Shown: in pieces, positions 1 through 64,000 of the stretch
How the letters are laid out: each line of letters starts with the position of its first letter
Numbering within the stretch: the first letter of the stretch is position 1
Source of the DNA: an uncultured Thermoplasmatales archaeon
GTDB taxonomy: Archaea; Thermoplasmatota; E2; DHVEG-1
Assembly: GCA_964627915.1 (NCBI GenBank)
Contig: CAZVKY010000002.1
Coordinates: 1,727-65,726, forward strand
DNA length: 64,000 nt
Direction of reading: 5' to 3'
Program-made: the position numbers and the translations under genes
Notes under the pieces: model-generated
What the model was told of the DNA's origin: nothing
The model's database searches: none
What the model saw: the letters and a program-made list of their open reading frames with translations, nothing else

Positions 1-506
1 GAGTTGTATAATCCATCCTCTGAAGCTTTTTTCTTAAGATTTTTATCGATTCTTTGCTGTTTATTAGAGAGTTCTTTTCTAAGATCGTGAAATGTTTTAT
101 CTGAATCTGATGCGTGGCCACGAAGAGGCATGGTCAGCCCCATGTTTTTTCCTTGTATTGCAGCATCAATGATTTCATGGGGGTGCTTTCCTTTTTGGAT
201 ATGATGTGCAATTTTTTTGATATCTCCTTGGATGATGCCGAAATCGTTTGCATAGGAGGAAATAGTATTTGAGATATGTTCATCAACGTGGCGTTGGATT
301 TTTCCGCCTACTCCTTTTCTTTCAAAAGGATTTTTTTGATATTCTTTTAAAAGGTAGAGTCCTACATCTGGATGAAAAAGATAGAAATCATTTGAAAGAA
401 GTTGTCTGTCCTTTCCAAAGACGGCTTTCCAATCCTTTGGATATTTTTTTGCGTCTTTGATGATATCGGTAAGAATGTTGTTCCGTGATTTTACTGGTTC
501 AGTCAT
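1..506 (-). CDS. hypothetical protein (N-terminal part; gene continues past window start)
   Basis: Reverse-strand ATG at 506 (MTEPVKSRNNILTDIIKDAKKYPKDWKAVFGKDRQLL...) stays open to position 1. It is absent from the ORF track because there is no stop in the window. No recognisable family. Confidence 0.45.
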   Translation of the reverse strand, partial: MTEPVKSRNNILTDIIKDAKKYPKDWKAVFGKDRQLLSNDFYLFHPDVGLYLLKEYQKNPFERKGVGGKIQRHVDEHISNTISSYANDFGIIQGDIKKIAHHIQKGKHPHEIIDAAIQGKNMGLTMPLRGHASDSDKTFHDLRKELSNKQQRIDKNLKKKASEDGLYN

Positions 507-938
507 ATCTCATTTAGAAATAAATTATGATTATATAAATGATGGTGAAAAAAAGAATGTTTTTGAAAGGATAAAAAAAATTATATGTTGACCCAGGTGA
601 TGGTGATTTGATCAGGTGCTGTTTTTTTGTATTTTCGTTTCTTTTTTGATGATATTGCCTGGCTCATCTTTTTTATGCTCCTTGTTTTAGTTTTGATGCT
701 AATACTCGGGCTCGGTTTCCAACCACAAATGATTTGGTTATCGCTTCGATTTCTTTTGCTTCTTCTGGGTTTGATATTTGGCCGACGATCATCATTTTTT
801 ATCAGTCCTCACACTCTTTATTTTGTGGTTTAGCTTATTAAGGAGTTATGGTACATTTCTACCCAGCCTTCTTTACAGCTCTATCCTTTTTGCAACTTTT
901 GTCATAAAAAAAAGAGATGAGATGAGCTGACTCTCAAT

Positions 939-1769
939 TTAGGTGGGTCGTGTTTGTTTTGGTTTGAATCCATAACTAAATCGACCATTGCTGTTTTGTA
1001 CCATGACCCTCCCCTGTTGTTTCCGGGCAAGCAGTCGTGCTTTTTTGATAGCCATTTGTTTTGTTCTATGATTACTTATGGTTTTTCGTTTTGTTCTAAC
1101 CGTCCAGGGTCCCTGCCGTGGTTGATGACTGGCGTTATTGACGACATAGATTACGTGTGGTTTCACTGCTATTTTTGGTTTTTCACTTGGTTGAGTTGGT
1201 TCTTTCTTTTTTAGATATGGCATTTGTGATCGTGGGTTTTCTTTCACGATGTATTTTTCTGGGAGATCAGTTGGATGACCACTTTTTGGATGATGTTTAC
1301 TGAAGAAATAGATGGGGAGTTGCAGTCCGCTTTTCAGTTGTACCATACGGGTGTAAAGGATGTATTTTCCGTATTGGTAGAATTTTCTGAAAAAACATTG
1401 AGCTTCCTCAGTGGTGAAATAAAGAATCATCATTGTATAAACAACAAGCAGAATAAGATGAACAATAATGTTGTTTGCAACGATTAGACCCCAAAGTGCC
1501 CAGAGTGATGCCCAGATAAGATAGAAAATGGTGAATTTTCTTGCCCATTTTGCTTTTTGTATCATACCGATATAAAGAAAGATGAGGGCAACAAAGATAA
1601 TGCCATGAATCAGAAGTAACCCCAGTATCATGATTCCTCCGCCGAGACTGTATCCATAATGAACAAAAAGTCCATTAATAAAAAAATCAATAAAGAAATA
1701 GAAGAATTGTATGATAAAGAGGAATATGAATATGAGATATGTTTTCTGTGAAAGATCTATTTCACTCAA
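939..1769 (-). CDS. integral membrane protein with long Lys/Arg/Pro-rich C-terminal tail
   Basis: 276-aa ORF. The N-terminal ~150 aa form about four hydrophobic helices (IFIFLFIIQFFYFF..., IMILGLLLIHGIIFVALIFLY...). The C-terminal ~120 aa are highly basic (KKKEPTQPSEKPKIAVKP...TKRKTISNHRTKQMAIKKARLLARKQQGR). It overlaps the stop of the upstream PKD gene by 8 nt. Confidence 0.5.
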   Translation of the reverse strand: MSEIDLSQKTYLIFIFLFIIQFFYFFIDFFINGLFVHYGYSLGGGIMILGLLLIHGIIFVALIFLYIGMIQKAKWARKFTIFYLIWASLWALWGLIVANNIIVHLILLVVYTMMILYFTTEEAQCFFRKFYQYGKYILYTRMVQLKSGLQLPIYFFSKHHPKSGHPTDLPEKYIVKENPRSQMPYLKKKEPTQPSEKPKIAVKPHVIYVVNNASHQPRQGPWTVRTKRKTISNHRTKQMAIKKARLLARKQQGRVMVQNSNGRFSYGFKPKQTRPT

Positions 1770-3450
1770 ATAATCGCCTCCTGAAATGTAAAACGGCTAC
1801 TCCTGCTAGGAGAAGAGATGAAAGTCCTCCTGAGATCATCCAAAATGTCATGTCTTCTTGTTCATCTTTATTTGTTGGTTGTGTTTTTTCATCGGTGATA
1901 AAAACGGTAACGGTATCATTTGATGTAGCACCATCTTCATCAGTTACTGTGAGAGTAACTAGATAAGTGCCTGTTGAATCATAGCGGTGTTCAACGGTTT
2001 CACCACTGTCGGTGTATCCGTCCCCGAAATCCCATTCAAAGGAAACAATGGTTCCATCTTCATCGTAGCTGTCTGCGGCTGAAAAGATAACATTTTTTCC
2101 TTTTTCCTGGTTGTATGGACCACCTGCGTTTGCATGAGGAACCCTATTTTCGGTTGGTTCATCGAAATCATCATTGTCTGAATCGGTATAGGTGTTACTA
2201 AGTCGTGTGAGCAGTTGGATGAAAAGAAGAGCGGAAAGAAGGATAAGATATGGATGATCACGCACCCATTGATAGAACGATTCAAATCCAGTTGGTTCTT
2301 TTGATGGAAGAAAGGATGGGAGTTGCTGTGTCTTTTCATAGACATATTTGATGATAGAAATGGTTGCTAGTGTTTTGAGAACTGGTCTGTTTTGAAAAAG
2401 TGATAATTGACGGTCTTTGTTATTAAATGACCATTCACCATTTGACAACATGATTAAGTTATAGATGAATTTATGGTTTTTTTGCAGTCTTTTACTTATT
2501 AATGGATGATTGTTAAGAAACTGATAGAGATTAAAATCATTTTTATTGTTTTGCAGGATTTTTTCCAGTAATTGAGCAAGCACATCATTGTCTTGTTGAT
2601 TGTCAAATTGGTTGGATTTCAAAATAAATTTAAGTAAACTGAGAAGAAGTAATGATGGTGAGTTTTGCTGGCTATCTCCTGAGAATAAATCTTTATTTTG
2701 GTTTCCTTTTAAAAGAGAAAGGGTTTGTAACATGAGAATGGGGTGTAACCGCCATTTAAATACTGTTTGCTCAATGGTGATGTCATGATTTGATGTATCA
2801 TAAATGATAGCTTTGATTTGATGAGAAAACGATCCAAGTTTCCAATTATAGCTGTATGGTTCATCAAAATCAATGTGTTTCCGTTGACCATCAATATAGA
2901 TTTCCACTCGTTGCACATCTACATCATCACTCGCTTCAATGGTGATGTTGCAGGGTCCAAGCACAAGCGTTGTTCCATTGGTTGAAAACAATTCTTTGTT
3001 TCGGAAATAAAAGGATCCTTGTTTTGGCGTGAGGAAAAACGCTTCGGGTGGTTGATCATCTGAAACAATGACTTCTGTAGTATCGGTGCCACAGTTGTCA
3101 TCACTGTCTTTGACGGTTAGGGCGAGAGTGTAAGTTCCTGGGGTTGTGTAACGGTGGCTAGCTGTTTGACCTGTTTCTACTTCCCCATCTCCACAAAACC
3201 ATTCGTATGATATGATGGTTCCATTTGGATGATAACTGGCTGACCCATCAAATTGAATGGGGGTGTGTACAACACCATAATACGGTCCACCAGCATCAGC
3301 AATTGGGCCTGTTGATGTGAGAAATTGTTCTGGTTGTGAGGTTATGTTTTCCTCTTGATTTTGTTCAGCTGTAACAGCAGCTATCCAAGTGGTAAGAATA
3401 AGGAGGACAGTGATGAGTATACTTATTATTTTTGTATGCATATGAATCAC
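1762..3450 (-). CDS. secreted/cell-surface protein with two PKD domains and C-terminal membrane anchor
   Basis: N-terminal signal peptide (MIHMHTKIISILITVLLILTTWIAAVTA). Two PKD-like repeats (GGPYYGVVHTPIQFDGSASYHPNGTIISYEWFCGDGE...GTYTLALTVKDSDDN and AGGPYNQEKGKNVIFSAADSYDEDGTIVSFEWDFGDGY...GTYLVTLTVTDEDG). C-terminal hydrophobic stretch plus RRR tail (LLLAGVAVLHFRRRLFE). Confidence 0.8.
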   Translation of the reverse strand: MIHMHTKIISILITVLLILTTWIAAVTAEQNQEENITSQPEQFLTSTGPIADAGGPYYGVVHTPIQFDGSASYHPNGTIISYEWFCGDGEVETGQTASHRYTTPGTYTLALTVKDSDDNCGTDTTEVIVSDDQPPEAFFLTPKQGSFYFRNKELFSTNGTTLVLGPCNITIEASDDVDVQRVEIYIDGQRKHIDFDEPYSYNWKLGSFSHQIKAIIYDTSNHDITIEQTVFKWRLHPILMLQTLSLLKGNQNKDLFSGDSQQNSPSLLLLSLLKFILKSNQFDNQQDNDVLAQLLEKILQNNKNDFNLYQFLNNHPLISKRLQKNHKFIYNLIMLSNGEWSFNNKDRQLSLFQNRPVLKTLATISIIKYVYEKTQQLPSFLPSKEPTGFESFYQWVRDHPYLILLSALLFIQLLTRLSNTYTDSDNDDFDEPTENRVPHANAGGPYNQEKGKNVIFSAADSYDEDGTIVSFEWDFGDGYTDSGETVEHRYDSTGTYLVTLTVTDEDGATSNDTVTVFITDEKTQPTNKDEQEDMTFWMISGGLSSLLLAGVAVLHFRRRLFE

Positions 3451-3640
3451 ATTTTTTGATTGGCTGGTTCTAATAACATTAATATAATTATATTTACTAC
3501 TTTATATATATTTCTAAACGATTCTTATCGATTACATATGTTAAAAATAATTTGCACCCTAAATTACTATCTTATAGTAAAAGATATACTTAGAAAATAA
3601 AGGATCTTCAGAGAATTCTTCTCTAAAAACACGTGGTCCT

Positions 3641-4876
3641 TTAGGAATCTGAAAATATTTTATCAATCAACCAACGAGCATCAAAGGGAATTTGATCTTC
3701 ATATTTTTGACCAACACCAATAAATAACAGGGGTTTTCCAATAGTATAGGCAACAGAGAGAGCACTTCCCCCTTTTGCATCAGTATCAACCTTTGTGAGA
3801 ATCACACCATCTATACCAACAATTTCATTGAATCGTTTGGCTTGTTCAACCGCATCATTGCCAGCAAGCGCATCGCCTACAAAAAGAATAAGAGAGGGTT
3901 GAGCCACTCGTTTGATTTTATCCATCTCATCCATAAGATTAACATTGGTTTGCATCCTTCCTGCAGTATCAAGTAAGACCACATCTTTGTGTTTTGCTTT
4001 GGCATGTTCAATAGCATCATAGGCAACGGCAGCAGGATCCGCCCCTGGTCCATGTTTAATGATCTTAACGCCTACTTTATCTGCATGGATTCCCAATTGC
4101 TCGATGGCTCCTGCTCGAAAAGTATCCCCTGCAGCCATCACTGAGGAAAATCCTTGTTTTTTCAACGAGGTCGCCATTTTGGCAATTGAAGTAGTTTTTC
4201 CACTACCATTTACTCCCACAAACATGATAACCACTGGTTTTTCTTCTTTTTCAATGAATTCCTGAAAATCAAGTTTGTTTGATTCAAGAACATGTTCAAT
4301 GGCATGACGAAGCACTGATTCAATGGTCTCATCAATTTTTCCTCTTTGAAGTGGTGTATGTTTTAACTCTTCTTTGATATCATTTTTGATAGATTCTATA
4401 ACAGAATAGGCGACATCAGATTCCAACAAGCCAATCTCCAGTTCCCACAATAAATCATCAAGTTTTTCTTCACTAATCAGTTTTGTAGCTCTCTGATCTT
4501 TATCCAGTTTTTTGCTGATACTTTTCCGTGTTTTAAGAGTATGATTTAGTTCTGATTCAATGCTTTCCTCAATTTGTTTATCGACTTGTTGTTGTCTTTT
4601 TTTTCGTGCTTCGGCTCGACGTTTTCTCTGTTGTTCTCGATCTTCTTTTCTTGACGGAATTTTTTCAGGAGTTTTTGTTTTTTTTGCCTCCTCTGATGGG
4701 CTCGGCGGAGGTGTTGTTTTTCTAGATTCTTCAGGAATCTTTTCCGGTGTTTCCTCGCTGTATTGGGTGGGTTGTTGTATGCGTTCCTTTTTTTGTTCTT
4801 TTTGAAATTCTTGATCCAATTCAGCTTCCAGTTTATCTTCGAATTTTTTTAATTTCTTTTTAAGGAATTTAAACAT
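3641..4876 (-). CDS. ftsY: signal recognition particle receptor FtsY
   Basis: Charged N-terminal region then an SRP-GTPase domain: VGVNGSGKTTSIAKMA (G1), DTAGRMQ (G3), TKVDTDAKGG (G4). Sits in the conserved archaeal pfdA-ftsY neighbourhood. Confidence 0.95.
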   Translation of the reverse strand: MFKFLKKKLKKFEDKLEAELDQEFQKEQKKERIQQPTQYSEETPEKIPEESRKTTPPPSPSEEAKKTKTPEKIPSRKEDREQQRKRRAEARKKRQQQVDKQIEESIESELNHTLKTRKSISKKLDKDQRATKLISEEKLDDLLWELEIGLLESDVAYSVIESIKNDIKEELKHTPLQRGKIDETIESVLRHAIEHVLESNKLDFQEFIEKEEKPVVIMFVGVNGSGKTTSIAKMATSLKKQGFSSVMAAGDTFRAGAIEQLGIHADKVGVKIIKHGPGADPAAVAYDAIEHAKAKHKDVVLLDTAGRMQTNVNLMDEMDKIKRVAQPSLILFVGDALAGNDAVEQAKRFNEIVGIDGVILTKVDTDAKGGSALSVAYTIGKPLLFIGVGQKYEDQIPFDARWLIDKIFSDS

Positions 4877-4926
4877 AAGGCAAACCTAATTAGTGTTTTT
4901 TGATAAAAGGCGGTGATTACTTGCCT

Positions 4927-5343
4927 TTATTGTCTATTTGAAAGGAGTTGTTGTGCTTTGGTTGATACTTCCTCAAGTTGTTGTTGAATGTTTTTTGACA
5001 TTTTTGAAAGAGTTTCTTGATTTTTCTGTAATTCTTCAATACGACGGTCTAGAATCTTTATCGCTTCTTCCGGTTTTTTTTCCAAAACAATGCCAGCGCC
5101 AACTTCAGTAAGTATCTTTTTTGTGTCTTTTGCCTTTGCAAAAGAAAAGGTTCCTCCTCCAATTGGAACCAGTATATCTGTTCCCTCTTCAGCTTCACCA
5201 ATTTTTTCAATAGTTATTTTTGCTTTATTGAAATCCATGACTGCTGCTTGAAGATAGGAAAATTGTTGATCAATTGATTGTAATTGTTCTTTGTAATATT
5301 CAACAAGAGTCGCATATCTTTGAAATTCTTCTTCCTGTGTCAT
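4927..5343 (-). CDS. pfdA: prefoldin alpha subunit
   Basis: 138-aa coiled-coil protein with central beta-hairpin motif ILVPIGGGTFSFAKA...EVGAGIVLEKKPEEAIKIL typical of archaeal prefoldin alpha. Adjacent to ftsY as in many archaea. Confidence 0.8.
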   Translation of the reverse strand: MTQEEEFQRYATLVEYYKEQLQSIDQQFSYLQAAVMDFNKAKITIEKIGEAEEGTDILVPIGGGTFSFAKAKDTKKILTEVGAGIVLEKKPEEAIKILDRRIEELQKNQETLSKMSKNIQQQLEEVSTKAQQLLSNRQ

Positions 5344-5450
5344 AACGCCACCGTTCCTTGATACTTAGTGGACTATAATCAGAAGGGGGTATTAATGTAT
5401 TTTCTTTTCTAACTTCAAATGTGAAAAGACAACGGCAAAAAAACGAAAAA

Positions 5451-5458
5451 CATTTTAA
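5451..5458 (+). promoter_or_regulatory. TATA-box-like element (TTTTAATA) upstream of pcp
   Basis: AT-rich octamer centred about 29 nt upstream of ATG 5484, consistent with an archaeal leaderless promoter. Weak evidence because the whole genome is AT-rich. Confidence 0.25.
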
Positions 5459-5483
5459 TATCCCTTATAGTATTAATATTTAC

Positions 5484-6182
5484 ATGGTGGAAAAAAAGAA
5501 GCAGAAGACTATCTATTTTCTTTGTTTTCTGATCCTTTGTTGTTTTTTGCTTCCACATTTTTTTCAACCGGTATCCTCTCAAATGAGCGATATCCTTGAT
5601 TCTGAAACCATTCTAGTTACTGGATTTGAACCCTGGGCGTCTCATGAAGTAAATCCTTCTGAACTCATCGCTAATCAACTTAACGGCAGCATGATAAATG
5701 AAAAAATCGTATATGGGGCAGTATTACCGATTGATTTTGATGTTGCATTACAGAAGTTAAAAAAGTTGATATATGAAAAACAGCCTGTATTGATCATCTG
5801 TCTTGGCTTAGCTCCAGGTACCTCAGTTATTAGGGTTGAATCAATTGGTTTTAATTTGTTCTATGATCCATACATTGAAAATGTGTTCCATGCGCTAAGA
5901 AGAGTAAATAGCTCAGGACCACCCCTTTTGTTATCCAATATTAAGATAACTGAATCGGTTGATAGATTAAAGGAAGCAAATTTTTCATCTGAACAAAGCT
6001 ATTTTGCTGGTTTTTATCTTTGTAACGCGGTTCTTTATGAGTCGATTCATATCATTCATCAAACAAATGCTGCCAAGGTTGGTTTTGTTCATCTCCCACA
6101 GATCAATGATGATGAAAACAATTGGCAGCTCACTGAATTAATAGAAGCGATAACACTCATAATCAAAGAAAACATTCAATGA
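5484..6182 (+). CDS. pcp: pyroglutamyl-peptidase I (pyrrolidone-carboxylate peptidase), possibly with N-terminal signal/anchor
   Basis: ILVTGFEPWASHEVNPS, catalytic Cys in GFYLCNAV and His in FVHLPQ match the Pcp C15 family. Track ORF starts at GTG 5421. ATG 5484 gives MVEKKKQKTIYFLCFLILCCFLL (signal-peptide-like) and sits 29 nt after a TTTTAATA box (leaderless geometry). A cytosolic version would start at ATG 5583 (MSDIL...). Confidence 0.8.
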   Translation: MVEKKKQKTIYFLCFLILCCFLLPHFFQPVSSQMSDILDSETILVTGFEPWASHEVNPSELIANQLNGSMINEKIVYGAVLPIDFDVALQKLKKLIYEKQPVLIICLGLAPGTSVIRVESIGFNLFYDPYIENVFHALRRVNSSGPPLLLSNIKITESVDRLKEANFSSEQSYFAGFYLCNAVLYESIHIIHQTNAAKVGFVHLPQINDDENNWQLTELIEAITLIIKENIQ

Positions 6183-6207
6183 TAATCAATATCATTTATG
6201 ATATAAA

Positions 6208-7605
6208 TTATTGTTTTTTTTCTTCAAAGTTTTCAATAATCGTTTTAACTTCTTTCGTAGAGGAATCAGCTAGTTTTTTTGCTTCTCCAGAGGTTTTTGC
6301 TTCTGCATACACCCGAAAGATGGGTTCAGTTCCCGATGGACGCATCAACACCCATCCTGAATTGTAATAGAGTTTGAGTCCATCGGTGGTATCGATATTC
6401 ATGATCTGAGATTCTTTTGATACCTGATTTTTTATTTCTTCTAAAACCTTTTGTTTCAGATGGTTTGGACAGTTGATTTTTGTTTTTAATAACTCATAGC
6501 GTGGAAGTTTATCTAACAGGGAGGAAAAGGATTTATTTTCAGAGCAGATGATTTCAATGATTTTTGCAATGGTCATCGCTGAATCACGGCAAAATTGCAT
6601 CTTTGGAAAAATTAACCCACCGTTTTCTTCACCACCGAACACTGCGTTTTGTTTCATCATTTCACGAGCAACAATAGGGGAACCAACTTTTGTTCTCACC
6701 ACTTTACCATTGTTTTTTGTCACCACTTCTTCAACACTACGAGAACTGGTTACCGGTGTTACAACCGTTCCCCCGTTATTTTCTTTGGTAATATAATCTG
6801 CCATCAACGTTAGCGTTTGATCACCCCAGACATAACGTCCTTGTTCATCAACAAAGATTGCTCGGTCAGCATCTCCATCTTGAGCTACACCAAAATCAGC
6901 ATCTGTTTTTTTCACAGTATTCATTAATTGTTGAAGATTCTCTGGTGTTGGCTCTGAGGGATGACCCGGAAAATGTCCATCAGGCTCGCAATTTAAACAG
7001 AGGAGCTTACAACCAAATTGAGAAAGTAAATCTGGTGTAACTATCCCTCCAGCTCCATTACCACAGTCAAGTACAACATGTAATTTTTTTTGCTTTATAG
7101 TATTGCTATCAACTTGGCCAATAATGGCATTTTTATAGTCTTGTGCAGCATTGTCAGCAACGCAAACACGATGGATTTGATTCCAATGTTTCAGGGAAAA
7201 TGTTTTCCTAAAATAGATATCTTCAATTGTTTCTTCGGTTTTTTTAGAAAACTCTGTTCCATCGGCATCAATTCCTTTTATGCCATTGAACTGAGGTGGA
7301 TTGTGTGAAGCAGTGATCACCACTCCTGAATCAAAGTCTTTTGTTTTAACCGTGTATTGAATAGCGGGAGTAGGTAACAGTCCAACATCAGTGACCTTGC
7401 AACCGGTGGCAAGGAGTCCTGAACTTACACTCTGTTTCAACATTATATTAGAGAGCCGAGCATCAGTCCCAATAGCTACCTTGGGTTTTTCATACTGTTG
7501 ATAAAGATATGTTCCCCAGGCAAGACCGATATGACTAGCAAGATCTATTGTCATCTCTTCATTAACGACGCCCCGAATCCCATTTGTTCCAAATAATTTA
7601 GTCAC
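6208..7605 (-). CDS. glmM: phosphohexomutase (phosphoglucosamine mutase / phosphomannomutase family)
   Basis: Active-site Ser loop VVITASHNPPQFNGIK, Mg loop GVAQDGDADRAIFVDEQG, sugar-binding GEENGG. Alpha-D-phosphohexomutase superfamily. Exact substrate cannot be told from sequence. Confidence 0.85.
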   Translation of the reverse strand: MTKLFGTNGIRGVVNEEMTIDLASHIGLAWGTYLYQQYEKPKVAIGTDARLSNIMLKQSVSSGLLATGCKVTDVGLLPTPAIQYTVKTKDFDSGVVITASHNPPQFNGIKGIDADGTEFSKKTEETIEDIYFRKTFSLKHWNQIHRVCVADNAAQDYKNAIIGQVDSNTIKQKKLHVVLDCGNGAGGIVTPDLLSQFGCKLLCLNCEPDGHFPGHPSEPTPENLQQLMNTVKKTDADFGVAQDGDADRAIFVDEQGRYVWGDQTLTLMADYITKENNGGTVVTPVTSSRSVEEVVTKNNGKVVRTKVGSPIVAREMMKQNAVFGGEENGGLIFPKMQFCRDSAMTIAKIIEIICSENKSFSSLLDKLPRYELLKTKINCPNHLKQKVLEEIKNQVSKESQIMNIDTTDGLKLYYNSGWVLMRPSGTEPIFRVYAEAKTSGEAKKLADSSTKEVKTIIENFEEKKQ

Positions 7606-7615
7606 TGTTCTCCCC

Positions 7616-8998
7616 TCAGATGCTGTTTTCTGTTTTTCTAATCATGTGCTCTGTTTGTTCCTTGAAATTCATGGCAATATTTTTAGCTAGCTGAGCGGTA
7701 TCAGCTTCTGCTGTAAGCCGAATGATTGGGCTAGTGTTTGAGGCTCGAATGAGCACCCAACCTTTTTCTAGATTCACTCGGATTCCATCCATGGTATTAC
7801 AATCAGAATAGTGATTATTTAACTGCTGAGTGAGTTTTTTTATCACCATAAACTTCGTTTCATCACTACAGGATATCTCCAGTTTTTCCTGCGGATACAC
7901 CGGTATTTTTTCTCGCAGAGTGCTGAGAGGAGTATCCATGCTATCAATGATTTCAGCGATTTTAAAGGGAACAACAAGTGCATCATCGAAGAGAACATAT
8001 GAGGGAAGGATAAGATGTCCTGATGATTCAATTCCTAGTAATGCATCCTCTTTTTTCGCATGAAGAGTGAGAAAAGTATGGCCAACTTGGATCTGTTTAA
8101 CATTAAATCCAAGTGGGGTTAATTGTTCTGAAACTGCTTTTGAACATTCCACATTGGCAATAACCGTTCCCTTCTTTTTTAAACCATGTTTCCCTAGGAT
8201 AATCCCTGTTTGATCAGCGGAAAGCACCGCACCAGTATCATCAACGATGACACTTCGGTCACCATCGCCATCGAAGGCAACACCAAAATCACACTTTTTC
8301 TCTTTAACCGTTGAAATCAAGGAGGTGAGATTTTCTGGTTTTGGATCTGATGGGCGTTGTGAAAATGTAGGATCAGGTTGGCAAAAAACAGGGATGACTT
8401 CATGACCCATTCTTTTAAAAATAGCTGGTGCAGAAAGAGTCATACTGGCTCCGCCACAGTCAACGGCGATACGAAGTGATTTATCAAATGAGAATTTTTC
8501 TGCAAAGAAATCTGCATATGCTTGGATGGCATCAACATTTTTCACTGTTCCAACGTTTTCCCAGGCAAGTGCTTCTGTTTTTTGATCTAAGGTAAGATCA
8601 CGAATTTTCATTAATTCTTCTTCAGGAAGTCCCACACCATCTCCATAATAAAATTTTACTCCATTCCATTCAGCAGGAAGATGGCTAGCGGTGACAAAGA
8701 CAATGATATCATTGTTGTTTTGACATCCTGAAAACAATGTCTGACCGAAAGATGTTGTTCCGGTATATGATACATTGATGCCTGCTGCAGACACCCCAGA
8801 AATAAACGCATATACAAGAGGATGACTTGAACGACGAAGATCATTACCAACGGTCATGCTGCTTCCTTTGATATGCTGACGAACATAGGTTCCTGCTGCA
8901 AGTCCTATTTGATAAAAAAGACAAGGATCAATATCTTGTTGATATATACCTCTAATATCATAAGCTCTGAAGATATGTTTATTCGTATTTGAACTCAT
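7616..8998 (-). CDS. phosphohexomutase paralog (phosphomannomutase/phosphoglucomutase)
   Basis: FVTASHLPAEWNGVKF (phospho-Ser loop), GVAFDGDGDRSVIVDDTG (metal loop), GIESSGH. Second member of the same superfamily, in tandem with the previous gene. Confidence 0.85.
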   Translation of the reverse strand: MSSNTNKHIFRAYDIRGIYQQDIDPCLFYQIGLAAGTYVRQHIKGSSMTVGNDLRRSSHPLVYAFISGVSAAGINVSYTGTTSFGQTLFSGCQNNNDIIVFVTASHLPAEWNGVKFYYGDGVGLPEEELMKIRDLTLDQKTEALAWENVGTVKNVDAIQAYADFFAEKFSFDKSLRIAVDCGGASMTLSAPAIFKRMGHEVIPVFCQPDPTFSQRPSDPKPENLTSLISTVKEKKCDFGVAFDGDGDRSVIVDDTGAVLSADQTGIILGKHGLKKKGTVIANVECSKAVSEQLTPLGFNVKQIQVGHTFLTLHAKKEDALLGIESSGHLILPSYVLFDDALVVPFKIAEIIDSMDTPLSTLREKIPVYPQEKLEISCSDETKFMVIKKLTQQLNNHYSDCNTMDGIRVNLEKGWVLIRASNTSPIIRLTAEADTAQLAKNIAMNFKEQTEHMIRKTENSI

Positions 8999-9064
8999 GT
9001 ATTCACAATCAAGGATTCATTATAAAAATTGATTGCATTTTTCCATTAAATTTTTTTTGACGAT

Positions 9065-10093
9065 TTAGGTTTGAATGGGGTTTCCAATTTGTTTTTTTGG
9101 GTAACCAGTTGGAATTGGTTGTGTCCAAATACACTCATTATCAAGCATAGTTTTTGATGAAAGCGTTTCATTATCTCCTAACACGGTCCGTTGAAGATTG
9201 CAATCAGGTTGAACCACACCGTTTTCTCCAATGACGCATTGATAAAGTTGGCAATTATTCTTAATGACTGCATTATCAAGGACAATGCACTCTGTTAGCT
9301 TAGAATTTCTGCCAATGGTTACATCGTCGCCGAGAACTGATTTTGAAATTTCTCCCTTGTTTTCGCAGTTTGTTCCACAAAGCTTGTTTTTTCCAGTTTT
9401 CTGTAATAGGAATTGATGCACATCAAGATAACTTTTAATTCGACCGATATCCATCCAGTAGCCATCAAATTGATAACCATAGAAACGATGTGTATCATCT
9501 ATGAGTTGAGGGAATATTTCTTTTTCCATAGAGATTAATCGCCCAGTTTCAATGTAATCGAGCACATCTTGATTCAGTAAATACGCACCAGCATTAATTA
9601 GATTTGAAGGAGCATCCTCTGGTTTTGGTTTTTCAACAAAACCAACAATGTTTCCATCTTTTTTAACATCGACCACACCAAATTCGGCGACGTTTTCAAC
9701 AGGCCAGAGTGATATAGTGGCCATTGCTTCATTTTTCTTATGAAAATGCATCATTTCTGATAGATTCAAAGAACAGATTATATCACTATTGAGCACAAAA
9801 AACTGATCAGTGATATGTTCCTCAGCAAATTTGACTGCGCCACCGGTGCCTAATGGTTCTGGTTCATCATTAACAATGACTTGTTTTCCACAATCATAGT
9901 CATCAAAAAATTGTTCGATTTGTTTTTTCCGGTAGTTTACTGCTAAGATAACGGTATCGACTTCAGGTGGTAATGAATCGATAATATATGAAATCATTGG
10001 TTTGTTCATGATCGGGAGTAATGATTTTGCTCTGGTATAGGTTAAGGGCCGTAGCCGAGTGCCAAACCCACCAGCAAGAATAATTGCTTCCAT
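9065..10093 (-). CDS. sugar-1-phosphate nucleotidyltransferase, eukaryote-type GDP-mannose pyrophosphorylase-like with C-terminal left-handed beta-helix
   Basis: N-terminus MEAIILAGGFGTRLRPLT...LAVNYR...FFVLNSDII closely follows GMPP/NTP-transferase signatures. C-terminal hexapeptide-repeat region (VIGENGVV, VLGDNETL). Adjacent to the phosphomannomutase-type genes. Confidence 0.75.
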   Translation of the reverse strand: MEAIILAGGFGTRLRPLTYTRAKSLLPIMNKPMISYIIDSLPPEVDTVILAVNYRKKQIEQFFDDYDCGKQVIVNDEPEPLGTGGAVKFAEEHITDQFFVLNSDIICSLNLSEMMHFHKKNEAMATISLWPVENVAEFGVVDVKKDGNIVGFVEKPKPEDAPSNLINAGAYLLNQDVLDYIETGRLISMEKEIFPQLIDDTHRFYGYQFDGYWMDIGRIKSYLDVHQFLLQKTGKNKLCGTNCENKGEISKSVLGDDVTIGRNSKLTECIVLDNAVIKNNCQLYQCVIGENGVVQPDCNLQRTVLGDNETLSSKTMLDNECIWTQPIPTGYPKKQIGNPIQT

Positions 10094-10209
10094 CTTGATA
10101 TCACATCCAGTTTTTTAGAGTGAATAGATGATAGCCCAATAAATGTTTTCCCAGATGAAAACAGGACCCTGTGAGAAAGGTTTATTAACAAAGAACATTC
10201 TTCCTATTA

Positions 10210-10410
10210 TTGACCGATATGAGAGATGAAAACAAAGTGATTGAGGAACAGGGAAGCATCATGTTTAAAGATGATGCAGGGCTTTTAGAAACTGATGAAG
10301 AAATCGCTGTTCACATCATGCATCGATTCAATATTGATCGGGATACATTAGAATGTATGCCCGCGTTCAAAGAACCACTTCACCCATTATTATGGTCTGA
10401 AAAAGAATAA
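10210..10410 (+). CDS. small acidic hypothetical protein (66 aa)
   Basis: ORF in an otherwise empty divergent intergenic region (MTDMRDENKVIEEQGSIMFKDDAGLLETDEEIAVHIMHRF...). No family recognised. Confidence 0.3.
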   Translation: MTDMRDENKVIEEQGSIMFKDDAGLLETDEEIAVHIMHRFNIDRDTLECMPAFKEPLHPLLWSEKE

Positions 10411-10495
10411 TACATCACCATCTCTGTATACCTATTTCAACTTTTTTACGAAATACATATAAAAACATGTTCTATCAACAACCTTGAGGTGCTTT

Positions 10496-11710
10496 ATGGG
10501 TAATATCAAAAGATTGTATTCAGATAGAGCTGGTAAGATGCGAAAATCAGTGATTCGAGAGTTATTAAAAGTAGCTCAGGATCCTGAGATTATTTCGTTT
10601 GCAGGTGGTCTTCCAAATCCAAAATCTTTTCCCATAGATGATTTAAATAACATCGTTAATTCTGTGATGAAACATCATGGGAAAGAGGCACTTCAATATG
10701 GGACAACTAAAGGATTGACCCCGTTAAGGGAAGGTCTTGCTGAACGTGCTCATAAAGATGGAATAGATGATGTTACCGCAGATAATATCATAATCACCAA
10801 TGGATCTCAGCAGGCTCTTGATGCAGTCGGAAAAATTTTTTTAAACCCAGGTGACACCGCACTTGTCGGTCTTCCTACCTATCTTGGTGGTATCAATGCA
10901 TTTAGGAGTTATGAGAGTAATTTAACAGGTATCCCTCTTGATGAGAATGGCATGCGTGTTGATGTTTTAGAGGATACCATCAAAGAAATGTTAGCCGAGG
11001 ATATCATTCCAAAATTCATCTATGTTGTTCCAACGTTTCAGAACCCTGCCGGCGTTGTAATGCCTGAGAAACGACGGAAGGAATTAATTGATCTTGCTAA
11101 TAATTATGATTTAGTTATTGTTGAAGATGATCCCTATGGAAAATTAGGTTATGATATTGATCATATCAAACCCATAAAAGCTTTTGATGATGAAGGAAGG
11201 GTTATTTATATGTCAACGTTTTCAAAAATATTGTCTCCTGGTTTCCGGCTTGCTTGGACCGTTGCATCAGAGGAATTAACCCGGAAAATGGTGATTTGTA
11301 AACAAGCCCTTGACTTATGTACCAATACTTTTACTCAGTATATTGCTAATGAATTTATGCGACAAGGAAGTCTTGATTTACATATTATGAAAATTTGTGA
11401 GATGTATAAACCAAAAAGGGATATCATGATGGATGCTATGCAGAAATATTTTCCAGATGGTTATGTTTGTAATAAACCAAAAGGTGGTATGTTTGCGTGG
11501 GTTACGCTTCCTGAGGGTATTGATTCTGAAACCATGTTTCTTGATGCTATTAAACATAAAGTGGCCTATGTTCATGGCAAAGCGTTTCATGTGGATGGTG
11601 GCGGTTCGCAATCATTGCGGTTGAATTTTTCCTATTCCACTAATGAACAAATTGATGAAGGTATGAAACGGTTGGGATTAGTTATCCAAGAGAAAATTAA
11701 AAAACTCTAA
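10496..11710 (+). CDS. PLP-dependent class I aminotransferase (aromatic/2-aminoadipate aminotransferase-like)
   Basis: SFAGGLPNPKSFP motif, YVVPTFQNPAGVVM, PLP-lysine in STFSKILSPGFRLAW. ATG 10496 is preceded by GAGGTG. Track start 10484 is TTG. Confidence 0.85.
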   Translation: MGNIKRLYSDRAGKMRKSVIRELLKVAQDPEIISFAGGLPNPKSFPIDDLNNIVNSVMKHHGKEALQYGTTKGLTPLREGLAERAHKDGIDDVTADNIIITNGSQQALDAVGKIFLNPGDTALVGLPTYLGGINAFRSYESNLTGIPLDENGMRVDVLEDTIKEMLAEDIIPKFIYVVPTFQNPAGVVMPEKRRKELIDLANNYDLVIVEDDPYGKLGYDIDHIKPIKAFDDEGRVIYMSTFSKILSPGFRLAWTVASEELTRKMVICKQALDLCTNTFTQYIANEFMRQGSLDLHIMKICEMYKPKRDIMMDAMQKYFPDGYVCNKPKGGMFAWVTLPEGIDSETMFLDAIKHKVAYVHGKAFHVDGGGSQSLRLNFSYSTNEQIDEGMKRLGLVIQEKIKKL

Positions 11711-11838
11711 CATCTATCAATGGTAATTCCACCCATTTTTTGATTCTTTATTTATCCTGCTAAATATTTATAATAACCAAAAGGAAATAAAAAAATATAT
11801 AAAATCTTAGCGGAATAATAATCTGATAAAAAGAGGGA

Positions 11839-12363
11839 TTATATCATTTTTTTGAGTTCATCCATGTTTGGATTGATGATACCACATTTTTTTACTGGAA
11901 AAATATCTTCGAGGATTTGAACTTCACTAATCCACAAATGATATTCCTTGGTCAGCAGATGACTGAATTGTTTCACGCTTTTCATATCTTCTGCGCTTAC
12001 CACAAACATCCAATCATATTTTCCATGAAGATAGCTGCTACATTCAACATCCACACCGATTTTTAAGCCTTTGTTGTGCAGGGTGAGATCAATGATTTTA
12101 GGAATGGCATCATCGATTGGTTCAGTGGAGCGTTTAATCATGATGACAAAACGTTTTCTCTCTAATTTTTCATCATCTACAACGGTGTTATATCCCCATA
12201 TTTTCTCTTTTTTTTCAAGCCGTTTGATAATCCGCCAGACTTTTTGTCTTGAGAAATGATGTTTTTTGGCAATGTTTTCGATGCTTCCCCGTGCATTTTT
12301 CTTTAAGTCTTGGAGTACTTTTAATTCATCCTTTTTAATTTGCGCTGCGCTTCTTCGGGCCAT
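11839..12363 (-). CDS. Lrp/AsnC family transcriptional regulator
   Basis: N-terminal HTH (DELKVLQDLKKNARGSIENIAKKHHFSRQKVWRIIKRLEKKEKIWGYNTVVD) followed by a RAM/ACT-like C-terminal domain. ATG at 12363 (MARRSAAQ) is preceded by GGTGA. Track start 12381 is TTG. Confidence 0.8.
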   Translation of the reverse strand: MARRSAAQIKKDELKVLQDLKKNARGSIENIAKKHHFSRQKVWRIIKRLEKKEKIWGYNTVVDDEKLERKRFVIMIKRSTEPIDDAIPKIIDLTLHNKGLKIGVDVECSSYLHGKYDWMFVVSAEDMKSVKQFSHLLTKEYHLWISEVQILEDIFPVKKCGIINPNMDELKKMI

Positions 12364-12474
12364 TTGTTTTTCACCAATCAAACCCCTATATCAAATCATC
12401 CTTTAAAAAATTATATGCTTTACCAGAATTTATTAATACGAATAAACTGATATTTTAAAATTCATGATGTTTTT

Positions 12475-12582
12475 CTACAGTTTATCATAACACTCTCTGC
12501 AGATTAAACCATGCACTGGATGATCATAAAGATCACAGATTGAAACCTGTTTCCTACAGTTTCGACATCGTCTTTTTTCCAT
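12475..12582 (-). CDS. small zinc-ribbon protein (35 aa, CxxC...CxxC)
   Basis: Not in ORF track (short). Reverse strand reads ATG...TAG = MEKRRCRNCRKQVSICDLYDHPVHGLICRECYDKL. It has Cys pairs C6/C9 and C28/C31. GAGGAA lies about 12 nt upstream of the ATG. Sits in an otherwise unassigned 260-bp gap. Confidence 0.4.
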   Translation of the reverse strand: MEKRRCRNCRKQVSICDLYDHPVHGLICRECYDKL

Positions 12583-12643
12583 GAAATTTTATTCCTCATC
12601 ACAATCTTCCAACATAAAGATATTGAATTAAGCAGAATTCACT

Positions 12644-13141
12644 CTATTTCCTAATGCTTAAGGGTTGATAGTAACCGGCAAAATATAATGATGGTCCTCG
12701 CATACCAATGAAACGGAAATAAAAATGGGTTTCATTGTGAGTACCTATACCCACGATAGTCATGGCTTTTTCATTGGATAGATCAGCAGAAAGTCGACCG
12801 AGAAAGAAGGATCCAAACACCTTTCCAGCCAGGAATCCACTAGGCTCGGTTTGATTTCTTTCAACTAAAACACCAACGAACTTATCTGAAAACGACTCAG
12901 TACAATAACCAGCGGTGGAGTAAAGTGGCCTTAAAGGACCTCCATGCGAATTTGTCATTCCTACGATTCCTCTGAACATGTGTGTTGCCCACTCAGGCGG
13001 ATCATTAGAAAGAGGAGTACTTTGTTGTACATTACTTGTAATTGAAGATTGATGATGACTGATTTGCAAAGAAGAAACAGTAGTGGTCAAAGGAATACCG
13101 ATGATTAAAATCACAAAAACAACCGCTATTTTTTTTATCAT
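12644..13141 (-). CDS. secreted hypothetical protein
   Basis: N-terminal signal peptide (MIKKIAVVFVILIIGIPLTTTVSS) then a Gly/aromatic-rich soluble domain. No family recognised. Confidence 0.5.
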   Translation of the reverse strand: MIKKIAVVFVILIIGIPLTTTVSSLQISHHQSSITSNVQQSTPLSNDPPEWATHMFRGIVGMTNSHGGPLRPLYSTAGYCTESFSDKFVGVLVERNQTEPSGFLAGKVFGSFFLGRLSADLSNEKAMTIVGIGTHNETHFYFRFIGMRGPSLYFAGYYQPLSIRK

Positions 13142-13223
13142 GAATAGTCTACCCCTTTAGATCCATGCTGAAAAAGTGTTAAGCGTTTAAAAAGATATCT
13201 CTCTTAATGGCTGAGCCTTGCAC

Positions 13224-13565
13224 TCAGGATTCAGTGAGCTGCATAATTGCTTCTGCAATATCTCCTTTTGTTTTTTCTAATGCTTTTTTTGCTTCTTGGT
13301 CAGAGACACCGGTTTGATTCATAATTAATTCGATATCCTCCTGTGGAATCTCTTCCTTAACATCCATAATTTTTGGAGTACCAGCGATTTGATAGGTTTT
13401 TTCTCCCTGAGCATTCATGATGGTAACATCGGCTTTGTCAAAGACATATTGTTTCTTATCTGTTTCAATAATTACTTTTTTCACGTTCTTGATTTCTTTG
13501 ACATTAATGCCAAGTTTTCTCATCATTTGATTCATCTGTTTTGGGTTCATTCCTCTTGGAAGCAT
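13224..13565 (-). CDS. nac: nascent polypeptide-associated complex protein (NAC alpha)
   Basis: MLPRGMNPKQMNQMMRKLGINVKEI... then QGEKTYQIAGTPKI and C-terminal UBA-like VSDQEAKKALEKTKGDIAEAIMQL. ATG 13565 is preceded by GGAGGT at 8 nt. Track ORF extends further upstream to 13652. Confidence 0.85.
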   Translation of the reverse strand: MLPRGMNPKQMNQMMRKLGINVKEIKNVKKVIIETDKKQYVFDKADVTIMNAQGEKTYQIAGTPKIMDVKEEIPQEDIELIMNQTGVSDQEAKKALEKTKGDIAEAIMQLTES

Positions 13566-13638
13566 CTCTGGTAACCTCCGGTAGATATTTTGTGTTAACG
13601 AAGCATATATACAATATAAGATTGTTATAGGTTTTGGT

Positions 13639-15099
13639 ATGATTGCGGCCAAGGAAATAAAGGTACTGGATCGAAACGCGGAATTCTATGGAACTCCTCC
13701 AGAAAAACTTATGGAATCTGCTGGAAAAGGAGTCGCTGATTATGTTGATAAGAACATAAAACCTGATTCTATCCTCATTTTTTGTGGTCATGGTAATAAT
13801 GGCGGTGACGGATTTGTAACTGCACGGTACCTATCAAAAAACTATAAAGTTACGGTGTTTCTCGCCAGTTCTGAAGAAAATATTCGATCAGATATTGCTC
13901 AAAAAAATTATAACAAATTAAAGAAACTTCCGATAACACTTTATAATCATCACTCTTTGGATAAAATCCCTGAGCTAATCGATCAATCAAATCTAATCAT
14001 CGATGCTATGCTTGGAATTGGTTTATCCGGTGATCTTCGTCCACCGTTTAACACTATTGTGCAGTCAATAAATCGGACGAAGGATAAAACGATTATCTCT
14101 GTTGATGTTCCAACTGGATTAGGAATGAATGAATCGGTCAAACCAGCGGTGACGATAACCTTTCACGACCTAAAAGAGGGTATGGTAACAGAAAAAGCTG
14201 GGGATATAGTTATCGTTGATATTGGTATACCTAAAAAAGCACAACAGTATGTTGGCCCAGGGGATCTTATGATCCATTATCCAGTGCCCAAGAAACAATC
14301 TCATAAGGGCGAAAATGGTCGTTTATTAATTATTGGTGGTGGACCTTTTTCTGGTGCACCTGCATTATCTGCGTTAGCAGCCTTGCGAACAGGGGCTGAC
14401 CTGGTTTTTGTTGCTACTCCAAAGCAAACAGCTAAGGTTATTGGTTCTTATTCACCAAATATTATTCTAAAACCCTTAACGAGTGAACATATGATTACCA
14501 AGAATGACATTAACCCAATGAGAGAATTATTATCTGCTGTTGATGCCGTAGTTCTTGGGCCAGGTTTAGGGTCATCATATGATACTGCTGATGCAGTTCG
14601 GTCCTTTGTCCCATGTATTGTAAAACAAAATCTTCCACTTGTTATTGATGCTGATGCTCTGCGAGCAATTGGACAAAATCGGGATTGTATCCAAGAAACC
14701 AGAACGATTATTACTCCGCACGCTGGCGAATTCACTGATTTTACTGGAACGAAGCCACCAATTGAACTCAAACAAAGAGCTGATTTTGTCTCTCAGTGGG
14801 CGAAAAAACTCGGTATCTGCATATTCTTAAAAGGAGCTGTTGATATAATGAGTGATAGAGAAACAACAAAATTAAATGATGTTCATAATCCAGCAATGAC
14901 CGTTGGGGGAACCGGAGATGTTTTAGCCGGTATTATTGGTGCTCTTCTTTCAAAAAAAACTGATCCTATGAATGCGATGAGAATGGCAGCTTTCCTGAAT
15001 GGAGAAGCAGGTAATCATGTTTTTCAAAAGAAATCATATGGTCTTTTGGCAACAGATATCATTGAGCAAATACCATTGGTATTAAAAACATATTTATAA
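13639..15099 (+). CDS. nnr: bifunctional NAD(P)H-hydrate repair enzyme Nnr (epimerase + ADP-dependent dehydratase)
   Basis: N-terminal YjeF-N domain (ILIFCGHGNNGGDGFVTARYL). C-terminal carbohydrate-kinase-like domain (GENGRLLIIGGGPFSGAPALSALAALRTGADLVFVA, GGTGDVLAGIIGALL). Confidence 0.9.
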   Translation: MIAAKEIKVLDRNAEFYGTPPEKLMESAGKGVADYVDKNIKPDSILIFCGHGNNGGDGFVTARYLSKNYKVTVFLASSEENIRSDIAQKNYNKLKKLPITLYNHHSLDKIPELIDQSNLIIDAMLGIGLSGDLRPPFNTIVQSINRTKDKTIISVDVPTGLGMNESVKPAVTITFHDLKEGMVTEKAGDIVIVDIGIPKKAQQYVGPGDLMIHYPVPKKQSHKGENGRLLIIGGGPFSGAPALSALAALRTGADLVFVATPKQTAKVIGSYSPNIILKPLTSEHMITKNDINPMRELLSAVDAVVLGPGLGSSYDTADAVRSFVPCIVKQNLPLVIDADALRAIGQNRDCIQETRTIITPHAGEFTDFTGTKPPIELKQRADFVSQWAKKLGICIFLKGAVDIMSDRETTKLNDVHNPAMTVGGTGDVLAGIIGALLSKKTDPMNAMRMAAFLNGEAGNHVFQKKSYGLLATDIIEQIPLVLKTYL

Positions 15100-15118
15100 T
15101 TAAGAAATATCAACCTAA

Positions 15119-16795
15119 ATGATGAAAATAGCTAGTGTTTTAATCCTTGCGTTTTGTTTTTTTCTAATGATAATACCACAAGGTTCAGCTCAGATGTTTT
15201 CTTCTACTCTGCCCTTTGAGGCTACAGTTCCTGTTGACACAATAACCATTGGAATTGGTAAAACAGATGTCTCGGGTAGTTTTTATGGTATTAACATGTC
15301 TGAAATAATTTCTATTCCACCTTTGGATCAATACCAAACTAGTTTAGCTATAACTAATTTTACTGATACCATCGATCTTTCTTTTTTTGATTCACTATAT
15401 GGTTTTCCCTTTTTTGCTCCAATACTGTTTTCTTCAGTTTCTGAAGTATTGATTATAAATAACTCAATTTTTAATAATCCGCCCTCTAGTCCTATTGAAC
15501 TTCAGCAGTTTATTCAGGATGTTCAGATATATGAAAACGTTACGATATCGGTTGATCAAGGTTTAGCATTTTTTGCCACAAATGGACAGAGGGTTTCCAT
15601 ATCCTCTTCTGCTTCTTTTGCTTTCTCTGGTTTTGCTGAAATACCTTTAGCTTCAAAAAATAATGTAGATATATATTTTCTTCTCTCCAGGTCTCCTCGC
15701 CTGCTGCACTATTCAGAAAACACATCATTGCTGTATCCTTTTTCTCCATCAACATCTATAAATATTATCTCTTCAGAGGGATCAATGCTGTGGAATCAAT
15801 CAGGAACTGATTCTTTTCTTTTGATAAAACATGACAGCGTCACAATCACTGATGAAAGTCCACTTCATCTCTATCCTCTCAGCTCAAATAAAGCAAGGAA
15901 AAATTACTCACAACTTGAAATGGAAATAACTCCAGCTGAACAGCAAGATATCAATATCGATGATTTGTTATCATCATTATCTACAATTTCTGCTGCTGAA
16001 GAAAACATCTCTATACCATTTAATATTCTGAAAAACAAAATGCTGAAGGAATCAATTTTTAGTATTTCACCGGTGATAAATGGTGCTTTTTTACTTGTAG
16101 ATCGTAATGAAACCGTGGTAATCGATGAAAAAGGGCAATCCATTTCTTCATTTGTTTTTGTGCGAAGTAAGAAAGTTTCTATTAGCATAGATGATAATTT
16201 GTCTCTTGTTAAAAAAATTAGTTGCCAAGGCGATTTATTTTTTGTGAATGATTATTTTTTTGTTCAATCTGCAAAAGAAAGTGAAAATGGGTTATATTTA
16301 CCGTTTCTCCCAATTATTGTTTGGGTGGGTGCATTACTCTGTTTTCTTCTCCTTAAATATAATCTTATAAGAAAAAAAGAAAAGGAATATGAGAAAGAAA
16401 TTACTGATAAAAAAATTTCATTTGCACTCATTGGTATAAGATTACTTTCGATTGGGATTATCTTTTTCTTACTTGATTTTGAAGTAAAACAACTTCTGGG
16501 TACAAGTGTTTTTCATATGCTTTTCAATCATTTTTTCTGGCTAATTTTTTTACTACTCTTAGGCTTTCAAATAGTATTGTGGTTTATTGGTTACCTTTGT
16601 TGTGCTTTTCCTCTTCAATACCTGGTTATAACATGTTTCAATTATCTTCCAATGAATAAAACCTATAGAAAAACAATGGGAAAGAGTATTGGTTTGCTTG
16701 GAATATGGCTCTTCGCTAGTCTTTACATGCTTTTAGTGTTAAACATCCTATTGTTTTTTATTAAACCTTTATTACCCTCTCTACCAATGGTGTAA
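15119..16795 (+). CDS. Ser-rich exported protein with C-terminal multi-pass membrane region
   Basis: Signal peptide MMKIASVLILAFCFFLMIIPQGSAQ. Long Ser/Thr/Asn-rich extracellular part with many N-x-S/T sequons. Last ~170 aa contain four or more hydrophobic helices. Confidence 0.55.
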   Translation: MMKIASVLILAFCFFLMIIPQGSAQMFSSTLPFEATVPVDTITIGIGKTDVSGSFYGINMSEIISIPPLDQYQTSLAITNFTDTIDLSFFDSLYGFPFFAPILFSSVSEVLIINNSIFNNPPSSPIELQQFIQDVQIYENVTISVDQGLAFFATNGQRVSISSSASFAFSGFAEIPLASKNNVDIYFLLSRSPRLLHYSENTSLLYPFSPSTSINIISSEGSMLWNQSGTDSFLLIKHDSVTITDESPLHLYPLSSNKARKNYSQLEMEITPAEQQDINIDDLLSSLSTISAAEENISIPFNILKNKMLKESIFSISPVINGAFLLVDRNETVVIDEKGQSISSFVFVRSKKVSISIDDNLSLVKKISCQGDLFFVNDYFFVQSAKESENGLYLPFLPIIVWVGALLCFLLLKYNLIRKKEKEYEKEITDKKISFALIGIRLLSIGIIFFLLDFEVKQLLGTSVFHMLFNHFFWLIFLLLLGFQIVLWFIGYLCCAFPLQYLVITCFNYLPMNKTYRKTMGKSIGLLGIWLFASLYMLLVLNILLFFIKPLLPSLPMV

Positions 16796-16798
16796 AAC

Positions 16799-17539
16799 AT
16801 GTCTTTTTCTCTGTATCCTATACCTCATGCACCGGCGTTGTGGATTCAGGATCTTAAGATGCTGGTTCTTGCAGATCTTCACATCGGCATTGAAAATGAA
16901 TTAAAGAAACATGGGGTGCAGGTTCCTTCACAAACCATTCAGATGAAAAAAAAATTATATTATCTTTGTAGCCAGTATGAACCAGAAACTATAATCCTTC
17001 TTGGTGATATTAAACATTCAATTCCTGCAACACCATTTCAAGAGAAAAATGAACTCTATGATTTTTTAAAGGGACTTGCTAATTTTGCTTCTATCCACAT
17101 CATCCCTGGGAATCATGATGGGTCCATTAAACATTTTATCCCTGATGATATCATCCTTCATCCATCTGGTGGGTATCTGAGAGAAAACATTGGATTCATA
17201 CATGGACATCGATGGCCGAAGAAATCGCTGATGCACGCTGAGTTTTTGTTCTTTGGTCATAGTCATCCAACCATAATGCTCTCTGATAGATTGAAATATC
17301 AGAATTTTGAGCCATGCTGGGTGAAAACATCTTTGTTAAAAGAAACAATAAAAAAACGTTATGAGTGGTTTAATAAGGATCTCACGGTGTTAGTGTTTCC
17401 TGCCTTTAATCTTCTCTGTGGTGGAACAGCGGTGAATAAAGATGGTTTGGTAGGCCCCTTACAAAAAATTATTGATTTGCCGAATGCAGAAATATTTCTT
17501 CTTGATGGAACCAATCTCGGAAAAGTAAAACAGATATAG
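16799..17539 (+). CDS. metallophosphoesterase (calcineurin-like)
   Basis: Motifs LVLADLHIG, LLGDIKH, GNHDG, HGHRWP, GHSHP correspond to the five metal-binding blocks of the calcineurin-like phosphoesterase fold. Confidence 0.8.
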   Translation: MSFSLYPIPHAPALWIQDLKMLVLADLHIGIENELKKHGVQVPSQTIQMKKKLYYLCSQYEPETIILLGDIKHSIPATPFQEKNELYDFLKGLANFASIHIIPGNHDGSIKHFIPDDIILHPSGGYLRENIGFIHGHRWPKKSLMHAEFLFFGHSHPTIMLSDRLKYQNFEPCWVKTSLLKETIKKRYEWFNKDLTVLVFPAFNLLCGGTAVNKDGLVGPLQKIIDLPNAEIFLLDGTNLGKVKQI

Positions 17540-17612
17540 CTTTTGCATCATCTCTGTATCGTTCTTCAGTAATAATAAAGAACAGAATAACTAAAGCCAA
17601 GAATTGTTTTTT

Positions 17613-17837
17613 TTATCGAAGGGTAGTAAATTTAAGCAGAGCTTTTGTTCCTTTTAGTTTTTTTACAGTCCTATCTAGAAACTGTATCACTTCATTGAGG
17701 GTTACAGTATTTTTCCATTTATAGACGAATTCATGCTCACCTAGAGCGGGGTCAAATCCAAGTGATTTCATTATGTCAAAAATCTCTGAGACTTTTGCTC
17801 CTTCAACACTATGGTAGATTTCTACATACGTTTTCAT
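17613..17837 (-). CDS. small hypothetical protein (74 aa)
   Basis: ORF MKTYVEIYHSVEGAKVSEIFDIMKSLGFDP... in an intergenic region. Composition is protein-like. No family recognised. Confidence 0.4.
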   Translation of the reverse strand: MKTYVEIYHSVEGAKVSEIFDIMKSLGFDPALGEHEFVYKWKNTVTLNEVIQFLDRTVKKLKGTKALLKFTTLR

Positions 17838-18027
17838 ACTATCAATGTTGAATGTTTGAAATGATGTTATAAAAAAAGTTGGTGTAAAAATAACGAAAGG
17901 TTTTTTTGATATATCCGGGGTAACGATGTAATAGCCATAATTTTTAGTATTTCAAACAAAGAATTAAGCTTAAATAAGTAATCATTTATTAGGTAACGAA
18001 CTAGAGCAGCACAAAAGGTGATTTACA

Positions 18028-18204
18028 ATGGAGTTAAATCTTTCAAAAGATCTACAAAAAATAATAATGATGTTATTGTTTATTATAATCCCATTATTAT
18101 TGATTTTAGCTGGTGCTATAACCAATTTTACCAATGCATTGTATTACATTCTTTCAATCTTTTGGTTTGGAATGGGCGTTGTGTTCTATGGAGTCATCAA
18201 TTGA
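18028..18204 (+). CDS. possible small membrane protein (58 aa)
   Basis: ATG 18028 is preceded by AGGTGA. It encodes MELNLSKDLQKIIMMLLFIIIPLLLILAGAITNFTNALYYILSIFWFGMGVVFYGVIN (two hydrophobic helices). The overlapping track ORF 18018..18263 is in another frame and looks non-coding. Confidence 0.3.
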   Translation: MELNLSKDLQKIIMMLLFIIIPLLLILAGAITNFTNALYYILSIFWFGMGVVFYGVIN

Positions 18205-18276
18205 TTTTTTTAGAGAAACCAGGTATTTTGTCAACAAAGTTTATTAAAAACCTTTTTTCATAATATTCATACCGTT

Positions 18277-21117
18277 ATGACTTCTTCAGTGTTTTCACGA
18301 CTTCATCCTTCTATTCAATCCCTGCTTAAGCATCAACAGATGCTTCATCCCACGCAGCCTCAAAAAAAAGCAATTCCCCCTATTTTAGAAAACAAGCATG
18401 TATTGTTACTAGCTCCCACAGGTCATGGTAAAACCGAAGCGGCACTGCTTCCTGTTTTTGATCAGTTTCTTCAATTTAAGCAAAACAAGGCATCAGCAAA
18501 AAAGAAAGACGGGTTTTCAATTATTTATATTACCCCACTTCGTGCTCTGAATCGAGATATGTTACGGCGGACTTTTCGTTGGGGTGAACAGTTAGGCATT
18601 CGTATCGCGGTCCGTCATGGTGATACCACAAAAAGTGAACGAGCAAAACAATCTCGGAACCCCCCAGATATGCTCATTACAACTCCTGAAACATTTCAAA
18701 TTTTATTTGTGGGAAAAAGATTGAGGAAACATTTGCAGACTGTTCAATGGCTAATTATTGATGAAATCCATGAATTGGCTCATGATGAACGAGGGGCACA
18801 ACTCTCTGTCGGCATGGAACGTTTAGTTGAAATAACCAAAGAATCCCATTCATTTCAACGAATAGGTCTTTCAGCAACAGTGGGATCAACAGAGGAAGTC
18901 TCTCATTTCCTCGCTGGTTTAAAAAATAATTCTTTCCGAGAGGTAACGGTCGTAGAAGTAGATACTGTCAAGGATGTTGATCTAGAAGTAAGGCTCCCCC
19001 AAATTACTTCATTTGATCAACAGAAAGCAGCTGAGCTTTCAATGGAACCAATGTCCTTTGCAGCATTGAAACGATCTCATACATTGATTAATGAGCATAC
19101 GTCTACTCTTTTTTTTGTGAATACTCGCGATGGAGCTGAGATTTTAACTTCTCGTTTTCATCTCTGGAAACCAGATCTATCCATCGGTGTCCATCATGGT
19201 TCACTTTCAAAACAGGCACGGGTGGAAGCTGAGGATAAATTTAAGGATGGTCGTTTTTTATCTCTTATTTGTACATCTTCTTTGGAACTTGGTATTGATG
19301 TAGGTGACACTGATTTTATCATTCAGTATAATTCTCCTCGTGAAGTCACCCGTTTAGTGCAACGGATTGGACGATCGGGTCATAAGATCGGGAAAACCTC
19401 TGCTGGAGAAATCATTACTACAACACCTGAGGATCTTGCAGAAAGCTTAGTTATTGGTCGGAGAATGCTTCACCGGGAACTTGAGGTGTTTGCAGTACGA
19501 AAGAATCCATTGTCTGTGCTAGCGAATCAAATTATATCTATTGCCCTTGCTTCTGGAAGAATCCATAAAACGGATCTTTATGCGTTGTTGAAACGGACGT
19601 GTTCATTTCATCAGCTTTCGGAGAGTCAATTTGATCGTATTCTGTTACAATTGAGAAATCAAAGAAGTCTTTGGATGGAGGACGATTATATTGGCAAACG
19701 AAGGAATTCTAGACATTATTTTTTGGATAATATTTCTATGATCCCAGATGAAAAAACCTATATGGCGGTTGATATCTCCAGTCGAAAGAGTATTGGAAAA
19801 CTTGATGAAAGCTTTGTGATCAATTGTGGATTTGAGGGAGCTAAATTTATTTTACATGGTCGACCTTGGACGATTATAAAGATTGAAGAGGAAAAAATCC
19901 TGGTTTCCCAAACAAAAGAACTCGGAGAGATTCCATCTTGGTCCGGTGAGGATATACCAGTTCCTTTTGAGGTTGCTTTGGAAGTTGGTCGTCTTCGCCG
20001 TCGGATTAGACTTGGTGAAACAATTGATGAATATCCCTGTCAAAAATCAACATTTTCTGTGTTGGAAAGTGAGATTCAAAAACAGATTAAACAGGGTTTT
20101 ATCGTTCCAGATGATAAAACGATAACTCTTGAAGTGGATGATAAAACTCTGATTATTAATTGCTGCTGGGGCACAAAAGTAAATGAGACATTGGGGCGAA
20201 TTATTTCTGCATTGCTTGCTCAATCTATTGGTGAAAGTGTGGGAATCACCAATGATCCGTATCGAATACAGCTAGAAATGCCAGCAAGGATGCCTCCACA
20301 AAAAATAAAGGAGATATTGGAAACAGTGGATCCAGATTCCTTAGAGTATCTGTTGCATACTATTCTTAGAAATTCGACATATGTTCGTTGGCAGTTGGTT
20401 CATGCCGCGAGAAAATTTGGTGCATTACGAAAAGATTTTGATTACAAAAATGTGGGTATAAAGCGATTGTTTAATTTGTTTGAGCAGAGCCCTATTTTTG
20501 AGGAGGCGGTTGATAAACTTATCTGGGAACGGATGGATATTATTCATACTCAACAAATCCTACAACAAATTCAACGGGAAAAAATTAAGCTTATCATTCA
20601 ACGAATTTCTCCTATTGGTCACTCAGGTGGAGAAACAATGCGAGGGTTGATGGTTCCAAAGCGACCTGATCGCACTATTCTTATGGCCTTGAAAAAACGG
20701 TTGGATGATCGTAGAATCGTTCTTGCCTGTGTCAATTGTCATCATATCTGGTCTACATCAGTGGGAAGAGCACCAATTCATCCGAAATGTTCTCGATGTA
20801 ATGCGATTAAAATTGCAGCGATTCCTGAGTATCGAACGGAAGAAATTGATTTGTTCAAGAAAAAATCATTAACGAGCATTGAAAAAAGAGAATTCCGTCG
20901 ATTATTGAAAAATGCTGGCTTAATCCTCACATATGGAAAACCTGCTATTGCTTGTCTCATGGGACGGGGTATTGGTCCGGACACTGCAGCTAGGATTCTT
21001 CGAAAATATGATACCATGGAGTTATTGAAATCTGAGAATGCTCAGTTAAAGTTTTTAAGAGATATTCATAAAGCAGAGGTTCATTATGCTCAAACAAAAG
21101 GATTTTGGGATACATAA
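18277..21117 (+). CDS. lhr: Lhr-type ATP-dependent helicase (DEAD/DEAH box + DEAD/H-associated domain)
   Basis: Walker A LLLAPTGHGKTEAALLP, IIYITPLRALNRDM, DEAH-like DEIHEL, helicase C motifs (QRIGRSGH). Large C-terminal domain with a Cys cluster (CVNCHHIWSTSVGRAPIHPKCSRCNAIKI). Size of 946 aa is typical for Lhr-core. Confidence 0.85.
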   Translation: MTSSVFSRLHPSIQSLLKHQQMLHPTQPQKKAIPPILENKHVLLLAPTGHGKTEAALLPVFDQFLQFKQNKASAKKKDGFSIIYITPLRALNRDMLRRTFRWGEQLGIRIAVRHGDTTKSERAKQSRNPPDMLITTPETFQILFVGKRLRKHLQTVQWLIIDEIHELAHDERGAQLSVGMERLVEITKESHSFQRIGLSATVGSTEEVSHFLAGLKNNSFREVTVVEVDTVKDVDLEVRLPQITSFDQQKAAELSMEPMSFAALKRSHTLINEHTSTLFFVNTRDGAEILTSRFHLWKPDLSIGVHHGSLSKQARVEAEDKFKDGRFLSLICTSSLELGIDVGDTDFIIQYNSPREVTRLVQRIGRSGHKIGKTSAGEIITTTPEDLAESLVIGRRMLHRELEVFAVRKNPLSVLANQIISIALASGRIHKTDLYALLKRTCSFHQLSESQFDRILLQLRNQRSLWMEDDYIGKRRNSRHYFLDNISMIPDEKTYMAVDISSRKSIGKLDESFVINCGFEGAKFILHGRPWTIIKIEEEKILVSQTKELGEIPSWSGEDIPVPFEVALEVGRLRRRIRLGETIDEYPCQKSTFSVLESEIQKQIKQGFIVPDDKTITLEVDDKTLIINCCWGTKVNETLGRIISALLAQSIGESVGITNDPYRIQLEMPARMPPQKIKEILETVDPDSLEYLLHTILRNSTYVRWQLVHAARKFGALRKDFDYKNVGIKRLFNLFEQSPIFEEAVDKLIWERMDIIHTQQILQQIQREKIKLIIQRISPIGHSGGETMRGLMVPKRPDRTILMALKKRLDDRRIVLACVNCHHIWSTSVGRAPIHPKCSRCNAIKIAAIPEYRTEEIDLFKKKSLTSIEKREFRRLLKNAGLILTYGKPAIACLMGRGIGPDTAARILRKYDTMELLKSENAQLKFLRDIHKAEVHYAQTKGFWDT

Positions 21118-21230
21118 TGAAAGGAAATCCCATCCATGAAAATCTTTTCTGAATTATTGATGCACCACAAGGTTTAAAACAATTGTTATATTGCCTAACC
21201 ATATAGAAGTAAAGAAATTTGGGTTGTTCA

Positions 21231-21800
21231 ATGAAAAAAAATATAGTTTTACCTGGTGATAAATTATCGACATCTGAGGAACTTCTTTCTGGAGAAGGCA
21301 CCTTTGAAGAAGATGGAATTATCCGTGCCGCTCGCATGGGAGAATATATTGTAGATTCAAAAAATAGACAGGCGACTGTAGAACCAATGACCAGTGTCCC
21401 TGTTCTTCTCAACAAAGGAGATACGGTGCTTGCAGAGGTAGGTTCAGTTCGATCATCTATGGTCATTGCTGATGTAATCCATGTGATTGGGAAACAAAGA
21501 CCAATTTCTGGAGATACGAATGGAACACTACATATCTCAGAGATATCTAGTGGTTATGTGAAGGATCCAAGTGATGTTTATTCGCTGGGGGATATCTTCC
21601 GAGCCAAAGTCATTCAGGTAACTCCAAGTGTTCAACTGACGACCAAGGGAAATAATTTTGGGGTAATTAAAGCACTATGTGCTGAGTGCCGCCATTCGCT
21701 TGATAGTAAGGGAAATATCCTTGAGTGTCCCATCTGCAGTCATAAAGAAAAACGAAAAATGGCACATGATTATGGAAATTATGATATTAGCAAATTATAA
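21231..21800 (+). CDS. csl4: exosome complex RNA-binding protein Csl4
   Basis: N-terminal beta domain (LPGDKLSTSEE...GEGTFEEDGIIRAARMGEY), S1 domain, and C-terminal zinc ribbon CAECRHSLDSKGNILECPICSH. Track start 21219 is TTG. ATG 21231 (MKKNIV) is preferred. Confidence 0.85.
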   Translation: MKKNIVLPGDKLSTSEELLSGEGTFEEDGIIRAARMGEYIVDSKNRQATVEPMTSVPVLLNKGDTVLAEVGSVRSSMVIADVIHVIGKQRPISGDTNGTLHISEISSGYVKDPSDVYSLGDIFRAKVIQVTPSVQLTTKGNNFGVIKALCAECRHSLDSKGNILECPICSHKEKRKMAHDYGNYDISKL

Positions 21801-21846
21801 ACATCATTGTTATTAACAAATCTGATCTGATATGGGGAAGTAAACT

Positions 21847-22167
21847 ATGGAAATGAAAACCATAAAAAGCACATCAAAACAAATTGAGGTTGAGATTATT
21901 GATGAAAATGAAACCTTGCTCAATCCAATTACACAGGTTCTTCTTCAGCAGGATGAAGTTGAGTATGCTTCAACCATTACAAAGCATCCTGCTGCACCAT
22001 CAAGACGGTTATATCTCCGATTGAAGGCAGGAACAAAATCAAAACCTGAAACTATTTTGAAAAAAGCAGTGAAAGAGGTTCAAAAGCAGGTGAAGACGTT
22101 TAAAAAGGAATATGAAAAAGCACGTCCTTCATCTCAATCTTCAACCAAAAAGAAATCATCAAGCTAA
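21847..22167 (+). CDS. rpoL: DNA-directed RNA polymerase subunit L (Rpb11 homolog)
   Basis: ETLLNPITQVLLQQDEVEYASTITKHPAAPSRRLYLRLKAG matches the RpoL/Rpb11 dimerisation-domain pattern (HTLGN...DV.FAGY..PHPL...). Conserved csl4-rpoL adjacency. Confidence 0.75.
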   Translation: MEMKTIKSTSKQIEVEIIDENETLLNPITQVLLQQDEVEYASTITKHPAAPSRRLYLRLKAGTKSKPETILKKAVKEVQKQVKTFKKEYEKARPSSQSSTKKKSSS

Positions 22168-22176
22168 TCTGTATGC

Positions 22177-23487
22177 ATGCAAGCTTCTGTCGTAGAACAA
22201 AGTATTGGCATTACTACTTTTTTTTCAGAGTATCCAGGGATAAATGGAACTCTTCGCAGCTTACCATCTGATTTCAGGGTCTGTGAAATACCTTTATCAT
22301 TTTCTGAAGCTTCAAAGGCTAAATTTTCTATTGCTAAAATAACTGCAGAGAATTGGGAAACGAATCATCTCATCCGCATGATTTCTAAAAAATTACATAT
22401 CTCCCGCAAACGAATTTCCTTTGCAGGTACAAAGGATAAACGAGCAATAAGTACCCAATTTTTTTCCTTTTACCGGATGAAACCTGATAAAATCAAAGAG
22501 ATTCATTTAAAAGATGTTTCAATCGATGAGGTCTTTGCTTCAAAAAATGGTCTTCATCTTGGAGATTTAGTTGGTAATGATTTCAGGATTATCATTAGAA
22601 ATCTTGAGAACAACATGGATTTAAAAACGGTTCAATCATGTTTTATTCCATTCCAAAAGATTCTGGGTTTTCCAAATTTTTTTGGAGTACAACGATTTGG
22701 AATTATTCGACCATTAACTCATATTGTGGGAAAACATCTGGTTGAAGGTGATTTTGAAAAAGCAGTGATGACCTATCTATCTGCTGTGTTTGAAGATGAG
22801 GATACGCAGTGTAATAAGATTAGAAAACAGCTCGCTAAGACGGGTGATATGAAGCAGGCTCTTATTGATTTTCCAAATCAATTACAGTTTGAAAAAGCAA
22901 TGCTCAATCATTTGGTTAGATATCCTGATGATTATATTGGTGCATTGAAACAATTACCAACTAATTTGTTGACTATGTTTGTGTATGCGTTTCAATCGTA
23001 TCTTTTTAATAAAATGCTGAGCAAACGAATCCAAATGGACCTTCCTTTGCATCAAGCTGTTGAAGGAGATGTCATCCTTCCTGTCCGCCATAAAGATATC
23101 GAGGATGAACCCATACCTGTTTCTTCGCAAAATATTGATAAAGTCAATAAGCAGCTGAAAAAAAAGAAGGGTTATGTGAGTAGTATTCTTCTGGGCAGTG
23201 ATTCTACTTTTTCTAAAGGCATGATGGGTGAAATCGAGCATCGCATCGTTGAAGATGAGAAGATTGATTATCGAAATTTTATCATTCCAGAACTTCCCAC
23301 GGCTTCATCGTATGGGAAACGGAGAGCACTTTTTGCCCCGTTGGAAAATCTTTCTTATTCATTGATGGATGATTCCATGCATAGTGGTAAAAAAGCAGTG
23401 ACTGTTTCTTTTCGTTTGTTAAAAGGCTGTTATGCCACATCATTTCTTCGGGAGATTATGAAAGCTGATGAAATCACTCAGTATTGA
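22177..23487 (+). CDS. truD: tRNA pseudouridine(13) synthase TruD (Pus7-type)
   Basis: PSDFRVCEIPL near the N-terminus and catalytic-Asp motif FAGTKDKRAISTQ (GxKD) characteristic of TruD. 436 aa is the typical archaeal TruD length. Confidence 0.85.
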   Translation: MQASVVEQSIGITTFFSEYPGINGTLRSLPSDFRVCEIPLSFSEASKAKFSIAKITAENWETNHLIRMISKKLHISRKRISFAGTKDKRAISTQFFSFYRMKPDKIKEIHLKDVSIDEVFASKNGLHLGDLVGNDFRIIIRNLENNMDLKTVQSCFIPFQKILGFPNFFGVQRFGIIRPLTHIVGKHLVEGDFEKAVMTYLSAVFEDEDTQCNKIRKQLAKTGDMKQALIDFPNQLQFEKAMLNHLVRYPDDYIGALKQLPTNLLTMFVYAFQSYLFNKMLSKRIQMDLPLHQAVEGDVILPVRHKDIEDEPIPVSSQNIDKVNKQLKKKKGYVSSILLGSDSTFSKGMMGEIEHRIVEDEKIDYRNFIIPELPTASSYGKRRALFAPLENLSYSLMDDSMHSGKKAVTVSFRLLKGCYATSFLREIMKADEITQY

Positions 23488-23579
23488 TGAAAGTGAAAAA
23501 GGAACATCAAATATTGTGTTCGATACATTTAAATGATGTATAATGGTTTAAGCGTTTTTAAAAAATGAGGTAAGATAGC

Positions 23580-24143
23580 ATGGGCATATTGCTTATTGTC
23601 GGTATTGTTGTATTAATACTGGTGGTCTTTTTTGCGTTGATTTACTGGGGATTTTACAATAGGATTATCCGACTTGAAAACAGAATTGATAATTCCTGGG
23701 CACAAATCGATGTGCAGTTGAAAAGAAGAGCTGATTTGATTCCTAATCTGATGGAAACAGTTAAAGGATATATGAAGCATGAAAAGGAAGTTTTGGAAAA
23801 TGTGACAAAAGCTCGTTCTGCGTTGATGTCTGCAGAAACACCACAGGATAACATTGATGCAGATAACATGTTAACTGGTGCATTAAAATCATTGTTTGCA
23901 GTCTCTGAGAATTATCCTGATTTAAAAGCAAATCAGAATTTTTTGAATCTTCAAGATGAATTAACTCACACGGAGGATAAAATAGCTTATTCCCGTCAAC
24001 ATTATAATGATTCTGTGCTTGCGTTTAACAATATCGTGGAAACTATTCCAGGTGTATGGTTTGCAAAACGAATGGGAAAATCTACTAGAGATATGTTGGA
24101 GATACCTGAGGAATCAAAAGAACTTCCAAAAGTTGAATTCTGA
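23580..24143 (+). CDS. lemA: LemA family protein
   Basis: N-terminal TM helix then NRIIRLENRIDNSWAQIDVQLKRRADLIPNLMETVKGY...YPDLKANQNF. Characteristic LemA sequence. Confidence 0.9.
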   Translation: MGILLIVGIVVLILVVFFALIYWGFYNRIIRLENRIDNSWAQIDVQLKRRADLIPNLMETVKGYMKHEKEVLENVTKARSALMSAETPQDNIDADNMLTGALKSLFAVSENYPDLKANQNFLNLQDELTHTEDKIAYSRQHYNDSVLAFNNIVETIPGVWFAKRMGKSTRDMLEIPEESKELPKVEF

Positions 24144-24166
24144 ATTAATAATTCTAGATTGTTTGG

Positions 24167-25078
24167 ATGGCCATGGCTCAAAAAATGCTGATTGAGGATC
24201 ATATTAAACATAACAAGCGGATGACGTTTGTTGTTTGCACCTTGATGGCATTGTTATTTATTGGTTTTGTCTTTGCCATTGGCTATATTTATTTCGGAAA
24301 CATCTATGTTTCCTTGTTTTTTGCTGTTCCTATTGCGGTGGTCTATATTGCTATTACGTATTCTTTTTCAGTAAAAACTGTTCTTTCTGCTGCAAAGGCT
24401 CGACCGGCAAATCCACGGATTCGTGAAGAAAAACTACTGATTTATAAAGTTGAGGAAATGGCTCTTGCTGCAGGGCTTCCTACTCCGAAGGTTTACATTC
24501 AAGAATCAGATATTATCAATGCCTTTGCTACTGGGAAAAAACCAGAAGAAGCAATCATTTGTGCTACCACGGGGGCTATCAGAAAACTCAAAAATGATGA
24601 ATTAGAAGGAGTTATCGCTCATGAGATGAGTCATATTAAAAATCATGATATTCTCATTGCTACCGTTACTATTGGTGTGGTAGGAGCGATTTCACTTATT
24701 GCTGAGATTATCTTTTATTCTTTTTTATGGGGTGGAGGAGTACGTGGTAGACGAAATGACGGAAATGGTATCTTGATTCTTGTTGCTATTTTATTAGCAA
24801 TACTGGCCCCTATTTTTGCTCGATTAACCTATTTAGCTATTTCAAGGAAACGAGAGTATCTTGCTGATTCAAATGGGGCCTATCTTTCTCGTAACCCTGA
24901 GGGATTAGCAAAGGCTTTAGAGCGAATAAAACAGGATCATCCTCGTGAAAAGCCCAAGGGATCAAAAACAGTGGCTCCTCTCTATCTTTCAAATCCCTTT
25001 AAAAAACAAAATACGAACTCGTTGTGGGCGACTCATCCTCCTATAGACGAACGCATTAGACGACTCAGATCAATGTAG
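24167..25078 (+). CDS. htpX: M48-family zinc metalloprotease HtpX-like
   Basis: Two N-terminal TM helices, HEXXH motif in GVIAHEMSHIKNHD, two further TM helices. Classic lemA-htpX gene pair. Confidence 0.85.
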   Translation: MAMAQKMLIEDHIKHNKRMTFVVCTLMALLFIGFVFAIGYIYFGNIYVSLFFAVPIAVVYIAITYSFSVKTVLSAAKARPANPRIREEKLLIYKVEEMALAAGLPTPKVYIQESDIINAFATGKKPEEAIICATTGAIRKLKNDELEGVIAHEMSHIKNHDILIATVTIGVVGAISLIAEIIFYSFLWGGGVRGRRNDGNGILILVAILLAILAPIFARLTYLAISRKREYLADSNGAYLSRNPEGLAKALERIKQDHPREKPKGSKTVAPLYLSNPFKKQNTNSLWATHPPIDERIRRLRSM

Positions 25079-25227
25079 TTATTTTTAGTTAGATGACAAA
25101 AACAGAGGTTTTTCTGTAAAATTGTATCGTTGTAACGGATGGAAATGGTTTTAACCGAGGTATCTTATTAAGGGAGCGATTTAAGCAGTAATAGTCATAA
25201 AATGTGTTTGTCTTGGTGAACGGAAAA

Positions 25228-28200
25228 ATGATTCAATCTCCTCCGCAGAAATATAATCCCAAAGCCGTTGAACAAAAGATTCTTGACTTTTGGAAAGAAC
25301 AAAAAATCTTTCATAAATCAATTGAAAAAAGAAAGAACAGTGAACCATATGTGTTTCTTGAAGGTCCACCAACGGCCAATGGTTTGCCTCATCCAGGGCA
25401 TGTCTTGACTCGTGTGGTGAAGGATTTGATCCTCCGATATCAGACCATGCATGATCATTATATCCTTCGGAAAGCAGGATGGGATACGCATGGGCTCCCC
25501 GTTGAAATCGAGGTGGAGAAAAAACTGGGATTGCATGATAAAAATGATGTAGAAACCTATGGGTTAAAAAATTTTAATAAGGAATGTAAACAAAGCGTCT
25601 TCAAATATGAGCATGCTTGGGTGGAGATGACTGAGCGTATTGGATTTTGGCTTGATATGGATCATCCCTATATCACGCTAAAAAATGATTATATTGAATC
25701 TGTTTGGTGGTCCCTTCAGCAAGCTTGGAGGAAAAAACTGTTGTATAAAGGCCATAAGGTTGTTCCTTATTGTCCTCGTTGTGGTACTGCGCTTTCTGCT
25801 CATGAGGTTGCTCAGGGCTATAAAGCAGTGCAAGAACCCTCTATTTTTGTGAAATTTAAAATCAAAGATGATGATGCGTTTTTGTTAGCTTGGACGACGA
25901 CGCCATGGACGTTACTTTCTAATGTTGCTCTGGCGGTTCATCCAGATGAACTTTACATAAAGATTAGATATCATGGGGAAACCATGATTCTAGCTGAAGA
26001 ACGAGCTGCGAGTTTGTTAAAAGGTCAGGATTATGAGCTTATTGATGGTTTTAAAGGTAAGGAATTAAAGGGAATGGAATATGAACCATTGTTTTCATTT
26101 GCGTCTTCTGAAAAAAAGGCCTGGTATGTCCTCCTTGCTGATTTTGTTACTATGGATGAGGGAACAGGTATCGTTCATATCGCTCCAGCATTCGGAGAGG
26201 ATGATTATAATGTTGGTATTGAACATGATTTACCGGTGATTCAGCTCGTCAAGCTTGATGGAACATTTAAAGATGAAGTTGATCCTTGGAAGGGTGAATT
26301 TGTAAAAGATGCGGATCCTAAAATCATTAAACATCTTGATGAACGTGGTTTATTGGAGGGTGTGAAGGATTATGAGCATGATTACCCGTTCTGCTGGAGA
26401 TGTGATTCACCGTTGTTGTATTATGCCATGGAATCCTGGTTTATTGCTATGTCAAAAGTGCAGGATGATCTCATTGATAATAATAATCAAATTCATTGGT
26501 ATCCCTCTCATCTACAGCAGGGTCGTTTTGGTGCTTTTATTAATGATGTGAAGGATTGGGCATTGTCAAGAAAACGATACTGGGGAACGCCTCTTCCTAT
26601 TTGGACATGTGAAAACAGAGAGTGTAAAAAACAGCTGTGTGTCGGTAGTGTTGAAGAGTTAAAACAATTAAGTGAAAACTTTACTGATGATTATGATTTG
26701 CATAAGCCTTATGTGGATCAATTAACCGTTAAATGTCCTGAGTGTAATGCTTTAATGAAACGGGAACCAGAGGTGATTGATTGTTGGTATGATTCTGGAT
26801 CATCTTTTTTTGCTCAGTGGCATTATCCGTTTGAAAACAAAGAATTATTTGAAAAAAATTTTCCAGTTGATTTCATTAGTGAAGCGCTAGATCAAACCCG
26901 TGGATGGTTTTACTCATTGCTTGCTATCTCAACTTTTTTATTTAACAAACCATCCTATAAGAATGTACTGACCCTGGGTTTGGTACTTGATAAAAACAAT
27001 CGGAAGATGAGTAAAAGTAAACGGAATTATGTTGATCCAACTCATATCCTTGATCATGAAGGGGCTGATGCCCTACGTTGGTATCTACTCTCAGCGAATG
27101 CTCCTTGGACTTCAACTCGGTTTTTTGAAGAGGCAGTAAAAGAAACCTTAGCGAAATTTATTTTAACATTATGGAATTCTTATAATTTCTTTACTACCTA
27201 TGCGTCTCTTGATCAGTTTGATCCCAAAAAGGATACCGTTCCGATTAAAAAACGTTCTTTGCTTGATAAATGGGTTCTCAGTCGTTTTCATCAAACCTTG
27301 CACATCGTGCAAAATGAGATGACTTCTTTTTCATTACATAAAGCCGCACGAGCCATTGAACAGTTTCTTTCCGATGATTTCAGCAATTGGTATCTAAGAC
27401 GGTCTCGGAAACGATTATGGGCAGAGGAAAAAACGATGGATAAGATGGCAGGGTATTCAACCATGTATGAGACTTTCCTTGGCTTAACAAAGATGCTTGC
27501 TCCTTTTACACCATTTATCGCTGAGGAAATGTTTCAAAATCTTCACACGGAGGATATGAAGGAAAGTGTTCATCTTTGTGATTATCCAACGTATGAAAAA
27601 ACGTATGTGGATGAAGAACTGGAAGAAGGGATGCAGCAGATTCGAACATTGGTAGAAGTTGGCCGAGCATTAAGATCTAAGATTGGTATCAAAGTTCGTT
27701 ATCCTCTTTCTCAGGCAACATTGGTCTGCAGCAAAGAAGTTGAACAAAAAATCACGCCACTTCTTGATTTATTAAATGAAGAAATAAATGTGAAAAAGAT
27801 TGTCTTTGATCGAAACACTGATAAATTTATGACTCAAAAGGTAAAACCAAATTATGGAGTGCTTGGACCACGATTAAAGGGAAAAGCAAAACAGGTCTTT
27901 TCTCAACTGCAGTCAATGGATGCAAAGAAACTGTATCAGCAGTTAAAAAAAGATGGTACCATTGAGATTCAGATAGATGATGAAATGATTTCCTTAACCC
28001 TGGATGATTTTGATATGGTCGAACAGGAAAAAGAACATATCGCTCGTACAGAAACCGGTGATGCAGTACTTCTGCTTGAAACTGAATTAACTGAAGAACT
28101 GGAAGCTGAAGGTTTTGCTCGGGAGATTGTTCGTCGTATTCAATCGATGAGAAAGGAACTTGATCTTGATGTTGAACAGCATATTATGACTTCGCTTTTT

Positions 28201-28359
28201 ATCCCTGATGAGAAAAAAACTGATCTTTGTAAATGGGAATCATATATTCAGGATGAAACTCGGTCAAAATCCCTTGTTTTCAGCCAGAAACCAACAGGTA
28301 AACTAGTGAAAACCTGGGATATCGAAGGAATTAAGATTACTATTGGGGTTAATCCATAA
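25228..28359 (+). CDS. ileS: isoleucine--tRNA ligase
   Basis: HIGH motif GLPHPGHVLT, KMSKS motif NRKMSKSKRN, editing-domain and zinc-finger blocks (CPRCGT, CPECNA). 1043 aa. ATG 25228 is preceded by GGTGA. Track start 25204 is GTG. Confidence 0.95.
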   Translation: MIQSPPQKYNPKAVEQKILDFWKEQKIFHKSIEKRKNSEPYVFLEGPPTANGLPHPGHVLTRVVKDLILRYQTMHDHYILRKAGWDTHGLPVEIEVEKKLGLHDKNDVETYGLKNFNKECKQSVFKYEHAWVEMTERIGFWLDMDHPYITLKNDYIESVWWSLQQAWRKKLLYKGHKVVPYCPRCGTALSAHEVAQGYKAVQEPSIFVKFKIKDDDAFLLAWTTTPWTLLSNVALAVHPDELYIKIRYHGETMILAEERAASLLKGQDYELIDGFKGKELKGMEYEPLFSFASSEKKAWYVLLADFVTMDEGTGIVHIAPAFGEDDYNVGIEHDLPVIQLVKLDGTFKDEVDPWKGEFVKDADPKIIKHLDERGLLEGVKDYEHDYPFCWRCDSPLLYYAMESWFIAMSKVQDDLIDNNNQIHWYPSHLQQGRFGAFINDVKDWALSRKRYWGTPLPIWTCENRECKKQLCVGSVEELKQLSENFTDDYDLHKPYVDQLTVKCPECNALMKREPEVIDCWYDSGSSFFAQWHYPFENKELFEKNFPVDFISEALDQTRGWFYSLLAISTFLFNKPSYKNVLTLGLVLDKNNRKMSKSKRNYVDPTHILDHEGADALRWYLLSANAPWTSTRFFEEAVKETLAKFILTLWNSYNFFTTYASLDQFDPKKDTVPIKKRSLLDKWVLSRFHQTLHIVQNEMTSFSLHKAARAIEQFLSDDFSNWYLRRSRKRLWAEEKTMDKMAGYSTMYETFLGLTKMLAPFTPFIAEEMFQNLHTEDMKESVHLCDYPTYEKTYVDEELEEGMQQIRTLVEVGRALRSKIGIKVRYPLSQATLVCSKEVEQKITPLLDLLNEEINVKKIVFDRNTDKFMTQKVKPNYGVLGPRLKGKAKQVFSQLQSMDAKKLYQQLKKDGTIEIQIDDEMISLTLDDFDMVEQEKEHIARTETGDAVLLLETELTEELEAEGFAREIVRRIQSMRKELDLDVEQHIMTSLFIPDEKKTDLCKWESYIQDETRSKSLVFSQKPTGKLVKTWDIEGIKITIGVNP

Positions 28360-28374
28360 AACATGATTTTTTTA

Positions 28375-29625
28375 TTATACTCCTTCACCGGTGCAGGGTC
28401 CATGTTCATATTTACAGGCAAGTTCCTCTTTGATCACTTCTGATAATCGTTTTATTCCTTTTTTGATGTCTTTATCATCGGAGTAGGAAAAATTTAGCCT
28501 CATTGAATTGTATTGAGCGTTTTCTGGGAAAAAAGCATCACCTGCGACATAGGCTACTTTTTTCTCTAATGCTTTTTGAAACATTATATGGGTATTGATC
28601 TTTTTTGGTAACGTAATCCAGATAAACATTCCTCCCTTTGGAAAAGTCCAATGAACCTCTTCCGGAAAGTGTTTCTCCAAGGCGTTAAGCATTACATCTC
28701 GTTTGTGTTTGTATAATTTTTTTATTTTTTCGACATGATCATCGATGTAACCACCTTCTAAATATTCACAAGCAATATATTGTGAAAACACATTAGTACA
28801 AAGATCCATAGCTTGTTTAGCCAGGGTGAGTTTATGAATAATTTGTTGGGATGCAACAGTCCAGCCCAGTCGGAAACCTGGTGCCATAATTTTAGAAAAC
28901 GTACTCAGATAAACCACTCTTCCCTTTGTATCAAATGATTTGATGGAGGGTAAAACTTCTTCAGAGAAATTAATGTCTCCATAGGGGTCGTCTTCGATGA
29001 TGATAAAATCATATTCACTAGCTATTTCTAAAAGTTGCTTCCGATGATCAAGGGTCATTGTTTCACCGGAGGGATTTTGAAAGTTTGGAACGGTGTATAA
29101 AAATTTTGGAATAATACCGGTGTGATGTAAGCGTTTGAGATTTCTACGCAATGATGCAATATCAATTCCTTCATCATCCATAGGGATTGATTCACAGTTT
29201 GCTTCGAAAGCATGAAATGCTTGCACTGCTCCAAGATATGCAGGGACTGCGGTAAGATAGGTATCACCAGGATCAATCAGAATAAAAGCAAGAAGGGATA
29301 GTGCTTGTTGGGCGCCATTGGTAATTAGAATATCATGCATTTCACAGTTCATCTTTTTTTTATTTCGCATTCGTTCAGCAAGTGCTGCTCGTAATGGGGG
29401 AAGACCTTCAGTTGTACCATATTGTAATGCAGTGGTAATGTTTTTTTTAAAAACGTTTTCTACACATTGATGAATGCTTTCTACAGGGAATGCTTTTGCA
29501 TTTGGAAGTCCGCCAGCAAGACTAACGATATCTGGACTTTGTGTCAGCTTTAATAGTTCCCGTATCTGTGAAGTTTTTATTTTTTTTGCTTTTTCTGAAA
29601 ATAAACGTTCGATATTGACTACCAT
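28375..29625 (-). CDS. PLP-dependent class I aminotransferase (paralog of 10496..11710)
   Basis: SLAGGLPNAKAFP, YTVPNFQNPSGETM and PLP-lysine STFSKIMAPGFRLGW. Same subfamily as the other aminotransferase in this window. Unusual Cys-containing C-terminus (CKYEHGPCTGEGV). Confidence 0.85.
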   Translation of the reverse strand: MVVNIERLFSEKAKKIKTSQIRELLKLTQSPDIVSLAGGLPNAKAFPVESIHQCVENVFKKNITTALQYGTTEGLPPLRAALAERMRNKKKMNCEMHDILITNGAQQALSLLAFILIDPGDTYLTAVPAYLGAVQAFHAFEANCESIPMDDEGIDIASLRRNLKRLHHTGIIPKFLYTVPNFQNPSGETMTLDHRKQLLEIASEYDFIIIEDDPYGDINFSEEVLPSIKSFDTKGRVVYLSTFSKIMAPGFRLGWTVASQQIIHKLTLAKQAMDLCTNVFSQYIACEYLEGGYIDDHVEKIKKLYKHKRDVMLNALEKHFPEEVHWTFPKGGMFIWITLPKKINTHIMFQKALEKKVAYVAGDAFFPENAQYNSMRLNFSYSDDKDIKKGIKRLSEVIKEELACKYEHGPCTGEGV

Positions 29626-29779
29626 TTGATATCAATATACCTGATATTGTATTGATTTAAAAATGATGGGGGTGAAATTAAAGTATTTTTTCTAAATTCG
29701 TTCTATTGATGCGGTTTATTATTTTTTTTGTTGTTACCAAACCTATTTTTACCTAAGCCATGTTTCACGGTATCAGACC

Positions 29780-30775
29780 ATGATTACGCTTGGTATTGAA
29801 GGAACGGCCCATACCATTGGTATTGGTATTGTGGAAAATGATAATGATTTATGTCATATCTATGCTAATGTGATGAAGACCTATCATCCTGAAAAAGGAG
29901 GTATTCATCCTCGTGAAGCCGCTAATCATCATGCATTATATGTTTCTAAGCTGATAAATGATGCACTTTCTGAGGCAGGTATTGATAAGAAAAAGATCGA
30001 TCTTATTTCTTTTTCAAAAGGCCCGGGTCTTGGTCCCTGTTTACGAACTGCAGCTACAGCTGCAAGAGCATTGGCTCTATCATTAGATAAACCTATTATC
30101 GGGGTTAATCATTGTGTTGCTCATCTAGAAATAGGTCGAGGAACGTTACCAGCGTGTGATGATCCAGTGCTTCTGTATACCTCTGGAGCAAATACGCAGG
30201 TCATTGGATTTGCGGAAGGAAAATATCGTGTTTTTGGAGAAACTCTTGATATTGGCGTTGGTAATTGTTTAGATAAATTTGGCCGAAATATGGGAATGTC
30301 TTTTCCCAGTGGACCTACTATTGAACAGGTAGCAAAAAAAGGAAAAAATTTTGTTCCATTGCCCTATAGTATCAAGGGTATGGACATCGCTTTTTCTGGT
30401 TTACTTACGGTTGCATTGCAACAACATAAAAAAGGCAAGACCTTGGAGGATATTTGTTTTTCGCTTCAGGAAACCATGTTTGCGGCATTAACAGAAGTAA
30501 CGGAGCGAGCGATGGCTCATACTGAGAAAAATGAGGTATTATTAGGTGGCGGTGTTGCCGCTAATATGAGATTACGGGAAATGGTTGAATTGATGGCTGA
30601 GGATCGTGATGCCTCATTTTTTGTTCCAGATAAACGGGTATGTGTTGATAATGGAGCTATGATTGCCTGGTTGGGTTATATCATGTTTAATAGTGGTATT
30701 CGAATGAGTATTGAGGATACAATTATTGATCAGCGGTTTCGCACAGACATGGTGGAGGTAACCTGGCGTGGTTGA
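29780..30775 (+). CDS. kae1: tRNA N6-adenosine threonylcarbamoyltransferase Kae1 (KEOPS)
   Basis: MITLGIEGTAHTIGIGIV, metal-binding GVNHCVAHLEIGR (two His), GPGLGPCLRTAATAARALAL, GGGVAANMRLRE. Kae1/TsaD family. Confidence 0.9.
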   Translation: MITLGIEGTAHTIGIGIVENDNDLCHIYANVMKTYHPEKGGIHPREAANHHALYVSKLINDALSEAGIDKKKIDLISFSKGPGLGPCLRTAATAARALALSLDKPIIGVNHCVAHLEIGRGTLPACDDPVLLYTSGANTQVIGFAEGKYRVFGETLDIGVGNCLDKFGRNMGMSFPSGPTIEQVAKKGKNFVPLPYSIKGMDIAFSGLLTVALQQHKKGKTLEDICFSLQETMFAALTEVTERAMAHTEKNEVLLGGGVAANMRLREMVELMAEDRDASFFVPDKRVCVDNGAMIAWLGYIMFNSGIRMSIEDTIIDQRFRTDMVEVTWRG

Positions 30776-31394
30776 GGATGAATTGTTATTTCAAGGTGCG
30801 GAAGCAAAAATAATTGCTTCTACTTATTTTAGAATACCGGTGGTAAAAAAAATTCGTATGAGAAAAAGATATCGGATCAAAGAGATAGATAATCGGTTAA
30901 TTAGCACTCGCACGAGAGATGAAGCAAAATTGATGATACTTGCTCGACAGCAGGGAGTAAGTGTTCCAATAATTTTTGATATTGATCTAGCTGGTGGTGT
31001 GTTAACCATGCAATATTTGATGGGAAAACGGGTAAAGGATATCTATAATGATCTTTCGTTATCACAGCGGAAAAAGATTTGTAATCAGATTGGAAATACT
31101 ATTGCAATTCTTCACAATAATGATATCATTCATGGAGATATTACAACCTCTAATCTTATGTTATTGGATGATAGGATTTATTTTTTTGATTTTGGTCTTG
31201 GTGAGATAAATCCAGATATTGAAGCAAAAGGTGTTGATTTACATGTGTTAATGGAGGCGATGGAATCAACGCATTCAGTATATTCATCTGATTTTTCGTT
31301 TGTGTTTGATGGATACGCTAAGTGTTATGATCAAGATGCTACTGAAGTAAAAACGAAAATTGAGGATATTGTTCGCAGAGGAAGATATCGATGA
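30768..31394 (+). CDS. bud32: KEOPS complex kinase Bud32
   Basis: GAEAKII glycine loop, catalytic loop IIHGDITTSNLML, FDFGLG. Overlaps the kae1 stop by 8 nt (GTG start; the in-frame TTG at 30783 is an alternative). Conserved kae1-bud32 pair. Confidence 0.85.
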   Translation: MVEDELLFQGAEAKIIASTYFRIPVVKKIRMRKRYRIKEIDNRLISTRTRDEAKLMILARQQGVSVPIIFDIDLAGGVLTMQYLMGKRVKDIYNDLSLSQRKKICNQIGNTIAILHNNDIIHGDITTSNLMLLDDRIYFFDFGLGEINPDIEAKGVDLHVLMEAMESTHSVYSSDFSFVFDGYAKCYDQDATEVKTKIEDIVRRGRYR

Positions 31395-31960
31395 AAAAAA
31401 TTTTTTTTATTACGAGTAATAAAGGCAAAGTAAATGAAGTGATCAAAAAGTTACATCCATTGGGATATGATGTTATTCAAAAAAACCTTGGTTATCCTGA
31501 AATTCAAACAGAGTCTCTTGAGGAGGTGGCACGATTTGGCGTTCATCATGTAAAGGGATTGGTCGATCATCCATTTATTTTGGAGGATGCAGGCTTATTT
31601 ATTGATGCCTTAGATGGATTTCCTGGTGTCTATTCATCATATGTGTATCATACTATTGGATTGGATGGAATTCTTTCTTTGTTGAATGAAAGAAAGCATA
31701 CTCATCGTTCTGCTGTTTTTCGGAGTGTGTTTGCCTATGCTGATCCAAATGATGGTCCATGGCTATTTGTGGGTGAATGCAGAGGATTTATTTCAAATAT
31801 AAAAAAAGGTGAGAAAGGGTTTGGGTATGATCCTATTTTTATTCCATCATCCTCGGAAAGAACCTTTGCTGAGATGGATACAGAAGAAAAAAATGGTTTC
31901 TCCCATCGGGGCAAGTCTCTAGAGAAACTTGTTGATTTTCTAAAAAAAGACCCTGTTTAA
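31391..31960 (+). CDS. rdgB: non-canonical purine NTP pyrophosphatase (Ham1/RdgB, dITP/XTP pyrophosphatase)
   Basis: FITSNKGKVNEV, EDAGLFIDALDGFPGVYSSY, GFGYDPIF. ATGA start-stop overlap with bud32. Confidence 0.9.
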   Translation: MKKIFFITSNKGKVNEVIKKLHPLGYDVIQKNLGYPEIQTESLEEVARFGVHHVKGLVDHPFILEDAGLFIDALDGFPGVYSSYVYHTIGLDGILSLLNERKHTHRSAVFRSVFAYADPNDGPWLFVGECRGFISNIKKGEKGFGYDPIFIPSSSERTFAEMDTEEKNGFSHRGKSLEKLVDFLKKDPV

Positions 31961-32042
31961 GCAATCTAATTGATTCTCTTACAGAGTTGTTACTCATGTA
32001 CAAAGCTTATTTTTATTTTTACTTTTCCAATTATTTACTTAA

Positions 32043-32115
32043 TGGGCCAAGCCGGAATTGAACCGGCGACCTCCGCGTTGTAAGCGCGACGTCATAACCC
32101 CTAGACCATTGGCCC
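32043..32115 (-). tRNA. tRNA-Val (anticodon UAC)
   Basis: Reverse complement folds as GGGCCAA/UUGGCCC acceptor stem, D arm GUCU..GAC, anticodon stem UCGCG/CGCGG with loop CUUACAA, T arm GCCGG-UUCAAUU-CCGGC, discriminator A. 73 nt. CCA not encoded. GC-rich island in AT-rich DNA. Confidence 0.9.
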
Positions 32116-32432
32116 AAGTTAAATTATTAGCTAGGACATCGTGTATTCTTTTATATGTTTTAAGGTTGTATATTCTATGTTGAGGTATGGTTCAGTAGAG
32201 AATGTATCTGTTTTTTTCGATTGGCTGATGATAGTTCGATTTAGATGATTAAACATGGTAAAAGGGAGGTGGAGGGTCTAGTGGAAAAAAATTTTCGTAT
32301 TCAAAGGAGGCAAAATACAAAATAACCATCTCTCACCTAGACCTTCCATCAATCTAAAATTAGTAGATTATATTTAAATATTTTCCCCAAAGTATGTTTT
32401 TGGTCCAAAAAAATGTATTTTTATCTATTAAA

Positions 32433-33866
32433 TTATTTAGATATCTGGATTATAGGGAATTTAATGTGAACGGTTGTTCCTTGATTAATCCCGGGGCTCT
32501 CTAACCAAATTTTGCCATTTTGCTTTTCAATAATGTATTTACAAATTGTAAGTCCCAATCCATTTCCATCAAGATTTTGACGTGATTCATCGGCCTTGTA
32601 GAATTCATCGAATGCATGGTGTATTTGATTCTGACTCATGCCTAAACCAGAATCTTGAACGGAGAATAAAATATACTCATTGTTTTTTGTTATTGTAATT
32701 TTAATTAGTCCCTCATTAGGGGTAAACTGGATGGCATTTTCTAAAATATGGGAGAGCGCGATTTTGATAAGATCTGAATCTGCTTCAATCAAAATGTTAT
32801 CGGTATATTGTTTTTTTATCTGTAATTGTTTTCGTTGTATCTCTGAAAAATGGTTGCAAAGGATAAGATTCATTTCCTTGGAGATGTTGATTTGGTTTTT
32901 AGAAAAACGAGTTTTTGATGATTTAAGATAAGCGATTTGTTTTACTTTTTCCACAAGTTTCTGAATATGCGACACATTTTTTTCGATTACATGAATTATT
33001 TTATCCTGAGAATGTATATCATTTGAATCTATCAAGATAGGTAATAAGTTAAGCAATGGGTTCAGTGAATTTCTGAGATCGTGACTTAAATTTACTATTA
33101 GATTATTTCCATTCTTATTATTAGGGGTCGTGAAAGGTTCTCTGTTGACAGCATCTTGATTTTGGTTGACTTTTATGTTTGGAGTATGTTCTGTTCTGAG
33201 GCAAATATGCCTGGCAAGATATTCAATTTGGGAGGAAAGATCTAGGTCTTTTTGTGGCATTGTTATCCCAATTAAATCAGTAATTTTTTCATTATTTATG
33301 GGAGTTATATAACAGATTTGATTTGATATATCATCTGATTGCGAATGGGAAATAATTTCATTTTCAGGAAAAATATCTAAAAGAAAAGCATCAAGTGTTT
33401 TGAATTGTTTTTCGAATGGTTCAATGATTCTATCAATTGAAGGTGAAACATCAGTTTGTAATCTTTCTAAAAATTTCTTTAGACCAAATGATGCGATGAA
33501 TGAGTATTTGTTATTGTTTCTTTGTTTATATATGATAAAAACATGAATCTGTTGATTTTTTTTGAACTCATTACAAATTAAATGGTAGATTTTTTCTTTG
33601 GATATTTCTTGATGGATGTTTAACATTAATTTTTGAAGAAGATGCTTGGCCTTTTCTTTCTCATGATAGAAATCAAAGGGATTTTTTTTCTCTTTTAGGA
33701 GATAATCGATTTTCCTGTGGAGAGTTAGTTCTTTTGAATCTTGCGATTGTTCAACGGGGTAAAGTTCTTGATTTATGTGATACGATGTCGTCTTTTGATT
33801 CTCTCTTACATGAGGATTTGGAAGATTGGATTTTTGTATCCTAAGAGTTTTTAGTTTTTCTCCCAT
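32433..33866 (-). CDS. cytoplasmic sensor histidine kinase
   Basis: H-box LSHDLRNSLNPLL, HATPase_c blocks (ILENAIQFT, VQDSGLGMS, GNGLGLTICKYIIE). ~270-aa N-terminal sensory region without TM helices. Confidence 0.85.
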   Translation of the reverse strand: MGEKLKTLRIQKSNLPNPHVRENQKTTSYHINQELYPVEQSQDSKELTLHRKIDYLLKEKKNPFDFYHEKEKAKHLLQKLMLNIHQEISKEKIYHLICNEFKKNQQIHVFIIYKQRNNNKYSFIASFGLKKFLERLQTDVSPSIDRIIEPFEKQFKTLDAFLLDIFPENEIISHSQSDDISNQICYITPINNEKITDLIGITMPQKDLDLSSQIEYLARHICLRTEHTPNIKVNQNQDAVNREPFTTPNNKNGNNLIVNLSHDLRNSLNPLLNLLPILIDSNDIHSQDKIIHVIEKNVSHIQKLVEKVKQIAYLKSSKTRFSKNQINISKEMNLILCNHFSEIQRKQLQIKKQYTDNILIEADSDLIKIALSHILENAIQFTPNEGLIKITITKNNEYILFSVQDSGLGMSQNQIHHAFDEFYKADESRQNLDGNGLGLTICKYIIEKQNGKIWLESPGINQGTTVHIKFPIIQISK

Positions 33867-34349
33867 GTTTCTTATTCACCTAAAAAAGGATAAAAATGAT
33901 ATTTGTTACTGGTAGTTTCAATGGTTTCACCAACTCCCGTCCCTGTTTTTCCACAACTAATATTTAATCCGATCCTGTTTTTCATCCAATTAATGTAGGT
34001 GGAGATGTGGTAGGGAAAGCCGTGAAATTGGTTTTGTATGTTATCTTGCTGTGAGGAGCCCCTCCTCACAAATGTTCCCAATTTTCCTTTCCTTTGTATC
34101 ATGCTGGCACTCCAACAGCATAATACTATGAATGTTCGACTTGGCTATCCCACATCCACCCTCTAGGGTCTATAGACAACAAGAAAAGAGTGAAAGGAGC
34201 TATTAATAGATACCTTTAAAATGGTATAAAATACAGTGTAAAAAGAATTAAAATACAAGAATTTTTATCTGATTTTTTACTATAAATTATTTTCATTATT
34301 TGTTTTTTTGTCAATCTGACCGTTTTCCATCCTAGATTTAAATACTATT

Positions 34350-34610
34350 GTGATAAAATATAACATGATTCAAATGGATTGTGATGCTGTAAACCCTGGA
34401 AAAACGATGTTTGATAGCAATGATAAAACTGTGTACCAAAAAAATTCGTTTATCGGAATCATTGGTTATGTGATTTTTGTATTCCTCTTAGGATTGCTAT
34501 TACTTTTTGTGCAGTTATATCTTCCCATTGGTTTTGAGCTCTTGATTATTATGCTGCTTTTTATCGTCAGTAAAACATCTGTTTTTATGATTCGACAGAG
34601 AAAGGTCTGA
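34350..34610 (+). CDS. possible small membrane protein (86 aa)
   Basis: ORF with two hydrophobic helices (FIGIIGYVIFVFLLGLLLLFVQLYLPIGFELLIIMLLFIV) in an intergenic gap. Low-complexity, so weak evidence. Confidence 0.3.
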   Translation: MIKYNMIQMDCDAVNPGKTMFDSNDKTVYQKNSFIGIIGYVIFVFLLGLLLLFVQLYLPIGFELLIIMLLFIVSKTSVFMIRQRKV

Positions 34611-34626
34611 ACGAATGATTTGATTA

Positions 34627-36612
34627 TTAGACTGTTTCTCGATGGGTTAAGAGTGTTTTTGCTTTTTCCGTGAGATGAACTACACGGGATTTCCCATATT
34701 TTTTGGTGAAAACAAGGCCTTCATCCACCAGTTGTTTCACTCGTTTTGAAGCAGTATAATAGACGATATTAAATTGTGACATTATTTTTTTCAGAGAAAC
34801 CAATGCATTTTTCTTGTTTTCCTTTTCGATAAAAGTTAGAATATCAAATAATTCATCCTTTATTTTGATGTCCTCGACCTTTTTACTGGGTAATGGTTCA
34901 AATTCATTCTGAAGTATTGCTAATTCATCTGAAGCAAACAATTGCGGATCAAAATATAATAAGAGCATAATTGAGGAATCTGATATGATTTCATTGATGT
35001 CATATAATGTGGTTAATACTTCATCAAATGTTGTTGTGCTCAAAAAATAATGAAGACCATCTACAAACAACACTGTTTTTTCATTTGTTGTGGCATATGT
35101 TTTGATTTCATCTAAAAATTCAGCCGGTGTGGATATGGTTTGATACTCTTTTAATGGGTTTTTTCGAATAAATATTGGTTTGATTTTATCTGTGGATAAG
35201 TTTTCTTTTAGTTTTTTTGGATGTGATCTGGTGATATAAACACCATTGAAATCAGAGAAAATAAGATTGGAAAATAAATCAAGGGAGCTTCTATTGTTTT
35301 TTTCAGCGATGATATAACTATGGCCAATAAGCAGATTATGATGGCTTTCCCAATCATAGGTAATATCTTTTCCAACAAAGACGATTCCTTTTTTTTCATG
35401 ATTAGTATGAAGTGGGGCACAAGATAAATTCAGTATTCTTTTTGAGTAATCCTTGGTAATCATCACCAGTTTCTGAGAGATAACTTCTTTTGATTCATGA
35501 ACGCTATCAATAATATCTTTTAACGTCTTTGAATCATCAACGAAAGGAAGTTTGGTGATGTATCTTCCGTAGACATCCTTTTTTTTGTAACCGGTTAATC
35601 TTTGAGCAGAAGAATTCCAATATTCTACTCTATTACAGCTATCAAGAGCGATAATGATTTCTGAAGTGCTGTTAATGATGTTTTCCACTGATGTTTGCAT
35701 TTCTTTTGCTTTTTCCTCTGCTCTTTTCCGTTCAATGATTTGTTTTTCAAGTGATTCATTCGTTTCTCTTAGTTCCGCGGTTCTTTTTTCTACCCTTCGT
35801 TTCAGTTCTTTTGAAACCTTTTGTAAAACCTTGTATCCTTCTCGTTGCTCAGTAACATCTTGTATGTAGAGCACAAAACCATCAATGGATCCATCCAATT
35901 TTTTGATGGATGACGCATTGATATCAATAATCATTTTTCTCCCATCTTTACTAGTGAGAATTAGATCTTGAATTTCATTTAAGTGATTTTTTTTCTTTTC
36001 ATTATTTGTTAAAACTGAAAAAAGGGAGATTTTTTCGTTTGTTTCACCGTTTACCACTTGTATGCAGGTATCTGCTGACTGATTGATGACCTCTTTTTTT
36101 CCAATGCCAATAAGTTTTTCTGCAGCGGCGTTTACAAAGGTTATTTTTTGGTTTTCATCAGTTGTTATTACAGCATTTCCCATGTGTTGTAACGTGTTGA
36201 GCATCCATTGATAATGTTGTTTTACTTTTTTCTCCATTTTATTTTTATGTAATGCTACTTGAATATTGCTGTCCAGTTCTTTGATGTTGAATGGTTTCAT
36301 GACGTATCCATATGGCTCTGTTTTTTTTGCTCGTTCAAGGGTTTTTTTATCCCCATAGGCAGTAAGAAAAATAATCGGGATATCAAATTGATCATGAATC
36401 CTTTCAGCTGCTTGGATACCATCCATTTCTTCACCTAATTTAATGTCCATGAGCACTAAATTTAAATCTAATTGTTCTGCTTGTTGGATAGCATCTTCAC
36501 CAGTTGAAATGGTGGCGGGAACATCATATCCTAGTTTTGTTAATTTTTGTTGCAAATCTTTAGCAACGATGGTTTCATCTTCAACGATGAGAATCTTTTC
36601 TTTTTCATTCAT
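34627..36612 (-). CDS. response regulator with REC, two PAS domains, an uncharacterised C-terminal module and winged-helix DNA-binding domain
   Basis: REC domain (ILIVEDETIVAKDL...LVLMDIKLGEEMDGIQAA...IIFLTAYGD). PAS-like segments (ITTDENQKITFVNAAAEKLIG; NRVEYWNSSAQRLTGYKKKDV). Coiled-coil linker. ~150-aa alpha/beta module (possibly DUF835/KaiC-like without P-loop; unverified). C-terminal wHTH (ALVSLKKIMSQFNIVYYTASKRVKQLVDEGLV). 4-nt overlap with the upstream histidine kinase. Confidence 0.85.
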   Translation of the reverse strand: MNEKEKILIVEDETIVAKDLQQKLTKLGYDVPATISTGEDAIQQAEQLDLNLVLMDIKLGEEMDGIQAAERIHDQFDIPIIFLTAYGDKKTLERAKKTEPYGYVMKPFNIKELDSNIQVALHKNKMEKKVKQHYQWMLNTLQHMGNAVITTDENQKITFVNAAAEKLIGIGKKEVINQSADTCIQVVNGETNEKISLFSVLTNNEKKKNHLNEIQDLILTSKDGRKMIIDINASSIKKLDGSIDGFVLYIQDVTEQREGYKVLQKVSKELKRRVEKRTAELRETNESLEKQIIERKRAEEKAKEMQTSVENIINSTSEIIIALDSCNRVEYWNSSAQRLTGYKKKDVYGRYITKLPFVDDSKTLKDIIDSVHESKEVISQKLVMITKDYSKRILNLSCAPLHTNHEKKGIVFVGKDITYDWESHHNLLIGHSYIIAEKNNRSSLDLFSNLIFSDFNGVYITRSHPKKLKENLSTDKIKPIFIRKNPLKEYQTISTPAEFLDEIKTYATTNEKTVLFVDGLHYFLSTTTFDEVLTTLYDINEIISDSSIMLLLYFDPQLFASDELAILQNEFEPLPSKKVEDIKIKDELFDILTFIEKENKKNALVSLKKIMSQFNIVYYTASKRVKQLVDEGLVFTKKYGKSRVVHLTEKAKTLLTHRETV

Positions 36613-39062
36613 TGATTTTTCCCTCCATTGTTCCTTGGAATTGTTAAGGAAATGTGTGCTCCCTCCTCATTGGTAATTTCTATGTGTCCTTTTAGTTGCT
36701 GTATTAACATATTGACCAGTTGTAGACCAAGTGTTTGATTCTGTTGAGGATCAAAAGATTTTGAAAATCCAATTCCATTATCTTTTATACTGATGAGATG
36801 ATCTTTTTTTGATGAAGTTATATTGATGGTTATTATTCCTTTTCGTTGTTGAGGAAATGCATGTTGGATCGCATTTGATACCAGTTCATTGATGATCAGT
36901 CCACAGGAGATTGCTTTTTTAAAACTGATACTGTCTTTATTATTTGAAACGGATATTGAAATTTGTTTATTTGAGGTGTTATATGTTTGTTCTATGTTAT
37001 CTGTGATATTTTTGATATAATCACTAAGGACAATGGTTTTGAAATCATCTGATTGGTAGAGTTGTTCATGGAGAAGCGCCATCAAATAAATTCTATTTTT
37101 TAATTCCGTGTAAAATTTATCATTGTAACATTTTCGCTCATTTTCTTTTTGCAGATCGATGAGACTAGTGATAATCTGTAGATTATTTTTCACTCGATGA
37201 TGGATTTCTTCGATGAGAATTTCTCTTTGTTTAAGAAGTTGAGTTAATGTTTCATGTGTTTTTTTTAATTTTTTTTCAGTGTTTTTTATGGAGCTAATAT
37301 CACGTTGAATAGTAAGATATAACTTGTTTCCATTTAAAGAAATAGTATCAACATCAAGTGAGGCATGATATGTTTCCCCACTTTTCCGTTGAAGTTTTAT
37401 TTCATAATTTCGAAGTGATTTTTTATCTTTGAGAATGGTTTTTAACTTTTCTCGATCTTTTTTGCAGAGATAATGGTTTCTAAAATCAAAATCATCTTTA
37501 CTATAACCCGTGAGTTGTTTCATGGCCGGATTCATATCAATAATGGTACCGTTCTCATCGACAAGACCAATACCAACGGGAGCTGCCTGTATTAATGTTT
37601 GGTATTTTTGTTCTGATTCCCAATATTTTTCTCGAAATCGTTGTTGCTTAGTGATATCTTTAGAAAGCCCAATAATCCCTATTGTTTCCCCATTTTCATC
37701 TTTTAATGGAAGTTTATCGCTTTTTATCCATGCTTCCTCATTTCCATTGGGCAAAGGTTTGACAATGTTGTATTTTGCTTTTCCAGACTTAAGTACTTCC
37801 AGGTCGTCTTTATAGTATTGATCTGCGTATTTTTTAGGAAAGATATCCAAAGCTGTTTTTTCTATCACTTTTTGTTTTGGAATCTTAATTATGGAGCAGA
37901 ATTTTTTGTTTACTTTTGTGTATCGAGCTTTTGTATCTTTGAAATAGATGGCTGATGGAACGGAATCTAAAAGAGTTTGCATATCTTTTTTCTGTTTATC
38001 AATCGTTTTTTTTGCTTTTTTTCTTTCAGTGATGTCACTGATAATAGCCGCGGCTCCAATAATATCATTGGTTTTATCCTTTAATGGATAATAATAAACT
38101 TTTAAATCGCGTTTGCCTTGCTTTGGATAGGTTTTATTCATTTCAAATTTAACTTTTTTCCCTTGAAAACAGGCTGATAGTGCGGGTTTAATTTCACTGA
38201 ATGTTTTACGGCCTAGAATGTTAGATATATGAGTACCTAACACCTCTTCTTCAGTAAGATTATGATATGTTAAAAATGGTTTATTTGCTAGGATATATTC
38301 AAAGTTAGTATTCACTGCCGTAACCATATCCTGAGCATTTTCCACGGCTAGTTTATATGTTGATAGCATTTGTTTTTGTTTCTTTCTTTTTTGATATTCA
38401 TCAGCATGCTCCAAAGTGTTTTTGATATGATTTGCAAAATGTTTCACTGTTGATAAAAAATAGTTACCGAGTTCATTTGAGCCTATTGCTAACGCACCAA
38501 TGATGTCGTTATATTTTTTTAGTGGAGTGATGATGCATTGTTGTCTTTCATCATCATAGCCTAGGAGATGAATAATGGCTTTGCCGATTTGTTTGGGAAG
38601 TAATTCTAATGGAATTTTCTTGGTTGGCACAACAATGGTTTCTTGATCATAAATGACCTTTTTATATGATTCAGATTTAGAAAGGGGTATCCTATATTTT
38701 TTTGTTGTAATTGCGGCGGTTTTTTCTGCCTTTTTCAATCTTTTTTTATTTTCTGTTGTGCCAAAAATAATAAGATGTTTTTTATCTTCTGATAAAAGGA
38801 GAATGGCAAGAGAGTAATTTGAGAGGTTACGGAATTGATCTAATATTTTTTGAAATGTTTCTCTTTGAGAATCCCTATATGATAGTTTCGTTGAGATAGT
38901 TTCTGTAAATTGAATTAAATCGATAAGATCCTGCAATGATTGTGGTGAGGGATTCACGTTATCATTTGTTGATTGAGATGTTTTTTTATTTTCATTTAGA
39001 ACGTTTTGTGCCATTAATGATGATAATTCCATAAGCTCTTCCCCCAGTTTTTCCGCGACCAA
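36609..39062 (-). CDS. multi-sensor histidine kinase (GAF + 3 PAS + HisKA_2 + HATPase)
   Basis: N-terminal GAF-like region, three PAS/PAC segments, HisKA_2-type H-box HHRVKNNLQIITSLIDLQ, ATP-binding blocks (NELVSNAIQHAF, DNGIGF, GLQLV). Co-operonic with the response regulator. Confidence 0.9.
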   Translation of the reverse strand: MVAEKLGEELMELSSLMAQNVLNENKKTSQSTNDNVNPSPQSLQDLIDLIQFTETISTKLSYRDSQRETFQKILDQFRNLSNYSLAILLLSEDKKHLIIFGTTENKKRLKKAEKTAAITTKKYRIPLSKSESYKKVIYDQETIVVPTKKIPLELLPKQIGKAIIHLLGYDDERQQCIITPLKKYNDIIGALAIGSNELGNYFLSTVKHFANHIKNTLEHADEYQKRKKQKQMLSTYKLAVENAQDMVTAVNTNFEYILANKPFLTYHNLTEEEVLGTHISNILGRKTFSEIKPALSACFQGKKVKFEMNKTYPKQGKRDLKVYYYPLKDKTNDIIGAAAIISDITERKKAKKTIDKQKKDMQTLLDSVPSAIYFKDTKARYTKVNKKFCSIIKIPKQKVIEKTALDIFPKKYADQYYKDDLEVLKSGKAKYNIVKPLPNGNEEAWIKSDKLPLKDENGETIGIIGLSKDITKQQRFREKYWESEQKYQTLIQAAPVGIGLVDENGTIIDMNPAMKQLTGYSKDDFDFRNHYLCKKDREKLKTILKDKKSLRNYEIKLQRKSGETYHASLDVDTISLNGNKLYLTIQRDISSIKNTEKKLKKTHETLTQLLKQREILIEEIHHRVKNNLQIITSLIDLQKENERKCYNDKFYTELKNRIYLMALLHEQLYQSDDFKTIVLSDYIKNITDNIEQTYNTSNKQISISVSNNKDSISFKKAISCGLIINELVSNAIQHAFPQQRKGIITINITSSKKDHLISIKDNGIGFSKSFDPQQNQTLGLQLVNMLIQQLKGHIEITNEEGAHISLTIPRNNGGKNQ

Positions 39063-39161
39063 CCATTGATGCTTATGAAAATAAGATTCAAATACTTTTT
39101 TATTTTTTTTAGGTGTTTGATATGAAATTGAAAGTATTTTTTAAAAAATAATTAAGTCTTT

Positions 39162-39183
39162 AAAAAGAGAGGGGGAGGGGGGG
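39162..39183 (-). terminator. terminator-like C-rich tract followed by T5 run downstream of the archaellin-like gene
   Basis: Minus-strand sense reads CCCCCCCTCCCCCTCTCTTTTT starting 23 nt after the stop at 39206. Oligo-T tracts are the usual archaeal termination signal. Also a G5-A-G7 homopolymeric tract on the plus strand. Confidence 0.3.
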
Positions 39184-39205
39184 TTGATGGTAATGAGGAT
39201 TATAT

Positions 39206-40084
39206 TTAAAGTAATGGTATAATCCGATGGGCAAACACTGCGGGGGCGGTGATATCATATACACCTGGGGCTCCTGTTTCTGGTTGTAGTTCACCAGAGA
39301 TACTCTCTCTCGGTGAGAGCCCGCCTTCATCTGTAATTATCGCTGAAAGATTAACGATGACAAAGATTCTATCACCGCTATTCATTCCCTGGGTTGAGGT
39401 TATTGAGTTATCTGGGTCATGGATAGATATCACGCCGAATTTTGTTTTGCTGGATTCACCAATTATTGTTTCATCACTTCCTGGACTAACAGGTGTTTTG
39501 AATACGCTTTTATTGTCTGTGTTAACTGATGCGACGAGATTCTCATCAATGGTGAGAAGTGACAAATTATTACAAAGGGTGGTAAGAGTGCAAAGACTTA
39601 GATCAATGTCGTTTGAACCTGCTCGTGGTCGAACAGTTAAAGCAAGATGGGTGATTTCAGTTTTGTTTGTGTTGGTAAAACCGGTTATATCTGTGATGAC
39701 TAATCCTGCAGAAACCTCTCGAATTGTTTGGGTAGCAACATTTTGTGCTTTTTGCTGAAGGCTTTCACTTGCTTGAATGATGACACTAGCAGCTACAGCT
39801 GCAACAAGAATCATGGCGATGAATACGATGAGTGTTCCTATTCCTACCATGGCTTGATCGTTTTTTTCAATTGATTTTTTGTGTTTTTGACTTGGTTTGA
39901 TAGCAATAATGTTTTCTATTCGTAATGCACCAAAACCTTGATTTGAATCGATGATGACAAAACCTGCCCTGTAGTCCACGCCTTCAAGGATTCCATTGAT
40001 GACTTTGACGTTTTGTTCACCTGGTTCACGTGTCACTATTTTGCTGGGTTGACCGACCAGCTTATCCAAATGTTTTTTTTCCAT
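39206..40084 (-). CDS. archaellin-like protein with ~78-aa N-terminal extension preceding the class III signal peptide
   Basis: Residues 79-110 MVGIGTLIVFIAMILVAAVAASVIIQASESLQQKAQNVATQT are the canonical archaellin N-terminal helix. The C-terminal beta domain is archaellin-like (FGVISIHDPDNS...GDRIFVIVNL). Residues 1-78 (MEKKHLDKLVGQPSKIVTREPGEQNVKVINGILEGVDYRAGFVIIDSNQGFGALRIENIIAIKPSQKHKK) have no in-frame ATG/GTG/TTG within the last 45 codons before the cleavage site. This part is small and beta-rich with weak Sm-like motifs. Confidence 0.7.
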   Translation of the reverse strand: MEKKHLDKLVGQPSKIVTREPGEQNVKVINGILEGVDYRAGFVIIDSNQGFGALRIENIIAIKPSQKHKKSIEKNDQAMVGIGTLIVFIAMILVAAVAASVIIQASESLQQKAQNVATQTIREVSAGLVITDITGFTNTNKTEITHLALTVRPRAGSNDIDLSLCTLTTLCNNLSLLTIDENLVASVNTDNKSVFKTPVSPGSDETIIGESSKTKFGVISIHDPDNSITSTQGMNSGDRIFVIVNLSAIITDEGGLSPRESISGELQPETGAPGVYDITAPAVFAHRIIPLL

Positions 40085-40445
40085 TCCATTTCACCTTCCA
40101 TTCCATTTCACTGCCCGGAAGTTTCTTTCATTCCGGTCAATGTCTTTCGTGTTAATGTTTCTCAAGAAATGGTATTTAAAGATTCAGCGTTTTTTCTTCA
40201 TTTTGAAAAAGTCACAAATTGTTATTTTGTCAGTTTTTTTGAGAAAAGACACAGATAAGATTAGATGCAGTTGTCCATTATGGAAATATAAAAAATGGGT
40301 TCTTCTATTGTTATAGCCTCATCTATCTTTTTGCCATTTTAGCATTTTCTCAACACATAAAGAATTTTTATAGAGGATCTTATTATAAAAATAAAAAGTA
40401 TTTTATATTATTAAATCAACATAAAAAACTGAGGCAACTAATATT

Positions 40446-41069
40446 ATGAAATCCTTAGTATCTTTCACAATGCTTATCATAGCAATAATTGCTGCTACTA
40501 TTATCGTTTCCTCTGCTACGCTTTATGAGGATACACAAACAACTGAAGAAATAACTGAGGAAGACCTTCAAGAAATGATTGAAACCGTTTATGATGATGT
40601 CTCTAGCTATATGAATATAGATGATATCATAGGAAAATTCCACCGGGTTCAACAGGATCGACTGATCAAACAAATTGCTATTCAAATTCACCCTCAATTT
40701 TCAACAAATATCAAACTTTCAGAGCTTATGATTGAGCTATCTAATGGCAATCAAATCATTTTTTTATATCCGAATGGATACTGTGCAGATATTTCTAATG
40801 AAACACTATTCAACCATGGTTTATGGGGGGATTTAGGGAATAGTTCCTTTGGAATTTTAAGTATATTTGATGAGGATAATTCAATGAAGCAGTCCCATCT
40901 GATAAATCAACATTCAGATCGCCTCTTCATCATATTTAATGTACCGCCTTCATTAAAGCTTCAAAGAGGTGATACTATCAAGATAAATCTGTATCCGTCT
41001 ACAGGCGTTAAAAAAGAGCTGGATATAAAGATACCATTTTCGGTTGATCCTGTCCTTAGCCTATGGTAA
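40446..41069 (+). CDS. archaellin-domain membrane protein (FlaF/FlaG-like or minor pilin-like)
   Basis: N-terminal hydrophobic anchor MKSLVSFTMLIIAIIAATIIVSSA. C-terminal region (SFGILSIFDEDNS...RLFIIFNVPPSLKLQRGDTIKINLY) parallels the C-terminal beta-sandwich of the archaellins in this window ([12 protein letters not shown]...[10 protein letters not shown]). Lacks the GIGT archaellin motif. Confidence 0.55.
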   Translation: MKSLVSFTMLIIAIIAATIIVSSATLYEDTQTTEEITEEDLQEMIETVYDDVSSYMNIDDIIGKFHRVQQDRLIKQIAIQIHPQFSTNIKLSELMIELSNGNQIIFLYPNGYCADISNETLFNHGLWGDLGNSSFGILSIFDEDNSMKQSHLINQHSDRLFIIFNVPPSLKLQRGDTIKINLYPSTGVKKELDIKIPFSVDPVLSLW

Positions 41070-41215
41070 TCTTTTTTTTTCATCAGATCTGACTAATAAA
41101 TGCTCCAAAATTTTTTTAAAACAATTGTTCTATACACAATAACTAAACTAGGAAGCAAAATAGATATTTAATTGATAAACTTACCAATCAATTCAATGTT
41201 ACATAAACTAGATGG

Positions 41216-41695
41216 TTGTCAACTATGATGTTGTCGGAGGGAAATGCTATGGCTAACAATGCAATAATTGTCCGGGAAATATTCGATACACTTTACAAAA
41301 TTTCCAGTAGAAAAACAACTGAGGGGTACACCTATTACCTTATGCAATCACTAAAAGAAGACTTGCATGATCAATATCCTTTTTTATCATCATTTCATTT
41401 TGTAGATATAAGATTTAGTGAAGAAGAGACTTTTGTTTATTGGAAAAAAAATGTTGAAAAAATAAAAACTGAGAAGCTTTGTTATGCTCTCAAAGATTAT
41501 ATCCAAAAAGTAAATCAATCACTGGGAAAGAATGCTGGTCCCTTCTTTTTTAAGGAGATTTCATCAAGGATTAGTGACCCTTCAAATGAGATTATGAAAT
41601 CATATGGTGTCGATTTGATGATTATGCAACTTGAATATGAAATTGATACTTTAGAAAAAAGAATTATTAAGACAACTAAAAATCATAAACAATAG
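41216..41695 (+). CDS. hypothetical cytoplasmic protein within archaellum locus
   Basis: 159-aa ORF (MSTMMLSEGNAMANNAIIVREIFDTLYKISSRKTTEGYTYYLMQSLKED...). No recognisable family. Possible start at the internal Met MANNAI. Confidence 0.5.
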   Translation: MSTMMLSEGNAMANNAIIVREIFDTLYKISSRKTTEGYTYYLMQSLKEDLHDQYPFLSSFHFVDIRFSEEETFVYWKKNVEKIKTEKLCYALKDYIQKVNQSLGKNAGPFFFKEISSRISDPSNEIMKSYGVDLMIMQLEYEIDTLEKRIIKTTKNHKQ

Positions 41696-41931
41696 CTTAA
41701 TAGACATTATTTTTGATATAACAAATGTTTTTCTGAAAAATAATATGATATTTTTAAAGGACCCTCTTTCGTTGCATATGTATCTGCATACACTTTAACG
41801 TATGCAAATGCAAATAAACTATAATAACAGGCGGGTCTTATTTGAGGTTGCACTCTAAAAAAATCTCTATAACTTATGCACTCCAATGAAATGATAAAAA
41901 AAATAAATATGAAAAGGTGGGATGCAAAAAA

Positions 41932-42588
41932 ATGAGACGACTATTTAGAGTGTCCAACGAAAAGGATATAGGGGCCATTGGCATAGGAACGATGATTATT
42001 TTTATCGCCATGGTCTTAGTAGCAGGTATAGCAGCATCAGTTCTTATACAGACGAGTTCTCGACTTGAATCACAAGCAATGACTACTGGTGAAGAAACCA
42101 CAGCGGAAGTAGCAACTGGGCTTTCTGTTGAAAGTGTATCCGGATATGCTGCTTCTGGTAGCGATATTTCAAGATTGGCTATAGAGGTCAGACCTCGGTC
42201 GGGATCTAAAGAAATTGATCTTTCTCAGGCCATGGTGGAACTTTCTAATTCAAGTGTTAAACTGGTATTAAGTTATTCAAGTACGGATTTCATTGATACG
42301 GGCAGTATTGGCGCTGATTTGTTTACAGAAACACATTATTCTGGTTTATCTTCATCAGAATTTAGTATTATTGTCTTGGAGGATGCCGATGGTTCTTGCA
42401 CCGCTAGTTCACCAGTAATTAATCGTGGGGATAAAGTATTGCTTACGGTTTATACAAACGCTGGATTTAGTGATATAGCTGAGAGAACTGATATTTGGGG
42501 TTCAGTAATTCCTGAGGAAGGATCAGCAGGAATAATTGCGTTTCGAACTCCGGCATCATACACGGATAATATTATGAGTTTACAATAA
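41932..42588 (+). CDS. flaB: archaellin (flagellin) FlaB/ArlB paralog 1
   Basis: Class III signal peptide [56 protein letters not shown] 41932 is preceded by GGTGGG. C-terminal beta domain with N-x-S/T sequons. Track start 41917 is GTG. Confidence 0.9.
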
Positions 42589-42784
42589 GGAGGTTGATAT
42601 GAATGAATAAATTATTAAAATTATTTGGTCGTGATGAATCTGGTGCGATTGGTATTGGTACGATGATTATTTTTATTGCGATGGTGCTTGTTGCGGGTAT
42701 TGCTGCATCTGTTCTTATACAGACCAGTTCTCGACTTGAATCACAGGCAATGACCACTGGACAGGATACAACTGATGAAGTAGC
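42579..42784 (+). repeat. 206-bp segment identical to 43268..43473 (3' end of upstream archaellin gene + RBS + first 61 codons of next archaellin)
   Basis: Direct comparison: TTTACAATAAGGAGGTTGATATGAATGAATAAATTATTAAAA...ACTGATGAAGTAGC is identical in both copies, offset 689 bp. Divergence begins immediately after (AGG vs TAC). Confidence 0.9.
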
Positions 42785-43277
42785 AGGTGGTTTAAGTGTT
42801 GATGATGTGAGTGGACATGTTGAAACTGATATCGATATGCTTGGCATTACGGTGAGAGTTCGTGCTGGTTCTCCAGATATTGATTTGAACCATACCATAA
42901 TTGAGTTGACTGATGGATCTACTAAGGTTCTTTTAACTTATGATTATGCCGGTGAAACCGCAGATCCAGCTGAACATTTTAATGCAAGTATCGATGCTGA
43001 TGCAAATTTGTTTAACACTGGAAATATCAGTAATCTTGAAGATAGTCAATTCGGCATTATTGTCTTGGAAGATCCCGATAGTTCATTGAGTCATTACAAT
43101 CCTGTTATTAACCGTGGGGATAAAGTAGTATTGACTGTCGATACAGCTGCTTGTTTTTCTGAAATCGCTGAACGAACTGAGGTGACTGGTAAGGTTATTC
43201 CAGAGATTGGATCAGCAGGAATTATTTCCTTTACCACACCTGCATCATACTCAGATACAGTCTATGATTTACAATAA
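42603..43277 (+). CDS. flaB: archaellin FlaB/ArlB paralog 2
   Basis: [48 protein letters not shown] 9 nt upstream. Sequons NHT, NAS, NIS. Confidence 0.9.
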
Positions 43278-43473
43278 GGAGGTTGATATGAATGAATAAA
43301 TTATTAAAATTATTTGGTCGTGATGAATCTGGTGCGATTGGTATTGGTACGATGATTATTTTTATTGCGATGGTGCTTGTTGCGGGTATTGCTGCATCTG
43401 TTCTTATACAGACCAGTTCTCGACTTGAATCACAGGCAATGACCACTGGACAGGATACAACTGATGAAGTAGC
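43268..43473 (+). repeat. second copy of the 206-bp archaellin 5' repeat
   Basis: See 42579..42784. Confidence 0.9.
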
Positions 43474-43942
43474 TACGGGTCTTGAGGTAATCGATGTTCT
43501 TGGTCATGTAACTAGCAGCACAATTGACAATATGACTATCACGGTAAGGCCTCGATCTGGATCGAAAGACATTGATCTTTCAACAGCCGTATTGGAACTT
43601 TCAGATGGAACTAACAAATATGTATTAAGCTATGATACAACCCCAATTTTTAATACACCAGCTGCAGCAGGTATTTTTTCAACTGATGTCTTCGATGATT
43701 TAACTGCCTCAGAATTTGGGATTATCGAACTCAAAGATGCTGATAATTCTTGTAGTGGAGCTACTCCAGTGATTAACAGAGGAGATAAAGTTTCGTTGTC
43801 TGTGAATGTGACTGCGACCTTTTCGGGGATTTCAGAAAGAACAGAGATTACTGGAAGGATTGTTCCTGAAGATGGTGCTGCTGGTATTATTTCTTTTAGG
43901 GTGCCAGCATCATTGACTGATGAAGTCTATGATCTTCAATAA
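43292..43942 (+). CDS. flaB: archaellin FlaB/ArlB paralog 3
   Basis: First 60 codons are nucleotide-identical to paralog 2 (part of the 206-bp repeat). Divergent C-terminal beta domain. AAGGAGGT ribosome-binding site. Confidence 0.9.
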   Translation: MNKLLKLFGRDESGAIGIGTMIIFIAMVLVAGIAASVLIQTSSRLESQAMTTGQDTTDEVATGLEVIDVLGHVTSSTIDNMTITVRPRSGSKDIDLSTAVLELSDGTNKYVLSYDTTPIFNTPAAAGIFSTDVFDDLTASEFGIIELKDADNSCSGATPVINRGDKVSLSVNVTATFSGISERTEITGRIVPEDGAAGIISFRVPASLTDEVYDLQ

Positions 43943-44030
43943 AATGAGTTTGGAAGATTTTTTTCTTCCATTTTTTTATTTTTTTTGACCACAGCTTTTT
44001 TATTTGATTATCTGTTATGTTTTATCGTAC

Positions 44031-44696
44031 ATGATGGGATGCAGACGATTGGATGGGTCTAGTTCTATTCTTAATGCTGATTCGGCAGCGATAGGTATAG
44101 GGACAATGATTATTTTTATTGCTATGATCCTTGTTGCCGGTATTGCTGCATCCGTTCTTCTGCAGACCATGGATGGTTTGCAAGGACAAGCCATGAAAAC
44201 TGGGAAAGAAACCATGGATGATATCTCATCTGGTATAAAAGTTACACAGGTGACTGGTTTTCACCATGAAAATAAAATAACTCAAATGGCTCTTTTTCTT
44301 TCACCAATTGCTGGAAGTAGCGATATAGATCTATCGATGATAACAGTTTCAATTTCTGATGCCAATAAAAAAATTATTTTTTCGTATAATCAAAGTTGTT
44401 TTGCAGAGACAGTAACTGATAGTTTGTTTCAGTCAATTGATACAAGTCTTCTTGCATCAAATGAATTTGGATTGGTGGTGATTAGGGATTCAGATCAATC
44501 ATGTTCAGCAGCGAATCCTGTCATTGATACCTATGATATTGTTTCAATTGTAATTAACTCTACAAAAGCATTCTCTGGGCTCTCACCAAGAACCAAGATT
44601 CAGGGAGTAGTATCCCCTGAGATGGGGATGAGTGGAACTGTTCGATTCACCACTCCTGCTTGTTTTCCCGATCGAATCATCCAGCTTCAACCATAA
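44031..44696 (+). CDS. flaB: archaellin FlaB/ArlB paralog 4 (more divergent)
   Basis: [60 protein letters not shown]. Track ORF begins at ATG 44004, which would add MIICYVLSY. Confidence 0.8.
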   Translation: MMGCRRLDGSSSILNADSAAIGIGTMIIFIAMILVAGIAASVLLQTMDGLQGQAMKTGKETMDDISSGIKVTQVTGFHHENKITQMALFLSPIAGSSDIDLSMITVSISDANKKIIFSYNQSCFAETVTDSLFQSIDTSLLASNEFGLVVIRDSDQSCSAANPVIDTYDIVSIVINSTKAFSGLSPRTKIQGVVSPEMGMSGTVRFTTPACFPDRIIQLQP

Positions 44697-44734
44697 TACT
44701 ATTTTTTTGTTAGAGCCCTCTTTTTCGGTGGAGT

Positions 44735-46366
44735 TTACATACCTAAATAACCACCAAGCACCATACTGATTGCTGCAGCGGTAATAGCTACTATCCAAAC
44801 CAATGGAACAAAATATAGCAGAGTAAGAAGCTTGTGGCTTCCCCTTAGCATCCGAATGGTTAATGCCATCATAAAACTGTGGATGATAAGAACGATAAAA
44901 ACGACAATGAAGGTGTTCATAAACATCTGCGGGTCCATTGCCGTAAGAATACTACCGACATCAATAGTTGTTTCAGAGAAGGGATCACCAGCCATTCCTT
45001 CAAGAAGTATTTCATTAAGATGCCGGGCGATAACAAGTGATGTGTAAGCACTAAACGCGATACCAAAGGTGATTCCAGCAAAAAGAGCAGCTGATGTATT
45101 GACTACAGAAAGTTTTTTTACTCGGAGATCCCGGATTTTTCTGATGTTTTCAGCTATCATTCTTGATGCTTTCCGTGGATTAGCTGATGCAGCGGTGGCC
45201 TGTCGAAACATTTCACTGGATCGTTGTATATGATTACTACCCGTGTCCACACCGAACCATTCCCAGGAATGATTATCATTGATTCGTGTTCGTAATCGTT
45301 TGTATAAATCCTTTACATGTCTGGTGAGAACACCATAGTCTTTTTGACTGAGATAATACACCGATTCATTGATCTTTCCACCTCGCATAGTGGAGATGGA
45401 TCCAAGTGAAGGAAGAAAAGAAAGAAAATTCCGTTCTTTTCTAGCTAATTGTTTTTCCACAAGAAACGTTTTCAATCCAGGTATAATCAATGGGGTAACA
45501 GAGAGAGCAAATAGGATTTCATAAGGAATAGAAGTAATAATGGGGAATTGAATGACATAAAGAATAAAAAGCAATATACCAAGACCAATACTTCCAATAA
45601 TCGTTATTTGAAATAAATGTCGTAAATATTTCTCTGTTTTTCCCCGTTGACCGGTGACATGCCATATTTCATCTGGCGGGATCATTGCTCTTAATAAATA
45701 TAATAGTAATCCTTCGGTTATGATAAGAAGAAATGAGGATAGATAAACAAAGGTGTTCATATCCTCCCCACCGATAACAATAGGAAGAACAATACCTAGT
45801 GACATCACAAAGATAATTGAAATCAACAGGCTTACATAGACCTCATTTAAAATAGTGATGTTTTCATTTGAGGTTTCATACATTGTTTTATAGTCCTCAA
45901 GGACTGCTTCTTGCTCAGTTTCGATGAATTCTCTAGGATCAACACCACTGTTTAAACTCTGTGAGAAACGATCCAAAAAATCCTTAAGAATTTTGCTTGG
46001 TGTTCGTTTTGATAAAAACTGAAAGCTTTTAGCAAGAGGCACCCGCCATTGCTCTGAGAGCACACTTATCTTTCTCATTTCCTCTCCCAGGCTTCCATAG
46101 GCATTGTTTCCACCAAGCATGTTTATGATGTCTTTGAGGGAGAGATCTGAGATTACTAATACCCGGAGATGAGTAATAAAAAAATGAATTTTTCCATTGA
46201 TATCTGCTTCCTTATTCTTCCAGGTGATATACGGATAGAGAATTCCAAGCATGATACACAGAAATCCACCAATAGGAAAGATGATAGGTTGGATTGCAAG
46301 TATACTTAGCCCTAATAATGGCAGAATAATAGGAAGGACACAAATAAGAATCCCTAGAGCTATCAA
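44735..46366 (-). CDS. flaJ: archaellum assembly membrane protein FlaJ/ArlJ (TadC/GspF-like)
   Basis: 543-aa polytopic membrane protein with two cytoplasmic T2SS-F-like domains and 8-9 TM helices. Last gene of the minus-strand fla operon, directly after flaI. Confidence 0.9.
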   Translation of the reverse strand: MIALGILICVLPIILPLLGLSILAIQPIIFPIGGFLCIMLGILYPYITWKNKEADINGKIHFFITHLRVLVISDLSLKDIINMLGGNNAYGSLGEEMRKISVLSEQWRVPLAKSFQFLSKRTPSKILKDFLDRFSQSLNSGVDPREFIETEQEAVLEDYKTMYETSNENITILNEVYVSLLISIIFVMSLGIVLPIVIGGEDMNTFVYLSSFLLIITEGLLLYLLRAMIPPDEIWHVTGQRGKTEKYLRHLFQITIIGSIGLGILLFILYVIQFPIITSIPYEILFALSVTPLIIPGLKTFLVEKQLARKERNFLSFLPSLGSISTMRGGKINESVYYLSQKDYGVLTRHVKDLYKRLRTRINDNHSWEWFGVDTGSNHIQRSSEMFRQATAASANPRKASRMIAENIRKIRDLRVKKLSVVNTSAALFAGITFGIAFSAYTSLVIARHLNEILLEGMAGDPFSETTIDVGSILTAMDPQMFMNTFIVVFIVLIIHSFMMALTIRMLRGSHKLLTLLYFVPLVWIVAITAAAISMVLGGYLGM

Positions 46367-46509
46367 GGGTATTAATACGGTTCGAATAAAGGCTTTTTTA
46401 TCTGGTAATGATGCGTAAGCGATTTCAAGTTCTTTAATTCCCTCAATATGGTGAACGGTTTCTTTTATCGGTAACTCATTCGTTTTTTTTGTAGATTCTT
46501 TTTTTCTGT

Positions 46510-48168
46510 TTATTCCACTGAAAATGGTAATCCCTCCGCTCCATTTCGGTAAAAACTCCAGATAGATTGTACCACATCATAGTAATCAAAGATTTCTTCT
46601 TCCACCATTCGTGTCAGGATTTGTTTTCGTAGTTCATATTCATCATAGATCTCAGCGGTATCGACATATCCAGCGTTTTTTGCGATTTTTTCCTCTAAAA
46701 TAAAACTATTTTTGTTAGCTGTGAACACATGATCATCGCTTTCAGATTTCCAATCAAATGCCCTTCGTGCCATGATACCATCGACTTCTCGATTGTATCC
46801 TTCTATTTCATCGATGGAAACACATCGTCTCATTAATTTCCCATTTCGTTCGATGGCTAATTGAATAAAGACAAAATCAAGGTTATCCATGAATGTTTTT
46901 GGAACATTGATGGGATCACCGGTGAACCGCTGAATGACTTTAGTGACATCTCCAGCATGAAAGGTGGTCATCACCGGATGCCCGGTTTGCATTGCTTGAA
47001 AAACAATGTTTCCTTCTGCCCCTCGCACTTCACCAGGGATGATATAATCAGGACGGGATCGTAATGCTGCCTTGAGTAAATCAAATAAATCAACTTGGCC
47101 TTCAGAGGGACCACTGGTTTTTGTGAGTAATCGTTGCCATACTGTATGAGGCACTTGTAGTTCAGGGGTTCCCTCTGCAGTATAGATCTTTCGTTCCGGT
47201 GGAATAAATGGGATGATCGCATTCATGGTAGTTGTTTTTCCACAAGCTGTTCCGCCGCAGAGAAAAAAACTGCGCCCATATTGCAGACAAAGCCAGAGAT
47301 AGGCAGCGATTCCCGGGCTAAGAGTTTGGCATCTAATTAATTGGGTGACGCTAATGGGATTTTCGGTGAAACGGCGGATGGTCATACTAGGTCCTTTGAT
47401 GCTTACTGCTGAACTATAGATAATGTTTCCCCGACTTCCATCTGGAAGCACTCCATCAACGATGGGTCGACCTTCACTTACTGGTGTTCCCATTCGTTCA
47501 CTCAGTATTTTTGCAAAAGCAGGTGCTTCTTTTTCAGAGACAATGACATTTGTTTTAATCATTCCAAATATTTTGTGTATGAGATGAATGGGTTCTCCTG
47601 CGATCAGATGAATGTCTTCGATGTAGGGATCACGCATGAAACATTCAATGTTTGCTCCTCCCAGCAGTTCCTTGAAGATATAATATTGTATCTTCTTTTT
47701 TTGCGGATCAGTTGCTTTAATGGTTTTTTTTGTGAGTTGAAATAGTTTGTTTTTAGAGGAATTGGTTTTTTGCACCTGTTTACTTACTATTACGTATTCA
47801 TCAATGAGTTCACTTAGGTTTTTTCTAAGTTGTTTATCAGTCACCGCACTTTTTTTTTCAATGATGTTTTCTAGGATTATTGTAAGTAATTCATCTTTTT
47901 TTTGTGTTTCTTCTTTGGTTAGTTTCGGTTCGATTGCATGATATTCTAATCCTTTTCCGTTTTCATTTGGGTAGATATGCACAAAAATAAATCCTCGAGT
48001 TAGATAGAGAATATTGATTTGTTGTTGTGATTTTAATGATGTTGAAAGGGTTGCATAAAACCCTGGCATTTCTTTATCCTTTTCTAGATTATTTAAATAG
48101 TCTTGAACATGGGGATTTTTCTGCAGAAGGTTCTTTATTTCTTTCTCACGTAATTGTGTCATCAGCAC
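46510..48168 (-). CDS. flaI: archaellum ATPase FlaI/ArlI (paralog 2)
   Basis: Walker A FFLCGGTACGKTTTMNAIIPFIPP, Asp box and His box of the secretion-ATPase family (GEVRGAEG, MQTGHPVMTTFHA). 552 aa. About 55 % identical to the adjacent upstream paralog. Confidence 0.9.
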   Translation of the reverse strand: MLMTQLREKEIKNLLQKNPHVQDYLNNLEKDKEMPGFYATLSTSLKSQQQINILYLTRGFIFVHIYPNENGKGLEYHAIEPKLTKEETQKKDELLTIILENIIEKKSAVTDKQLRKNLSELIDEYVIVSKQVQKTNSSKNKLFQLTKKTIKATDPQKKKIQYYIFKELLGGANIECFMRDPYIEDIHLIAGEPIHLIHKIFGMIKTNVIVSEKEAPAFAKILSERMGTPVSEGRPIVDGVLPDGSRGNIIYSSAVSIKGPSMTIRRFTENPISVTQLIRCQTLSPGIAAYLWLCLQYGRSFFLCGGTACGKTTTMNAIIPFIPPERKIYTAEGTPELQVPHTVWQRLLTKTSGPSEGQVDLFDLLKAALRSRPDYIIPGEVRGAEGNIVFQAMQTGHPVMTTFHAGDVTKVIQRFTGDPINVPKTFMDNLDFVFIQLAIERNGKLMRRCVSIDEIEGYNREVDGIMARRAFDWKSESDDHVFTANKNSFILEEKIAKNAGYVDTAEIYDEYELRKQILTRMVEEEIFDYYDVVQSIWSFYRNGAEGLPFSVE

Positions 48169-48175
48169 TCATTTC

Positions 48176-49798
48176 CTATAGCGAAAAAGGAAGTCCATCT
48201 TTTCCATGTCGATAGTAATTCCAGATGATGTCTACCACTTGATAATAATCAAATATCTCTTGGTCTACCATCTGTTGAAGTATTTTTTTTCGGGTATCAA
48301 ATTCTTCATAGATTTTCATGGTATCATTTAGACCAGCGGTTTTTGCAATCCGTTGTTCTAAAATGTAGCTATTTCTATTTGCTTTGAATGCATGAGTATC
48401 ATCTGCTGCATTCCATAAAAATGCCTTTCTTGAGATGATACCATCGACTTCTTTGTTGTACCCTTCGATTTCATCTAAGGATAATACACGTCGGATTCGT
48501 TTTCCTTTCCGTTCAACGGCCATTTGAATGAGGACTACGTCAAGGTTATCCATGAAGGTCTTTGGAACATTGATAGGATGACCAGTGAACCGTTGAATCA
48601 CTTTGGTAACTGATCCAGCATGAAACGTGGTAATCACCGGATGCCCGGTTTGCATGGCCTGAAAGACCACTCGTCCTTCTTCACCCCGGGTTTCACCAGG
48701 GATAATATAATCAGGTCGTGAGCGAAGACCAGCAAATAACAAATCGCTCATATCAATATGGGATTCTTTTGGACCAGTGGATTTTGTTAAAAGTTGTTGC
48801 CAAACATCATGTGGTGCTATGACTTCAGGAGTGTTTTCCACGGAATAGATTTTTTTTTCTGGTGGAATAAAAGGAATAATGGCATTGGAGGTTGTTGTTT
48901 TTCCTGAGGCGGTTTCTCCACAGACAAAAAGACTTCGACTATATTGCAGACAGAGCCAGAGGTAGGCTCCCACTGAAACATCAAAAGTCCCCCAGTTTAT
49001 GAGTTGAGTGACACTTAGTGGTGTTTCACTGAATTTTCGCACGGTCATGGTAGGTCCTTTTAAGCTGATATCTTTGCTATGAATGATGTTCACCCGGCTG
49101 CCATCAGGAAGTGTGCCATCAGCGATGGGTTGTCCTTCACTTACGGGACTTCCTATCTTTTCACTGAAATCCTGGGAGAAATCACTAGCCCAGTTTTCAT
49201 CGATGTTGATGTTTGTTTCCACCATATCAAATATTTTATGAATAAGATGAACCCGTTGGCCGGTGATGATATGGATATCCTCTAGATAGGGATCTCTCAT
49301 GAAACATTCAAGTGGTCCACCACCGATGATTTCTTTAGTGATGTCATATTCGATTTTTTGTTTTTCATAATCCGTGGTCTGGATTTTTTTCCCAATAAGA
49401 AAATTGCTTGAAATTTTTTTAGTAGTAGTTATTTCATCTAAATAATGTAAGATTGCCTGACGGATTTCCTCATCTGTTTTCACTTTTTCTCTGAAAGGAG
49501 CGATTTCAAAAATGCGTTCTAGAATTTGATTTCTTTTCTTTGTTTCTTCGATGGATAATTCTGGTTCAATGGAATGATATTCTAGGAAATCCGCTTCAGG
49601 TTTTTGATAGATATGAATAAAGACAACACCTTTTGTGGGATAAATGATGTTTGGATTTTCTATTGATTTGAGATCACGGTTTAATTCTTCATAAAATGCA
49701 GGGCGATCCATGCTCTTTTTTACTTCTTCTAGATATGCCTGCAGATGTGGGTGTTGTTCTAACAGTTTTTTCTCCTCTGCTTCGGTCATTTTCCCCAT
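48176..49798 (-). CDS. flaI: archaellum ATPase FlaI/ArlI (paralog 1)
   Basis: Walker A LFVCGETASGKTTTSNAIIPFIPP, GETRGEEG, MQTGHPVITTFHA. 540 aa with the full-length FlaI N-terminal domain. Confidence 0.9.
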   Translation of the reverse strand: MGKMTEAEEKKLLEQHPHLQAYLEEVKKSMDRPAFYEELNRDLKSIENPNIIYPTKGVVFIHIYQKPEADFLEYHSIEPELSIEETKKRNQILERIFEIAPFREKVKTDEEIRQAILHYLDEITTTKKISSNFLIGKKIQTTDYEKQKIEYDITKEIIGGGPLECFMRDPYLEDIHIITGQRVHLIHKIFDMVETNINIDENWASDFSQDFSEKIGSPVSEGQPIADGTLPDGSRVNIIHSKDISLKGPTMTVRKFSETPLSVTQLINWGTFDVSVGAYLWLCLQYSRSLFVCGETASGKTTTSNAIIPFIPPEKKIYSVENTPEVIAPHDVWQQLLTKSTGPKESHIDMSDLLFAGLRSRPDYIIPGETRGEEGRVVFQAMQTGHPVITTFHAGSVTKVIQRFTGHPINVPKTFMDNLDVVLIQMAVERKGKRIRRVLSLDEIEGYNKEVDGIISRKAFLWNAADDTHAFKANRNSYILEQRIAKTAGLNDTMKIYEEFDTRKKILQQMVDQEIFDYYQVVDIIWNYYRHGKDGLPFSL

Positions 49799-49812
49799 GT
49801 TTTTTCCTCTGC

Positions 49813-50529
49813 TTAGAAGGCTACTCCGCTGGATTCAATGGTTAATCCAACACCAGGTTTGACGGAGAAAGTGGTCATCGGTTCATATTTATGTATTGCT
49901 CCATTGAATTTTTCAAGGTAGATGTTATGAACCGTGCCCACGCCAGGCATTTTTTCTTTAGAAATTTTAAAATGAACATCGGTCATCATTTTGAACCTGC
50001 GATGGATTTCTTCATCCCATTCGGTGTGATTTGCGGTAAGAAAAATGATTTTTCCCGATCCAATTAATCGGTTGAAAAAATTGGTAAGCTCTGGAAGATT
50101 TTCTGTTGTTAGGCTTTTGTTAAGTAAGCTTGAGATTGAATCAATGAAAATGATATCATTTTCAAATAATTGAGGAAACGTTAGTAATTGTTTTAAAAAT
50201 GTTTCCCGAGGATGCGTTTCAGCTAGAGTGACCTCTGTAGATATAAAAAAGAATTTTCCTTTCATTAAGAACTGTCGGACATTATATCCAACTGATGCGG
50301 TTTGTCGGAGGAATCGTTTGATGGTAAATTGTGTTGAGATGAGCGAGCAGGTGTTTGCATTTTTTAGAAAAGAATAGCAAAATCGTTGACAGAAAATACT
50401 TTTTCCAGTTCCTTCTTCACCCTCAATAAAGATAAGGGATCCATTGGGTATTCCTATGCCAAATCGCTCAGCAAAACCATCTTTTTCACCATTTCTTTCT
50501 AAAATCAACGATTTTGCATTTCTTAACAT
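49813..50529 (-). CDS. flaH: archaellum KaiC/RecA-like ATP-binding protein FlaH/ArlH
   Basis: GIGIPNGSLIFIEGEEGTGKSIFCQRF (Walker A). 238 aa. Position between flaG and flaI. Confidence 0.85.
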   Translation of the reverse strand: MLRNAKSLILERNGEKDGFAERFGIGIPNGSLIFIEGEEGTGKSIFCQRFCYSFLKNANTCSLISTQFTIKRFLRQTASVGYNVRQFLMKGKFFFISTEVTLAETHPRETFLKQLLTFPQLFENDIIFIDSISSLLNKSLTTENLPELTNFFNRLIGSGKIIFLTANHTEWDEEIHRRFKMMTDVHFKISKEKMPGVGTVHNIYLEKFNGAIHKYEPMTTFSVKPGVGLTIESSGVAF

Positions 50530-50541
50530 GATGTCACCTTT

Positions 50542-50985
50542 TTATATTTTGAATGTAAAATCATCATCAACTCCACAGGGTCCAACAACACGGATTTGAT
50601 GGTATCCTGAGGTGATGATTGAGCTGTTAATGTGAAGCATGGTGTATTCTGAAGGGTAGAGTGAAATATTTGAAAAAGAAAAAGCGTTTGTGATGATGAT
50701 TTCTCCATCGATAAATACCTGCATTGTTTCATTTGAGGTAGTTAGTTTATTTGAACCTGTATTTCTTATGTAAAAAATATACTGATTATCTGATAAAGGG
50801 ATCATTTCAGGATCATTGATGATAGAAAATTCAGTATCCAATTGTGTTTCTACTCGTTTTCCTTTTTCATTGAATGAACCACTGATGTTAGTGGTAACAG
50901 CAACAAAAATACCAGATACTGTACCTGCGACGATAAGAGCGGCAACGAAAAATATCACATGTGATCCAGTAACACTAAAACCCAT
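50542..50985 (-). CDS. flaG: archaellum protein FlaG/ArlG
   Basis: MGFSVTGSHVIFFVAALIVAGTVSG N-terminus (MGFS start typical of FlaF/FlaG), then a beta-rich domain. Named FlaG by gene order (second of the F/G pair). Confidence 0.7.
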   Translation of the reverse strand: MGFSVTGSHVIFFVAALIVAGTVSGIFVAVTTNISGSFNEKGKRVETQLDTEFSIINDPEMIPLSDNQYIFYIRNTGSNKLTTSNETMQVFIDGEIIITNAFSFSNISLYPSEYTMLHINSSIITSGYHQIRVVGPCGVDDDFTFKI

Positions 50986-50997
50986 AGGTATCCCTTT

Positions 50998-51423
50998 TTA
51001 ATCTTTGTTATGATAATAACTTTCCACCATGTTTGAGGTGATTAATTTTATTCGAGGATTATCTGTTTGGTCTGTATTATAACTGGTAAGATTTGTTTGT
51101 TTTTCAGGGAATAGATATGCATCATTGAAGATAAATTCTTTAATGCTTCCATTAATTAAGAGCATACATTTTTCCACATCGATTGTTTCACTTCCACTGT
51201 TCTCTATGGTTATGGTGTAATCATAGGTCGAGCCATTTATGGATGTTGTCACATTAGTAATACTGAAATCGGTTTGTGATCGAGTTATTTCCCGCTTTAT
51301 CATATGTTGTTGTGATTCATGGATATCTGTGAGTTGGGGAAGAATCCCTCCTGAAATAATCTCTAGTGAAAGTAGAATCGAGACGCCTATGATAGCAAAT
51401 GATGCGGAAAGTGAAAACCCCAT
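50998..51423 (-). CDS. flaF: archaellum protein FlaF/ArlF
   Basis: MGFSLSASFAIIGVSILLSLEIISGG N-terminal anchor and a beta-sandwich domain with sequons (NVTT, NGST, NGSI, NLTS). First of the F/G pair. Confidence 0.7.
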   Translation of the reverse strand: MGFSLSASFAIIGVSILLSLEIISGGILPQLTDIHESQQHMIKREITRSQTDFSITNVTTSINGSTYDYTITIENSGSETIDVEKCMLLINGSIKEFIFNDAYLFPEKQTNLTSYNTDQTDNPRIKLITSNMVESYYHNKD

Positions 51424-51461
51424 TTTATTAATCCCACCAATTTTTATATCTTATTTGTTAT

Positions 51462-52265
51462 TTATTTTTTCATATTGGTTCCATTTATTTCTTTTCCCAT
51501 TTTTTCTAATTTTGTATTGATTTTAAACAAAAAATCATCATGAACTGCGGATCCTCTCAATTTTTGAATAAACATAAATGATTGAAGATGATCATCAATG
51601 GTAAAAACAGGTTGATGATGCTCTTTACTATCGGTATCCACAGTGAAGGTGATTCCTTTTGCATATTTCATTAAATCTAAGCGAACATCTTCAGTGATCC
51701 AGTTAATGCTGACATAATAATCAAGGATGTCTGAGAGATATTGCTGGCCTAGTTTATCCGAAAGGTATTGTAACCATTTCATGAGTACGACTACGTTTTC
51801 CGGGGTGTTTTTTATCCCATTGAGTGGTTGCATATCTTCATCTGTTGATCGATGGTTAGATTGAACAGATGGGAAACCTGTTTTTTCATTCCGTTTTGTT
51901 TCCTCAAAAAAGTGTTGTTGAATCTCTTCTATGTTTGCTATTTTTCCTTCAATATATGATAATTCTTCGTTTAGTTTTTGTAAGGAATCTGAGTCCGCTG
52001 TTTTATTAGCTGATACGAAATTATTTCCAATAGCTGTTTCCTTTTCTTTGGTGCTATTTTTCCCAGAGTCAACGTTATCCTTGAAATCTTTTTTTGACTG
52101 AATAGTGGAAATCAATCTTAAAACGTCATTTTTGCTTAGTTCTAGTTTTCGTTGTTGCACTTTTTTAAAAATTATATCAGTAACTCGAGCTGTGATTTTA
52201 TTTTTTTCAACAAGATCATTTAACAATGCCTGTAATTGATCTTGGTTTAAGTCTTTTTCATTCAT
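51462..52265 (-). CDS. flaD: archaellum accessory protein FlaD/E (ArlD/E) family
   Basis: Coiled-coil N-terminal half. Conserved C-terminal FlaD/E block ENVVVLMKWLQYLSDKLGQQYLSDILDYYVSINWITEDVRLDLMKYAKGI. Confidence 0.7.
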   Translation of the reverse strand: MNEKDLNQDQLQALLNDLVEKNKITARVTDIIFKKVQQRKLELSKNDVLRLISTIQSKKDFKDNVDSGKNSTKEKETAIGNNFVSANKTADSDSLQKLNEELSYIEGKIANIEEIQQHFFEETKRNEKTGFPSVQSNHRSTDEDMQPLNGIKNTPENVVVLMKWLQYLSDKLGQQYLSDILDYYVSINWITEDVRLDLMKYAKGITFTVDTDSKEHHQPVFTIDDHLQSFMFIQKLRGSAVHDDFLFKINTKLEKMGKEINGTNMKK

Positions 52266-52299
52266 TTTTCATCCCATCCTTTTTTTAATATAATCTATT

Positions 52300-53007
52300 C
52301 TATGCTACGGTATCTAAAAATAATGAAATCTTTCGTTTTAGTTCATAATCCTCATCGACCGTATCGATTGCTTCATCCACCATATGTTCTAATTGTTCAT
52401 CTGTGACACTGAAATTTAGTGGGTTAGAAGAGGAAAAACTTTCATTTTTAGGTTCATCTTCGGTTTTTACTGAAAGAGGTGAATTAATCGATGGTGTTAA
52501 CCCTTTTTTTTGCCTCTCTTTTAACTTTCCTTGTTCTAAATCAGATTCTATTTGCATCATTTTGGTTTTCAGATTCTCGATTTCCTTAGAATAATTTTCC
52601 AATGCATCAATCCGTTTCTTTGTGACTCTTGATAAACCAACAAAAGGATTCATCTGTTCAGAGACAATCTCGTAAAGACTGACCAAATCATCAAGGTTTT
52701 CGGTTACACTATTTATTTGTTCGGTAAGTTCTTCCAGTTGTTTTTTATTTTCATTGATCCTGAAATCAAATTCCTTTATCTGCTTAAGATATTCCTTTTT
52801 TTCTTTAAGCTGTTTTTTTAACGGTTGTTCTTGCTGATTTTGATTGTTTTTTAATTGCTTTTTCTGTGATTCTTGTTCATCTGATGATGATTCCTTGTTA
52901 TCATCCGAATCAGTTTCGTCAACCTGAGATGAATTATCGTTCAATTTGATGACTCTCCGTAGGTTATCTTTCCCATCACTTTTTGCAGTGGTTTCTTTCT
53001 GCTGCAT
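52300..53007 (-). CDS. flaC: archaellum accessory protein, FlaC-like (coiled-coil)
   Basis: Acidic Ser-rich N-terminus, long coiled coil with LVSLYEIVSEQMNPFVG (FlaC/D/E-type YE.VS...NPF block). First gene of the operon. Assignment by position plus motif. Confidence 0.55.
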   Translation of the reverse strand: MQQKETTAKSDGKDNLRRVIKLNDNSSQVDETDSDDNKESSSDEQESQKKQLKNNQNQQEQPLKKQLKEKKEYLKQIKEFDFRINENKKQLEELTEQINSVTENLDDLVSLYEIVSEQMNPFVGLSRVTKKRIDALENYSKEIENLKTKMMQIESDLEQGKLKERQKKGLTPSINSPLSVKTEDEPKNESFSSSNPLNFSVTDEQLEHMVDEAIDTVDEDYELKRKISLFLDTVA

Positions 53008-53478
53008 AGATTCATTGATCTCATTGTCTGGCTCTTCTGAGGTTTGGACTTTTTCTTCCTCTCTTTCTTTTTTTGTCCTAAGCTTTAATTTAATAAATCA
53101 TTCCTCCTGATAATTTTCATGCAACTCATCAATACAGATTAGATTTAATTTGAAAATTATGTAATCATTCATGCTTTGTAAGCGGTGTTTTCCTCTGAAT
53201 GGCCGATGGTTATCCATGTTTGAAAGACTCCTTTTAACAAGGAGTGGATGATCTGCTTGATGAATGATGCAGACAGCAAGGTTAATAGTTCATCTTTATC
53301 GTCTTTTTTAGTAAGTATTCAATAGATGAATTCATCAATCAACCTTTTTAAATAGTAGCCCCTGGCAGGTCCCATCCAATCCTAGCTCCTATTATATTCT
53401 TATAAAAGAAGTAAAAAACCACCTATTAAGAATACCTTAAAAACAAATTAAAATCACATTAAAAAATATGAAGAATAG

Positions 53479-54783
53479 CTAGACATTGAAATAAAAATCC
53501 ACATCCACATCTGAAACTTCCCGAAGATAGTTTTGACATTCTTCCTTTTTATTGGAGATATAGGCATCGATAAGATCTTTCCCCATAAAGTGATGTAATT
53601 CAACATCCTTTTCTAATGCGGCCAACGCTTCAAATAAATTTTGAGGGAGTTTTTCAATGCCTTCATTTTTTATTTCTTCCTCGCTCATATGATAAATGTT
53701 TTTTTCAATGGGTTGATAGCTGATTTCCTTTTTAATGCCATCAAGACCTGCGTAAATAAGAGCAGAGAAAAACAAATATGGATTTGCAGAAGGATCTGCA
53801 TTTCTTACTTCGACATCAATATTTTTCTTAGCAGCAATTCGAATGAGACTACTTCGATTGTATTGGCCCCAGGCAATGTAAAGTGGTGCTTCAAAATGTG
53901 GAATTAACCGTTTGTATGAATTCATAGTTGGATTAGCAAAGGCAGCGATACTTTTTGCATGGTGAAGTATGCCTCCAATAAAATATTTTGCCTGTGGGCT
54001 AAGATGACGTTTATCTTGTTCATCATAGAAACAGTTTTCATTATCCTTAACAAGGGAAAGGTGAGCATGCATTCCATTTCCTGCTTCATCCTCAAAAAGC
54101 TTTGGCATGAAAGTAACCTGTAAATTTTCTGATGAAGCGATGTGTCTGGCAAGATATTTAAAATACATTGAAAAATCCGCTGCAGCAATAGCATGCAATG
54201 ATTTGACTTCTATTTCATGTTGATATCTTCCATTTTCGTGATGATGATATTTTACCTTAATCCCACTTTGTAATAACATTTCTGATATTTTTTTACGAAA
54301 TGGTTTACCGTTATCAAGTGGTGGTGGAGAAAAATATCCATCGTTTGCTTTTGTATTAATATTTTCTTCTTGATTTGATGAAAGGACAAAAAATTCCATT
54401 TCTGGTGAGATATTTACCTGTTCAAATCCAAGTGAAGCGGCATGTTTTACTGTTTTTTTAAGCGTATTACGAGGATCGATTGGACAGGAGGTATGGGTGG
54501 TATCATAGATATCAGCGATAAAACGTGCTTCGTTTTTATTATTTGGTAACACAAGAAAGGTATTTGGATCAGGCACCGCTAGCATATCTGATTTTTCAAC
54601 GGTTTTTAAACCAACAGATGATCCATCAAAACCACATCCGTTTTTAAGAATATTATCTTCGATAAACTGTTTTGCTGGAAAATGGACGACTCTCAGTGTT
54701 CCAGAGAGATCAGTGAAATGAATTTGAATCCAAGAGATATGCTGTTCTTCTATTTCTTGAATAATTTTTTCTTCTGTCATCAA
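53479..54783 (-). CDS. glnA: glutamine synthetase (type I-alpha)
   Basis: GCGFDGSSV, NISPEMEFFVL, KYHHHENGRYQHEIE, PKLFEDEAGNGMHAHLSL, SYKRLIPHFEAP. Typical GS catalytic blocks. 434 aa. Confidence 0.9.
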   Translation of the reverse strand: MMTEEKIIQEIEEQHISWIQIHFTDLSGTLRVVHFPAKQFIEDNILKNGCGFDGSSVGLKTVEKSDMLAVPDPNTFLVLPNNKNEARFIADIYDTTHTSCPIDPRNTLKKTVKHAASLGFEQVNISPEMEFFVLSSNQEENINTKANDGYFSPPPLDNGKPFRKKISEMLLQSGIKVKYHHHENGRYQHEIEVKSLHAIAAADFSMYFKYLARHIASSENLQVTFMPKLFEDEAGNGMHAHLSLVKDNENCFYDEQDKRHLSPQAKYFIGGILHHAKSIAAFANPTMNSYKRLIPHFEAPLYIAWGQYNRSSLIRIAAKKNIDVEVRNADPSANPYLFFSALIYAGLDGIKKEISYQPIEKNIYHMSEEEIKNEGIEKLPQNLFEALAALEKDVELHHFMGKDLIDAYISNKKEECQNYLREVSDVDVDFYFNV

Positions 54784-54992
54784 GGCATGGTATTCTTCCT
54801 CCCTATAAAAATGTTTTATGGTTTTTCAGGAGGAAAAACACGTTTAAACAAAAAATAAAATATGCTGTATGAATCCATTGGTGTTCATATTATGAGTTAT
54901 GGTTAAAGGTTTTTCCGTGATAAAATATCATTTTTGATAATAATCATTAGGGATTTTTATCACATTATTTTTTTCTTGAATAATTATTTTGG

Positions 54993-55559
54993 ATGATAGA
55001 AAGATTAAAAACATTGCTTCTTCATACATCTATTTATCTGATAGATATGAATACGACAGTAGATAATTCATATAAAATGACGAAACAAACTCAATCTCCG
55101 GGAATTCTTTTGCCGAAATTGTTTTTAATTTTAACGATTATATTTCTTATGTGGATTGTCATTGTTGCAAGTGGGTCAATGATTCTTGGTTTAGGGTCAT
55201 CATGGGCAGGTCTGTCCTTAGGGATGTGGGCACTGTTGGTTTCTGCTCTCCTTGGTATTTTTATTGTCTTGGATATTGTGTTTCTTATCAATCCAAATCT
55301 AGGTATGGTATCTTCTGATGAATTTGGTCGACCCCAAGAGATGAAAGTTCCTGAATATCGGGATGGAAAAAGAATTTATCAGTTCACGTTTCCAAATCAG
55401 GCGAGGGGCGGTTTATTTAGTAAAACCTATCTTCAGGTAGATGACAGTTTTTTAATTAGGATTCGAAATCAGATGTTTTCTGCTGATGAATTGTGGTCTG
55501 ATCAGAGTGAATCTGAAGATAGTAACGAAGAAAATGATGAAACCGACACTGAGAATTAA
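54993..55559 (+). CDS. membrane protein with acidic C-terminal tail
   Basis: Three hydrophobic helices (LFLILTIIFLMWIVIVASGSMILGLG, AGLSLGMWALLVSALLGIFIVLDIVFLI). C-terminus SDQSESEDSNEENDETDTEN. No family recognised. True start may be an internal Met. Confidence 0.5.
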   Translation: MIERLKTLLLHTSIYLIDMNTTVDNSYKMTKQTQSPGILLPKLFLILTIIFLMWIVIVASGSMILGLGSSWAGLSLGMWALLVSALLGIFIVLDIVFLINPNLGMVSSDEFGRPQEMKVPEYRDGKRIYQFTFPNQARGGLFSKTYLQVDDSFLIRIRNQMFSADELWSDQSESEDSNEENDETDTEN

Positions 55560-55565
55560 TATTTC

Positions 55566-56663
55566 TTATTTTGTAATCATTCCCATTTGGGTGAGCTTAT
55601 CAGGTAGATAGGTATCTGTTACATAGTCAAGGCCATATTTTGCAAGAGCCTGTTGTTCTGATTTTTTTCCAAGTTTTAATTGTAACTTGATTTCATGTTT
55701 CCAAAATGAGTCCTGAAACCGAGGATCGGTAAGCTCACTTTTCAATGATTTAATGTCTTCTTTTGTTAGACTATCGGTTGGAAGATCATAATTTTCAATA
55801 TCTGATGGGGTCACACCAAGATAAGATGCGGAGGGAGTAGCAAGGTATTCAGAGATATGAGCAGTTTTTATAGCGCCATACGCAACACTAGCAAAAATCC
55901 GGAAACTCCATGGATCACAATCAGTAAACACCACGACTGGTATGTTTTGTTCACTGTTCAACCGTTGAATGAATCGTCTGGTTGATCGAGCTGGTTGTCC
56001 TTTAAGATGAACTAATAATGCTTGATATTCTTCATCAAAATGATTTTCAACTAATCGATCAAACATACCACCAGTTTCTATCGCTAAGATAAAATCAACA
56101 TCTGCTTTTTTAAATTTGATTTTCTCTGGTTCTACATTGTATGGAATAGAGTATCCTGAATCTCCTACATCATCCTGACAATGAATCTTTTTAGTAGTGT
56201 TATTCCGGGTTTTTTCCTCAAGGGTGAAATTACCGATAACACGTGCACCATCTTCTTCAGGGCGGAGTTTAAAATCCTCTCTCATCAGTGTAGTAATCAC
56301 TTCTAAATCTTCTGCAAGATTATTTGATTCATTTTGGGAATGAAATTTTGCTAGATCCCAGCCTTCGGAAATATAATACATTTCTCTTAATGTTGATGAT
56401 TTTTTAATACGAATCATTTCCTTGATAAAATCAACCATATACATGGTTCGTAGCAGCATATAAGCTCCATCAAGTGATTTCGCGGATCGTTGGATTTGAT
56501 TTTTACCATATTTCCAAACATTCAATGTTTCATCAAAATAAATGTTTGATTTTGATCGAGTTGGTAGTTGTAATGAGGGAATGTCCGTGTTGCTCAAATC
56601 AGTATGAATTTTTTCTGCGATGCTATCGATTTTTTTAATGATCGGTTTGTAATCTTTTTTCAT
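55566..56663 (-). CDS. top6A: DNA topoisomerase VI subunit A (Spo11-like)
   Basis: Winged-helix catalytic-Tyr region then a Toprim domain ([30 protein letters not shown]). ATG 56663 (MKKDYKPI) lies 2 nt after the top6B stop, with GGAGGGG 7 nt upstream. Track start 56684 (MGRRGIIM) would overlap top6B. Confidence 0.9.
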
Positions 56664-56665
56664 GA

Positions 56666-58624
56666 TTATTCCCCTCCTTCCCATTTATCAGCACCGATGA
56701 CATAGGATGGATTGATTTGTTCGATGTAAAGATCATTTTCATCAAAATCTCCTTTTTCTAGCCCAGCGAGTTCAAAATTGATGTCGACTTTTCCAGCTGG
56801 AGGAATGTCTTTAAGTTTCCATTTAAGATATCGATCTGAGGTTTTCACTGGTGCAGGTGTGACTTCACCAACGACTGCATCCTCAGGGATAATTGCATAA
56901 AGGGTAAAGTGTTGTGGTTTCTGTTTGTAATTTGCAATGAGGATTTTGCTTTTAGTGATTAATCCTTCACGTCGCTGTTGAGATGATGGGTTTTGCATCA
57001 GCGTGGTTTGAACCGGGACATCAACCGTTTTCTTTGATGGTTTTACTTTTTCGTATTCGATGATATCTTCTATCCAGACCACATCCATGATCTTGGTAAT
57101 AACCGCATCTAATGATGGCACTGGTTTTTTTATCATGGTTGATGATTTCTCCGCTATTTCTGGCAGGATCTTAGTGATCAGCATGAATTTATCCCGGGTT
57201 TTCTTTCGTTTCACTTTTTTCCGGATATGTCGTTGCACGTTCCGAGCACATGATCGAAGAGCAAGTTTTATTTCAGTTTCAATTTCAGGAACATCTGCAA
57301 TTGCTTCTTTGCTCTCTGAGGTAAAAGGTATCTGTGTTGATGAAACATGAATAAGAAAAATAGCAGGTCCTGAGGGGATTCCTTTCCCGGATTTTTGATC
57401 AAAACCATATCGTCGCCAGTCAATAGATGCGATTGCTTTTGTTGCGATACAGCCTCCTTGTTGATATAAAAGAGGCACTCGATTGGCAAATCGCATGATA
57501 CGAGCTGGATTATCCTTCGGAAGATCTCCTCCATACACGAGTCCAACTTCCACTTGAAAGGGATTGCCAGCATATGCAGAGGCTGGACGTGAAGCAGTGA
57601 TGATGAATTCAGGTGATATCTGCTGGGTTTCATTTTTCAAACTTCTTCTAATAAGCGTTTGCCCAATGGGTGAAAGACAATCAGTTGGTGGTGACATTAT
57701 TTTTACTTTTTTGAATGCTTTATGTAATGCTAAAAACTGTGTCCTTGACATTTTTTTGGGAATTAAATCAGGATCAAGATCTGCTTTCTCACAGACAGAT
57801 TTAGTAGTTCTCATTCCCATACTCGTAAACTCTGTCCTGAGAAAAGAGGAGAGTTTTCTAGCTTTGGTTTGTTTTGCCATTTTAATGAGGGTGCCCAGTT
57901 CGATACCATACGGATGTGGTTTGATTTCTTCACTTTTTTTGGGAAGAACATCAGTAGTGCGTTCAAAAGTATGCGTAATCCCATCTGGTTCCGAGTATAT
58001 GATTCGAGCGTGAGGATTAACGATGGAAGTGTTTTTTAAATATTCATAAACATATCGTTTTCCCCGGATGTAATCTGCTTGAATGTGCACCTCTATTTTG
58101 GTTCCGGTGAGTTTTTCCCAATGAATTGTATCTCGACTGATGGTTTCAGCTCGGTTTTTATTGGTGTTGATTGCCAGTTCAATAACTGCTGCGGGCATGT
58201 CCTCTTGTACCTTTGAGGTGATCTTTGCATGTTTTCCCGTGGTCAGCTGTCCATATAATACTACTGCTGAGATACCAATGCCTTGTTGTCCTCTACTTTG
58301 TCGGATGGCATGGAATCGTGATCCGTAGAGTAATCGACCAAAAATGTGTTTGATTTGTTTTTTCACGACACCGGGTCCATTATCCTCAACGATGATGGTG
58401 CATTCTTCATCTTCTTCATGATTGGTAATGGTCACGGATATTTCTGGGGGGATGTTGACTTCTTCACAGGCATCTAATCCATTGTCTACGGCTTCTTTGA
58501 TACTGGTGACCAGTGCCCTGGTGGGATTACCGAATCCAAGGATGTGTTTGTTTCGTTCAAAGAACTCAGCAACAGAGATTTCCTTTTGTTTTTTTGCTAG
58601 ATCATGAGCGGTTAATTGTGCCAT
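56666..58624 (-). CDS. top6B: DNA topoisomerase VI subunit B (GHKL ATPase)
   Basis: [31 protein letters not shown], Bergerat-fold blocks ([29 protein letters not shown]), transducer domain. ATG 58624 is preceded by GGAGG. Track start 58672 adds 16 aa. Confidence 0.9.
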
Positions 58625-58822
58625 ATGATGGTTTTCCTCCAGGATAATCAGTAGGATGGATTTGCATCCCATCTTGTAATAATACAGATAATTATAAAGC
58701 TATTCCTTAGAGATCAAAGAAGGTATTGTTGTATGGTCAAATTGTTATTAACAATTATTGAAATAAAAGAAGAGTTAAATCATATAATATGTGATATAAA
58801 AAAAGAAGAATTTGATTTTTTA

Positions 58823-59929
58823 TTAAGCGATGCTGATATCATCACAAAGATAAACATTCTGAATGGCATGAAGAAGTTTGATACCTTCATTCATCGGGCG
58901 TTGAAATGCTTTTCTACCCGAGATTAAACCCGTTCCACCAGCTCGTTTGTTGATAACTGCGGTGCGAACTGCTTGTTGAAAATCATTGTGTCCTGAGGCA
59001 CCTCCAGAGTTAATGAGCCCAACTCGGCCCATGTAACAATTTGCGATCTGGTAACGGGTAAGATCAATAGGGTGATCACTAGCAAGTTCAGTATATGCTC
59101 GTTCATCGAACTTACCATATGATGATCCATTTTCATTAAGAACTGCATATCCACCATTGATGGTTGGTTGTTTTTGTTTGACAATATCTGCTTCAATGGT
59201 CACTCCCAGATGGTTTGCTTGACCAGTAAGATCAGCCGATGCATGATAATCACGGTCTTCAACCTTGTAAACGCTGTTTCGTAAGTAACACCAAAGCACT
59301 GTTGCCATCCCGAGTTCATGAGCTTTTTTAAATGCCTTGCTTACCTCTTGTATCTGACGATTTGATTCTTTTGATCCATAGTAAATCGTTGCTCCTACTG
59401 CGGCGGCACCAAGATCCCAGGCTTGTTTTACATCTGAAAACATGATTTGATCATATGTATTTGGATAGGTTAACAATTCATTATGATTAAGTTTCACAAT
59501 AAACGGTATTTTATGTGCATATTTTCGAGAAACACTTCCTAACACGCCAAGGGTGGAAGCAACACCATTGCAGCCACCATTTATTGCAAGTTTTATGATT
59601 TGTTCGGGGTCAAAATAGATTGGATTTGGGGTAAATGACGCAGCAGCTGAATGCTCAATACCTTGATCCACTGGCAGGATTGAAACATAACCTGTTCCTG
59701 CTAGTCTGCCATGGTTGAACAATGATGAAAGATTTCGAAGGACTTGTTCATTTCGATCGGAATCTTGATAGGAACGCTCGATGAAATCAGGACCTGGAAG
59801 ATAGAGATCTTTTTTTGGAATTCGATCACATTGATGATTCAATAAGTAATCTGCTTCTTCACCAAGATATTCCTTGATGGTGTGAATATCAGTGGAATGA
59901 TCTTTATTGATTTCTTTTAATTCTTGCAT
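58823..59929 (-). CDS. fbaB: class I fructose-bisphosphate aldolase (DhnA/FbaB type)
   Basis: Matches E. coli FbaB along the full length from memory ([89 protein letters not shown]). Confidence 0.9.
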
Positions 59930-59995
59930 AACTAATCATCTCTCCTCAAAAGGGATATGAAAATAGGCATTAAAAATGATTTCTATTGAAAAATA

Positions 59996-60979
59996 TTAGG
60001 CATATAAGGTGCCTTTTTTATGCCGTTTACCAAGAACATGGATCATATCCTTAGTCATTTTTGAAAGATCATAATCGGGTTTCCAGTTCCATTCCTTTCG
60101 TGCTGGGCTATCATCGATAGTGCTTGGCCAGGAATCAGCGATTTGTTGCCTGAAATCAGGTTCAAATTCACAGGTGAAATCTGGAATATGTTTTTGTATT
60201 TCACTAGCAAGTTCTTTTGCTGAAAAACTCATCGCAGTGACATTGAAATCACTATGATGGTTCAATGAAGCAAGATCAGCATCCATTAAATCAATGGTTG
60301 CCTTTATACAATCAGGCATATACATCATAGGAAGCATAGTGTCTTCTTTCACAAAACAAGTATATTTTTGATTCTCAATTGCTTCATAAAAGATTTCCAC
60401 TGCATAATCTGTTGTTCCACCGCCAGGTAAGGTTTCATTGCTTATGATACCAGGGTATCGCATCCCTCGAACATCTAAGTTAAATTTGTTGAAATAGTAA
60501 TCACCAAGTAGTTCACCAGATACTTTTGAAACACCATACATGGTAGTGGGTTTCAAAACGGTTTCCTGTGGTGTGTTTTCTTTTGGTGTTTCAGGTCCAA
60601 AAACAGCAATGGAGCTGGGAACAAAAACACGTGTCATATCATAATCTATGGCAAGGTCTAGGATGTTAAGCAATCCATTGATATTGACATGCCAGCAGAG
60701 TTGTGGGTTATTTTCTCCCACCGCAGATAGAATTGCAGCCATATTGTAAATGGTGTCGATGTCATATTTTTTTATCACTGATTCAACGGTTTTTTTATCG
60801 GTGATATCCAGGTATTCAAATGGTCCTGAATTTAGAATAGTTTCACTTGGTTTTGTTTTTCGGCCTGTAGCAATGACGTTGTCATTTCCAAATTTTTCAC
60901 GTAATGACATTGTTAATTCTGATCCGATTTGCCCTGCAGACCCAGTGACCAGGATATGTTTCATTGTTTTTTTTGACAT
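59996..60979 (-). CDS. NAD-dependent epimerase/dehydratase family protein (extended SDR, L-threonine 3-dehydrogenase-like)
   Basis: Rossmann motif ILVTGSAGQIGSEL, catalytic YGVSKVSGE (YxxxK), NMAAILSAVGENNP. Substrate not assignable from sequence. Confidence 0.8.
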   Translation of the reverse strand: MSKKTMKHILVTGSAGQIGSELTMSLREKFGNDNVIATGRKTKPSETILNSGPFEYLDITDKKTVESVIKKYDIDTIYNMAAILSAVGENNPQLCWHVNINGLLNILDLAIDYDMTRVFVPSSIAVFGPETPKENTPQETVLKPTTMYGVSKVSGELLGDYYFNKFNLDVRGMRYPGIISNETLPGGGTTDYAVEIFYEAIENQKYTCFVKEDTMLPMMYMPDCIKATIDLMDADLASLNHHSDFNVTAMSFSAKELASEIQKHIPDFTCEFEPDFRQQIADSWPSTIDDSPARKEWNWKPDYDLSKMTKDMIHVLGKRHKKGTLYA

Positions 60980-61082
60980 TGATCTATTTTCAACCCCGTT
61001 TCCTTGTTGAAAGGTGGTAATAAAACATGGTATACATATTTTGCTGTAAGAAAATGTAAATCATGGTCAAAAAGATGGGTGA

Positions 61083-62108
61083 TTATGGTGTTTTGAATCT
61101 GAGGTATTCGATGATTTGTGGTTTGTTCTCTATATGCTCGACTTTATTTCCATAGGTGATTTTCCCAGTGGTTTCAACATGATACCGCCAGTAATGAATA
61201 ATGAAAATTCGATCATAATGAACATCGATTGTGTTCATTTGAAGATGAGCACTCACTAAAGTATCATTGTTTTTATCTTTTTCTTGGAACGTTATCTCAA
61301 AAGTGTGAGGAATTTGATATTGATCTATTTTTTTATATGCTGATGGAGTAAACGAAATATTGCTGGGGTGAATAGTAGTGAATAATGATTTTTTGCTATT
61401 ATTATTTAATCGGTTGATCACGGCGATGAGATCTTGTTTTGTTGGTGAAGCAATAGTATTTGCCCAGGTGAGATGAAGTGTTTCTGCAGAGATTCGGCCC
61501 CAGAACCAACCAATGTTTTGAAGCACGGTTGTTGGGGAATACCCCCAGTTATGATCATGATAACCTGATCCATTCACGTTCATTTTTTTATCATTAAATA
61601 TCATGGTTCCTTGAACAGAAGCCAGTGGAAGCGGAACCGTCCAGCATGTTGATTCAGTTTCAATCTTCCAACCTGGTGTTTTACCAATAAACTTCAGATG
61701 TAAATGAACATCCTCAATTCCTAGATCAATAGTATAAATCCATGGTTTTCCCTGTTTTTTTGTATCAACTGAAAACGATAAGACTGTTTTTTCATCAACC
61801 TGAACGATTGGTTTTTCTCTACTGAAATCACTCTGAGAAAATATTGATCGCTTGATTTTTTCAATGATTAACTGCCCGTTATGATAGATGTTGATTCTTG
61901 TTTGCAGCAATCCTCTGTTTTTGATATGATAAATACGAAATCCAATATGAACACTATATCCATTTTCAAAAACAGCATCAAAATACCACCATTCAATATC
62001 AAGAAGATATTTTGTTCCATGATAGCTATCATCTTTAGGGCTGATTGATTGAGCTGGAAGATATCTCAACTGTTTTTTCGATGGTTTTAAATGTGAATTT
62101 GATTTCAT
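61083..62108 (-). CDS. CrtC-like (hydroxyneurosporene synthase / carotenoid 1,2-hydratase family) protein
   Basis: N-terminal EWWYFDAVFENGYSVHIGF (WWY.DA motif of CrtC/AttH-like proteins). GSGYHDHNWG block. 341 aa soluble protein. Family assignment by motif memory only. Confidence 0.55.
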   Translation of the reverse strand: MKSNSHLKPSKKQLRYLPAQSISPKDDSYHGTKYLLDIEWWYFDAVFENGYSVHIGFRIYHIKNRGLLQTRINIYHNGQLIIEKIKRSIFSQSDFSREKPIVQVDEKTVLSFSVDTKKQGKPWIYTIDLGIEDVHLHLKFIGKTPGWKIETESTCWTVPLPLASVQGTMIFNDKKMNVNGSGYHDHNWGYSPTTVLQNIGWFWGRISAETLHLTWANTIASPTKQDLIAVINRLNNNSKKSLFTTIHPSNISFTPSAYKKIDQYQIPHTFEITFQEKDKNNDTLVSAHLQMNTIDVHYDRIFIIHYWRYHVETTGKITYGNKVEHIENKPQIIEYLRFKTP

Positions 62109-62119
62109 GGGTATCTTAT

Positions 62120-63130
62120 ATGATTCGTGAGTATCTGAAATTGGCTCGTTCGTTTAATGCCGTGCTCACTGGTATTTCTCCAGTGATGGGCGCTATTGCA
62201 ATGGGACAATATGATATTGGTATGTTATTTATTTTATTTCTCATTGGTTTTTTTGGTCATTCTTTTGGTTTTGTTTTTAATGATATCATTGATTATAACA
62301 TTGATAAAACATCAAAGGAAATAAGCGATCGTCCATTAATCAGTGGAACCATTTCGTTGCGAAATGCCTGGATTTTTGCTTTTCTTTGTATGTTTCTAGC
62401 ATTTTTCATTGCGTTTCTTATTGCGTATCAATCCTCTATTTATTATCCATTGTTGATCTTAGCGGTTTCAGCAAGTTTTATCGCAATCTATGATTTAATC
62501 AGTAAAAAACTACCCTTCATGGATGTTCTTGTGGCTATTGGTATCTTCTTTTTCATTTTATATGGTGCTTCAACTCAAGTAAAGAGTCTTTCTGAATTAA
62601 CATTTCTCACTTGGATTGTTTGTATTTTAGGATCGATTCAGGTATTGTTCATGCAGATTGTAGCCGGAGGATTAAAGGATATTGAAAATGATTATCAGAC
62701 TGGTGCAAAAACAGCAGCGGTACGACTTGGTGCTCGGGTTGTTGATAAAAAACTTCATGTGCCTTTTGCTTTTCAACTATTGGCATTTAGTATTCAAATA
62801 GCCGATATAATTCTTGTTTTTTCTCCTTTTATACTAGTTAACGATTTTTCTTCCAATCTTTACATTCGGTTTTTTCAATGGATGTTTTTAATTATCATCA
62901 GTACTCTTATGCTTTTGTTGTCTTATCGATTGATGAATATGGATGTATTTAATCGGAAAAAAGCACGTACCTATATCGGCAGTCATTACATGATTAATTT
63001 TGCATTAGTTCCTATTATGTTAATGGCAGTAAATCCATGGGCGGGCATCCTTGTTTTTTTCCCTGCTCTTGGTTTTGTGTTATCTAATATCATTCTTCAT
63101 AAAACAGTGTTACAACCAAAGACCATGTAA
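62120..63130 (+). CDS. UbiA-family prenyltransferase (paralog 1)
   Basis: Asp-rich motifs NDIIDYNIDK (NDxxDxxxD) and LKDIENDYQTG (DxxxD). 8-9 TM helices. ATG 62120 (MIREYLKL) starts 12 nt from the divergent CrtC-like gene. Track start 62045 overlaps that gene and is not preferred. Confidence 0.8.
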   Translation: MIREYLKLARSFNAVLTGISPVMGAIAMGQYDIGMLFILFLIGFFGHSFGFVFNDIIDYNIDKTSKEISDRPLISGTISLRNAWIFAFLCMFLAFFIAFLIAYQSSIYYPLLILAVSASFIAIYDLISKKLPFMDVLVAIGIFFFILYGASTQVKSLSELTFLTWIVCILGSIQVLFMQIVAGGLKDIENDYQTGAKTAAVRLGARVVDKKLHVPFAFQLLAFSIQIADIILVFSPFILVNDFSSNLYIRFFQWMFLIIISTLMLLLSYRLMNMDVFNRKKARTYIGSHYMINFALVPIMLMAVNPWAGILVFFPALGFVLSNIILHKTVLQPKTM

Positions 63131-63171
63131 AAAAGAAAAACTCATATACCCTTGATTTTATCAATATCTTC

Positions 63172-64000
63172 ATGGGTACGATTGCTGATTATTTTGTTCT
63201 TCTCAGATTCCCTGGTCTAGGAGGTCTTGCTATCCCTCCCGTTATTGCAGCATTAACCGTTGGAACATTTGACTTATTTACTCTAATGTTGTTGTTTCTT
63301 CTTGGTGCATTTTCCTCTATTTTTGGTTTTGTGCTCAATGATTTCATTGATGTTGAAGTTGATAAAAAATCAGAGGATCTTAAAAAAAGACCTCTTGTTA
63401 GTGGTACAATTTCAAAGACGGCTGCCCTATGGATTTGTTTTACTTGTATTATGCTTACTATGCTTACTTTTTTCATTCTTTTTTATGGAAAAAATATAAC
63501 ATATTTGAGATTTATCTCAGTAATTTGTATACTGATTGCTTGGCTGCTTGGAAGCATTTATGATGTGTATGGAAAAAAGATTTTTGCTTCTGATATTCTT
63601 GTTGCTCTTTCTGTATCCTTTATTTTTCTCATTGGAGCGTTTGCCGTAAATAAACAACCAACAATATTTACCTGGATTATTTTTGTGTTAACCTTTAATA
63701 ATCTCTTTCATATGAATGCAGTGGAAGGCGGCATTAAAGACGCAGATCATGATGTATTGATGAATGTTAATAATATTGCTTTACAATCCGGTGTTCGTGT
63801 TGATGGTGATTTACTAAGAATCCCAGGAAAGTTTAAACTGTTAGGGATGATAGTTCGTCTTTCCTCGGTTTTTTTGTTGTTCATTCCTTTTCTTTTTTTC
63901 AATCAGCCATATCTTCTCTGGCAGCTTATTATTCTTGGGCTGGCATCAATTGGTGTTCTCTTTTTCAGTATAAAATTATTATCCTTAACTCGGTTTAATC
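63172..64000 (+). CDS. UbiA-family prenyltransferase (paralog 2; 3' end beyond window)
   Basis: MGTIADYFVLLRFPGLGGLAIPPVIAA..., motifs LNDFIDVEVDKK and IKDADHDVLMNV. Open through position 64000. Absent from the ORF track because no stop in the window. Confidence 0.75.
   Translation, partial: MGTIADYFVLLRFPGLGGLAIPPVIAALTVGTFDLFTLMLLFLLGAFSSIFGFVLNDFIDVEVDKKSEDLKKRPLVSGTISKTAALWICFTCIMLTMLTFFILFYGKNITYLRFISVICILIAWLLGSIYDVYGKKIFASDILVALSVSFIFLIGAFAVNKQPTIFTWIIFVLTFNNLFHMNAVEGGIKDADHDVLMNVNNIALQSGVRVDGDLLRIPGKFKLLGMIVRLSSVFLLFIPFLFFNQPYLLWQLIILGLASIGVLFFSIKLLSLTRFN

Follow-up and report, generated by a model that had tools for sequence, protein, structure and literature searches.

On the reverse strand of a contig from an uncultured Thermoplasmatales archaeon lies a complete ORF of 292 codons, exactly as the sequence-only reading of this DNA had described it, that encodes an archaellin with 78 residues in front of its predicted class III cleavage site (Table 1). 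We use the term window for the whole stretch of 64,000 nucleotides that was analyzed. The fused gene belongs to an arl cluster, its neighbors in the window being p207, p159, the four canonical flaB genes, and the arlJ-C operon. The leaders of the canonical archaellins end in ..DIG/AIGIGT, ..ESG/AIGIGT (twice), and ..DSA/AIGIGT, as quoted earlier. The p207 product matches the Arch_flagellin model weakly (E, 1e-4) and is 25% identical to the mature fused archaellin; its gene is adjacent to and divergent from the fused gene in 60 of 70 fused loci, and its orthologues have pilin-like N termini. The p159 product is 34.5% identical to that of a 145-aa gene preceding four flaB genes in a related locus (L087). 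The multi-PAS kinase gene lies 143 nt downstream of the fused gene and is co-directional with it. A position between this kinase and the archaellin cluster had been taken as a plausible one for a regulatory or anchoring component. The arrangement holds in the window, but the kinase neighbor is specific to the window's species (it is also present in locus L008), and in other species a convergent PAS/coiled-coil protein takes its place. The conserved unit can be defined as a three-gene module of p207, the fused archaellin, and the PAS/coiled-coil protein.

Table 1. Features of the fused archaellin locus, in window coordinates
Feature	Position	Strand	Basis
Sm-fold-leader archaellin (putative pre-protein), complete 292-aa ORF	39206..40084	-	>120 full-length homologues
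Sm-fold domain, aa 1-64, predicted cytoplasmic	39893..40084	-	fold match
Basic linker and leader-like motif, aa 65-78 (SQKHKKSIEKNDQA)	39851..39892	-	pLDDT <50
Predicted class III signal-peptidase site, Ala78 / Met79	39848..39853	-	-1/+3 conservation
Archaellin N-terminal hydrophobic alpha-helix, aa 79-125 (MVGIGTLIVFIAMILVAAVAASVII...)	39710..39850	-	AF2 helix; TIGR02537 aa 75-105
Archaellin beta-sandwich, aa 126-292, predicted extracellular, N-glycosylation sequons	39209..39709	-	Foldseek
Shine-Dalgarno motif GGTGA, 6 nt 5' of Met1	40091..40095	-	sequence
5'-UTR hairpin CATTG-A-CCGGAA / loop / TTCCGG-G-CAGTG, candidate cis-regulatory RNA	40109..40142	-	folding
Conserved TTGAGAAACA, downstream of TATA-like box	40156-40165	-	conserved in related loci
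Archaeal TATA-like box CTTTAAATA, ~90-97 nt upstream of Met1	40173..40181	-	conserved in related loci
Multi-PAS histidine kinase	36609..39062	-	Pfam PAS x3, HisKA_2, HATPase_c
p207, archaellin-like, divergent from fused gene, conserved partner	40446..41069	+	NF006325 flagellin E 2e-12
p159, no known family, heads canonical archaellin operon	41216..41695	+	no Pfam/NCBIfam match
Four canonical short-leader archaellin genes (arlB/flaB1-4)	41917..44696	+	Pfam Arch_flagellin E 1e-33, 2e-30
Archaellum accessory operon arlC, arlD/E, arlF, arlG, arlH, arlI x2, arlJ	44735..53007	-	Pfam + NCBIfam

The fused gene is real, is translated from Met1, and is beyond chance or local sequencing error. Its full-length database homologues are 58-97% identical to it at 98-100% coverage, and 70 of 80 related loci in Thermoplasmatota, each locus coming from a different genome with one genome per species, yielded 80 fused ORFs in all. 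Among sediment archaea (Thermoprofundales), at least 70 species have kept the gene. Extension upstream of Met1 is impossible, an in-frame TGA standing directly before it, and a Shine-Dalgarno-like motif precedes the start of the N-domain in 74 of 80 orthologues but internal positions in none of 71 tested. These counts bear out the earlier statement that the long N terminus is no start-codon artifact. The start-free stretch before the cleavage site is likewise present, though it comprises 42 rather than 45 codons (the last canonical start is the GTG at codon 36), and the ATG at codon 79 (+1) had been overlooked, which leaves that conclusion unaffected. The +1 codon is ATG in only 21 of 71 orthologues, and the -7 codon, ATT in the window gene (codon 72), has a Shine-Dalgarno motif upstream in 0 of 71, so that neither ATG79 nor the conserved -7 Ile/Leu codon qualifies as an internal start. 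A frameshift, which the sequence-only reading had named as a possible undoing of the fusion, is contradicted by the unbroken reading frame in 80 ORFs from 70 independent assemblies. Comparison of fused and split arrangements, which had also been proposed, found no locus with an N-domain gene beside a separate archaellin.

The mature part is a true archaellin, with both the hydrophobic helix and the beta-sandwich complete. Pfam Arch_flagellin (PF01917) covers aa 79-276 (E, 1.1e-28), the TIGR02537 model of the archaellin/type IV pilin N-terminal domain scores 29.5 bits against a cutoff of 20, and residues G81, I82, G83, T84, L85, I86, F88, I89, A90, and M91 (the GIGTLIxFIAM core) are invariant. 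Foldseek matches it to solved archaellum filaments at E 6e-19 to 1e-16 (7ofq_A, 6e-19; 8rh5_A, 5e-18; 5z1l_A, 2e-16), and NF006325 gives 184.7 bits for the fused protein, under its subfamily cutoff of 210. Like the canonical archaellins (PF01917; Methanocaldococcus villosus 7OFQ, Oxyplasma meridianum 8RH5), it combines a hydrophobic helix carrying G-I-G-T at +3 to +6 with a beta-sandwich head, Gly/Ala at -1, sequons, and a location in an arl cluster. It differs from them in its leader (74 to 117 residues with a folded domain in the fused proteins against 7 to 17 unstructured ones), in its 35-36% identity to the flaB products of the window, and in phylogeny, the fused genes forming one clade apart from the 7-17-residue-leader archaellins of the same loci. 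The ±6-kb loci had suggested that the fused gene is the sole archaellin of the lineage; we rejected this idea, as canonical short-leader archaellins are common and lie in the same lineage on the same contigs, beyond arlJ. The periplasmic stator proteins ArlF and ArlG resemble the fused protein in their archaellin-like beta-sandwich, N-terminal hydrophobic segment, and arl-cluster genes, but the window already encodes a separate ArlF and ArlG. Moreover, ArlF and ArlG are proteins of ~140-150 aa without a class III motif (PMC8978795), a description that the fused protein does not fit, and neither are they its best model match: the ArlG model yields 22 bits against a cutoff of 110, and Foldseek scores FlaF/FlaG at ~2e-3 versus 1e-19 for archaellins.

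The 64 N-terminal residues are predicted to adopt an Sm fold, in which an N-terminal helix (residues 3-7) precedes an antiparallel sheet of five strands (13-18, 27-37, 42-47, 50-55, and 59-64) that bends strongly. The closest folds are those of the Hfq, SmAP, and LSm RNA-binding proteins. A loose likeness to Sm/LSm motifs had been noticed before, and at the level of fold it stands, but a kinship at the level of sequence had to be rejected: none of 62 N-domain members match the LSM (PF01423) or Hfq (PF17209) models at E <= 1, a PDB profile search with the N-domain found no Sm protein, and hhalign against E. coli Hfq returned a probability of 0.7% and aligned only a 9-column G-x-I-x-x-x-D stretch. 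Membership of the Sm/Hfq sequence families is therefore not supported by these searches, and compared with the Hfq-like MJ1435 (2QTX), E. coli Hfq, and archaeal SmAP1, the domain lacks significant sequence similarity and is carried by a membrane protein. The RimP C-terminal SH3-like model PF17384 matches 34 of the 62 members at E <= 1 and DUF6897 (PF21838) matches 20, the individually scored members all remaining below the Pfam gathering cutoffs (15-17 bits versus 26.3 and 23.9). No Pfam model covers aa 1-78, and we regard the N-domain as a new domain family without a Pfam or NCBIfam model.

The linker that joins the two folded parts is disordered, with a pLDDT below 50, and varies within the family in length (12-35 aa; median, 18), with 39% K/R/H and 30% identity. 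Conservation returns at its positions -7 to -1, which look like the lineage's canonical leaders, and the alignment to the NCBIfam flagellin model begins at aa 73. The -1 residue is Ala or Gly in 118 of 118 database homologues and in all 80 genomic ORFs, and +3 is Gly in 100%. Upstream of the site, K occupies -5/-6 and D/E occupies -3/-4, a K..D/E..[GA] pattern common to the fused proteins and the 7-17-residue canonical leaders of the same lineage. One subclade of fused proteins carries Glu at +5 (A/VVGIET); in type IV pilins, Glu5 pairs with the free N-terminal amine. The leader amounts to 78 aa here and to 74-117 aa in homologues, the folded 64-aa domain included, so that the fused protein lacks the short, unstructured, charged archaellin leader of ~6-20 residues; canonical archaellins of the lineage have leaders of 7-17 aa, with one outlier at 28. 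According to reviews, the last leader residue in this class is always Gly or Ala, and the cut is made at the cytoplasmic face (PMC10191384); the leaders of characterized ArlK substrates comprise 11-12 residues (PMC10117864).

The sequence-only interpretation of the gene is borne out in part. With a confidence slightly better than even, we favor the reading that this is a conserved, specialized archaellin of Thermoprofundales made as a pre-protein, whose long structured leader would be removed by a prepilin-type peptidase. Both the cleavage of the leader and the role of its Sm-fold domain are points that we infer. The hydrophobic helix would insert as a signal anchor, so that the glycosylatable beta-domain faces the outside while the Sm-fold domain stays in the cytoplasm along with the basic linker. 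ArlK/PibD, a cytoplasmic-face peptidase acting after Gly/Ala, might then cut between Ala78 and Met79, upon which the mature 214-residue archaellin would enter the archaellum with the four canonical ArlB proteins, and possibly with p207, and the 78-residue Sm-fold leader would be set free into the cytoplasm. Given the co-occurrence of four canonical archaellins, which is the only basis for this point, the fused archaellin is probably a minor subunit. Processing is suggested by the strictness of -1 and +3 inside an otherwise hypervariable linker, by the match of the motif to canonical leaders of the same lineage, and by the Glu+5 subclade. The topology is consistent with the basic linker and with the distribution of N-x-S/T sequons, 4-9 in the mature part versus 0.1 in the leader, and an archaellar role is consistent with the gene lying, in most loci, within or next to an arl cluster. 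On the other hand, a folded 64-residue domain would sit 14 residues from the scissile bond, much unlike the leaders known for ArlK, and Ala/Gly at -1 could serve peptidase binding without cleavage, or helix packing. We found no A24/prepilin peptidase gene within the 64-kb window, which also counts against cleavage; such genes are often encoded elsewhere (PMC8978795). An archaellum role in every genome is questioned by one complete genome in which the pair of fused gene and p207 has no arl genes within 10 kb.

Longer class III leaders cut after Gly/Ala at the cytoplasmic face do occur among type IV pilins, namely, the T4b pilins and the major pilins of Streptococcus sanguinis (PMC10191384). These leaders, however, are hydrophilic stretches of tens of residues at most for which no folded domain is described, whereas the leader of the fused archaellin holds an autonomous Sm-fold domain that also forms a free-standing family. 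The modular pilins PilB and PilC of S. sanguinis likewise add an extra module to a pilin scaffold by gene fusion (PMC8179133), but theirs sits at the C terminus and is exported for display on the filament. The Sm module lies N-terminal to the cleavage site; it would therefore be cytoplasmic and cannot be part of the processed subunit. No other part of the protein is as well conserved as this leader domain (79% mean identity), so a specific partner must exist for it. Its likeliest roles may be the docking or oligomerizing of the pre-archaellin at the motor before cleavage or, after release, regulation by the small Sm-like domain, with the hairpin of its own mRNA leader as a conceivable target.

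A less likely alternative is that the protein remains uncleaved as a type II membrane protein, with the Sm-fold domain still attached in the cytoplasm and the archaellin part located at the very base of the filament or within the periplasmic stator, perhaps together with p207. It would then either anchor the filament or, as a terminator, bring assembly to a close and connect the filament with the ArlJ/ArlI motor. The field has yet to explain how a completed filament stays fixed to ArlJ (PMC8978795). In addition to the short leaders on known ArlK substrates, the gene order fits an anchor, as in related loci the fused gene usually stands just upstream of arlC-J and not with the canonical arlB genes. 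The N-domain, moreover, is more conserved than the filament-forming parts, as would be expected for contacts with conserved motor proteins. Yet a site that is never cut would hardly account for the strict -1/+3 residues in a hypervariable linker or for their match to the canonical motif. Constraint on the core helix equals that in polymerizing archaellins, and the Glu+5 variants suggest a free N terminus. In the solved archaella (5TFY, 5O4U, and 7OFQ), the N termini are buried in a lumen-less core. Because of this burial, only the last subunit could stay uncut.

A further proposal concerns the mRNA leader of the fused gene. In related loci, the upstream region has the consensus CTTTA(A/T)ATA ... 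TTG(A/C)GAACA, of which we take CTTTAAATA to be a promoter element by its likeness to the archaeal TATA consensus. The 5'-UTR hairpin in the window folds with -12.9 kcal/mol (z, -3.5), and equally good folds occurred in 0 of 200 shuffles. Of 77 unique orthologous leaders, 68 have a hairpin of at least 6 bp at the equivalent place; its 5' arm comes in 55 versions, 29 stems include G.U pairs, and the median z is -2.2. In 60 of the 77, folding favors the sense strand over the antisense strand (p, 6e-8). No comparable structure was seen upstream of p207, p159, or flaB1, and the hairpin is kept upstream of truncated N-domain-only derivatives. An Rfam scan of positions 39000-42000, hairpin included, gave no match, and RNAalifold on a MAFFT alignment of 41 leaders gave no consensus structure, because the hairpin arms were aligned out of register.

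Possibly, then, the Sm-fold domain, released or tethered, is an RNA-binding regulator of its own 5'-UTR hairpin and purine-rich tract or of other arl mRNAs, which we consider rather unlikely, somewhat more so than an uncleaved anchor. Such a regulator would couple archaellin processing to translation and would be compatible with the pre-protein reading. Its fold, nearest to Hfq, SmAP, and LSm, and the position, arm diversity, strand preference, and gene specificity of the hairpin all point this way. However, the domain has no LSM/Hfq sequence match, the free-standing paralogues do not keep its Sm2 arginine (R55), and Sm-like barrels also bind proteins (YaeO, Gemin6, GerQ, WYL). The inverted repeat could alternatively be a DNA operator or a generic mRNA-stabilizing 5' hairpin, the RNAalifold result lends it no support, and the case for the hairpin consists of per-sequence z-scores, stem diversity, and strand asymmetry in leaders that are phylogenetically related. 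More speculative still is a feedback scheme in which each class III processing event frees a folded Sm-like protein that, as released or assembled into a ring, binds the hairpin and purine tract of its own or another arl mRNA, or a motor component, and thereby feeds back on expression or on filament priming or termination.

It is improbable, in our view, that the fused protein and p207 build a separate type IV-like surface filament or adhesive tip and not the swimming archaellum. Their genes do form a self-contained divergent module in most fused loci, the fused clade is distinct from canonical ArlB, and in the complete genome lacking nearby arl genes the pair is flanked by giant Laminin_G_3/DUF2341 surface proteins. 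Nevertheless, the pair abuts arlC-J in most loci, no dedicated ATPase or platform genes stand alongside, and archaellins give the mature domain far higher scores than pilins or ArlF/G do. Finally, an annotation or assembly artifact, either a small upstream gene frameshift-fused to a normal archaellin or translation that begins internally, with ATG79 or a rare codon near -7, retains hardly any probability: free-standing N-domain genes do exist and codons 79 and 72 read ATG and ATT, but the comparative data given above, together with an uninterrupted fusion in more than 120 database clusters and at least one N-domain-only ORF that is itself a decayed fusion, have already refuted it.

The leader of a type IV pilin or archaellin is generally seen as a short tag, disposable and without structure. 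In this cosmopolitan sediment order, one dedicated archaellin paralogue retains a folded domain in its place, and an extremely conserved one. We found no description anywhere of a folded Sm-like domain and basic linker in place of the tiny archaellin leader, in keeping with the earlier remark that no archaellin of such architecture was known. If the leader is cleaved, the prepilin peptidase would have the second function of freeing a cytoplasmic protein whenever a subunit is processed; otherwise, the fused protein would be a candidate missing link anchoring the filament to the motor. The feedback scheme, if true, would parallel in archaea the FlgM or FliW-CsrA-flagellin checkpoints of bacteria, and would be the first instance of a functional cytoplasmic domain set free by a prepilin peptidase. 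Although the organisms are uncultured, the N-domain family, the gene module, and the 5'-UTR hairpin are accessible by heterologous expression.

Some relatives of the N-domain occur outside the fusion. A giant protein of 4,939 aa with apparent N-domain repeats (P0164) was discarded as spurious, as the family profile does not match it. The free-standing family consists of 69-aa paralogues, for which no conserved functional neighbor was found and whose mRNA leaders are structured with z-scores that are not significant. The N-domain-only ORF P0192 of locus L003 was rejected as an independent gene, an archaellin remnant downstream marking it as a decayed fusion. In L032, L033, L049, L063, L072, and L077, a search downstream of N-domain-only ORFs of the fused type detected no such remnant, and these ORFs have the same promoter and leader layout as the fused genes.

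The fused gene, in which a Sm-fold leader domain (residues 1 to 64) and a linker (residues 65 to 78) precede an archaellin, is real and widespread in a cosmopolitan uncultured order. Its sequence had been transcribed by the sequence-only reading in exact agreement over 292 residues. A TGA stands in frame directly 5' of Met1, so the ORF cannot extend further upstream, and a GGTGA Shine-Dalgarno (SD) motif lies 6 nt 5' of Met1. Pfam places Arch_flagellin on residues 79 to 276 (E 1.1e-28) and has no match for residues 1 to 78; the NCBIfam archaellin/type IV pilin N-terminal model TIGR02537 scores above cutoff at residues 75 to 105, and the alignment to the NCBIfam "flagellin" model begins at residue 73. 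Searching 5.8 billion proteins with the fused protein gave 1302 matches, the best 120 of which are 288 to 331 residues long, cover 98 to 100% of the query and are 58 to 97% identical to it. Aligned, these homologues begin with a highly conserved block, which is followed by a linker that differs in length among them and by [A/G]↓M-V-G-I-G-T (arrow, predicted cleavage site). Public annotations call these homologues "flagellin FlaB," [quoted passage not shown] or "hypothetical."

The sequence-only reading had set a fused against a split arrangement of orthologues. With each species represented by one genome, the scan turned up 110 relatives, and among the best 80 loci the fusion was uninterrupted in 70, while none placed an N-domain gene next to a separate archaellin. 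These loci yield 80 fused ORFs in total because 13 of them hold tandem pairs with both copies fused. In 74 of the 80 fused genes the N-domain start has an SD-like motif in front of it, but the conserved codon at position -7 has one in none of 71, and the +1 codon, ATG in the window (codon 79), is ATG in just 21 of 71. A frameshift artefact is therefore ruled out by the uninterrupted fusions and the lack of split loci, and an internal translation start by the SD placement and the rarity of ATG at +1. The earlier argument against a start-codon artefact holds as well, but its start-free run before the site is 42 codons rather than 45, the last canonical in-frame start being GTG36; the short leaders it quoted for the four flaB genes of the window are present. 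Titles of the best 80 loci name Thermoplasmatota, Thermoplasmatales, Thermoplasmata, Methanobacteriota or Euryarchaeota MAGs or "uncultured archaeon." Four named genomes with the gene, SG8-52-3, SM1-50, 3300003432D and SCGC AB-540-F20, are listed under Thermoprofundales (MBG-D) in PMC6461988.

From the family alignment, AlphaFold2 predicts a short helix (residues 3 to 7) and five strands (13 to 18, 27 to 37, 42 to 47, 50 to 55, and 59 to 64) for the N-domain, with a pLDDT of about 95, and a disordered tail beyond residue 66; the full-length model adds a helix (79 to 125) followed by a beta-sandwich. Given this layout, the guess of a Sm-like domain in the sequence-only reading is correct as a predicted fold, but the domain fails the sequence tests of Sm, LSm, and Hfq proteins: 0 of 62 family members match Pfam LSM or Hfq, a PDB profile search returned nothing relevant, and hhalign against E. 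coli Hfq gave a probability of 0.7%. Sub-threshold Pfam matches of the members are to the RimP C-terminal SH3-like domain, DUF6897, DUF2642, and BPL_C. Judged by sequence, the N-domain is a family of its own. A HMMER search of 1.84 billion representatives recovered 47 proteins in all, including free-standing proteins of 65 to 75 residues from the same lineage, all unannotated; free-standing and fused copies share one genome (loci L018 and L083, CP070712.1).

Free-standing paralogues of 69 to 72 aa (P0231 type; L001/L083 8001-8210, L084, L086) occur in genomes that also have the fused gene. The promoter of such paralogues differs from that of the fused gene, and in L001 and L002 a gene for a 153-aa secreted protein precedes the paralogue. 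Locus L003 8001-8711 (CP070836.1) is a decayed fused gene, with an intact 90-aa N-domain ORF and then an out-of-frame archaellin remnant, adjoining PFK and an EarA homologue; archaellum (arl) genes appear to have been lost there. N-domain-only genes lie beside arlJ with PFK in between (L085 1345-1560) and beside an arlJ-like fragment (L063 6001-6204), so the small domain can persist alone at archaellum loci.

The cleavage motif is retained throughout: position -1 is Ala or Gly and +3 is Gly in 118 of 118 database homologues and 80 of 80 genomic fused ORFs. Near the site the fused family has acidic residues at -3/-4, basic ones at -5/-6, and Ile or Leu at -7, and nine fused ORFs carry Glu at +5 (A↓VVGIET), the residue that typifies bacterial type IV pilins. 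Conservation is highest in the Sm-fold domain (78.6% identity), followed by the core helix (74%) and the beta domain (47%). The linker (12 to 35 residues, 30% identity, 39% K/R/H) ends in the cleavage motif, and the rest of it is less conserved than any other part of the protein. N-glycosylation sequons number 4 to 9 in the mature part versus 0.1 in the leader. A prepilin-type peptidase cuts after Gly/Ala at the cytoplasmic face (PMC10191384), and the site motif, the basic linker, and the sequon split all fit an N-in/C-out pre-archaellin recognised by such an enzyme. No A24 peptidase gene was found in the 64-kb window, as is usual for archaella (PMC8978795). Tandem fused pairs (L010, L035, L036, L044, L050, L052, L057, L060, L062, L070, L074, L075, L081) have the Sm-fold leader on both copies. 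In the second copy, +5 is often Glu, and a three-codon uORF (ATG AAA AGG TGA) with its stop codon within the SD of the main ORF precedes it.

Every tested property except the leader places the mature part in the archaellin family. Canonical archaellins of the lineage have leaders of 7 to 17 residues (one of 28) with the pattern K-[RK]-K-D-V-[GA]↓[SA]-I-G-I-G, and the described substrates of the prepilin-type peptidase ArlK have leaders of 11 to 12 residues (archaella reviews, PMC10117864). The long leaders of T4b and S. sanguinis pilins are only extended peptides (PMC10191384), in contrast to the predicted Sm-fold domain here, and in modular pilins the additional module is found at the exported C terminus instead of in the leader (PMC8179133). 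A full-text literature search found no paper linking archaellins with a Sm-like domain or describing such an architecture, which specialists would not expect and whose mechanism is testable.

We believe, with moderate confidence based on these sequence features, that the product is a cleaved pre-protein. The hydrophobic helix would serve as a signal anchor, the Sm-fold domain and basic linker remaining cytoplasmic; ArlK/PibD would cleave after Ala78, the mature archaellin would become a specialised and probably minor subunit of the filament, and a 9-kDa Sm-fold leader would be set free. The main alternative, in which the protein stays uncleaved and uses its cytoplasmic domain to anchor or terminate the filament at the motor, seems rather unlikely to us: it would offer an answer to how ArlJ holds the filament, an acknowledged gap (PMC8978795), but accounts poorly for the invariant -1 and +3 positions. 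For the cleaved pre-protein, the extreme conservation of the Sm-fold domain implies a specific partner. Before cleavage the domain might bring the pre-archaellin to the motor by docking or clustering it there. Or, once released, it might regulate as a small Sm-like protein, and its obvious candidate target would then be a hairpin in the fused gene's own mRNA leader.

Related loci share, 5' of the fused gene, the order CTTTA(A/T)ATA (a TATA-like box about 90 to 97 nt from the ATG), TTG(A/C)GAACA, hairpin, purine-rich GAAA(C/T)GAAA tract, and SD. None of 200 shuffles folds as well as the window hairpin. Over 77 unique leaders, which are phylogenetically related sequences, the median z is -2.2 and 57% fall below -2; 68 have stems of at least 6 bp, with 55 different 5' arms. 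The arms vary between species yet remain complementary (CTGGGA/TTCCGG in the nearest relative versus CCGGAA/TTCCGG in the window), and 29 stems contain G.U pairs. In 60 of these 77 related leaders the sense strand folds more stably than the antisense (Wilcoxon p 6e-8); alternatively, the conserved inverted repeat may act as a DNA operator. RNAalifold gave no consensus structure on the MAFFT leader alignment because the arms are out of register in it. No Rfam family matches the hairpin, and no comparable structure lies upstream of p207, p159, or flaB1 in the window.

The fused gene belongs to the arl neighbourhood. Usually p207 (-) lies divergent to one or two fused archaellins (+), which are followed by a convergent PAS/coiled-coil/PAS gene, arlC-D/E-F-G-H-I-I-J (+), four convergent canonical arlB genes behind a 145-aa gene, and EarA beyond. 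In the window's species the fused/p207 pair instead adjoins p159 and the four flaB genes, with a multi-PAS histidine kinase downstream, a placement that is a local rearrangement. In most relatives the pair sits at the opposite cluster end, upstream of arlC (window 39206-44696 versus L055/L087, L088). The gene p207 adjoins the fused gene divergently in 60 of 70 fused loci (e.g., L018 5098-5724) and encodes a highly divergent archaellin-like protein (25% identity with the mature fused protein; E 2e-12 for the flagellin model). Its orthologues in other species have pilin-like N termini resembling class III signal peptides (..GS↓LGIATLILF..); that of the window is degenerate (MKSLVSFTMLIIAII..). 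The absence of a canonical archaellin from the ±6-kb loci might suggest that the fused gene is the lineage's sole one; this is wrong, since canonical archaellins, of 215 to 225 residues, are abundant and occur on the same contigs. A neighbour-joining tree of the mature domains, with p207 as root and without bootstrap, shows the 81 fused and the 42 canonical sequences as separate monophyletic groups, which indicates one ancient fusion event, retained since.

Features of the window around the fused archaellin gene
Feature	Position	Strand	Remarks
Response regulator	34627-36612	-	receiver, two PAS, DUF835, winged helix
Multi-PAS histidine kinase	36609-39062	-	co-directional with fused gene
Fused archaellin ORF	39206-40084	-	292 residues
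5'-UTR hairpin	40109-40142	-	folding -12.9 kcal/mol, z -3.5
TTGAGAAACA element	40156-40165	-	part of conserved promoter/5'-UTR layout
TATA-like box	40173-40181	-	CTTTA(A/T)ATA in related loci
p207	40446-41069	+	
p159	41216-41695	+	159 aa; no Pfam or NCBIfam family; first gene of canonical flaB operon
Four canonical flaB	41917-44696	+	
ArlI/FlaI motor ATPase paralogues, tandem	46510-48168, 48176-49798	both -	FlaI equivalog model

A PAS/long coiled-coil/PAS gene is convergent to the fused gene in 59 loci (L018 6926-8266 -, L017 6928-8529 -, and 57 others), ending about 35 to 120 nt past its stop codon; the window has the histidine kinase in its place. The response regulator gene and the stop end of the kinase gene share 4 nt (36609-36612), and the two, which lie downstream of the fused archaellin, are likely a two-component pair. 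A p159 counterpart in the same place in L087 is 34.5% identical. EarA-family genes (PF07381, archaellum regulator; L087 6917-7249, L088 6923-7255, L003 10437-10769) lie about 2.1 to 2.4 kb 5' of the first canonical archaellin gene in related loci, and tblastn with the L087 protein found none in the window. Archaellum clusters normally have one ArlI; with two here, they could conceivably form a hetero-hexamer or divide the work between them, be it assembly and rotation or the two classes of archaellin. The two paralogues share 57% identity, each reaches about 669 bits where the FlaI equivalog cutoff is 550, and the duplication is kept in both related loci examined (L087 14072-17397, L088 15086-18437).

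Follow-up and report, generated by a model that had tools for sequence, protein, structure and literature searches.

Reviews present ArlI (FlaI) as the 'sole' ATPase of the archaellum, which builds and spins the filament and 'needs to be switchable'; the earlier note on this DNA, which took one flaI to be the norm of archaellum operons, agrees with them. In the bacterial type IVa pilus, one platform protein is likewise served by paralogous hexameric ATPases, PilB and PilT (and PilU), from this superfamily. They are thought to derive from the duplication and sub-functionalization of a bifunctional ancestor, perhaps with heterohexamers as an intermediate stage. The sole archaeal type IV filament operon reported to have two ATPase paralogues, described by its authors as 'an intriguing outlier', is that of CdiPE1/CdiPE2 in Cuniculiplasma divulgatum (Thermoplasmatales), which also belongs to the Thermoplasmatota but encodes an Aap-like adhesive pilus, unlike the archaellum operon described here. 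Methanosarcina (fla2A/fla2B) and Methanococcoides burtonii (fla1 and fla2) likewise have more than one flaI per genome; there, the whole cluster is duplicated, so that every flaI comes with a flaH and a flaJ of its own, whereas in the present locus flaI alone is duplicated. Our search of the literature for paired archaellum ATPases and for the Thermoprofundales archaellum returned no description of such a pair.

In the window (the whole 64-kb stretch of DNA that was analyzed, from a sediment archaeon), two full-length flaI genes lie in tandem on the minus strand, flanked by flaH and flaJ. The upstream motor ATPase paralogue, arlI1 (flaI-1; 48176..49798), is an ORF of 540 aa starting with ATG, and the downstream paralogue, arlI2 (flaI-2; 46510..48168), is an ORF of 552 aa when read from the GTG at 48168; the earlier note had reported two intact FlaI genes here, and its coordinates proved exact. 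An alternative ATG start of arlI2 at 48162 yields 550 aa. Since the public protein model P0121, which is identical to ArlI2, also has 550 aa, ATG 48162 is probably the true start, judging from this length and the sequence. The stop of arlI1 is separated from the start of arlI2 by 7 nt (GTG) or 13 nt (ATG). No terminator-like site was reported between the two genes by a scan for sigma-70 promoters and intrinsic terminators, which is uninformative for an archaeon.

The operon has the order flaC-flaD/E-flaF-flaG-flaH-flaI1-flaI2-flaJ, with the archaellin genes adjoining. On the minus strand, the first gene of this accessory operon encodes an ArlC (FlaC)-like coiled-coil protein (52300..53007; PF05377, E = 5e-12) and is followed by arlD/E (flaD/E; 51462..52265; PF04659, E = 3e-24), by the stator genes arlF (flaF; 50998..51423; NCBIfam ArlF 62.8 bits, below the cutoff, and a weak PF01917 match) and arlG (flaG; 50542..50985; PF01917, NCBIfam ArlG 96.6 bits, below the cutoff), and by the single-copy arlH (flaH; 49813..50529), which encodes the KaiC-like ATP-binding partner of ArlI (Pfam PF06745; NCBIfam ArlH 192 bits, below the cutoff of 215; FlaH PRK08533 181.6 bits). 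Downstream of the pair lies the single-copy membrane platform gene arlJ (flaJ; 44735..46513, minus strand; PF00482 T2SSF; NCBIfam ArlJ/FlaJ 454 bits). The mechanical ORF of flaJ begins at TTG 46366, but comparison of the N-terminus with relatives shows a conserved motif encoded further upstream in the same frame, where there is no ATG, GTG or TTG, so that the start is uncertain. In one related locus (L001), a 608-aa flaJ ORF is an ORF-finder artifact that stems from an ATG occurring by chance within flaI2. Four archaellin genes (flaB/arlB) are arrayed in tandem on the plus strand across 41917..44696 (41917-42588, 42603-43277, 43292-43942 and 44004-44696), convergent with flaJ, and the same convergent arrangement is found in relatives. 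Their translations have a class III signal peptide and archaellin N-termini, with family relations established by tblastn. The 64-kb window contains no further T2SSE-type ATPase and no second T2SSF-type platform gene, and at the locus there are no pilus genes and no second pilin set beside the one flaJ.

Sequence comparison indicates that both copies are bona fide FlaI. ArlI1 and ArlI2 are colinear from residue 1 to the C-terminus, and their full-length BLASTP alignment has 57% identical and 76% positive positions; the earlier note had estimated roughly 55% identity. With an E-value of 0, chance is no issue. Against the NCBIfam FlaI equivalog NF058587 (cutoff 550 bits), ArlI1 scores 669.0 bits and ArlI2 668.7 bits, end to end on the 527-position profile. 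The next-best family for both is the bindosome BasE, at 163-186 bits against a cutoff of 1000, and TIGR01420 PilT reaches 43-44 bits against a cutoff of 319. In the PDB, ArlI1 best matches S. acidocaldarius FlaI (4II7; E = 5e-104), with residues 8-497 aligned. The fold comparison, performed for ArlI2, gave 4II7/4IHQ as the best matches of its AF2 model (pLDDT 76) over ~534 columns with TM values of 0.76-0.82, ahead of archaeal GspE and CpaF. The FlaI-specific N-terminal domain that had been assigned to both copies from the letters is borne out by these two matches. Both copies resemble canonical ArlI/FlaI (S. acidocaldarius FlaI, P. furiosus ArlI): they belong to its sequence family, have its domain layout, catalytic motifs and predicted fold, and are encoded at its place in the operon, with arlH on one side and arlJ on the other. 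Canonical operons carry one arlI, whereas the Thermoprofundales carry two diverged copies fixed clade-wide.

The catalytic machinery is complete in both proteins. The P-loop of ArlI1 is the canonical CGETASGKTT and that of ArlI2 the derived CGGTACGKTT, matching the Walker A strings quoted in the earlier note, and neither the Walker B motif (DYIIPGE.RG.EG) nor the His-box region (TGHP..TTFHAG) is disrupted in either protein. ArlI1 has the catalytic Glu369, His386 and His393, and ArlI2 retains Lys311, Glu380, His397 and His404. The Walker A Lys, the Walker B Glu (E336 of S. acidocaldarius FlaI being the reference) and both His-box His residues are invariant across 54 ArlI1 and 57 ArlI2 orthologues (hereafter I1 and I2); with the Walker A Thr and the DGSR motif included, the set is invariant or nearly so in both copies across the clade. 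All catalytic motifs fall among the 206 alignment columns in which the I1 and I2 clades have the same residue with a conservation of at least 90%, and neither copy carries an inactivating catalytic substitution.

The differences between the copies are as follows. First, the P-loop of ArlI2 carries Glu to Gly and Ser to Cys changes at positions where 90% of the outgroups have Glu and 80% have Ser. Second, the Ser to Cys change gives ArlI2 a second P-loop Cys (C304-x4-C309), and most ArlI2 orthologues have a third Cys after the first His-box His (TGHPC), which is absent from the ArlI2 of the window. Third, ArlI2 has an extra basic loop at approximately residues 132-146 and a D243 to A change. 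At last, the divergence between I1 and I2 is highest in N-terminal residues 61-160 (40% identity), whereas the C-terminal ATPase domains are 73% identical. At a 90% threshold there are only nine fixed I1/I2 differences, and these affect the P-loop, the residue that follows the catalytic Glu and the helical region of the N-terminus; the clade-diagnostic sites number 18.

The pair is a trait of a whole clade. In each of the 55 related genome loci, at species level, in which flaH and flaJ are both present, I1 is followed by I2 between these two genes; named Thermoprofundales/MBG-D MAGs and two closed chromosomes are among them. Overall, the pair was found in the same order in ~60 species-level loci or independent assemblies; the second gene also occurs on a further 12 metagenome contigs and on three of the three contigs that were reached independently from I1 orthologues. 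ArlI1 orthologues (67-98% identical) are present in every related locus, and ArlI2 orthologues form a series of their own (63-100% identity). The gap between the genes ranges from -1 to 126 nt across 50 genomes. In two records (L011/L012) I1 seemingly is missing owing to runs of N, and tblastn detects both copies. The dN/dS ratio is 0.03-0.13 in both copies, equal to that of flaH and flaJ, which indicates strong purifying selection on each. The intact ORFs, these ratios, the two closed chromosomes and the ~60 assemblies rule out a pseudogene or an assembly artifact, in keeping with the earlier view that neither copy is decaying.

In neighbor-joining (NJ) trees, the I1 and I2 clades are reciprocally monophyletic (200/200 bootstraps each) and sister to each other, and together with the single-copy sister lineage L124/L143 they form one clade (200/200 bootstraps). 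This nearest sister lineage has one flaI. A duplication after the split from L124/L143 receives 61% NJ support, the two alternatives 21% and 18%. Both copies remain sisters inside the FlaI radiation in NJ trees with 25-70 other FlaI-like sequences, for which outgroups were drawn from representative proteins at 47% identity or less; these trees contain no pilus ATPase outgroups, so the separation of FlaI from pilus ATPases rests on the HMM score gap to BasE, TadA and VirB11. The trees show no sign of gene conversion between I1 and I2, and a recent duplication or gene conversion is ruled out by the 57% identity and the reciprocal monophyly, just as the FlaI profile scores, the tree position and the locus content rule out horizontal acquisition of the second copy. 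We conclude with high confidence that the pair arose by an old tandem duplication of arlI (flaI) along the stem branch leading to a clade of Thermoplasmatota to which the named Thermoprofundales (MBG-D, GTDB class E2) genomes belong, and that both copies were kept in the same order in every sampled descendant, under strong purifying selection and with complete catalytic machinery.

Comparable pairs exist in other archaeal lineages, which, like the age and clade-wide retention of the present pair, goes beyond the earlier note. The arrangement flaH-flaI-flaI-flaJ also occurs in Ca. Hydrothermarchaeales/archaeon BMS3Abin16 and in the metagenome loci L079/L081, L132 and L091, where the tandem copies are 49-58% identical to each other. 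The copies of the Hydrothermarchaeales-type locus L126 are mutual closest relatives (99%), which makes that duplication independent of the one that gave I1 and I2. Those of L079/L081 branch elsewhere in the tree, apart from I1/I2, the placement of L132 is ambiguous, and L091 is too partial to place. As in ArlI2, one copy of the Hydrothermarchaeales-type pair and of L132 has Cys for the P-loop Ser, a change absent from L079/L081. In three Hydrothermarchaeales-type sequences, an otherwise conserved copy has lost the first His-box His (TGHP to TGLP), whereas the Thermoprofundales pair keeps this His in both copies.

How might two ATPases serve one archaellum? Of the three roles proposed in the earlier note, a hetero-oligomeric motor and sub-functionalization are the two that stay in play. 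One ArlH and one ArlJ in the operon and the close spacing of the arlI genes argue that both ATPases act on the same motor. The mechanism we favor, tentatively and with a confidence just short of even, is a mixed ArlI1/ArlI2 ring with divided labor. In this mechanism, arlI1 and arlI2 would be co-transcribed and their products would serve one motor, co-assembling into a mixed hexameric ring beneath ArlJ, in which the two protomer types would split the jobs of a single ArlI, namely filament assembly and bidirectional rotation. The most diverged part of the proteins is their membrane-facing N-terminal region (a cryo-ET model places the N-terminal half against the membrane), and the nucleotide-binding loop of ArlI2 would have been retuned by its Gly and Cys. 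Heterohexamers are the default product of a duplicated homomeric type IV filament ATPase until the interfaces diverge (Beeby 2019, PMC6711533). The rates of change support the view that I1 and I2 belong to one complex: r between their distance matrices is 0.94, and the partial r is 0.77 when the other five fla genes are controlled for, compared with 0.40 or less for the next-best fla pairs and similar values for FlaH with the two copies (0.37 and 0.30). This covariation would be easier to explain by direct contact, with the caveat that I1 and I2 are homologous, long and well conserved, so that similar site-rate spectra and low sampling noise may inflate the correlation. The TGLP copies of the other lineages are as expected for a subunit that works only beside an active partner.

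Several observations stand against the mixed ring. Such asymmetric active sites occur in the pairs of other lineages and not in the Thermoprofundales, where both copies keep all catalytic residues and the full N-terminus and each could equally form a working homohexamer. In some species the inter-gene spacer of up to ~120 nt leaves room for separate regulation. The main rival, which we regard as possible though rather doubtful, is that two specialized homohexamers alternate on the single ArlJ, one for assembly and one for rotation or one for each direction of rotation, as an early-stage analogue of the PilB/PilT split. The complete motifs and full-length architecture would allow each copy to be an autonomous motor, the divergence is concentrated in the N-terminal half, where a platform- or mode-specific contact would sit, the field expects a single ArlI to be switchable between assembly and rotation, and sub-functionalization is the accepted model for PilB and PilT. 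On the other hand, the N-terminal ~30 residues of S. acidocaldarius FlaI are required for rotation and dispensable for assembly, and both copies keep them, leaving no obvious 'assembly-only' copy. The strong covariation of I1 and I2 is more readily explained by direct contact, and since the ring-forming C-terminal domains are 73% identical, cross-assembly would need active prevention. The N-terminal domain of PilB is missing from PilT and PilU, which have diverged much further and power retraction, no known function of the archaellum. ArlI1 and ArlI2, in contrast, are both full-length, FlaI-type and adjacent, and their identity and shared domains make them far closer than PilB and PilT; the difference in domain architecture that marks a PilB/PilT-type pair is absent.

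It is improbable that the copies are condition-specific isoforms doing the same job at different redox states, temperatures or ATP levels. The second P-loop Cys of ArlI2 and the TGHPC Cys of most of its orthologues could make it redox-sensitive, and the wider gaps of up to 126 nt in some species would suit separate expression, but the ArlI2 of the window is without the TGHPC Cys, and the 7-13 nt between the genes make differential expression unlikely in this genome. In addition, co-retention in the same order in every locus and near-equal constraint are atypical of alternative isoforms, which are often lost or shuffled. Very improbable is the idea that one copy has turned into a non-hydrolyzing structural or regulatory subunit, for which ArlI2, more derived at the P-loop and with D243 changed to A, would be the candidate, and which recalls the His-box loss in other lineages; the catalytic residues are retained in both copies across the clade, and GGT..GKTT-type P-loops are ordinary among active members of the family, CpaF and VirB11 for example. 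As for the suggestion in the earlier note that the second FlaI works for a type IV pilus-like system expressed alongside, archaea with archaella usually carry other type IV pilus loci as well, but the equal FlaI equivalog scores against the far lower BasE scores, the sister position of ArlI2 to ArlI1 inside the FlaI tree, the single platform gene without pilus genes or a second pilin set, and the position of arlI2 between flaH and flaJ in all relatives make it barely conceivable.

Returning to the mixed ring, its most far-reaching form, which we consider unlikely, holds that an obligate heteromeric ArlI1/ArlI2 ring drives the archaellum in the Thermoprofundales and, independently, in the Hydrothermarchaeales and other uncultured lineages. 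Assembly and torque would be split by protomer, the repeated gain of a P-loop Cys in one partner and, in some lineages, the loss of a His-box His in the other would mark this division, and the ring would represent a living intermediate towards PilB/PilT.

How one ATPase first assembles a filament and then rotates it in both directions is an open question, and the pair is a natural experiment on it: the Thermoprofundales, a large and environmentally abundant order, have two diverged, active-looking ArlI proteins with a single ArlH and a single ArlJ, and the few fixed differences between I1 and I2 point to candidate residues for mode-specific function. The independent recurrence of such pairs outside this clade, where the active sites are asymmetric, suggests that type IV filament ATPases share a general route of evolution. 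The view that every archaellum has just one ATPase is corrected as well.

The low-GC window (about 36%) is an archaeal chromosome fragment that carries, on its minus strand, a euryarchaeal (arl1/fla1) archaellum accessory operon. The operon comprises a flaC-like gene (52300-53007), flaD/E (51462-52265), flaF (50998-51423), flaG (50542-50985), flaH (49813-50529), two T2SSE-family genes and flaJ (44735-46366 or longer), and four archaellin genes (41917-44696, plus strand) are convergent with flaJ. The two T2SSE-family genes are tandem flaI copies, flaI1 (48176-49798; ArlI1, 540 aa) and flaI2 (46510-48168; ArlI2, 552 aa), located exactly where the earlier note had placed them. Its identity estimate of ~55% also held, the full-length alignment giving 57% identity and 76% similarity. 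The flaI1 stop lies 7 nt (GTG) or 13 nt (ATG) from the flaI2 start, and the public model of the ArlI2 protein (P0121) has 550 aa, matching the ATG start. No further T2SSE or T2SSF homologue was found within the 64-kb window. The two-flaI observation is real and robust, and reaches further than the earlier note realised.

Database searches returned a separate orthologue series for each copy (73-96% identity for ArlI1 and 66-100% for ArlI2) with many contigs common to both match lists; Thermoplasmatales archaeon SM1-50 contributes adjacent locus tags (AYK25_08785 and AYK25_08790) to the two lists. A search across GTDB with a single genome for each species yielded 69 loci, and an ArlI1-type gene followed by an ArlI2-type gene was found in 55 of the 55 ingroup loci having both flaH and flaJ. 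At contig edges, nine more loci contain both copies and four others end inside or at flaI2. Two apparent exceptions to the pair were runs of N in the records. The second gene was present on all three contigs reached from ArlI1 orthologues, and likewise on 12 additional metagenome contigs. The pair-bearing set includes two closed chromosomes (CP070724 and CP070712) and three MAGs, SM1-50, SG8-52-3 and 3300003432D, which Zhou et al. list as Thermoprofundales (MBG-D), a group equivalent to GTDB class E2. The window derives from a MAG that NCBI places in Thermoplasmatota. Tandem flaI is an ancient feature of the clade as a whole, and more distant neighbours (loci L070 and L071, DPANN, Halobacteria and Methanosarcinales) have a single canonical flaI.

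Phylogeny was by neighbor-joining (NJ) only, with 200 bootstraps on two data sets. ArlI1 and ArlI2 were monophyletic in 200/200 and 190/200 replicates of the first data set and in 200/200 each of the second, and the two are united in a single clade with a long stem branch. Its sister group consists of the metagenome loci L124 and L143 (joint clade 200/200), which have a single flaI 58-59% identical to both copies. Compared with the window, these loci have similar GC, FlaH 60% and FlaJ about 55% identical, and an unchanged operon order; their FlaI already has TGHPC and a canonical P-loop. As the closest single-flaI lineage, they provide a useful proxy for the pre-duplication state. A duplication after the split from this lineage received 61% NJ support, while two alternative topologies (21% and 18%) would require the L124/L143 lineage to have lost a copy. 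The outgroup distance is equal for ArlI1 and ArlI2.

The operon encodes two ArlI with complete catalytic motifs from co-oriented, closely spaced genes, and with one arlH and one arlJ beside them, both ATPases must work on the same motor core. We compared the distance matrices of the two proteins across 32 genomes; their pairwise distances correlate with r = 0.94, and the partial r, which removes the signal shared with five other fla genes, is 0.77 (next best, FlaJ-FlaG 0.40, FlaH-ArlI1 0.37 and FlaH-ArlI2 0.30). This rate covariation is suggestive of physical contact between the two proteins or of a constraint that they closely share, although their homology and similar degree of conservation may inflate it. 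After duplication of a homomeric ring ATPase, mixed assembly is the default outcome as long as the subunit interfaces have not diverged, as argued for type IV filament ATPases (Beeby 2019, PMC6711533), and ArlI1 and ArlI2 share 73% identity in the ring-forming C-terminal domain. For these reasons we tentatively favor, as the likeliest mechanism, a mixed ring in which ArlI1 and ArlI2 would co-assemble and divide the labor. Its main rival, somewhat less probable, is that two specialised homohexamers alternate at ArlJ, one for assembly and the other for rotation, or one per direction of rotation. Divergence between the copies is concentrated at N-terminal residues 61-160, where identity is 40% against 73% in the C-terminal domain. 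These residues align with residues ~51-110 of S. acidocaldarius FlaI and probably contain the three-helix bundle region, which a review describes as required to localise that protein to the membrane (no residue range is given there). The N-terminal ~30 residues, which in S. acidocaldarius are needed for rotation and not for assembly, are kept in both copies. That the copies, closely spaced here and retained together in a fixed order across the clade, serve as condition-specific isoforms appears unlikely.

Strong purifying selection acts on both copies; the dN/dS comparison suggested in the earlier note gave 0.03-0.13 for each (Nei-Gojobori, five species pairs), values that flaH and flaJ share. 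Column conservation over 54 ArlI1 and 57 ArlI2 sequences revealed 206 columns at least 90% conserved and identical between the two clades, including Walker A GKTT, DGSR, Walker B DYIIPGE.RG.EG and TGHP..TTFHAG. Only 9 columns are fixed differences at a 90% threshold, rising to 18 at 80%; of these 18, six mark ArlI2 as the more derived protein, among them the P-loop and D243->A. The P-loop, correctly read before as GETASGKTT in ArlI1 and GGTACGKTT in ArlI2, has Glu in 90% and Ser in 80% of outgroups, and the residue following the catalytic Glu is Thr in ArlI1, Val in ArlI2 and Ile in outgroups. Despite these substitutions, it is hard to credit that one copy is non-catalytic. The Ser-to-Cys change creates a C-x4-C across Walker A (window 47242-47259; ArlI2 residues 304-309), and downstream of the first His-box histidine most Thermoprofundales ArlI2 proteins have a third Cys (TGHPC), a position occupied by Val in the ArlI2 of the window; the nucleotide site of ArlI2 might possibly be redox-sensitive.

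ArlI1 and ArlI2 are both true members of the FlaI/ArlI family. Against the NCBIfam FlaI equivalog model, which sets its cutoff at 550 bits, the two proteins reach ~669 bits apiece across the full profile, and the next-scoring families (bindosome BasE, TadA and VirB11) reach at most 186 bits. The nearest solved structure is S. acidocaldarius FlaI (4II7/4IHQ, E = 5e-104), aligned over its residues 8-497, which span the catalytic Glu336 mutated in 4IHQ. For an AlphaFold2 model of ArlI2 (pLDDT 76), those FlaI chains are the top structural matches (~534 columns, TM 0.76-0.82), with archaeal GspE and CpaF ranking behind. These scores, and the lack of a second platform gene in the window, largely refute the idea that the second FlaI serves a pilus-like system, and a pilus role for one copy is most improbable.

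At 46367-46513 (minus strand), the flaJ of the window has no ATG, GTG or TTG 5' of its conserved N-terminal motif KELEIAYASLPDKK..., which is encoded in frame immediately 3' of flaI2. In the related locus L072 a TTG overlaps the flaI2 stop; the same site is ATA in the window and in its 96% relative L001. The mechanical ORF start (TTG 46366) would remove the conserved N-terminus, and this lineage uses either a non-canonical start codon or a shortened ArlJ. Apart from the flaB array, an archaellin-like ORF (39206-40084, minus strand) has an N-terminal extension of ~75 aa, perhaps genuine and perhaps an artefact of the called start, before a class III signal-peptide-like segment, and a second archaellin-like gene (40446-41069, plus strand) has a weak archaellin match (23 bits). 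Adjoining them at 32433-39062 (minus strand) are genes for a HisKA/HATPase kinase, a receiver-PAS-PAS-DUF835 protein and a multi-PAS HisKA_2 kinase, which may regulate motility; no che genes were found among ten flanking ORFs checked against Pfam. Glutamine synthetase (53479-54783, minus strand) lies directly upstream of the operon, with topoisomerase VI subunits A and B further on (55566-58672, minus strand), and these neighbours confirm a chromosomal archaeal context.

This location differs from the plasmids predicted for some Thermoprofundales archaellum genes in a genome paper that only lists FlaI, FlaJ and FlaB (PMC9585477); the genome paper of Zhou et al. leaves motility unmentioned, and neither paper takes up the double flaI. 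Archaellum loci are stated to have single FlaI, FlaH, FlaJ, FlaF and FlaG (Makarova et al. 2016), ArlI has been termed 'the sole archaellar ATPase' (Beeby 2019, PMC6711533), and a 2025 paper highlights the two-ATPase pilus operon of Cuniculiplasma as an outlier. The multiple flaI known in Methanosarcina and M. burtonii are, by contrast, duplications of whole clusters. We found no description of a double arlI in the full-text literature, with subscription papers and supplementary tables only partly searchable, and a conserved tandem pair in one operon is apparently undescribed there.

Using a profile of non-Thermoprofundales FlaI, we recovered 65 metagenome loci of other lineages. Many FlaI-like representatives (P0243-P0285) are 700-1270 aa long and match FlaI in two or three separate segments; the interruption, usually beyond about query residue 384 in the vicinity of Walker B and the His box, looks like intein insertion in the FlaI of other lineages. 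The order flaH-flaI-flaI-flaJ recurs in five of the 65 loci (L079, L081, L091, L126 and L132), with copies 49-58% identical where both are full length; in L091 the upstream copy is a fragment of 173 aa, and identity across that length is 66%. L126 is a locus of Candidatus Hydrothermarchaeales; orthologues of its two copies sit together on contigs of a Hydrothermarchaeales MAG and of archaeon BMS3Abin16 (P0430/P0433 and P0431/P0434). The L126 copies are each other's sisters (99% NJ support), and that duplication is therefore independent. Given such independent pairs, tandem arlI duplication is recurrent. One Hydrothermarchaeales copy has GESACGKT and TGHP and the other GETASGKTT and TGLP, a combination that three sequences share. 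Analogous losses of the first His-box histidine to Asn and Arg affect one copy in L079/L081 and L132 (AGNS, AGRP). Across these independent pairs, including the Hydrothermarchaeales one, the partner of the copy without the histidine has an altered P-loop (GESACGKT or GKTAA). The P-loop Ser-to-Cys change in one pair member recurs in Thermoprofundales ArlI2, L126 copy 1 and L132 copy 2. Some lineages have thus progressed to asymmetric catalytic sites, as a heteromeric ring would predict.

Follow-up and report, generated by a model that had tools for sequence, protein, structure and literature searches.

A CrtC-like putative hydratase gene and UbiA-family prenyltransferase genes form a conserved cluster in uncultured sediment Thermoplasmatota

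In haloarchaea, bacterioruberin genes follow the logic crtD-lyeJ-cruF, and the hydratase CruF belongs to a membrane-protein family unrelated to CrtC. For CrtC itself, mutagenesis has shown that D268, W110, W283 and W285 of the RgCrtC enzyme are essential (PMC12402844). Hgs, an AttH-like hydroxy-GDGT synthase of Bathyarchaeota and ANME, makes OH-GDGT and was shown to hydrate a double bond of the isoprenoid chain to a tertiary hydroxyl group; the same preprint reported no Hgs from Thermoplasmatota at the BLAST threshold that it applied (Garcia et al., bioRxiv 10.1101/2025.10.20.683597). The CrtI-family hydroxyarchaeol synthase Has of Methanosarcina acetivorans hydrates DGGGP, according to Mori 2015 as cited in PMC10821996.

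We analysed a stretch of 64,000 nucleotides (the window) from an uncultured Thermoplasmatales archaeon, which carries the following features.

59996-60979, minus strand: extended-SDR gene (NAD-dependent epimerase/dehydratase family; PF01370, 107 bits)
61083-62108, minus strand: CrtC-like gene (CrtCL, subfamily C0), coding for a soluble protein of 341 aa
61494-61511, minus strand: GWFWGR motif of CrtCL (W201-x-W203) with the predicted cation-pi residues, invariant in a 31-member alignment
61542-61565, minus strand: GYHDHNWG motif of CrtCL (residues 182-189), invariant in 31 family members, with D185 as the predicted catalytic acid
61977-61994, minus strand: EWWYFD motif of CrtCL (residues 39-44), where the N-terminal lipocalin barrel begins, invariant in the 31-member alignment
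62109-62119: gap of 11 bp separating the start codons of the divergent genes CrtCL and UbiA1, as read from the sequence itself
62120-63130, plus strand: UbiA1 gene, coding for an intramembrane UbiA-family prenyltransferase of 336 aa
62279-62305 and 62678-62692, plus strand: Asp-rich motifs NDIIDYNID and DIEND of UbiA1
63172-64000, plus strand: UbiA2 gene, a UbiA1 paralogue, of which the 5' 276 codons precede the cut at the window end
63337-63363 and 63739-63753, plus strand: Asp-rich motifs NDFIDVEVD and DADHD of UbiA2

The three open reading frames are as the preliminary description had them, with the WWYFD and YHDHNWG blocks and both pairs of UbiA motifs in place, except that 11 bp and not 12 bp separate CrtCL from UbiA1. 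Since CrtCL, UbiA1 and UbiA2 each have hundreds of homologues (40-100% identity), they are real genes and not chance ORFs. CrtCL and UbiA1 stand head to head, and both N-termini are conserved across orthologues. The start codon of UbiA1 is the ATG at 62120 and not the TTG further upstream with which the mechanical ORF begins, as its N-terminus MIREYLKLARSFNAV is kept in 29 orthologues. A possible TTTTAAAT element can be seen at 62085-62092, some 30 nt before this ATG. By comparison with a 78%-identical orthologue of 335 aa (in L002), about 59 C-terminal residues of UbiA2 are estimated to lie beyond the window. The trio is the visible 5' end of a cluster conserved in uncultured sediment Thermoplasmatota.

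CrtCL had been described as a soluble protein of the CrtC family. Its solubility (no transmembrane segment) and its superfamily were borne out by fold and motifs, whereas the Pfam search with PF07143 (CrtC) fell short, at 19.8 bits (E 1.3e-3, profile positions 1-167 of 168) against a gathering cut-off of 22.5 bits. Subfamily C1 scored 21.3 bits and an Asgard homologue 25.0, which passes; among the matches listed, about 10 of 120 CrtCL homologues carried a precomputed PF07143 match. We found 230 homologues, nearly all from Thermoplasmatota. Because the Pfam match is sub-threshold, we based the superfamily placement on fold and motifs and not on the profile alone. The AF2 model (pLDDT 87.8) is all-beta, with two consecutive lipocalin-like beta-barrels, the defining architecture of the AttH/CrtC/kievitone-hydratase superfamily, to which the modelled fold clearly belongs. 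The best Foldseek match was AttH 2ich (E 3.9e-11, TM 0.63/0.67), followed by 9g2i (E 2.9e-10) and kievitone hydratase 7a0t (E 4.8e-9), all with a probability of 1.0; 25-phosphosteroid lyase (also 1.0) and fungal Diels-Alderases were matched as well.

The motifs agree with this placement. E39, W41 and Y42 are also invariant in comparison with AttH and a protein named carotenoid 1,2-hydratase by PGAP. D185 aligns with the Asp of WLDREW in AttH, of WYDRQW in kievitone hydratase and of the PGAP-named protein, itself bearing GYHDHNWG, and its position corresponds to D268 of RgCrtC by Pfam domain coordinates. By sequence, D185 fits the Y-x-D motif that holds the catalytic Asp of CrtC-type hydratases. 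All 31 homologues keep W40/W41 and W201-x-W203, and the spacing fits the Trp residues W110, W283 and W285 of RgCrtC, with W201-x-W203 following the Asp at the distance of W283/W285; from this spacing, and not from an alignment to a characterised CrtC, we infer that they are equivalents. The paralogous subfamily C2 is devoid of W201 and W203. The matches of a tblastn search of plasmids for bona fide crtC were all AttH-type or PGAP-named proteins, none of them from a carotenoid cluster. We predict that CrtCL is a cofactor-independent hydratase of isoprenoid C=C bonds.

UbiA1 and UbiA2 both pass the Pfam cut-off of PF01040 (82.7 and 78.2 bits against 34.2) and both combine this match with the NDxxDxxxD and DxxxD motifs of the UbiA superfamily. 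At 35% identity over their full length, the second is indeed a paralogue of the first, as had been proposed. UbiA1 orthologues are 62-100% identical and form a highly conserved, Thermoplasmatota-specific subfamily; JGI names them generically 4-hydroxybenzoate polyprenyltransferase. The UbiA1 model (AF2, pLDDT 83) has a multi-helix membrane fold whose best Foldseek match is the DGGGP synthase MjDGGGPS 6m31 (E 1.4e-8, 20% identity), UBIAD1 being marginal (E 8.6e-3). Among PDB sequences, UbiA1 matched only ApUbiA 4od4 and UbiA2 had no match. The suggestion that the two copies are unlike housekeeping enzymes withstood the NCBIfam searches, in which UbiA1 and UbiA2 scored 54/58/73 and 27/31/62 bits with the DGGGP synthase models PRK12882/12883/12884 (cut-offs 296/353/269), 38.9 and 36.6 with haem O synthase TIGR01473 (210), and 52.9 and 45.8 with ubiA_proteo (275), none of which reaches its cut-off. 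With the MqnP model we obtained 23 bits against 420, and MenA gave no match. Models of haloarchaeal-type prenyltransferases were likewise absent from the UbiA1/UbiA2 results, whereas a different UbiA, in locus L125, did match them. Six UbiA-family types occur in these loci, and since every one of them stays under the NCBIfam cut-offs, profile libraries cannot assign their substrates.

In relatives, the cluster runs from one or two CrtC/AttH-like genes through UbiA1, one to three UbiA2-like genes and a CrtI-family flavoprotein gene to, often, a third UbiA. We sampled 80 metagenome loci centred on UbiA1, 28 of them with full flanks. A CrtCL gene lay within 3.5 kb of UbiA1 in 21 of these 28 and a UbiA2-like gene was present in 25, while the CrtI-like gene followed downstream in 28/29 loci and the third UbiA was found in 13/22. 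Of 23 loci centred on CrtCL in species genomes, 11 had a UbiA gene within 2.5 kb; about half of the CrtCL genes in such genomes are solitary, among them the two copies seen in the complete genome CP070798.1. Orientation varies (divergent, convergent, co-directional, and tandem CrtCL-UbiA2 pairs in L093) and adjacency persists. Moreover, the presence of CrtCL tracks that of UbiA2-like genes (30/5/1/5, Fisher p = 0.0018, uncorrected for phylogeny). These data bear out the earlier idea that the hydratase and prenyltransferase genes belong together: their linkage is conserved and functionally meaningful in these non-halophilic, AT-rich Thermoplasmatota. All carriers are uncultured, and what the analysis shows is the structure of the genes, the fold, the conservation of the motifs and the linkage. 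Literature searches on CrtC with UbiA in archaea, AttH with prenyltransferases in archaea, and Thermoprofundales lipids with UbiA returned nothing relevant.

The flavoprotein gene lies just beyond the region equivalent to the window; its best solved relative is the CrtI-like oxidoreductase 3ka7 of M. mazei, and it scored below the cut-off of every NCBIfam CrtI/CrtD model. Of the phytoene synthase and desaturase genes looked for near the cluster, the synthase is missing from the window and from the annotated 21-kb locus L162, and a CrtI-family gene does occur downstream in relatives. More generally, no crtB, crtI, crtD or crtF is present in the window or in L162, the CrtI-family gene of relatives, of uncertain function, being the sole candidate. 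The third UbiA has MjDGGGPS as its best PDB sequence match (E 9e-11), and JGI names its orthologues DGGGP synthase; by sequence it is likely the housekeeping DGGGP synthase of the lineage, and we judged UbiA1 less likely to fill that role. In the window's own subclade (L082, L085, L087, L090), the cluster comes without the DGGGPS-like gene. Genes for GGGPS, GGR, CarS or Tes were not seen beside the cluster in the annotated neighbourhoods of relatives, and no radical-SAM gene occurs among the cluster genes of L162 or L163 or among the conserved neighbour families. The SDR, previously suggested as a possible source of a dehydrogenase step, always pairs with a class I FBA (aldolase) gene, even where the two lie 6-7 kb from the cluster (L111, L135, L140, L154, L160). 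Because it travels with the aldolase gene wherever the cluster lies, we regard it as a syntenic neighbour and not as a demonstrable pathway member, and we rejected it as the pathway dehydrogenase.

We propose, with a confidence evenly balanced between for and against, that the cluster tailors isoprenoid chains, most likely those of ether lipids, while they are still unsaturated, combining prenyl transfer with an acid-catalysed hydration that yields a tertiary alcohol. Its product would probably be a modified membrane lipid, so far uncharacterised. We favour membrane ether lipids over a pigment because the UbiA1 model is nearest to archaeal DGGGP synthase and the cluster often ends in a probable DGGGP synthase gene. 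UbiA1 and UbiA2 would ionise a prenyl diphosphate at their two Asp-rich Mg sites and pass the prenyl group to a putative acceptor; our favoured guess is O-prenylation of a glycerol-phosphate-type or hydroxylated lipid, because the nearest structural relative is DGGGP synthase. In CrtCL, the hydrophobic chain may enter the cleft between the two beta-barrels, where D185 would protonate an isoprene C=C, W41, W201 and W203 would steady the tertiary carbocation, and water would add to give the tertiary alcohol. This chemistry would be that of CrtC, kievitone hydratase and the archaeal hydroxy-GDGT synthase Hgs. The downstream flavoprotein may be a hydroxyarchaeol-synthase-like hydratase or a desaturase, and the steps could follow in this order. 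Counting against such tailoring are the lyases and Diels-Alderases that the AttH fold also houses, the sub-threshold CrtC profile score, the solitary CrtCL genes, the absence of the DGGGPS-like gene from the cluster of the window's subclade and the lack of GGGPS, GGR, CarS or Tes genes beside the annotated clusters.

Several other explanations have to be weighed. UbiA1 and UbiA2 might be housekeeping ether-lipid synthases, for example DGGGPS isoenzymes that serve chains of different length or enzymes standing in for GGGPS, with CrtCL acting not as a hydratase of their product but as a lipid-binding or carrier protein, a lyase or just a conserved neighbour. UbiA1 is indeed as highly conserved as a core enzyme would be and has DGGGPS as its best structural match, the C2 proteins without W-x-W may be non-catalytic, the AttH fold includes non-hydratases and many CrtCL genes stand alone. 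We nevertheless consider this rather unlikely, given that the third UbiA is a better DGGGPS candidate, that the acid and Trp residues are fully invariant in the CrtCL subfamily of the window, which argues for catalysis, and that the co-occurrence of CrtCL with UbiA2-like genes and the tandem pairs in L093 argue for functional pairing. A prenylated aromatic or quinone pathway is quite unlikely in our view. There, UbiA1 and UbiA2, like UbiA, MenA or MqnP, would attach a prenyl chain to an aromatic head group, CrtCL would add water to this side chain as its structural neighbour kievitone hydratase does, and the flavoprotein would reduce or oxidise the chain. The JGI name of UbiA1 orthologues, the single PDB sequence match to ApUbiA and the 52.9 bits with ubiA_proteo point in this direction, but all quinone prenyltransferase models stay far under their cut-offs, the UBIAD1 structural match is marginal next to that of DGGGPS, and genes for quinone head-group biosynthesis were not found in the window or around the cluster in annotated relatives.

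The preliminary description raised a C50-carotenoid of the bacterioruberin type, and that or another pigment now seems very unlikely to us. UbiA would serve as lycopene elongase, the CrtI-like protein as a CrtD-type desaturase, and CrtCL would hydrate the added C5 units. The enzyme types do match the haloarchaeal logic, the CrtI-family gene follows UbiA2 in nearly all relatives (28/29), and CrtC and kievitone hydratase hydrate terminal prenyl units (PMC12402844, PMC5805349). However, neither the window nor L162 holds a phytoene synthase or other carotenoid gene, UbiA1 and UbiA2 do not match the haloarchaeal-type models that the other UbiA of L125 matched, the UbiA1 fold is nearest to DGGGP synthase, and the cluster often ends in a probable gene for that enzyme. 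In addition, contig names place the carriers in sediment metagenomes, where a pigment would be unexpected. Chance synteny is strongly disfavoured, and we grant it hardly any probability: the SDR does illustrate that conserved synteny occurs here with no obvious functional link, but the hydratase-prenyltransferase adjacency has outlasted repeated changes in gene order and direction in three CrtCL subfamilies and in dozens of divergent loci, which are not near-clonal (UbiA1 60-76% and CrtCL 30-60% identical).

Returning to ether-lipid tailoring, we think it unlikely that the DGGGPS-like paralogues UbiA1 and UbiA2, with one or more CrtC-like hydratases, go so far as to build an undescribed class of membrane lipid. 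In one possible form, hydration might give isoprenoid ether-lipid chains with tertiary alcohols, and O-prenylation or extension by C5 would follow, a bacterioruberin-style chemistry that could be applied to archaeol or GDGT precursors; if true, the sediment Thermoplasmatota would gain a diagnostic lipid biomarker of their own. Thermoplasmatota of this type are abundant in sediments and, because none is cultured, their lipids cannot be attributed to them. A compact, strongly conserved cluster in which AttH-type hydratases and a Has-like flavoprotein are physically tied to DGGGPS-like prenyltransferases amounts to five to seven concrete genes, a set suited to expression in the archaeal-lipid chassis strains that already exist. 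For a phylum reported without Hgs, it suggests a Ted/Hgs-independent way of making isoprenoid ether lipids that are hydroxylated or modified in some other manner, and it may help to find the source of orphan sedimentary lipid biomarkers.

Among known systems, Hgs, compared here by description, is likewise an archaeal soluble AttH/CrtC-superfamily protein tied genomically to membrane-lipid enzymes. Its gene overlaps that of the B12-radical-SAM desaturase Ted, which has no counterpart in the CrtCL cluster, where the partners are UbiA prenyltransferases and a CrtI-like flavoprotein. With CrtC (PF07143; RgCrtC), CrtCL shares the two-barrel lipocalin-like fold, the Y-x-D acid motif and, by prediction, the W-x-W and N-terminal Trp residues as well as cofactor-independent hydration of a terminal isoprene unit; it differs in staying under the Pfam cut-off, in having neither membrane anchor nor carotenoid gene context, and in its archaeal carriers. 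Kievitone hydratase (7a0q/7a0t), AttH NE1406 (2ich) and Agrobacterium AttH have the CrtCL fold (Foldseek E 4e-11 to 6e-9) with an aligned Asp in the catalytic region, and kievitone hydratase acts on a prenyl group installed by a prenyltransferase. Identity to CrtCL is only 10-20%, however, the substrates are unrelated, and they are either secreted fungal proteins or bacterial ones of unknown function.

The cluster flavoprotein, compared by family only, resembles Has as a CrtI/amine-oxidase-family protein that would act on the product of a UbiA-family ether-lipid synthase, but its gene, seen in relatives, lies outside the window and under all NCBIfam CrtI/CrtD cut-offs. DGGGP synthase (MjDGGGPS 6m31; PRK12882-12884) shares with UbiA1 the UbiA fold and two Asp-rich motifs and is the closest solved structure to its model, and a probable orthologue co-clusters with UbiA1 and UbiA2 in many relatives. 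In contrast, identity is 20%, UbiA1 reaches 54-73 bits against cut-offs of 269-353, and both UbiA1 and UbiA2 exceed it in length by about 55 residues and have an additional pair of helices at the C-terminus. The haloarchaeal crtD-lyeJ-cruF cluster likewise brings together UbiA prenyl transfer, a CrtI-family flavoprotein and a prenyl hydratase, although no lycopene pathway is seen here and the NCBIfam searches gave UbiA1 and UbiA2 no match to a haloarchaeal-type prenyltransferase model that would hint at a lycopene elongase. With the CrtI-family gene found beyond the window in relatives, the formal parallel to the bacterioruberin cluster (UbiA, CrtD and hydratase) is therefore closer than had been noticed at first.

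Region 61083-64000 of the window holds three substantial ORFs:

61083-62108, minus strand: CrtCL, a CrtC/AttH-like protein of 341 aa without any hydrophobic segment (maximal 19-residue Kyte-Doolittle mean of 0.94)
62120-63130, plus strand: UbiA1, a UbiA-family prenyltransferase of 336 aa, starting at the ATG at 62120
63172-64000, plus strand: UbiA2, a second UbiA-family prenyltransferase, with 276 codons before the window ends

The divergent start codons of CrtCL and UbiA1 are separated by 11 bp, and the N-terminus of UbiA1 (MIREYLKL) is conserved among its orthologues. Given that a 78%-identical orthologue of UbiA2 is 335 aa long, about 59 residues of UbiA2 are missing here. By eye, we also noticed a TTTTAAAT element (62085-62092) within the first codons of CrtCL and ~30 nt ahead of the UbiA1 start codon, which would fit a near-leaderless archaeal UbiA1 transcript with its promoter embedded in the divergent CrtCL gene.

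GC content is ~0.33-0.39 throughout the window, and Pfam annotation revealed no isoprenoid genes in the 64 kb other than these three. The rest is housekeeping: an archaellum operon, glutamine synthetase, topoisomerase VI, a class I aldolase, tRNA-modification enzymes and an isoleucyl-type tRNA synthetase. The archaellum operon (39206-53007) comprises at least three archaellin genes, FlaJ (T2SSF), a KaiC-like FlaH, FlaD/E, FlaC and two adjoining FlaI-like T2SSE ATPases (46510-48168 and 48176-49798). Next to it, three sensor genes stand in a row on the minus strand (32433-39062), encoding a HisKA/HATPase kinase, a response-regulator-PAS-DUF835 protein and an 817-aa multi-PAS HisKA_2 kinase. A 558-aa ORF at 15119-16795 has no Pfam match at E ≤ 1e-5.

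UbiA1 and UbiA2 both pass PF01040, and each carries two Asp-rich motifs. Their 35% identity over the full length indicates that they are paralogues of one subfamily, with a C-terminal extension in common. Neither approached any NCBIfam equivalog cut-off: they scored 27-73 bits with the DGGGP synthase (DGGGPS) models (cut-offs 269-353), 37-39 bits with haem O synthase (210), 46-53 bits with 4-HB polyprenyltransferase (275) and 23 bits with MqnP (420), while the MenA model did not match either of them. By these profile scores, neither copy falls into the housekeeping DGGGPS or haem O synthase groups; the preliminary description had named such a grouping of both copies as a result that would count against its reading. 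UbiA1 orthologues are unusually conserved (62-100% identity among the best 120) and bear generic names only. In PDB sequence searches, ApUbiA was the sole match of UbiA1 and UbiA2 had none. The UbiA1 model (pLDDT 83) is nearest to M. jannaschii DGGGP synthase 6m31 (E 1.4e-8, 20% identity), followed by the homologues from A. fulgidus and from A. pernix, UBIAD1 being marginal.

CrtCL aligns end to end with the Pfam CrtC N-terminal lipocalin domain (profile positions 1-167 of 168), at a score (19.8 bits, E 1.3e-3) under the cut-off of 22.5 bits; the Diels-Alderase N-domain matches about as well, and an NCBIfam search gave no match. With 31 homologues as input, AlphaFold gave a confident, all-beta model (pLDDT 87.8). 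In a Foldseek search of the PDB, every match at probability 1.0 belonged to the AttH/CrtC superfamily, the best being AttH NE1406 (2ich, E 3.9e-11), followed by the fungal pericyclases CghA, Fsa2 and Phm7, a 25-phosphosteroid lyase and kievitone hydratase. The known catalytic members of this fold act on hydrophobic, mostly isoprenoid substrates; judging by its name and bound ligands, the lyase catalyses a related elimination reaction in the side chain of a steroid.

The family alignment shows the invariant blocks DD..H, EWWYFD, GYHDHNW, GWFWGR, YWRYHV and QIIE. In profile-to-PDB alignment, D185 of CrtCL falls on the Asp of WLDREW in AttH and of WYDRQW in kievitone hydratase. A five-way alignment including Agrobacterium AttH and a bacterial protein annotated as carotenoid 1,2-hydratase kept E39, W41, Y42 and D185 invariant, and the latter protein has a GYHDHNWG identical to that of CrtCL. 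D268, W110, W283 and W285 are essential in Rubrivivax CrtC (PMC12402844); from Pfam coordinates and residue spacings, D185, W41 and W201/W203 are their likely counterparts. Because the acid and Trp residues of CrtC thus have likely counterparts, the window-type subfamily (C0) likely has a functional acid/cation-π hydratase site. A second CrtC-like paralogue, subfamily C2 (L162:8999-9991 and 18 other members), often adjoins UbiA1; it keeps D185 and lacks W201, W203 and W188 (GANFGK instead of GWFWGR), and may be inactive or differ in activity.

Nearly all homologues are from MAGs of uncultured Thermoplasmatota and from metagenomes of sediment type. We scanned species-representative genomes with a CrtCL alignment and then classified the neighbours by six-frame phmmer. 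In 12-13 Thermoplasmatota loci, CrtCL had a UbiA1 orthologue together with UbiA2-like genes as neighbours, and gene orientation differed between loci. Clustering of neighbours revealed two more conserved genes 3' of UbiA2. One encodes a 460-aa flavoprotein of the CrtI/amine-oxidase family (PF01593). Among solved structures, its best match is an oxidoreductase of M. mazei (3ka7, E 8e-18), which also ranks first among the structural neighbours of CRTI (PMC3382138). The other is a third UbiA, with DGGGP synthase as best PDB sequence match (E 9e-11) and orthologues 75-91% identical, named geranylgeranylglycerol-phosphate geranylgeranyltransferase by JGI.

Metagenome contigs, scanned independently with UbiA1 as the centre, yielded 80 loci. 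Among those with sufficient flank, CrtCL lay within 3.5 kb of UbiA1 in 21/28 (two copies in 10 of the 21), a UbiA2-like gene was nearby in 25/28, the flavoprotein was downstream in 28/29 and a DGGGPS-like gene was nearby in 13/22. CrtCL and UbiA2-like genes occurred together in 30 loci, UbiA2-like alone in 5, CrtCL alone in 1 and neither in 5 (Fisher p = 0.0018, with loci treated as independent and kinship ignored). Centring on CrtCL instead, a UbiA gene was within 2.5 kb at 6/9 C0 loci and 5/12 loci of subfamily C1. In species genomes, roughly every second CrtCL gene is solitary, among them the two copies observed in the complete genome CP070798.1. On Ga0209164_1000009, the 575-kb contig of L162, an annotated compact island of seven genes (two CrtCL, four UbiA and one amine-oxidase gene) is flanked by translation and histidine-utilisation genes. 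Since the order in the window's closest relatives (L002, L003, L082, L085, L087, L090) is aldolase, SDR, CrtCL, UbiA1, UbiA2, flavoprotein, the flavoprotein gene almost certainly lies just past base 64000.

Some loci carry variations. L093 has an internal duplication with tandem CrtCL-UbiA2 pairs (9299-13400), and in L160 the UbiA2-flavoprotein pair recurs ~5 kb further downstream, ahead of the DGGGPS-like gene (17216-20857). Another, shorter DGGGPS/ChlG-like UbiA (~300 aa, NQxxDxxxD...KPYRPIP), under all NCBIfam cut-offs, lies ~4 kb downstream on the opposite strand in L102, L111 (17911-18834), L125 (11700-12608) and L147, in whose genomes 12 kb can hold as many as six genes of the UbiA family. 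In Asgard archaea and one Conexivisphaerales genome (L038-L058, L066, L069, L071, L079), the AttH/CrtC-like homologue scores above the Pfam CrtC cut-off (25.0 bits) and is the last gene of a conserved block with all genes on one strand (e.g. L038:4985-11017). Before it come a FAD_binding_4 oxidase, a CCG/4Fe-4S protein, a second FAD oxidase and a 170-aa protein without Pfam match, a partner set unlike those of Thermoplasmatota and Bathyarchaeota.

The extended-SDR gene had been suggested as a possible source of a dehydrogenase step; we found no evidence of its membership in the module. Together with the class I fructose-bisphosphate aldolase gene it makes up a pair (58823-60979 in the window) that is strictly conserved across these Thermoplasmatota, whether adjacent to the cluster or not, and the pair is intact 6-7 kb away in L111, L135, L140, L154 and L160. 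It is likewise kept in L086, L116 and L128, where SDR and UbiA1 are direct neighbours, without an intervening CrtCL gene.

CrtC and kievitone hydratase form tertiary alcohols by hydrating a terminal or prenyl isoprene unit (PMC12402844, PMC5805349). In archaea, the AttH-like hydroxy-GDGT synthase Hgs converts unsaturated GDGTs to OH-GDGTs (bioRxiv 10.1101/2025.10.20.683597), and the CrtI-family hydroxyarchaeol synthase Has is cited as adding water to DGGGP across its C2-C3 bond (Mori et al. 2015, cited in PMC10821996). Because of these precedents, and since the Thermoplasmatota cluster unites both protein types with DGGGPS-like prenyltransferases, often with the probable DGGGPS too, we favour a module tailoring unsaturated isoprenoid ether-lipid intermediates, in which UbiA1 and UbiA2 would serve as prenyltransferases and CrtCL as the hydratase of an isoprene double bond. 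A quinone pathway, an alternative to ether lipids, lacks support from profiles, structures or gene context.

Literature searches, confined to one library of papers, found nothing on this hydratase-prenyltransferase combination. The bacterioruberin-type pathway of the preliminary description holds as a chemical analogue, but the Thermoplasmatota cluster has no carotenoid context. Hgs is coupled to a B12-radical-SAM desaturase, whereas no such gene occurs in the cluster among the annotated relative loci, and Thermoplasmatota are stated to be without Hgs at the preprint's threshold (bioRxiv 10.1101/2025.10.20.683597). The hydratase type itself being already known, what is new here is best called a conserved partner set for a predicted AttH/CrtC-type isoprenoid hydratase.
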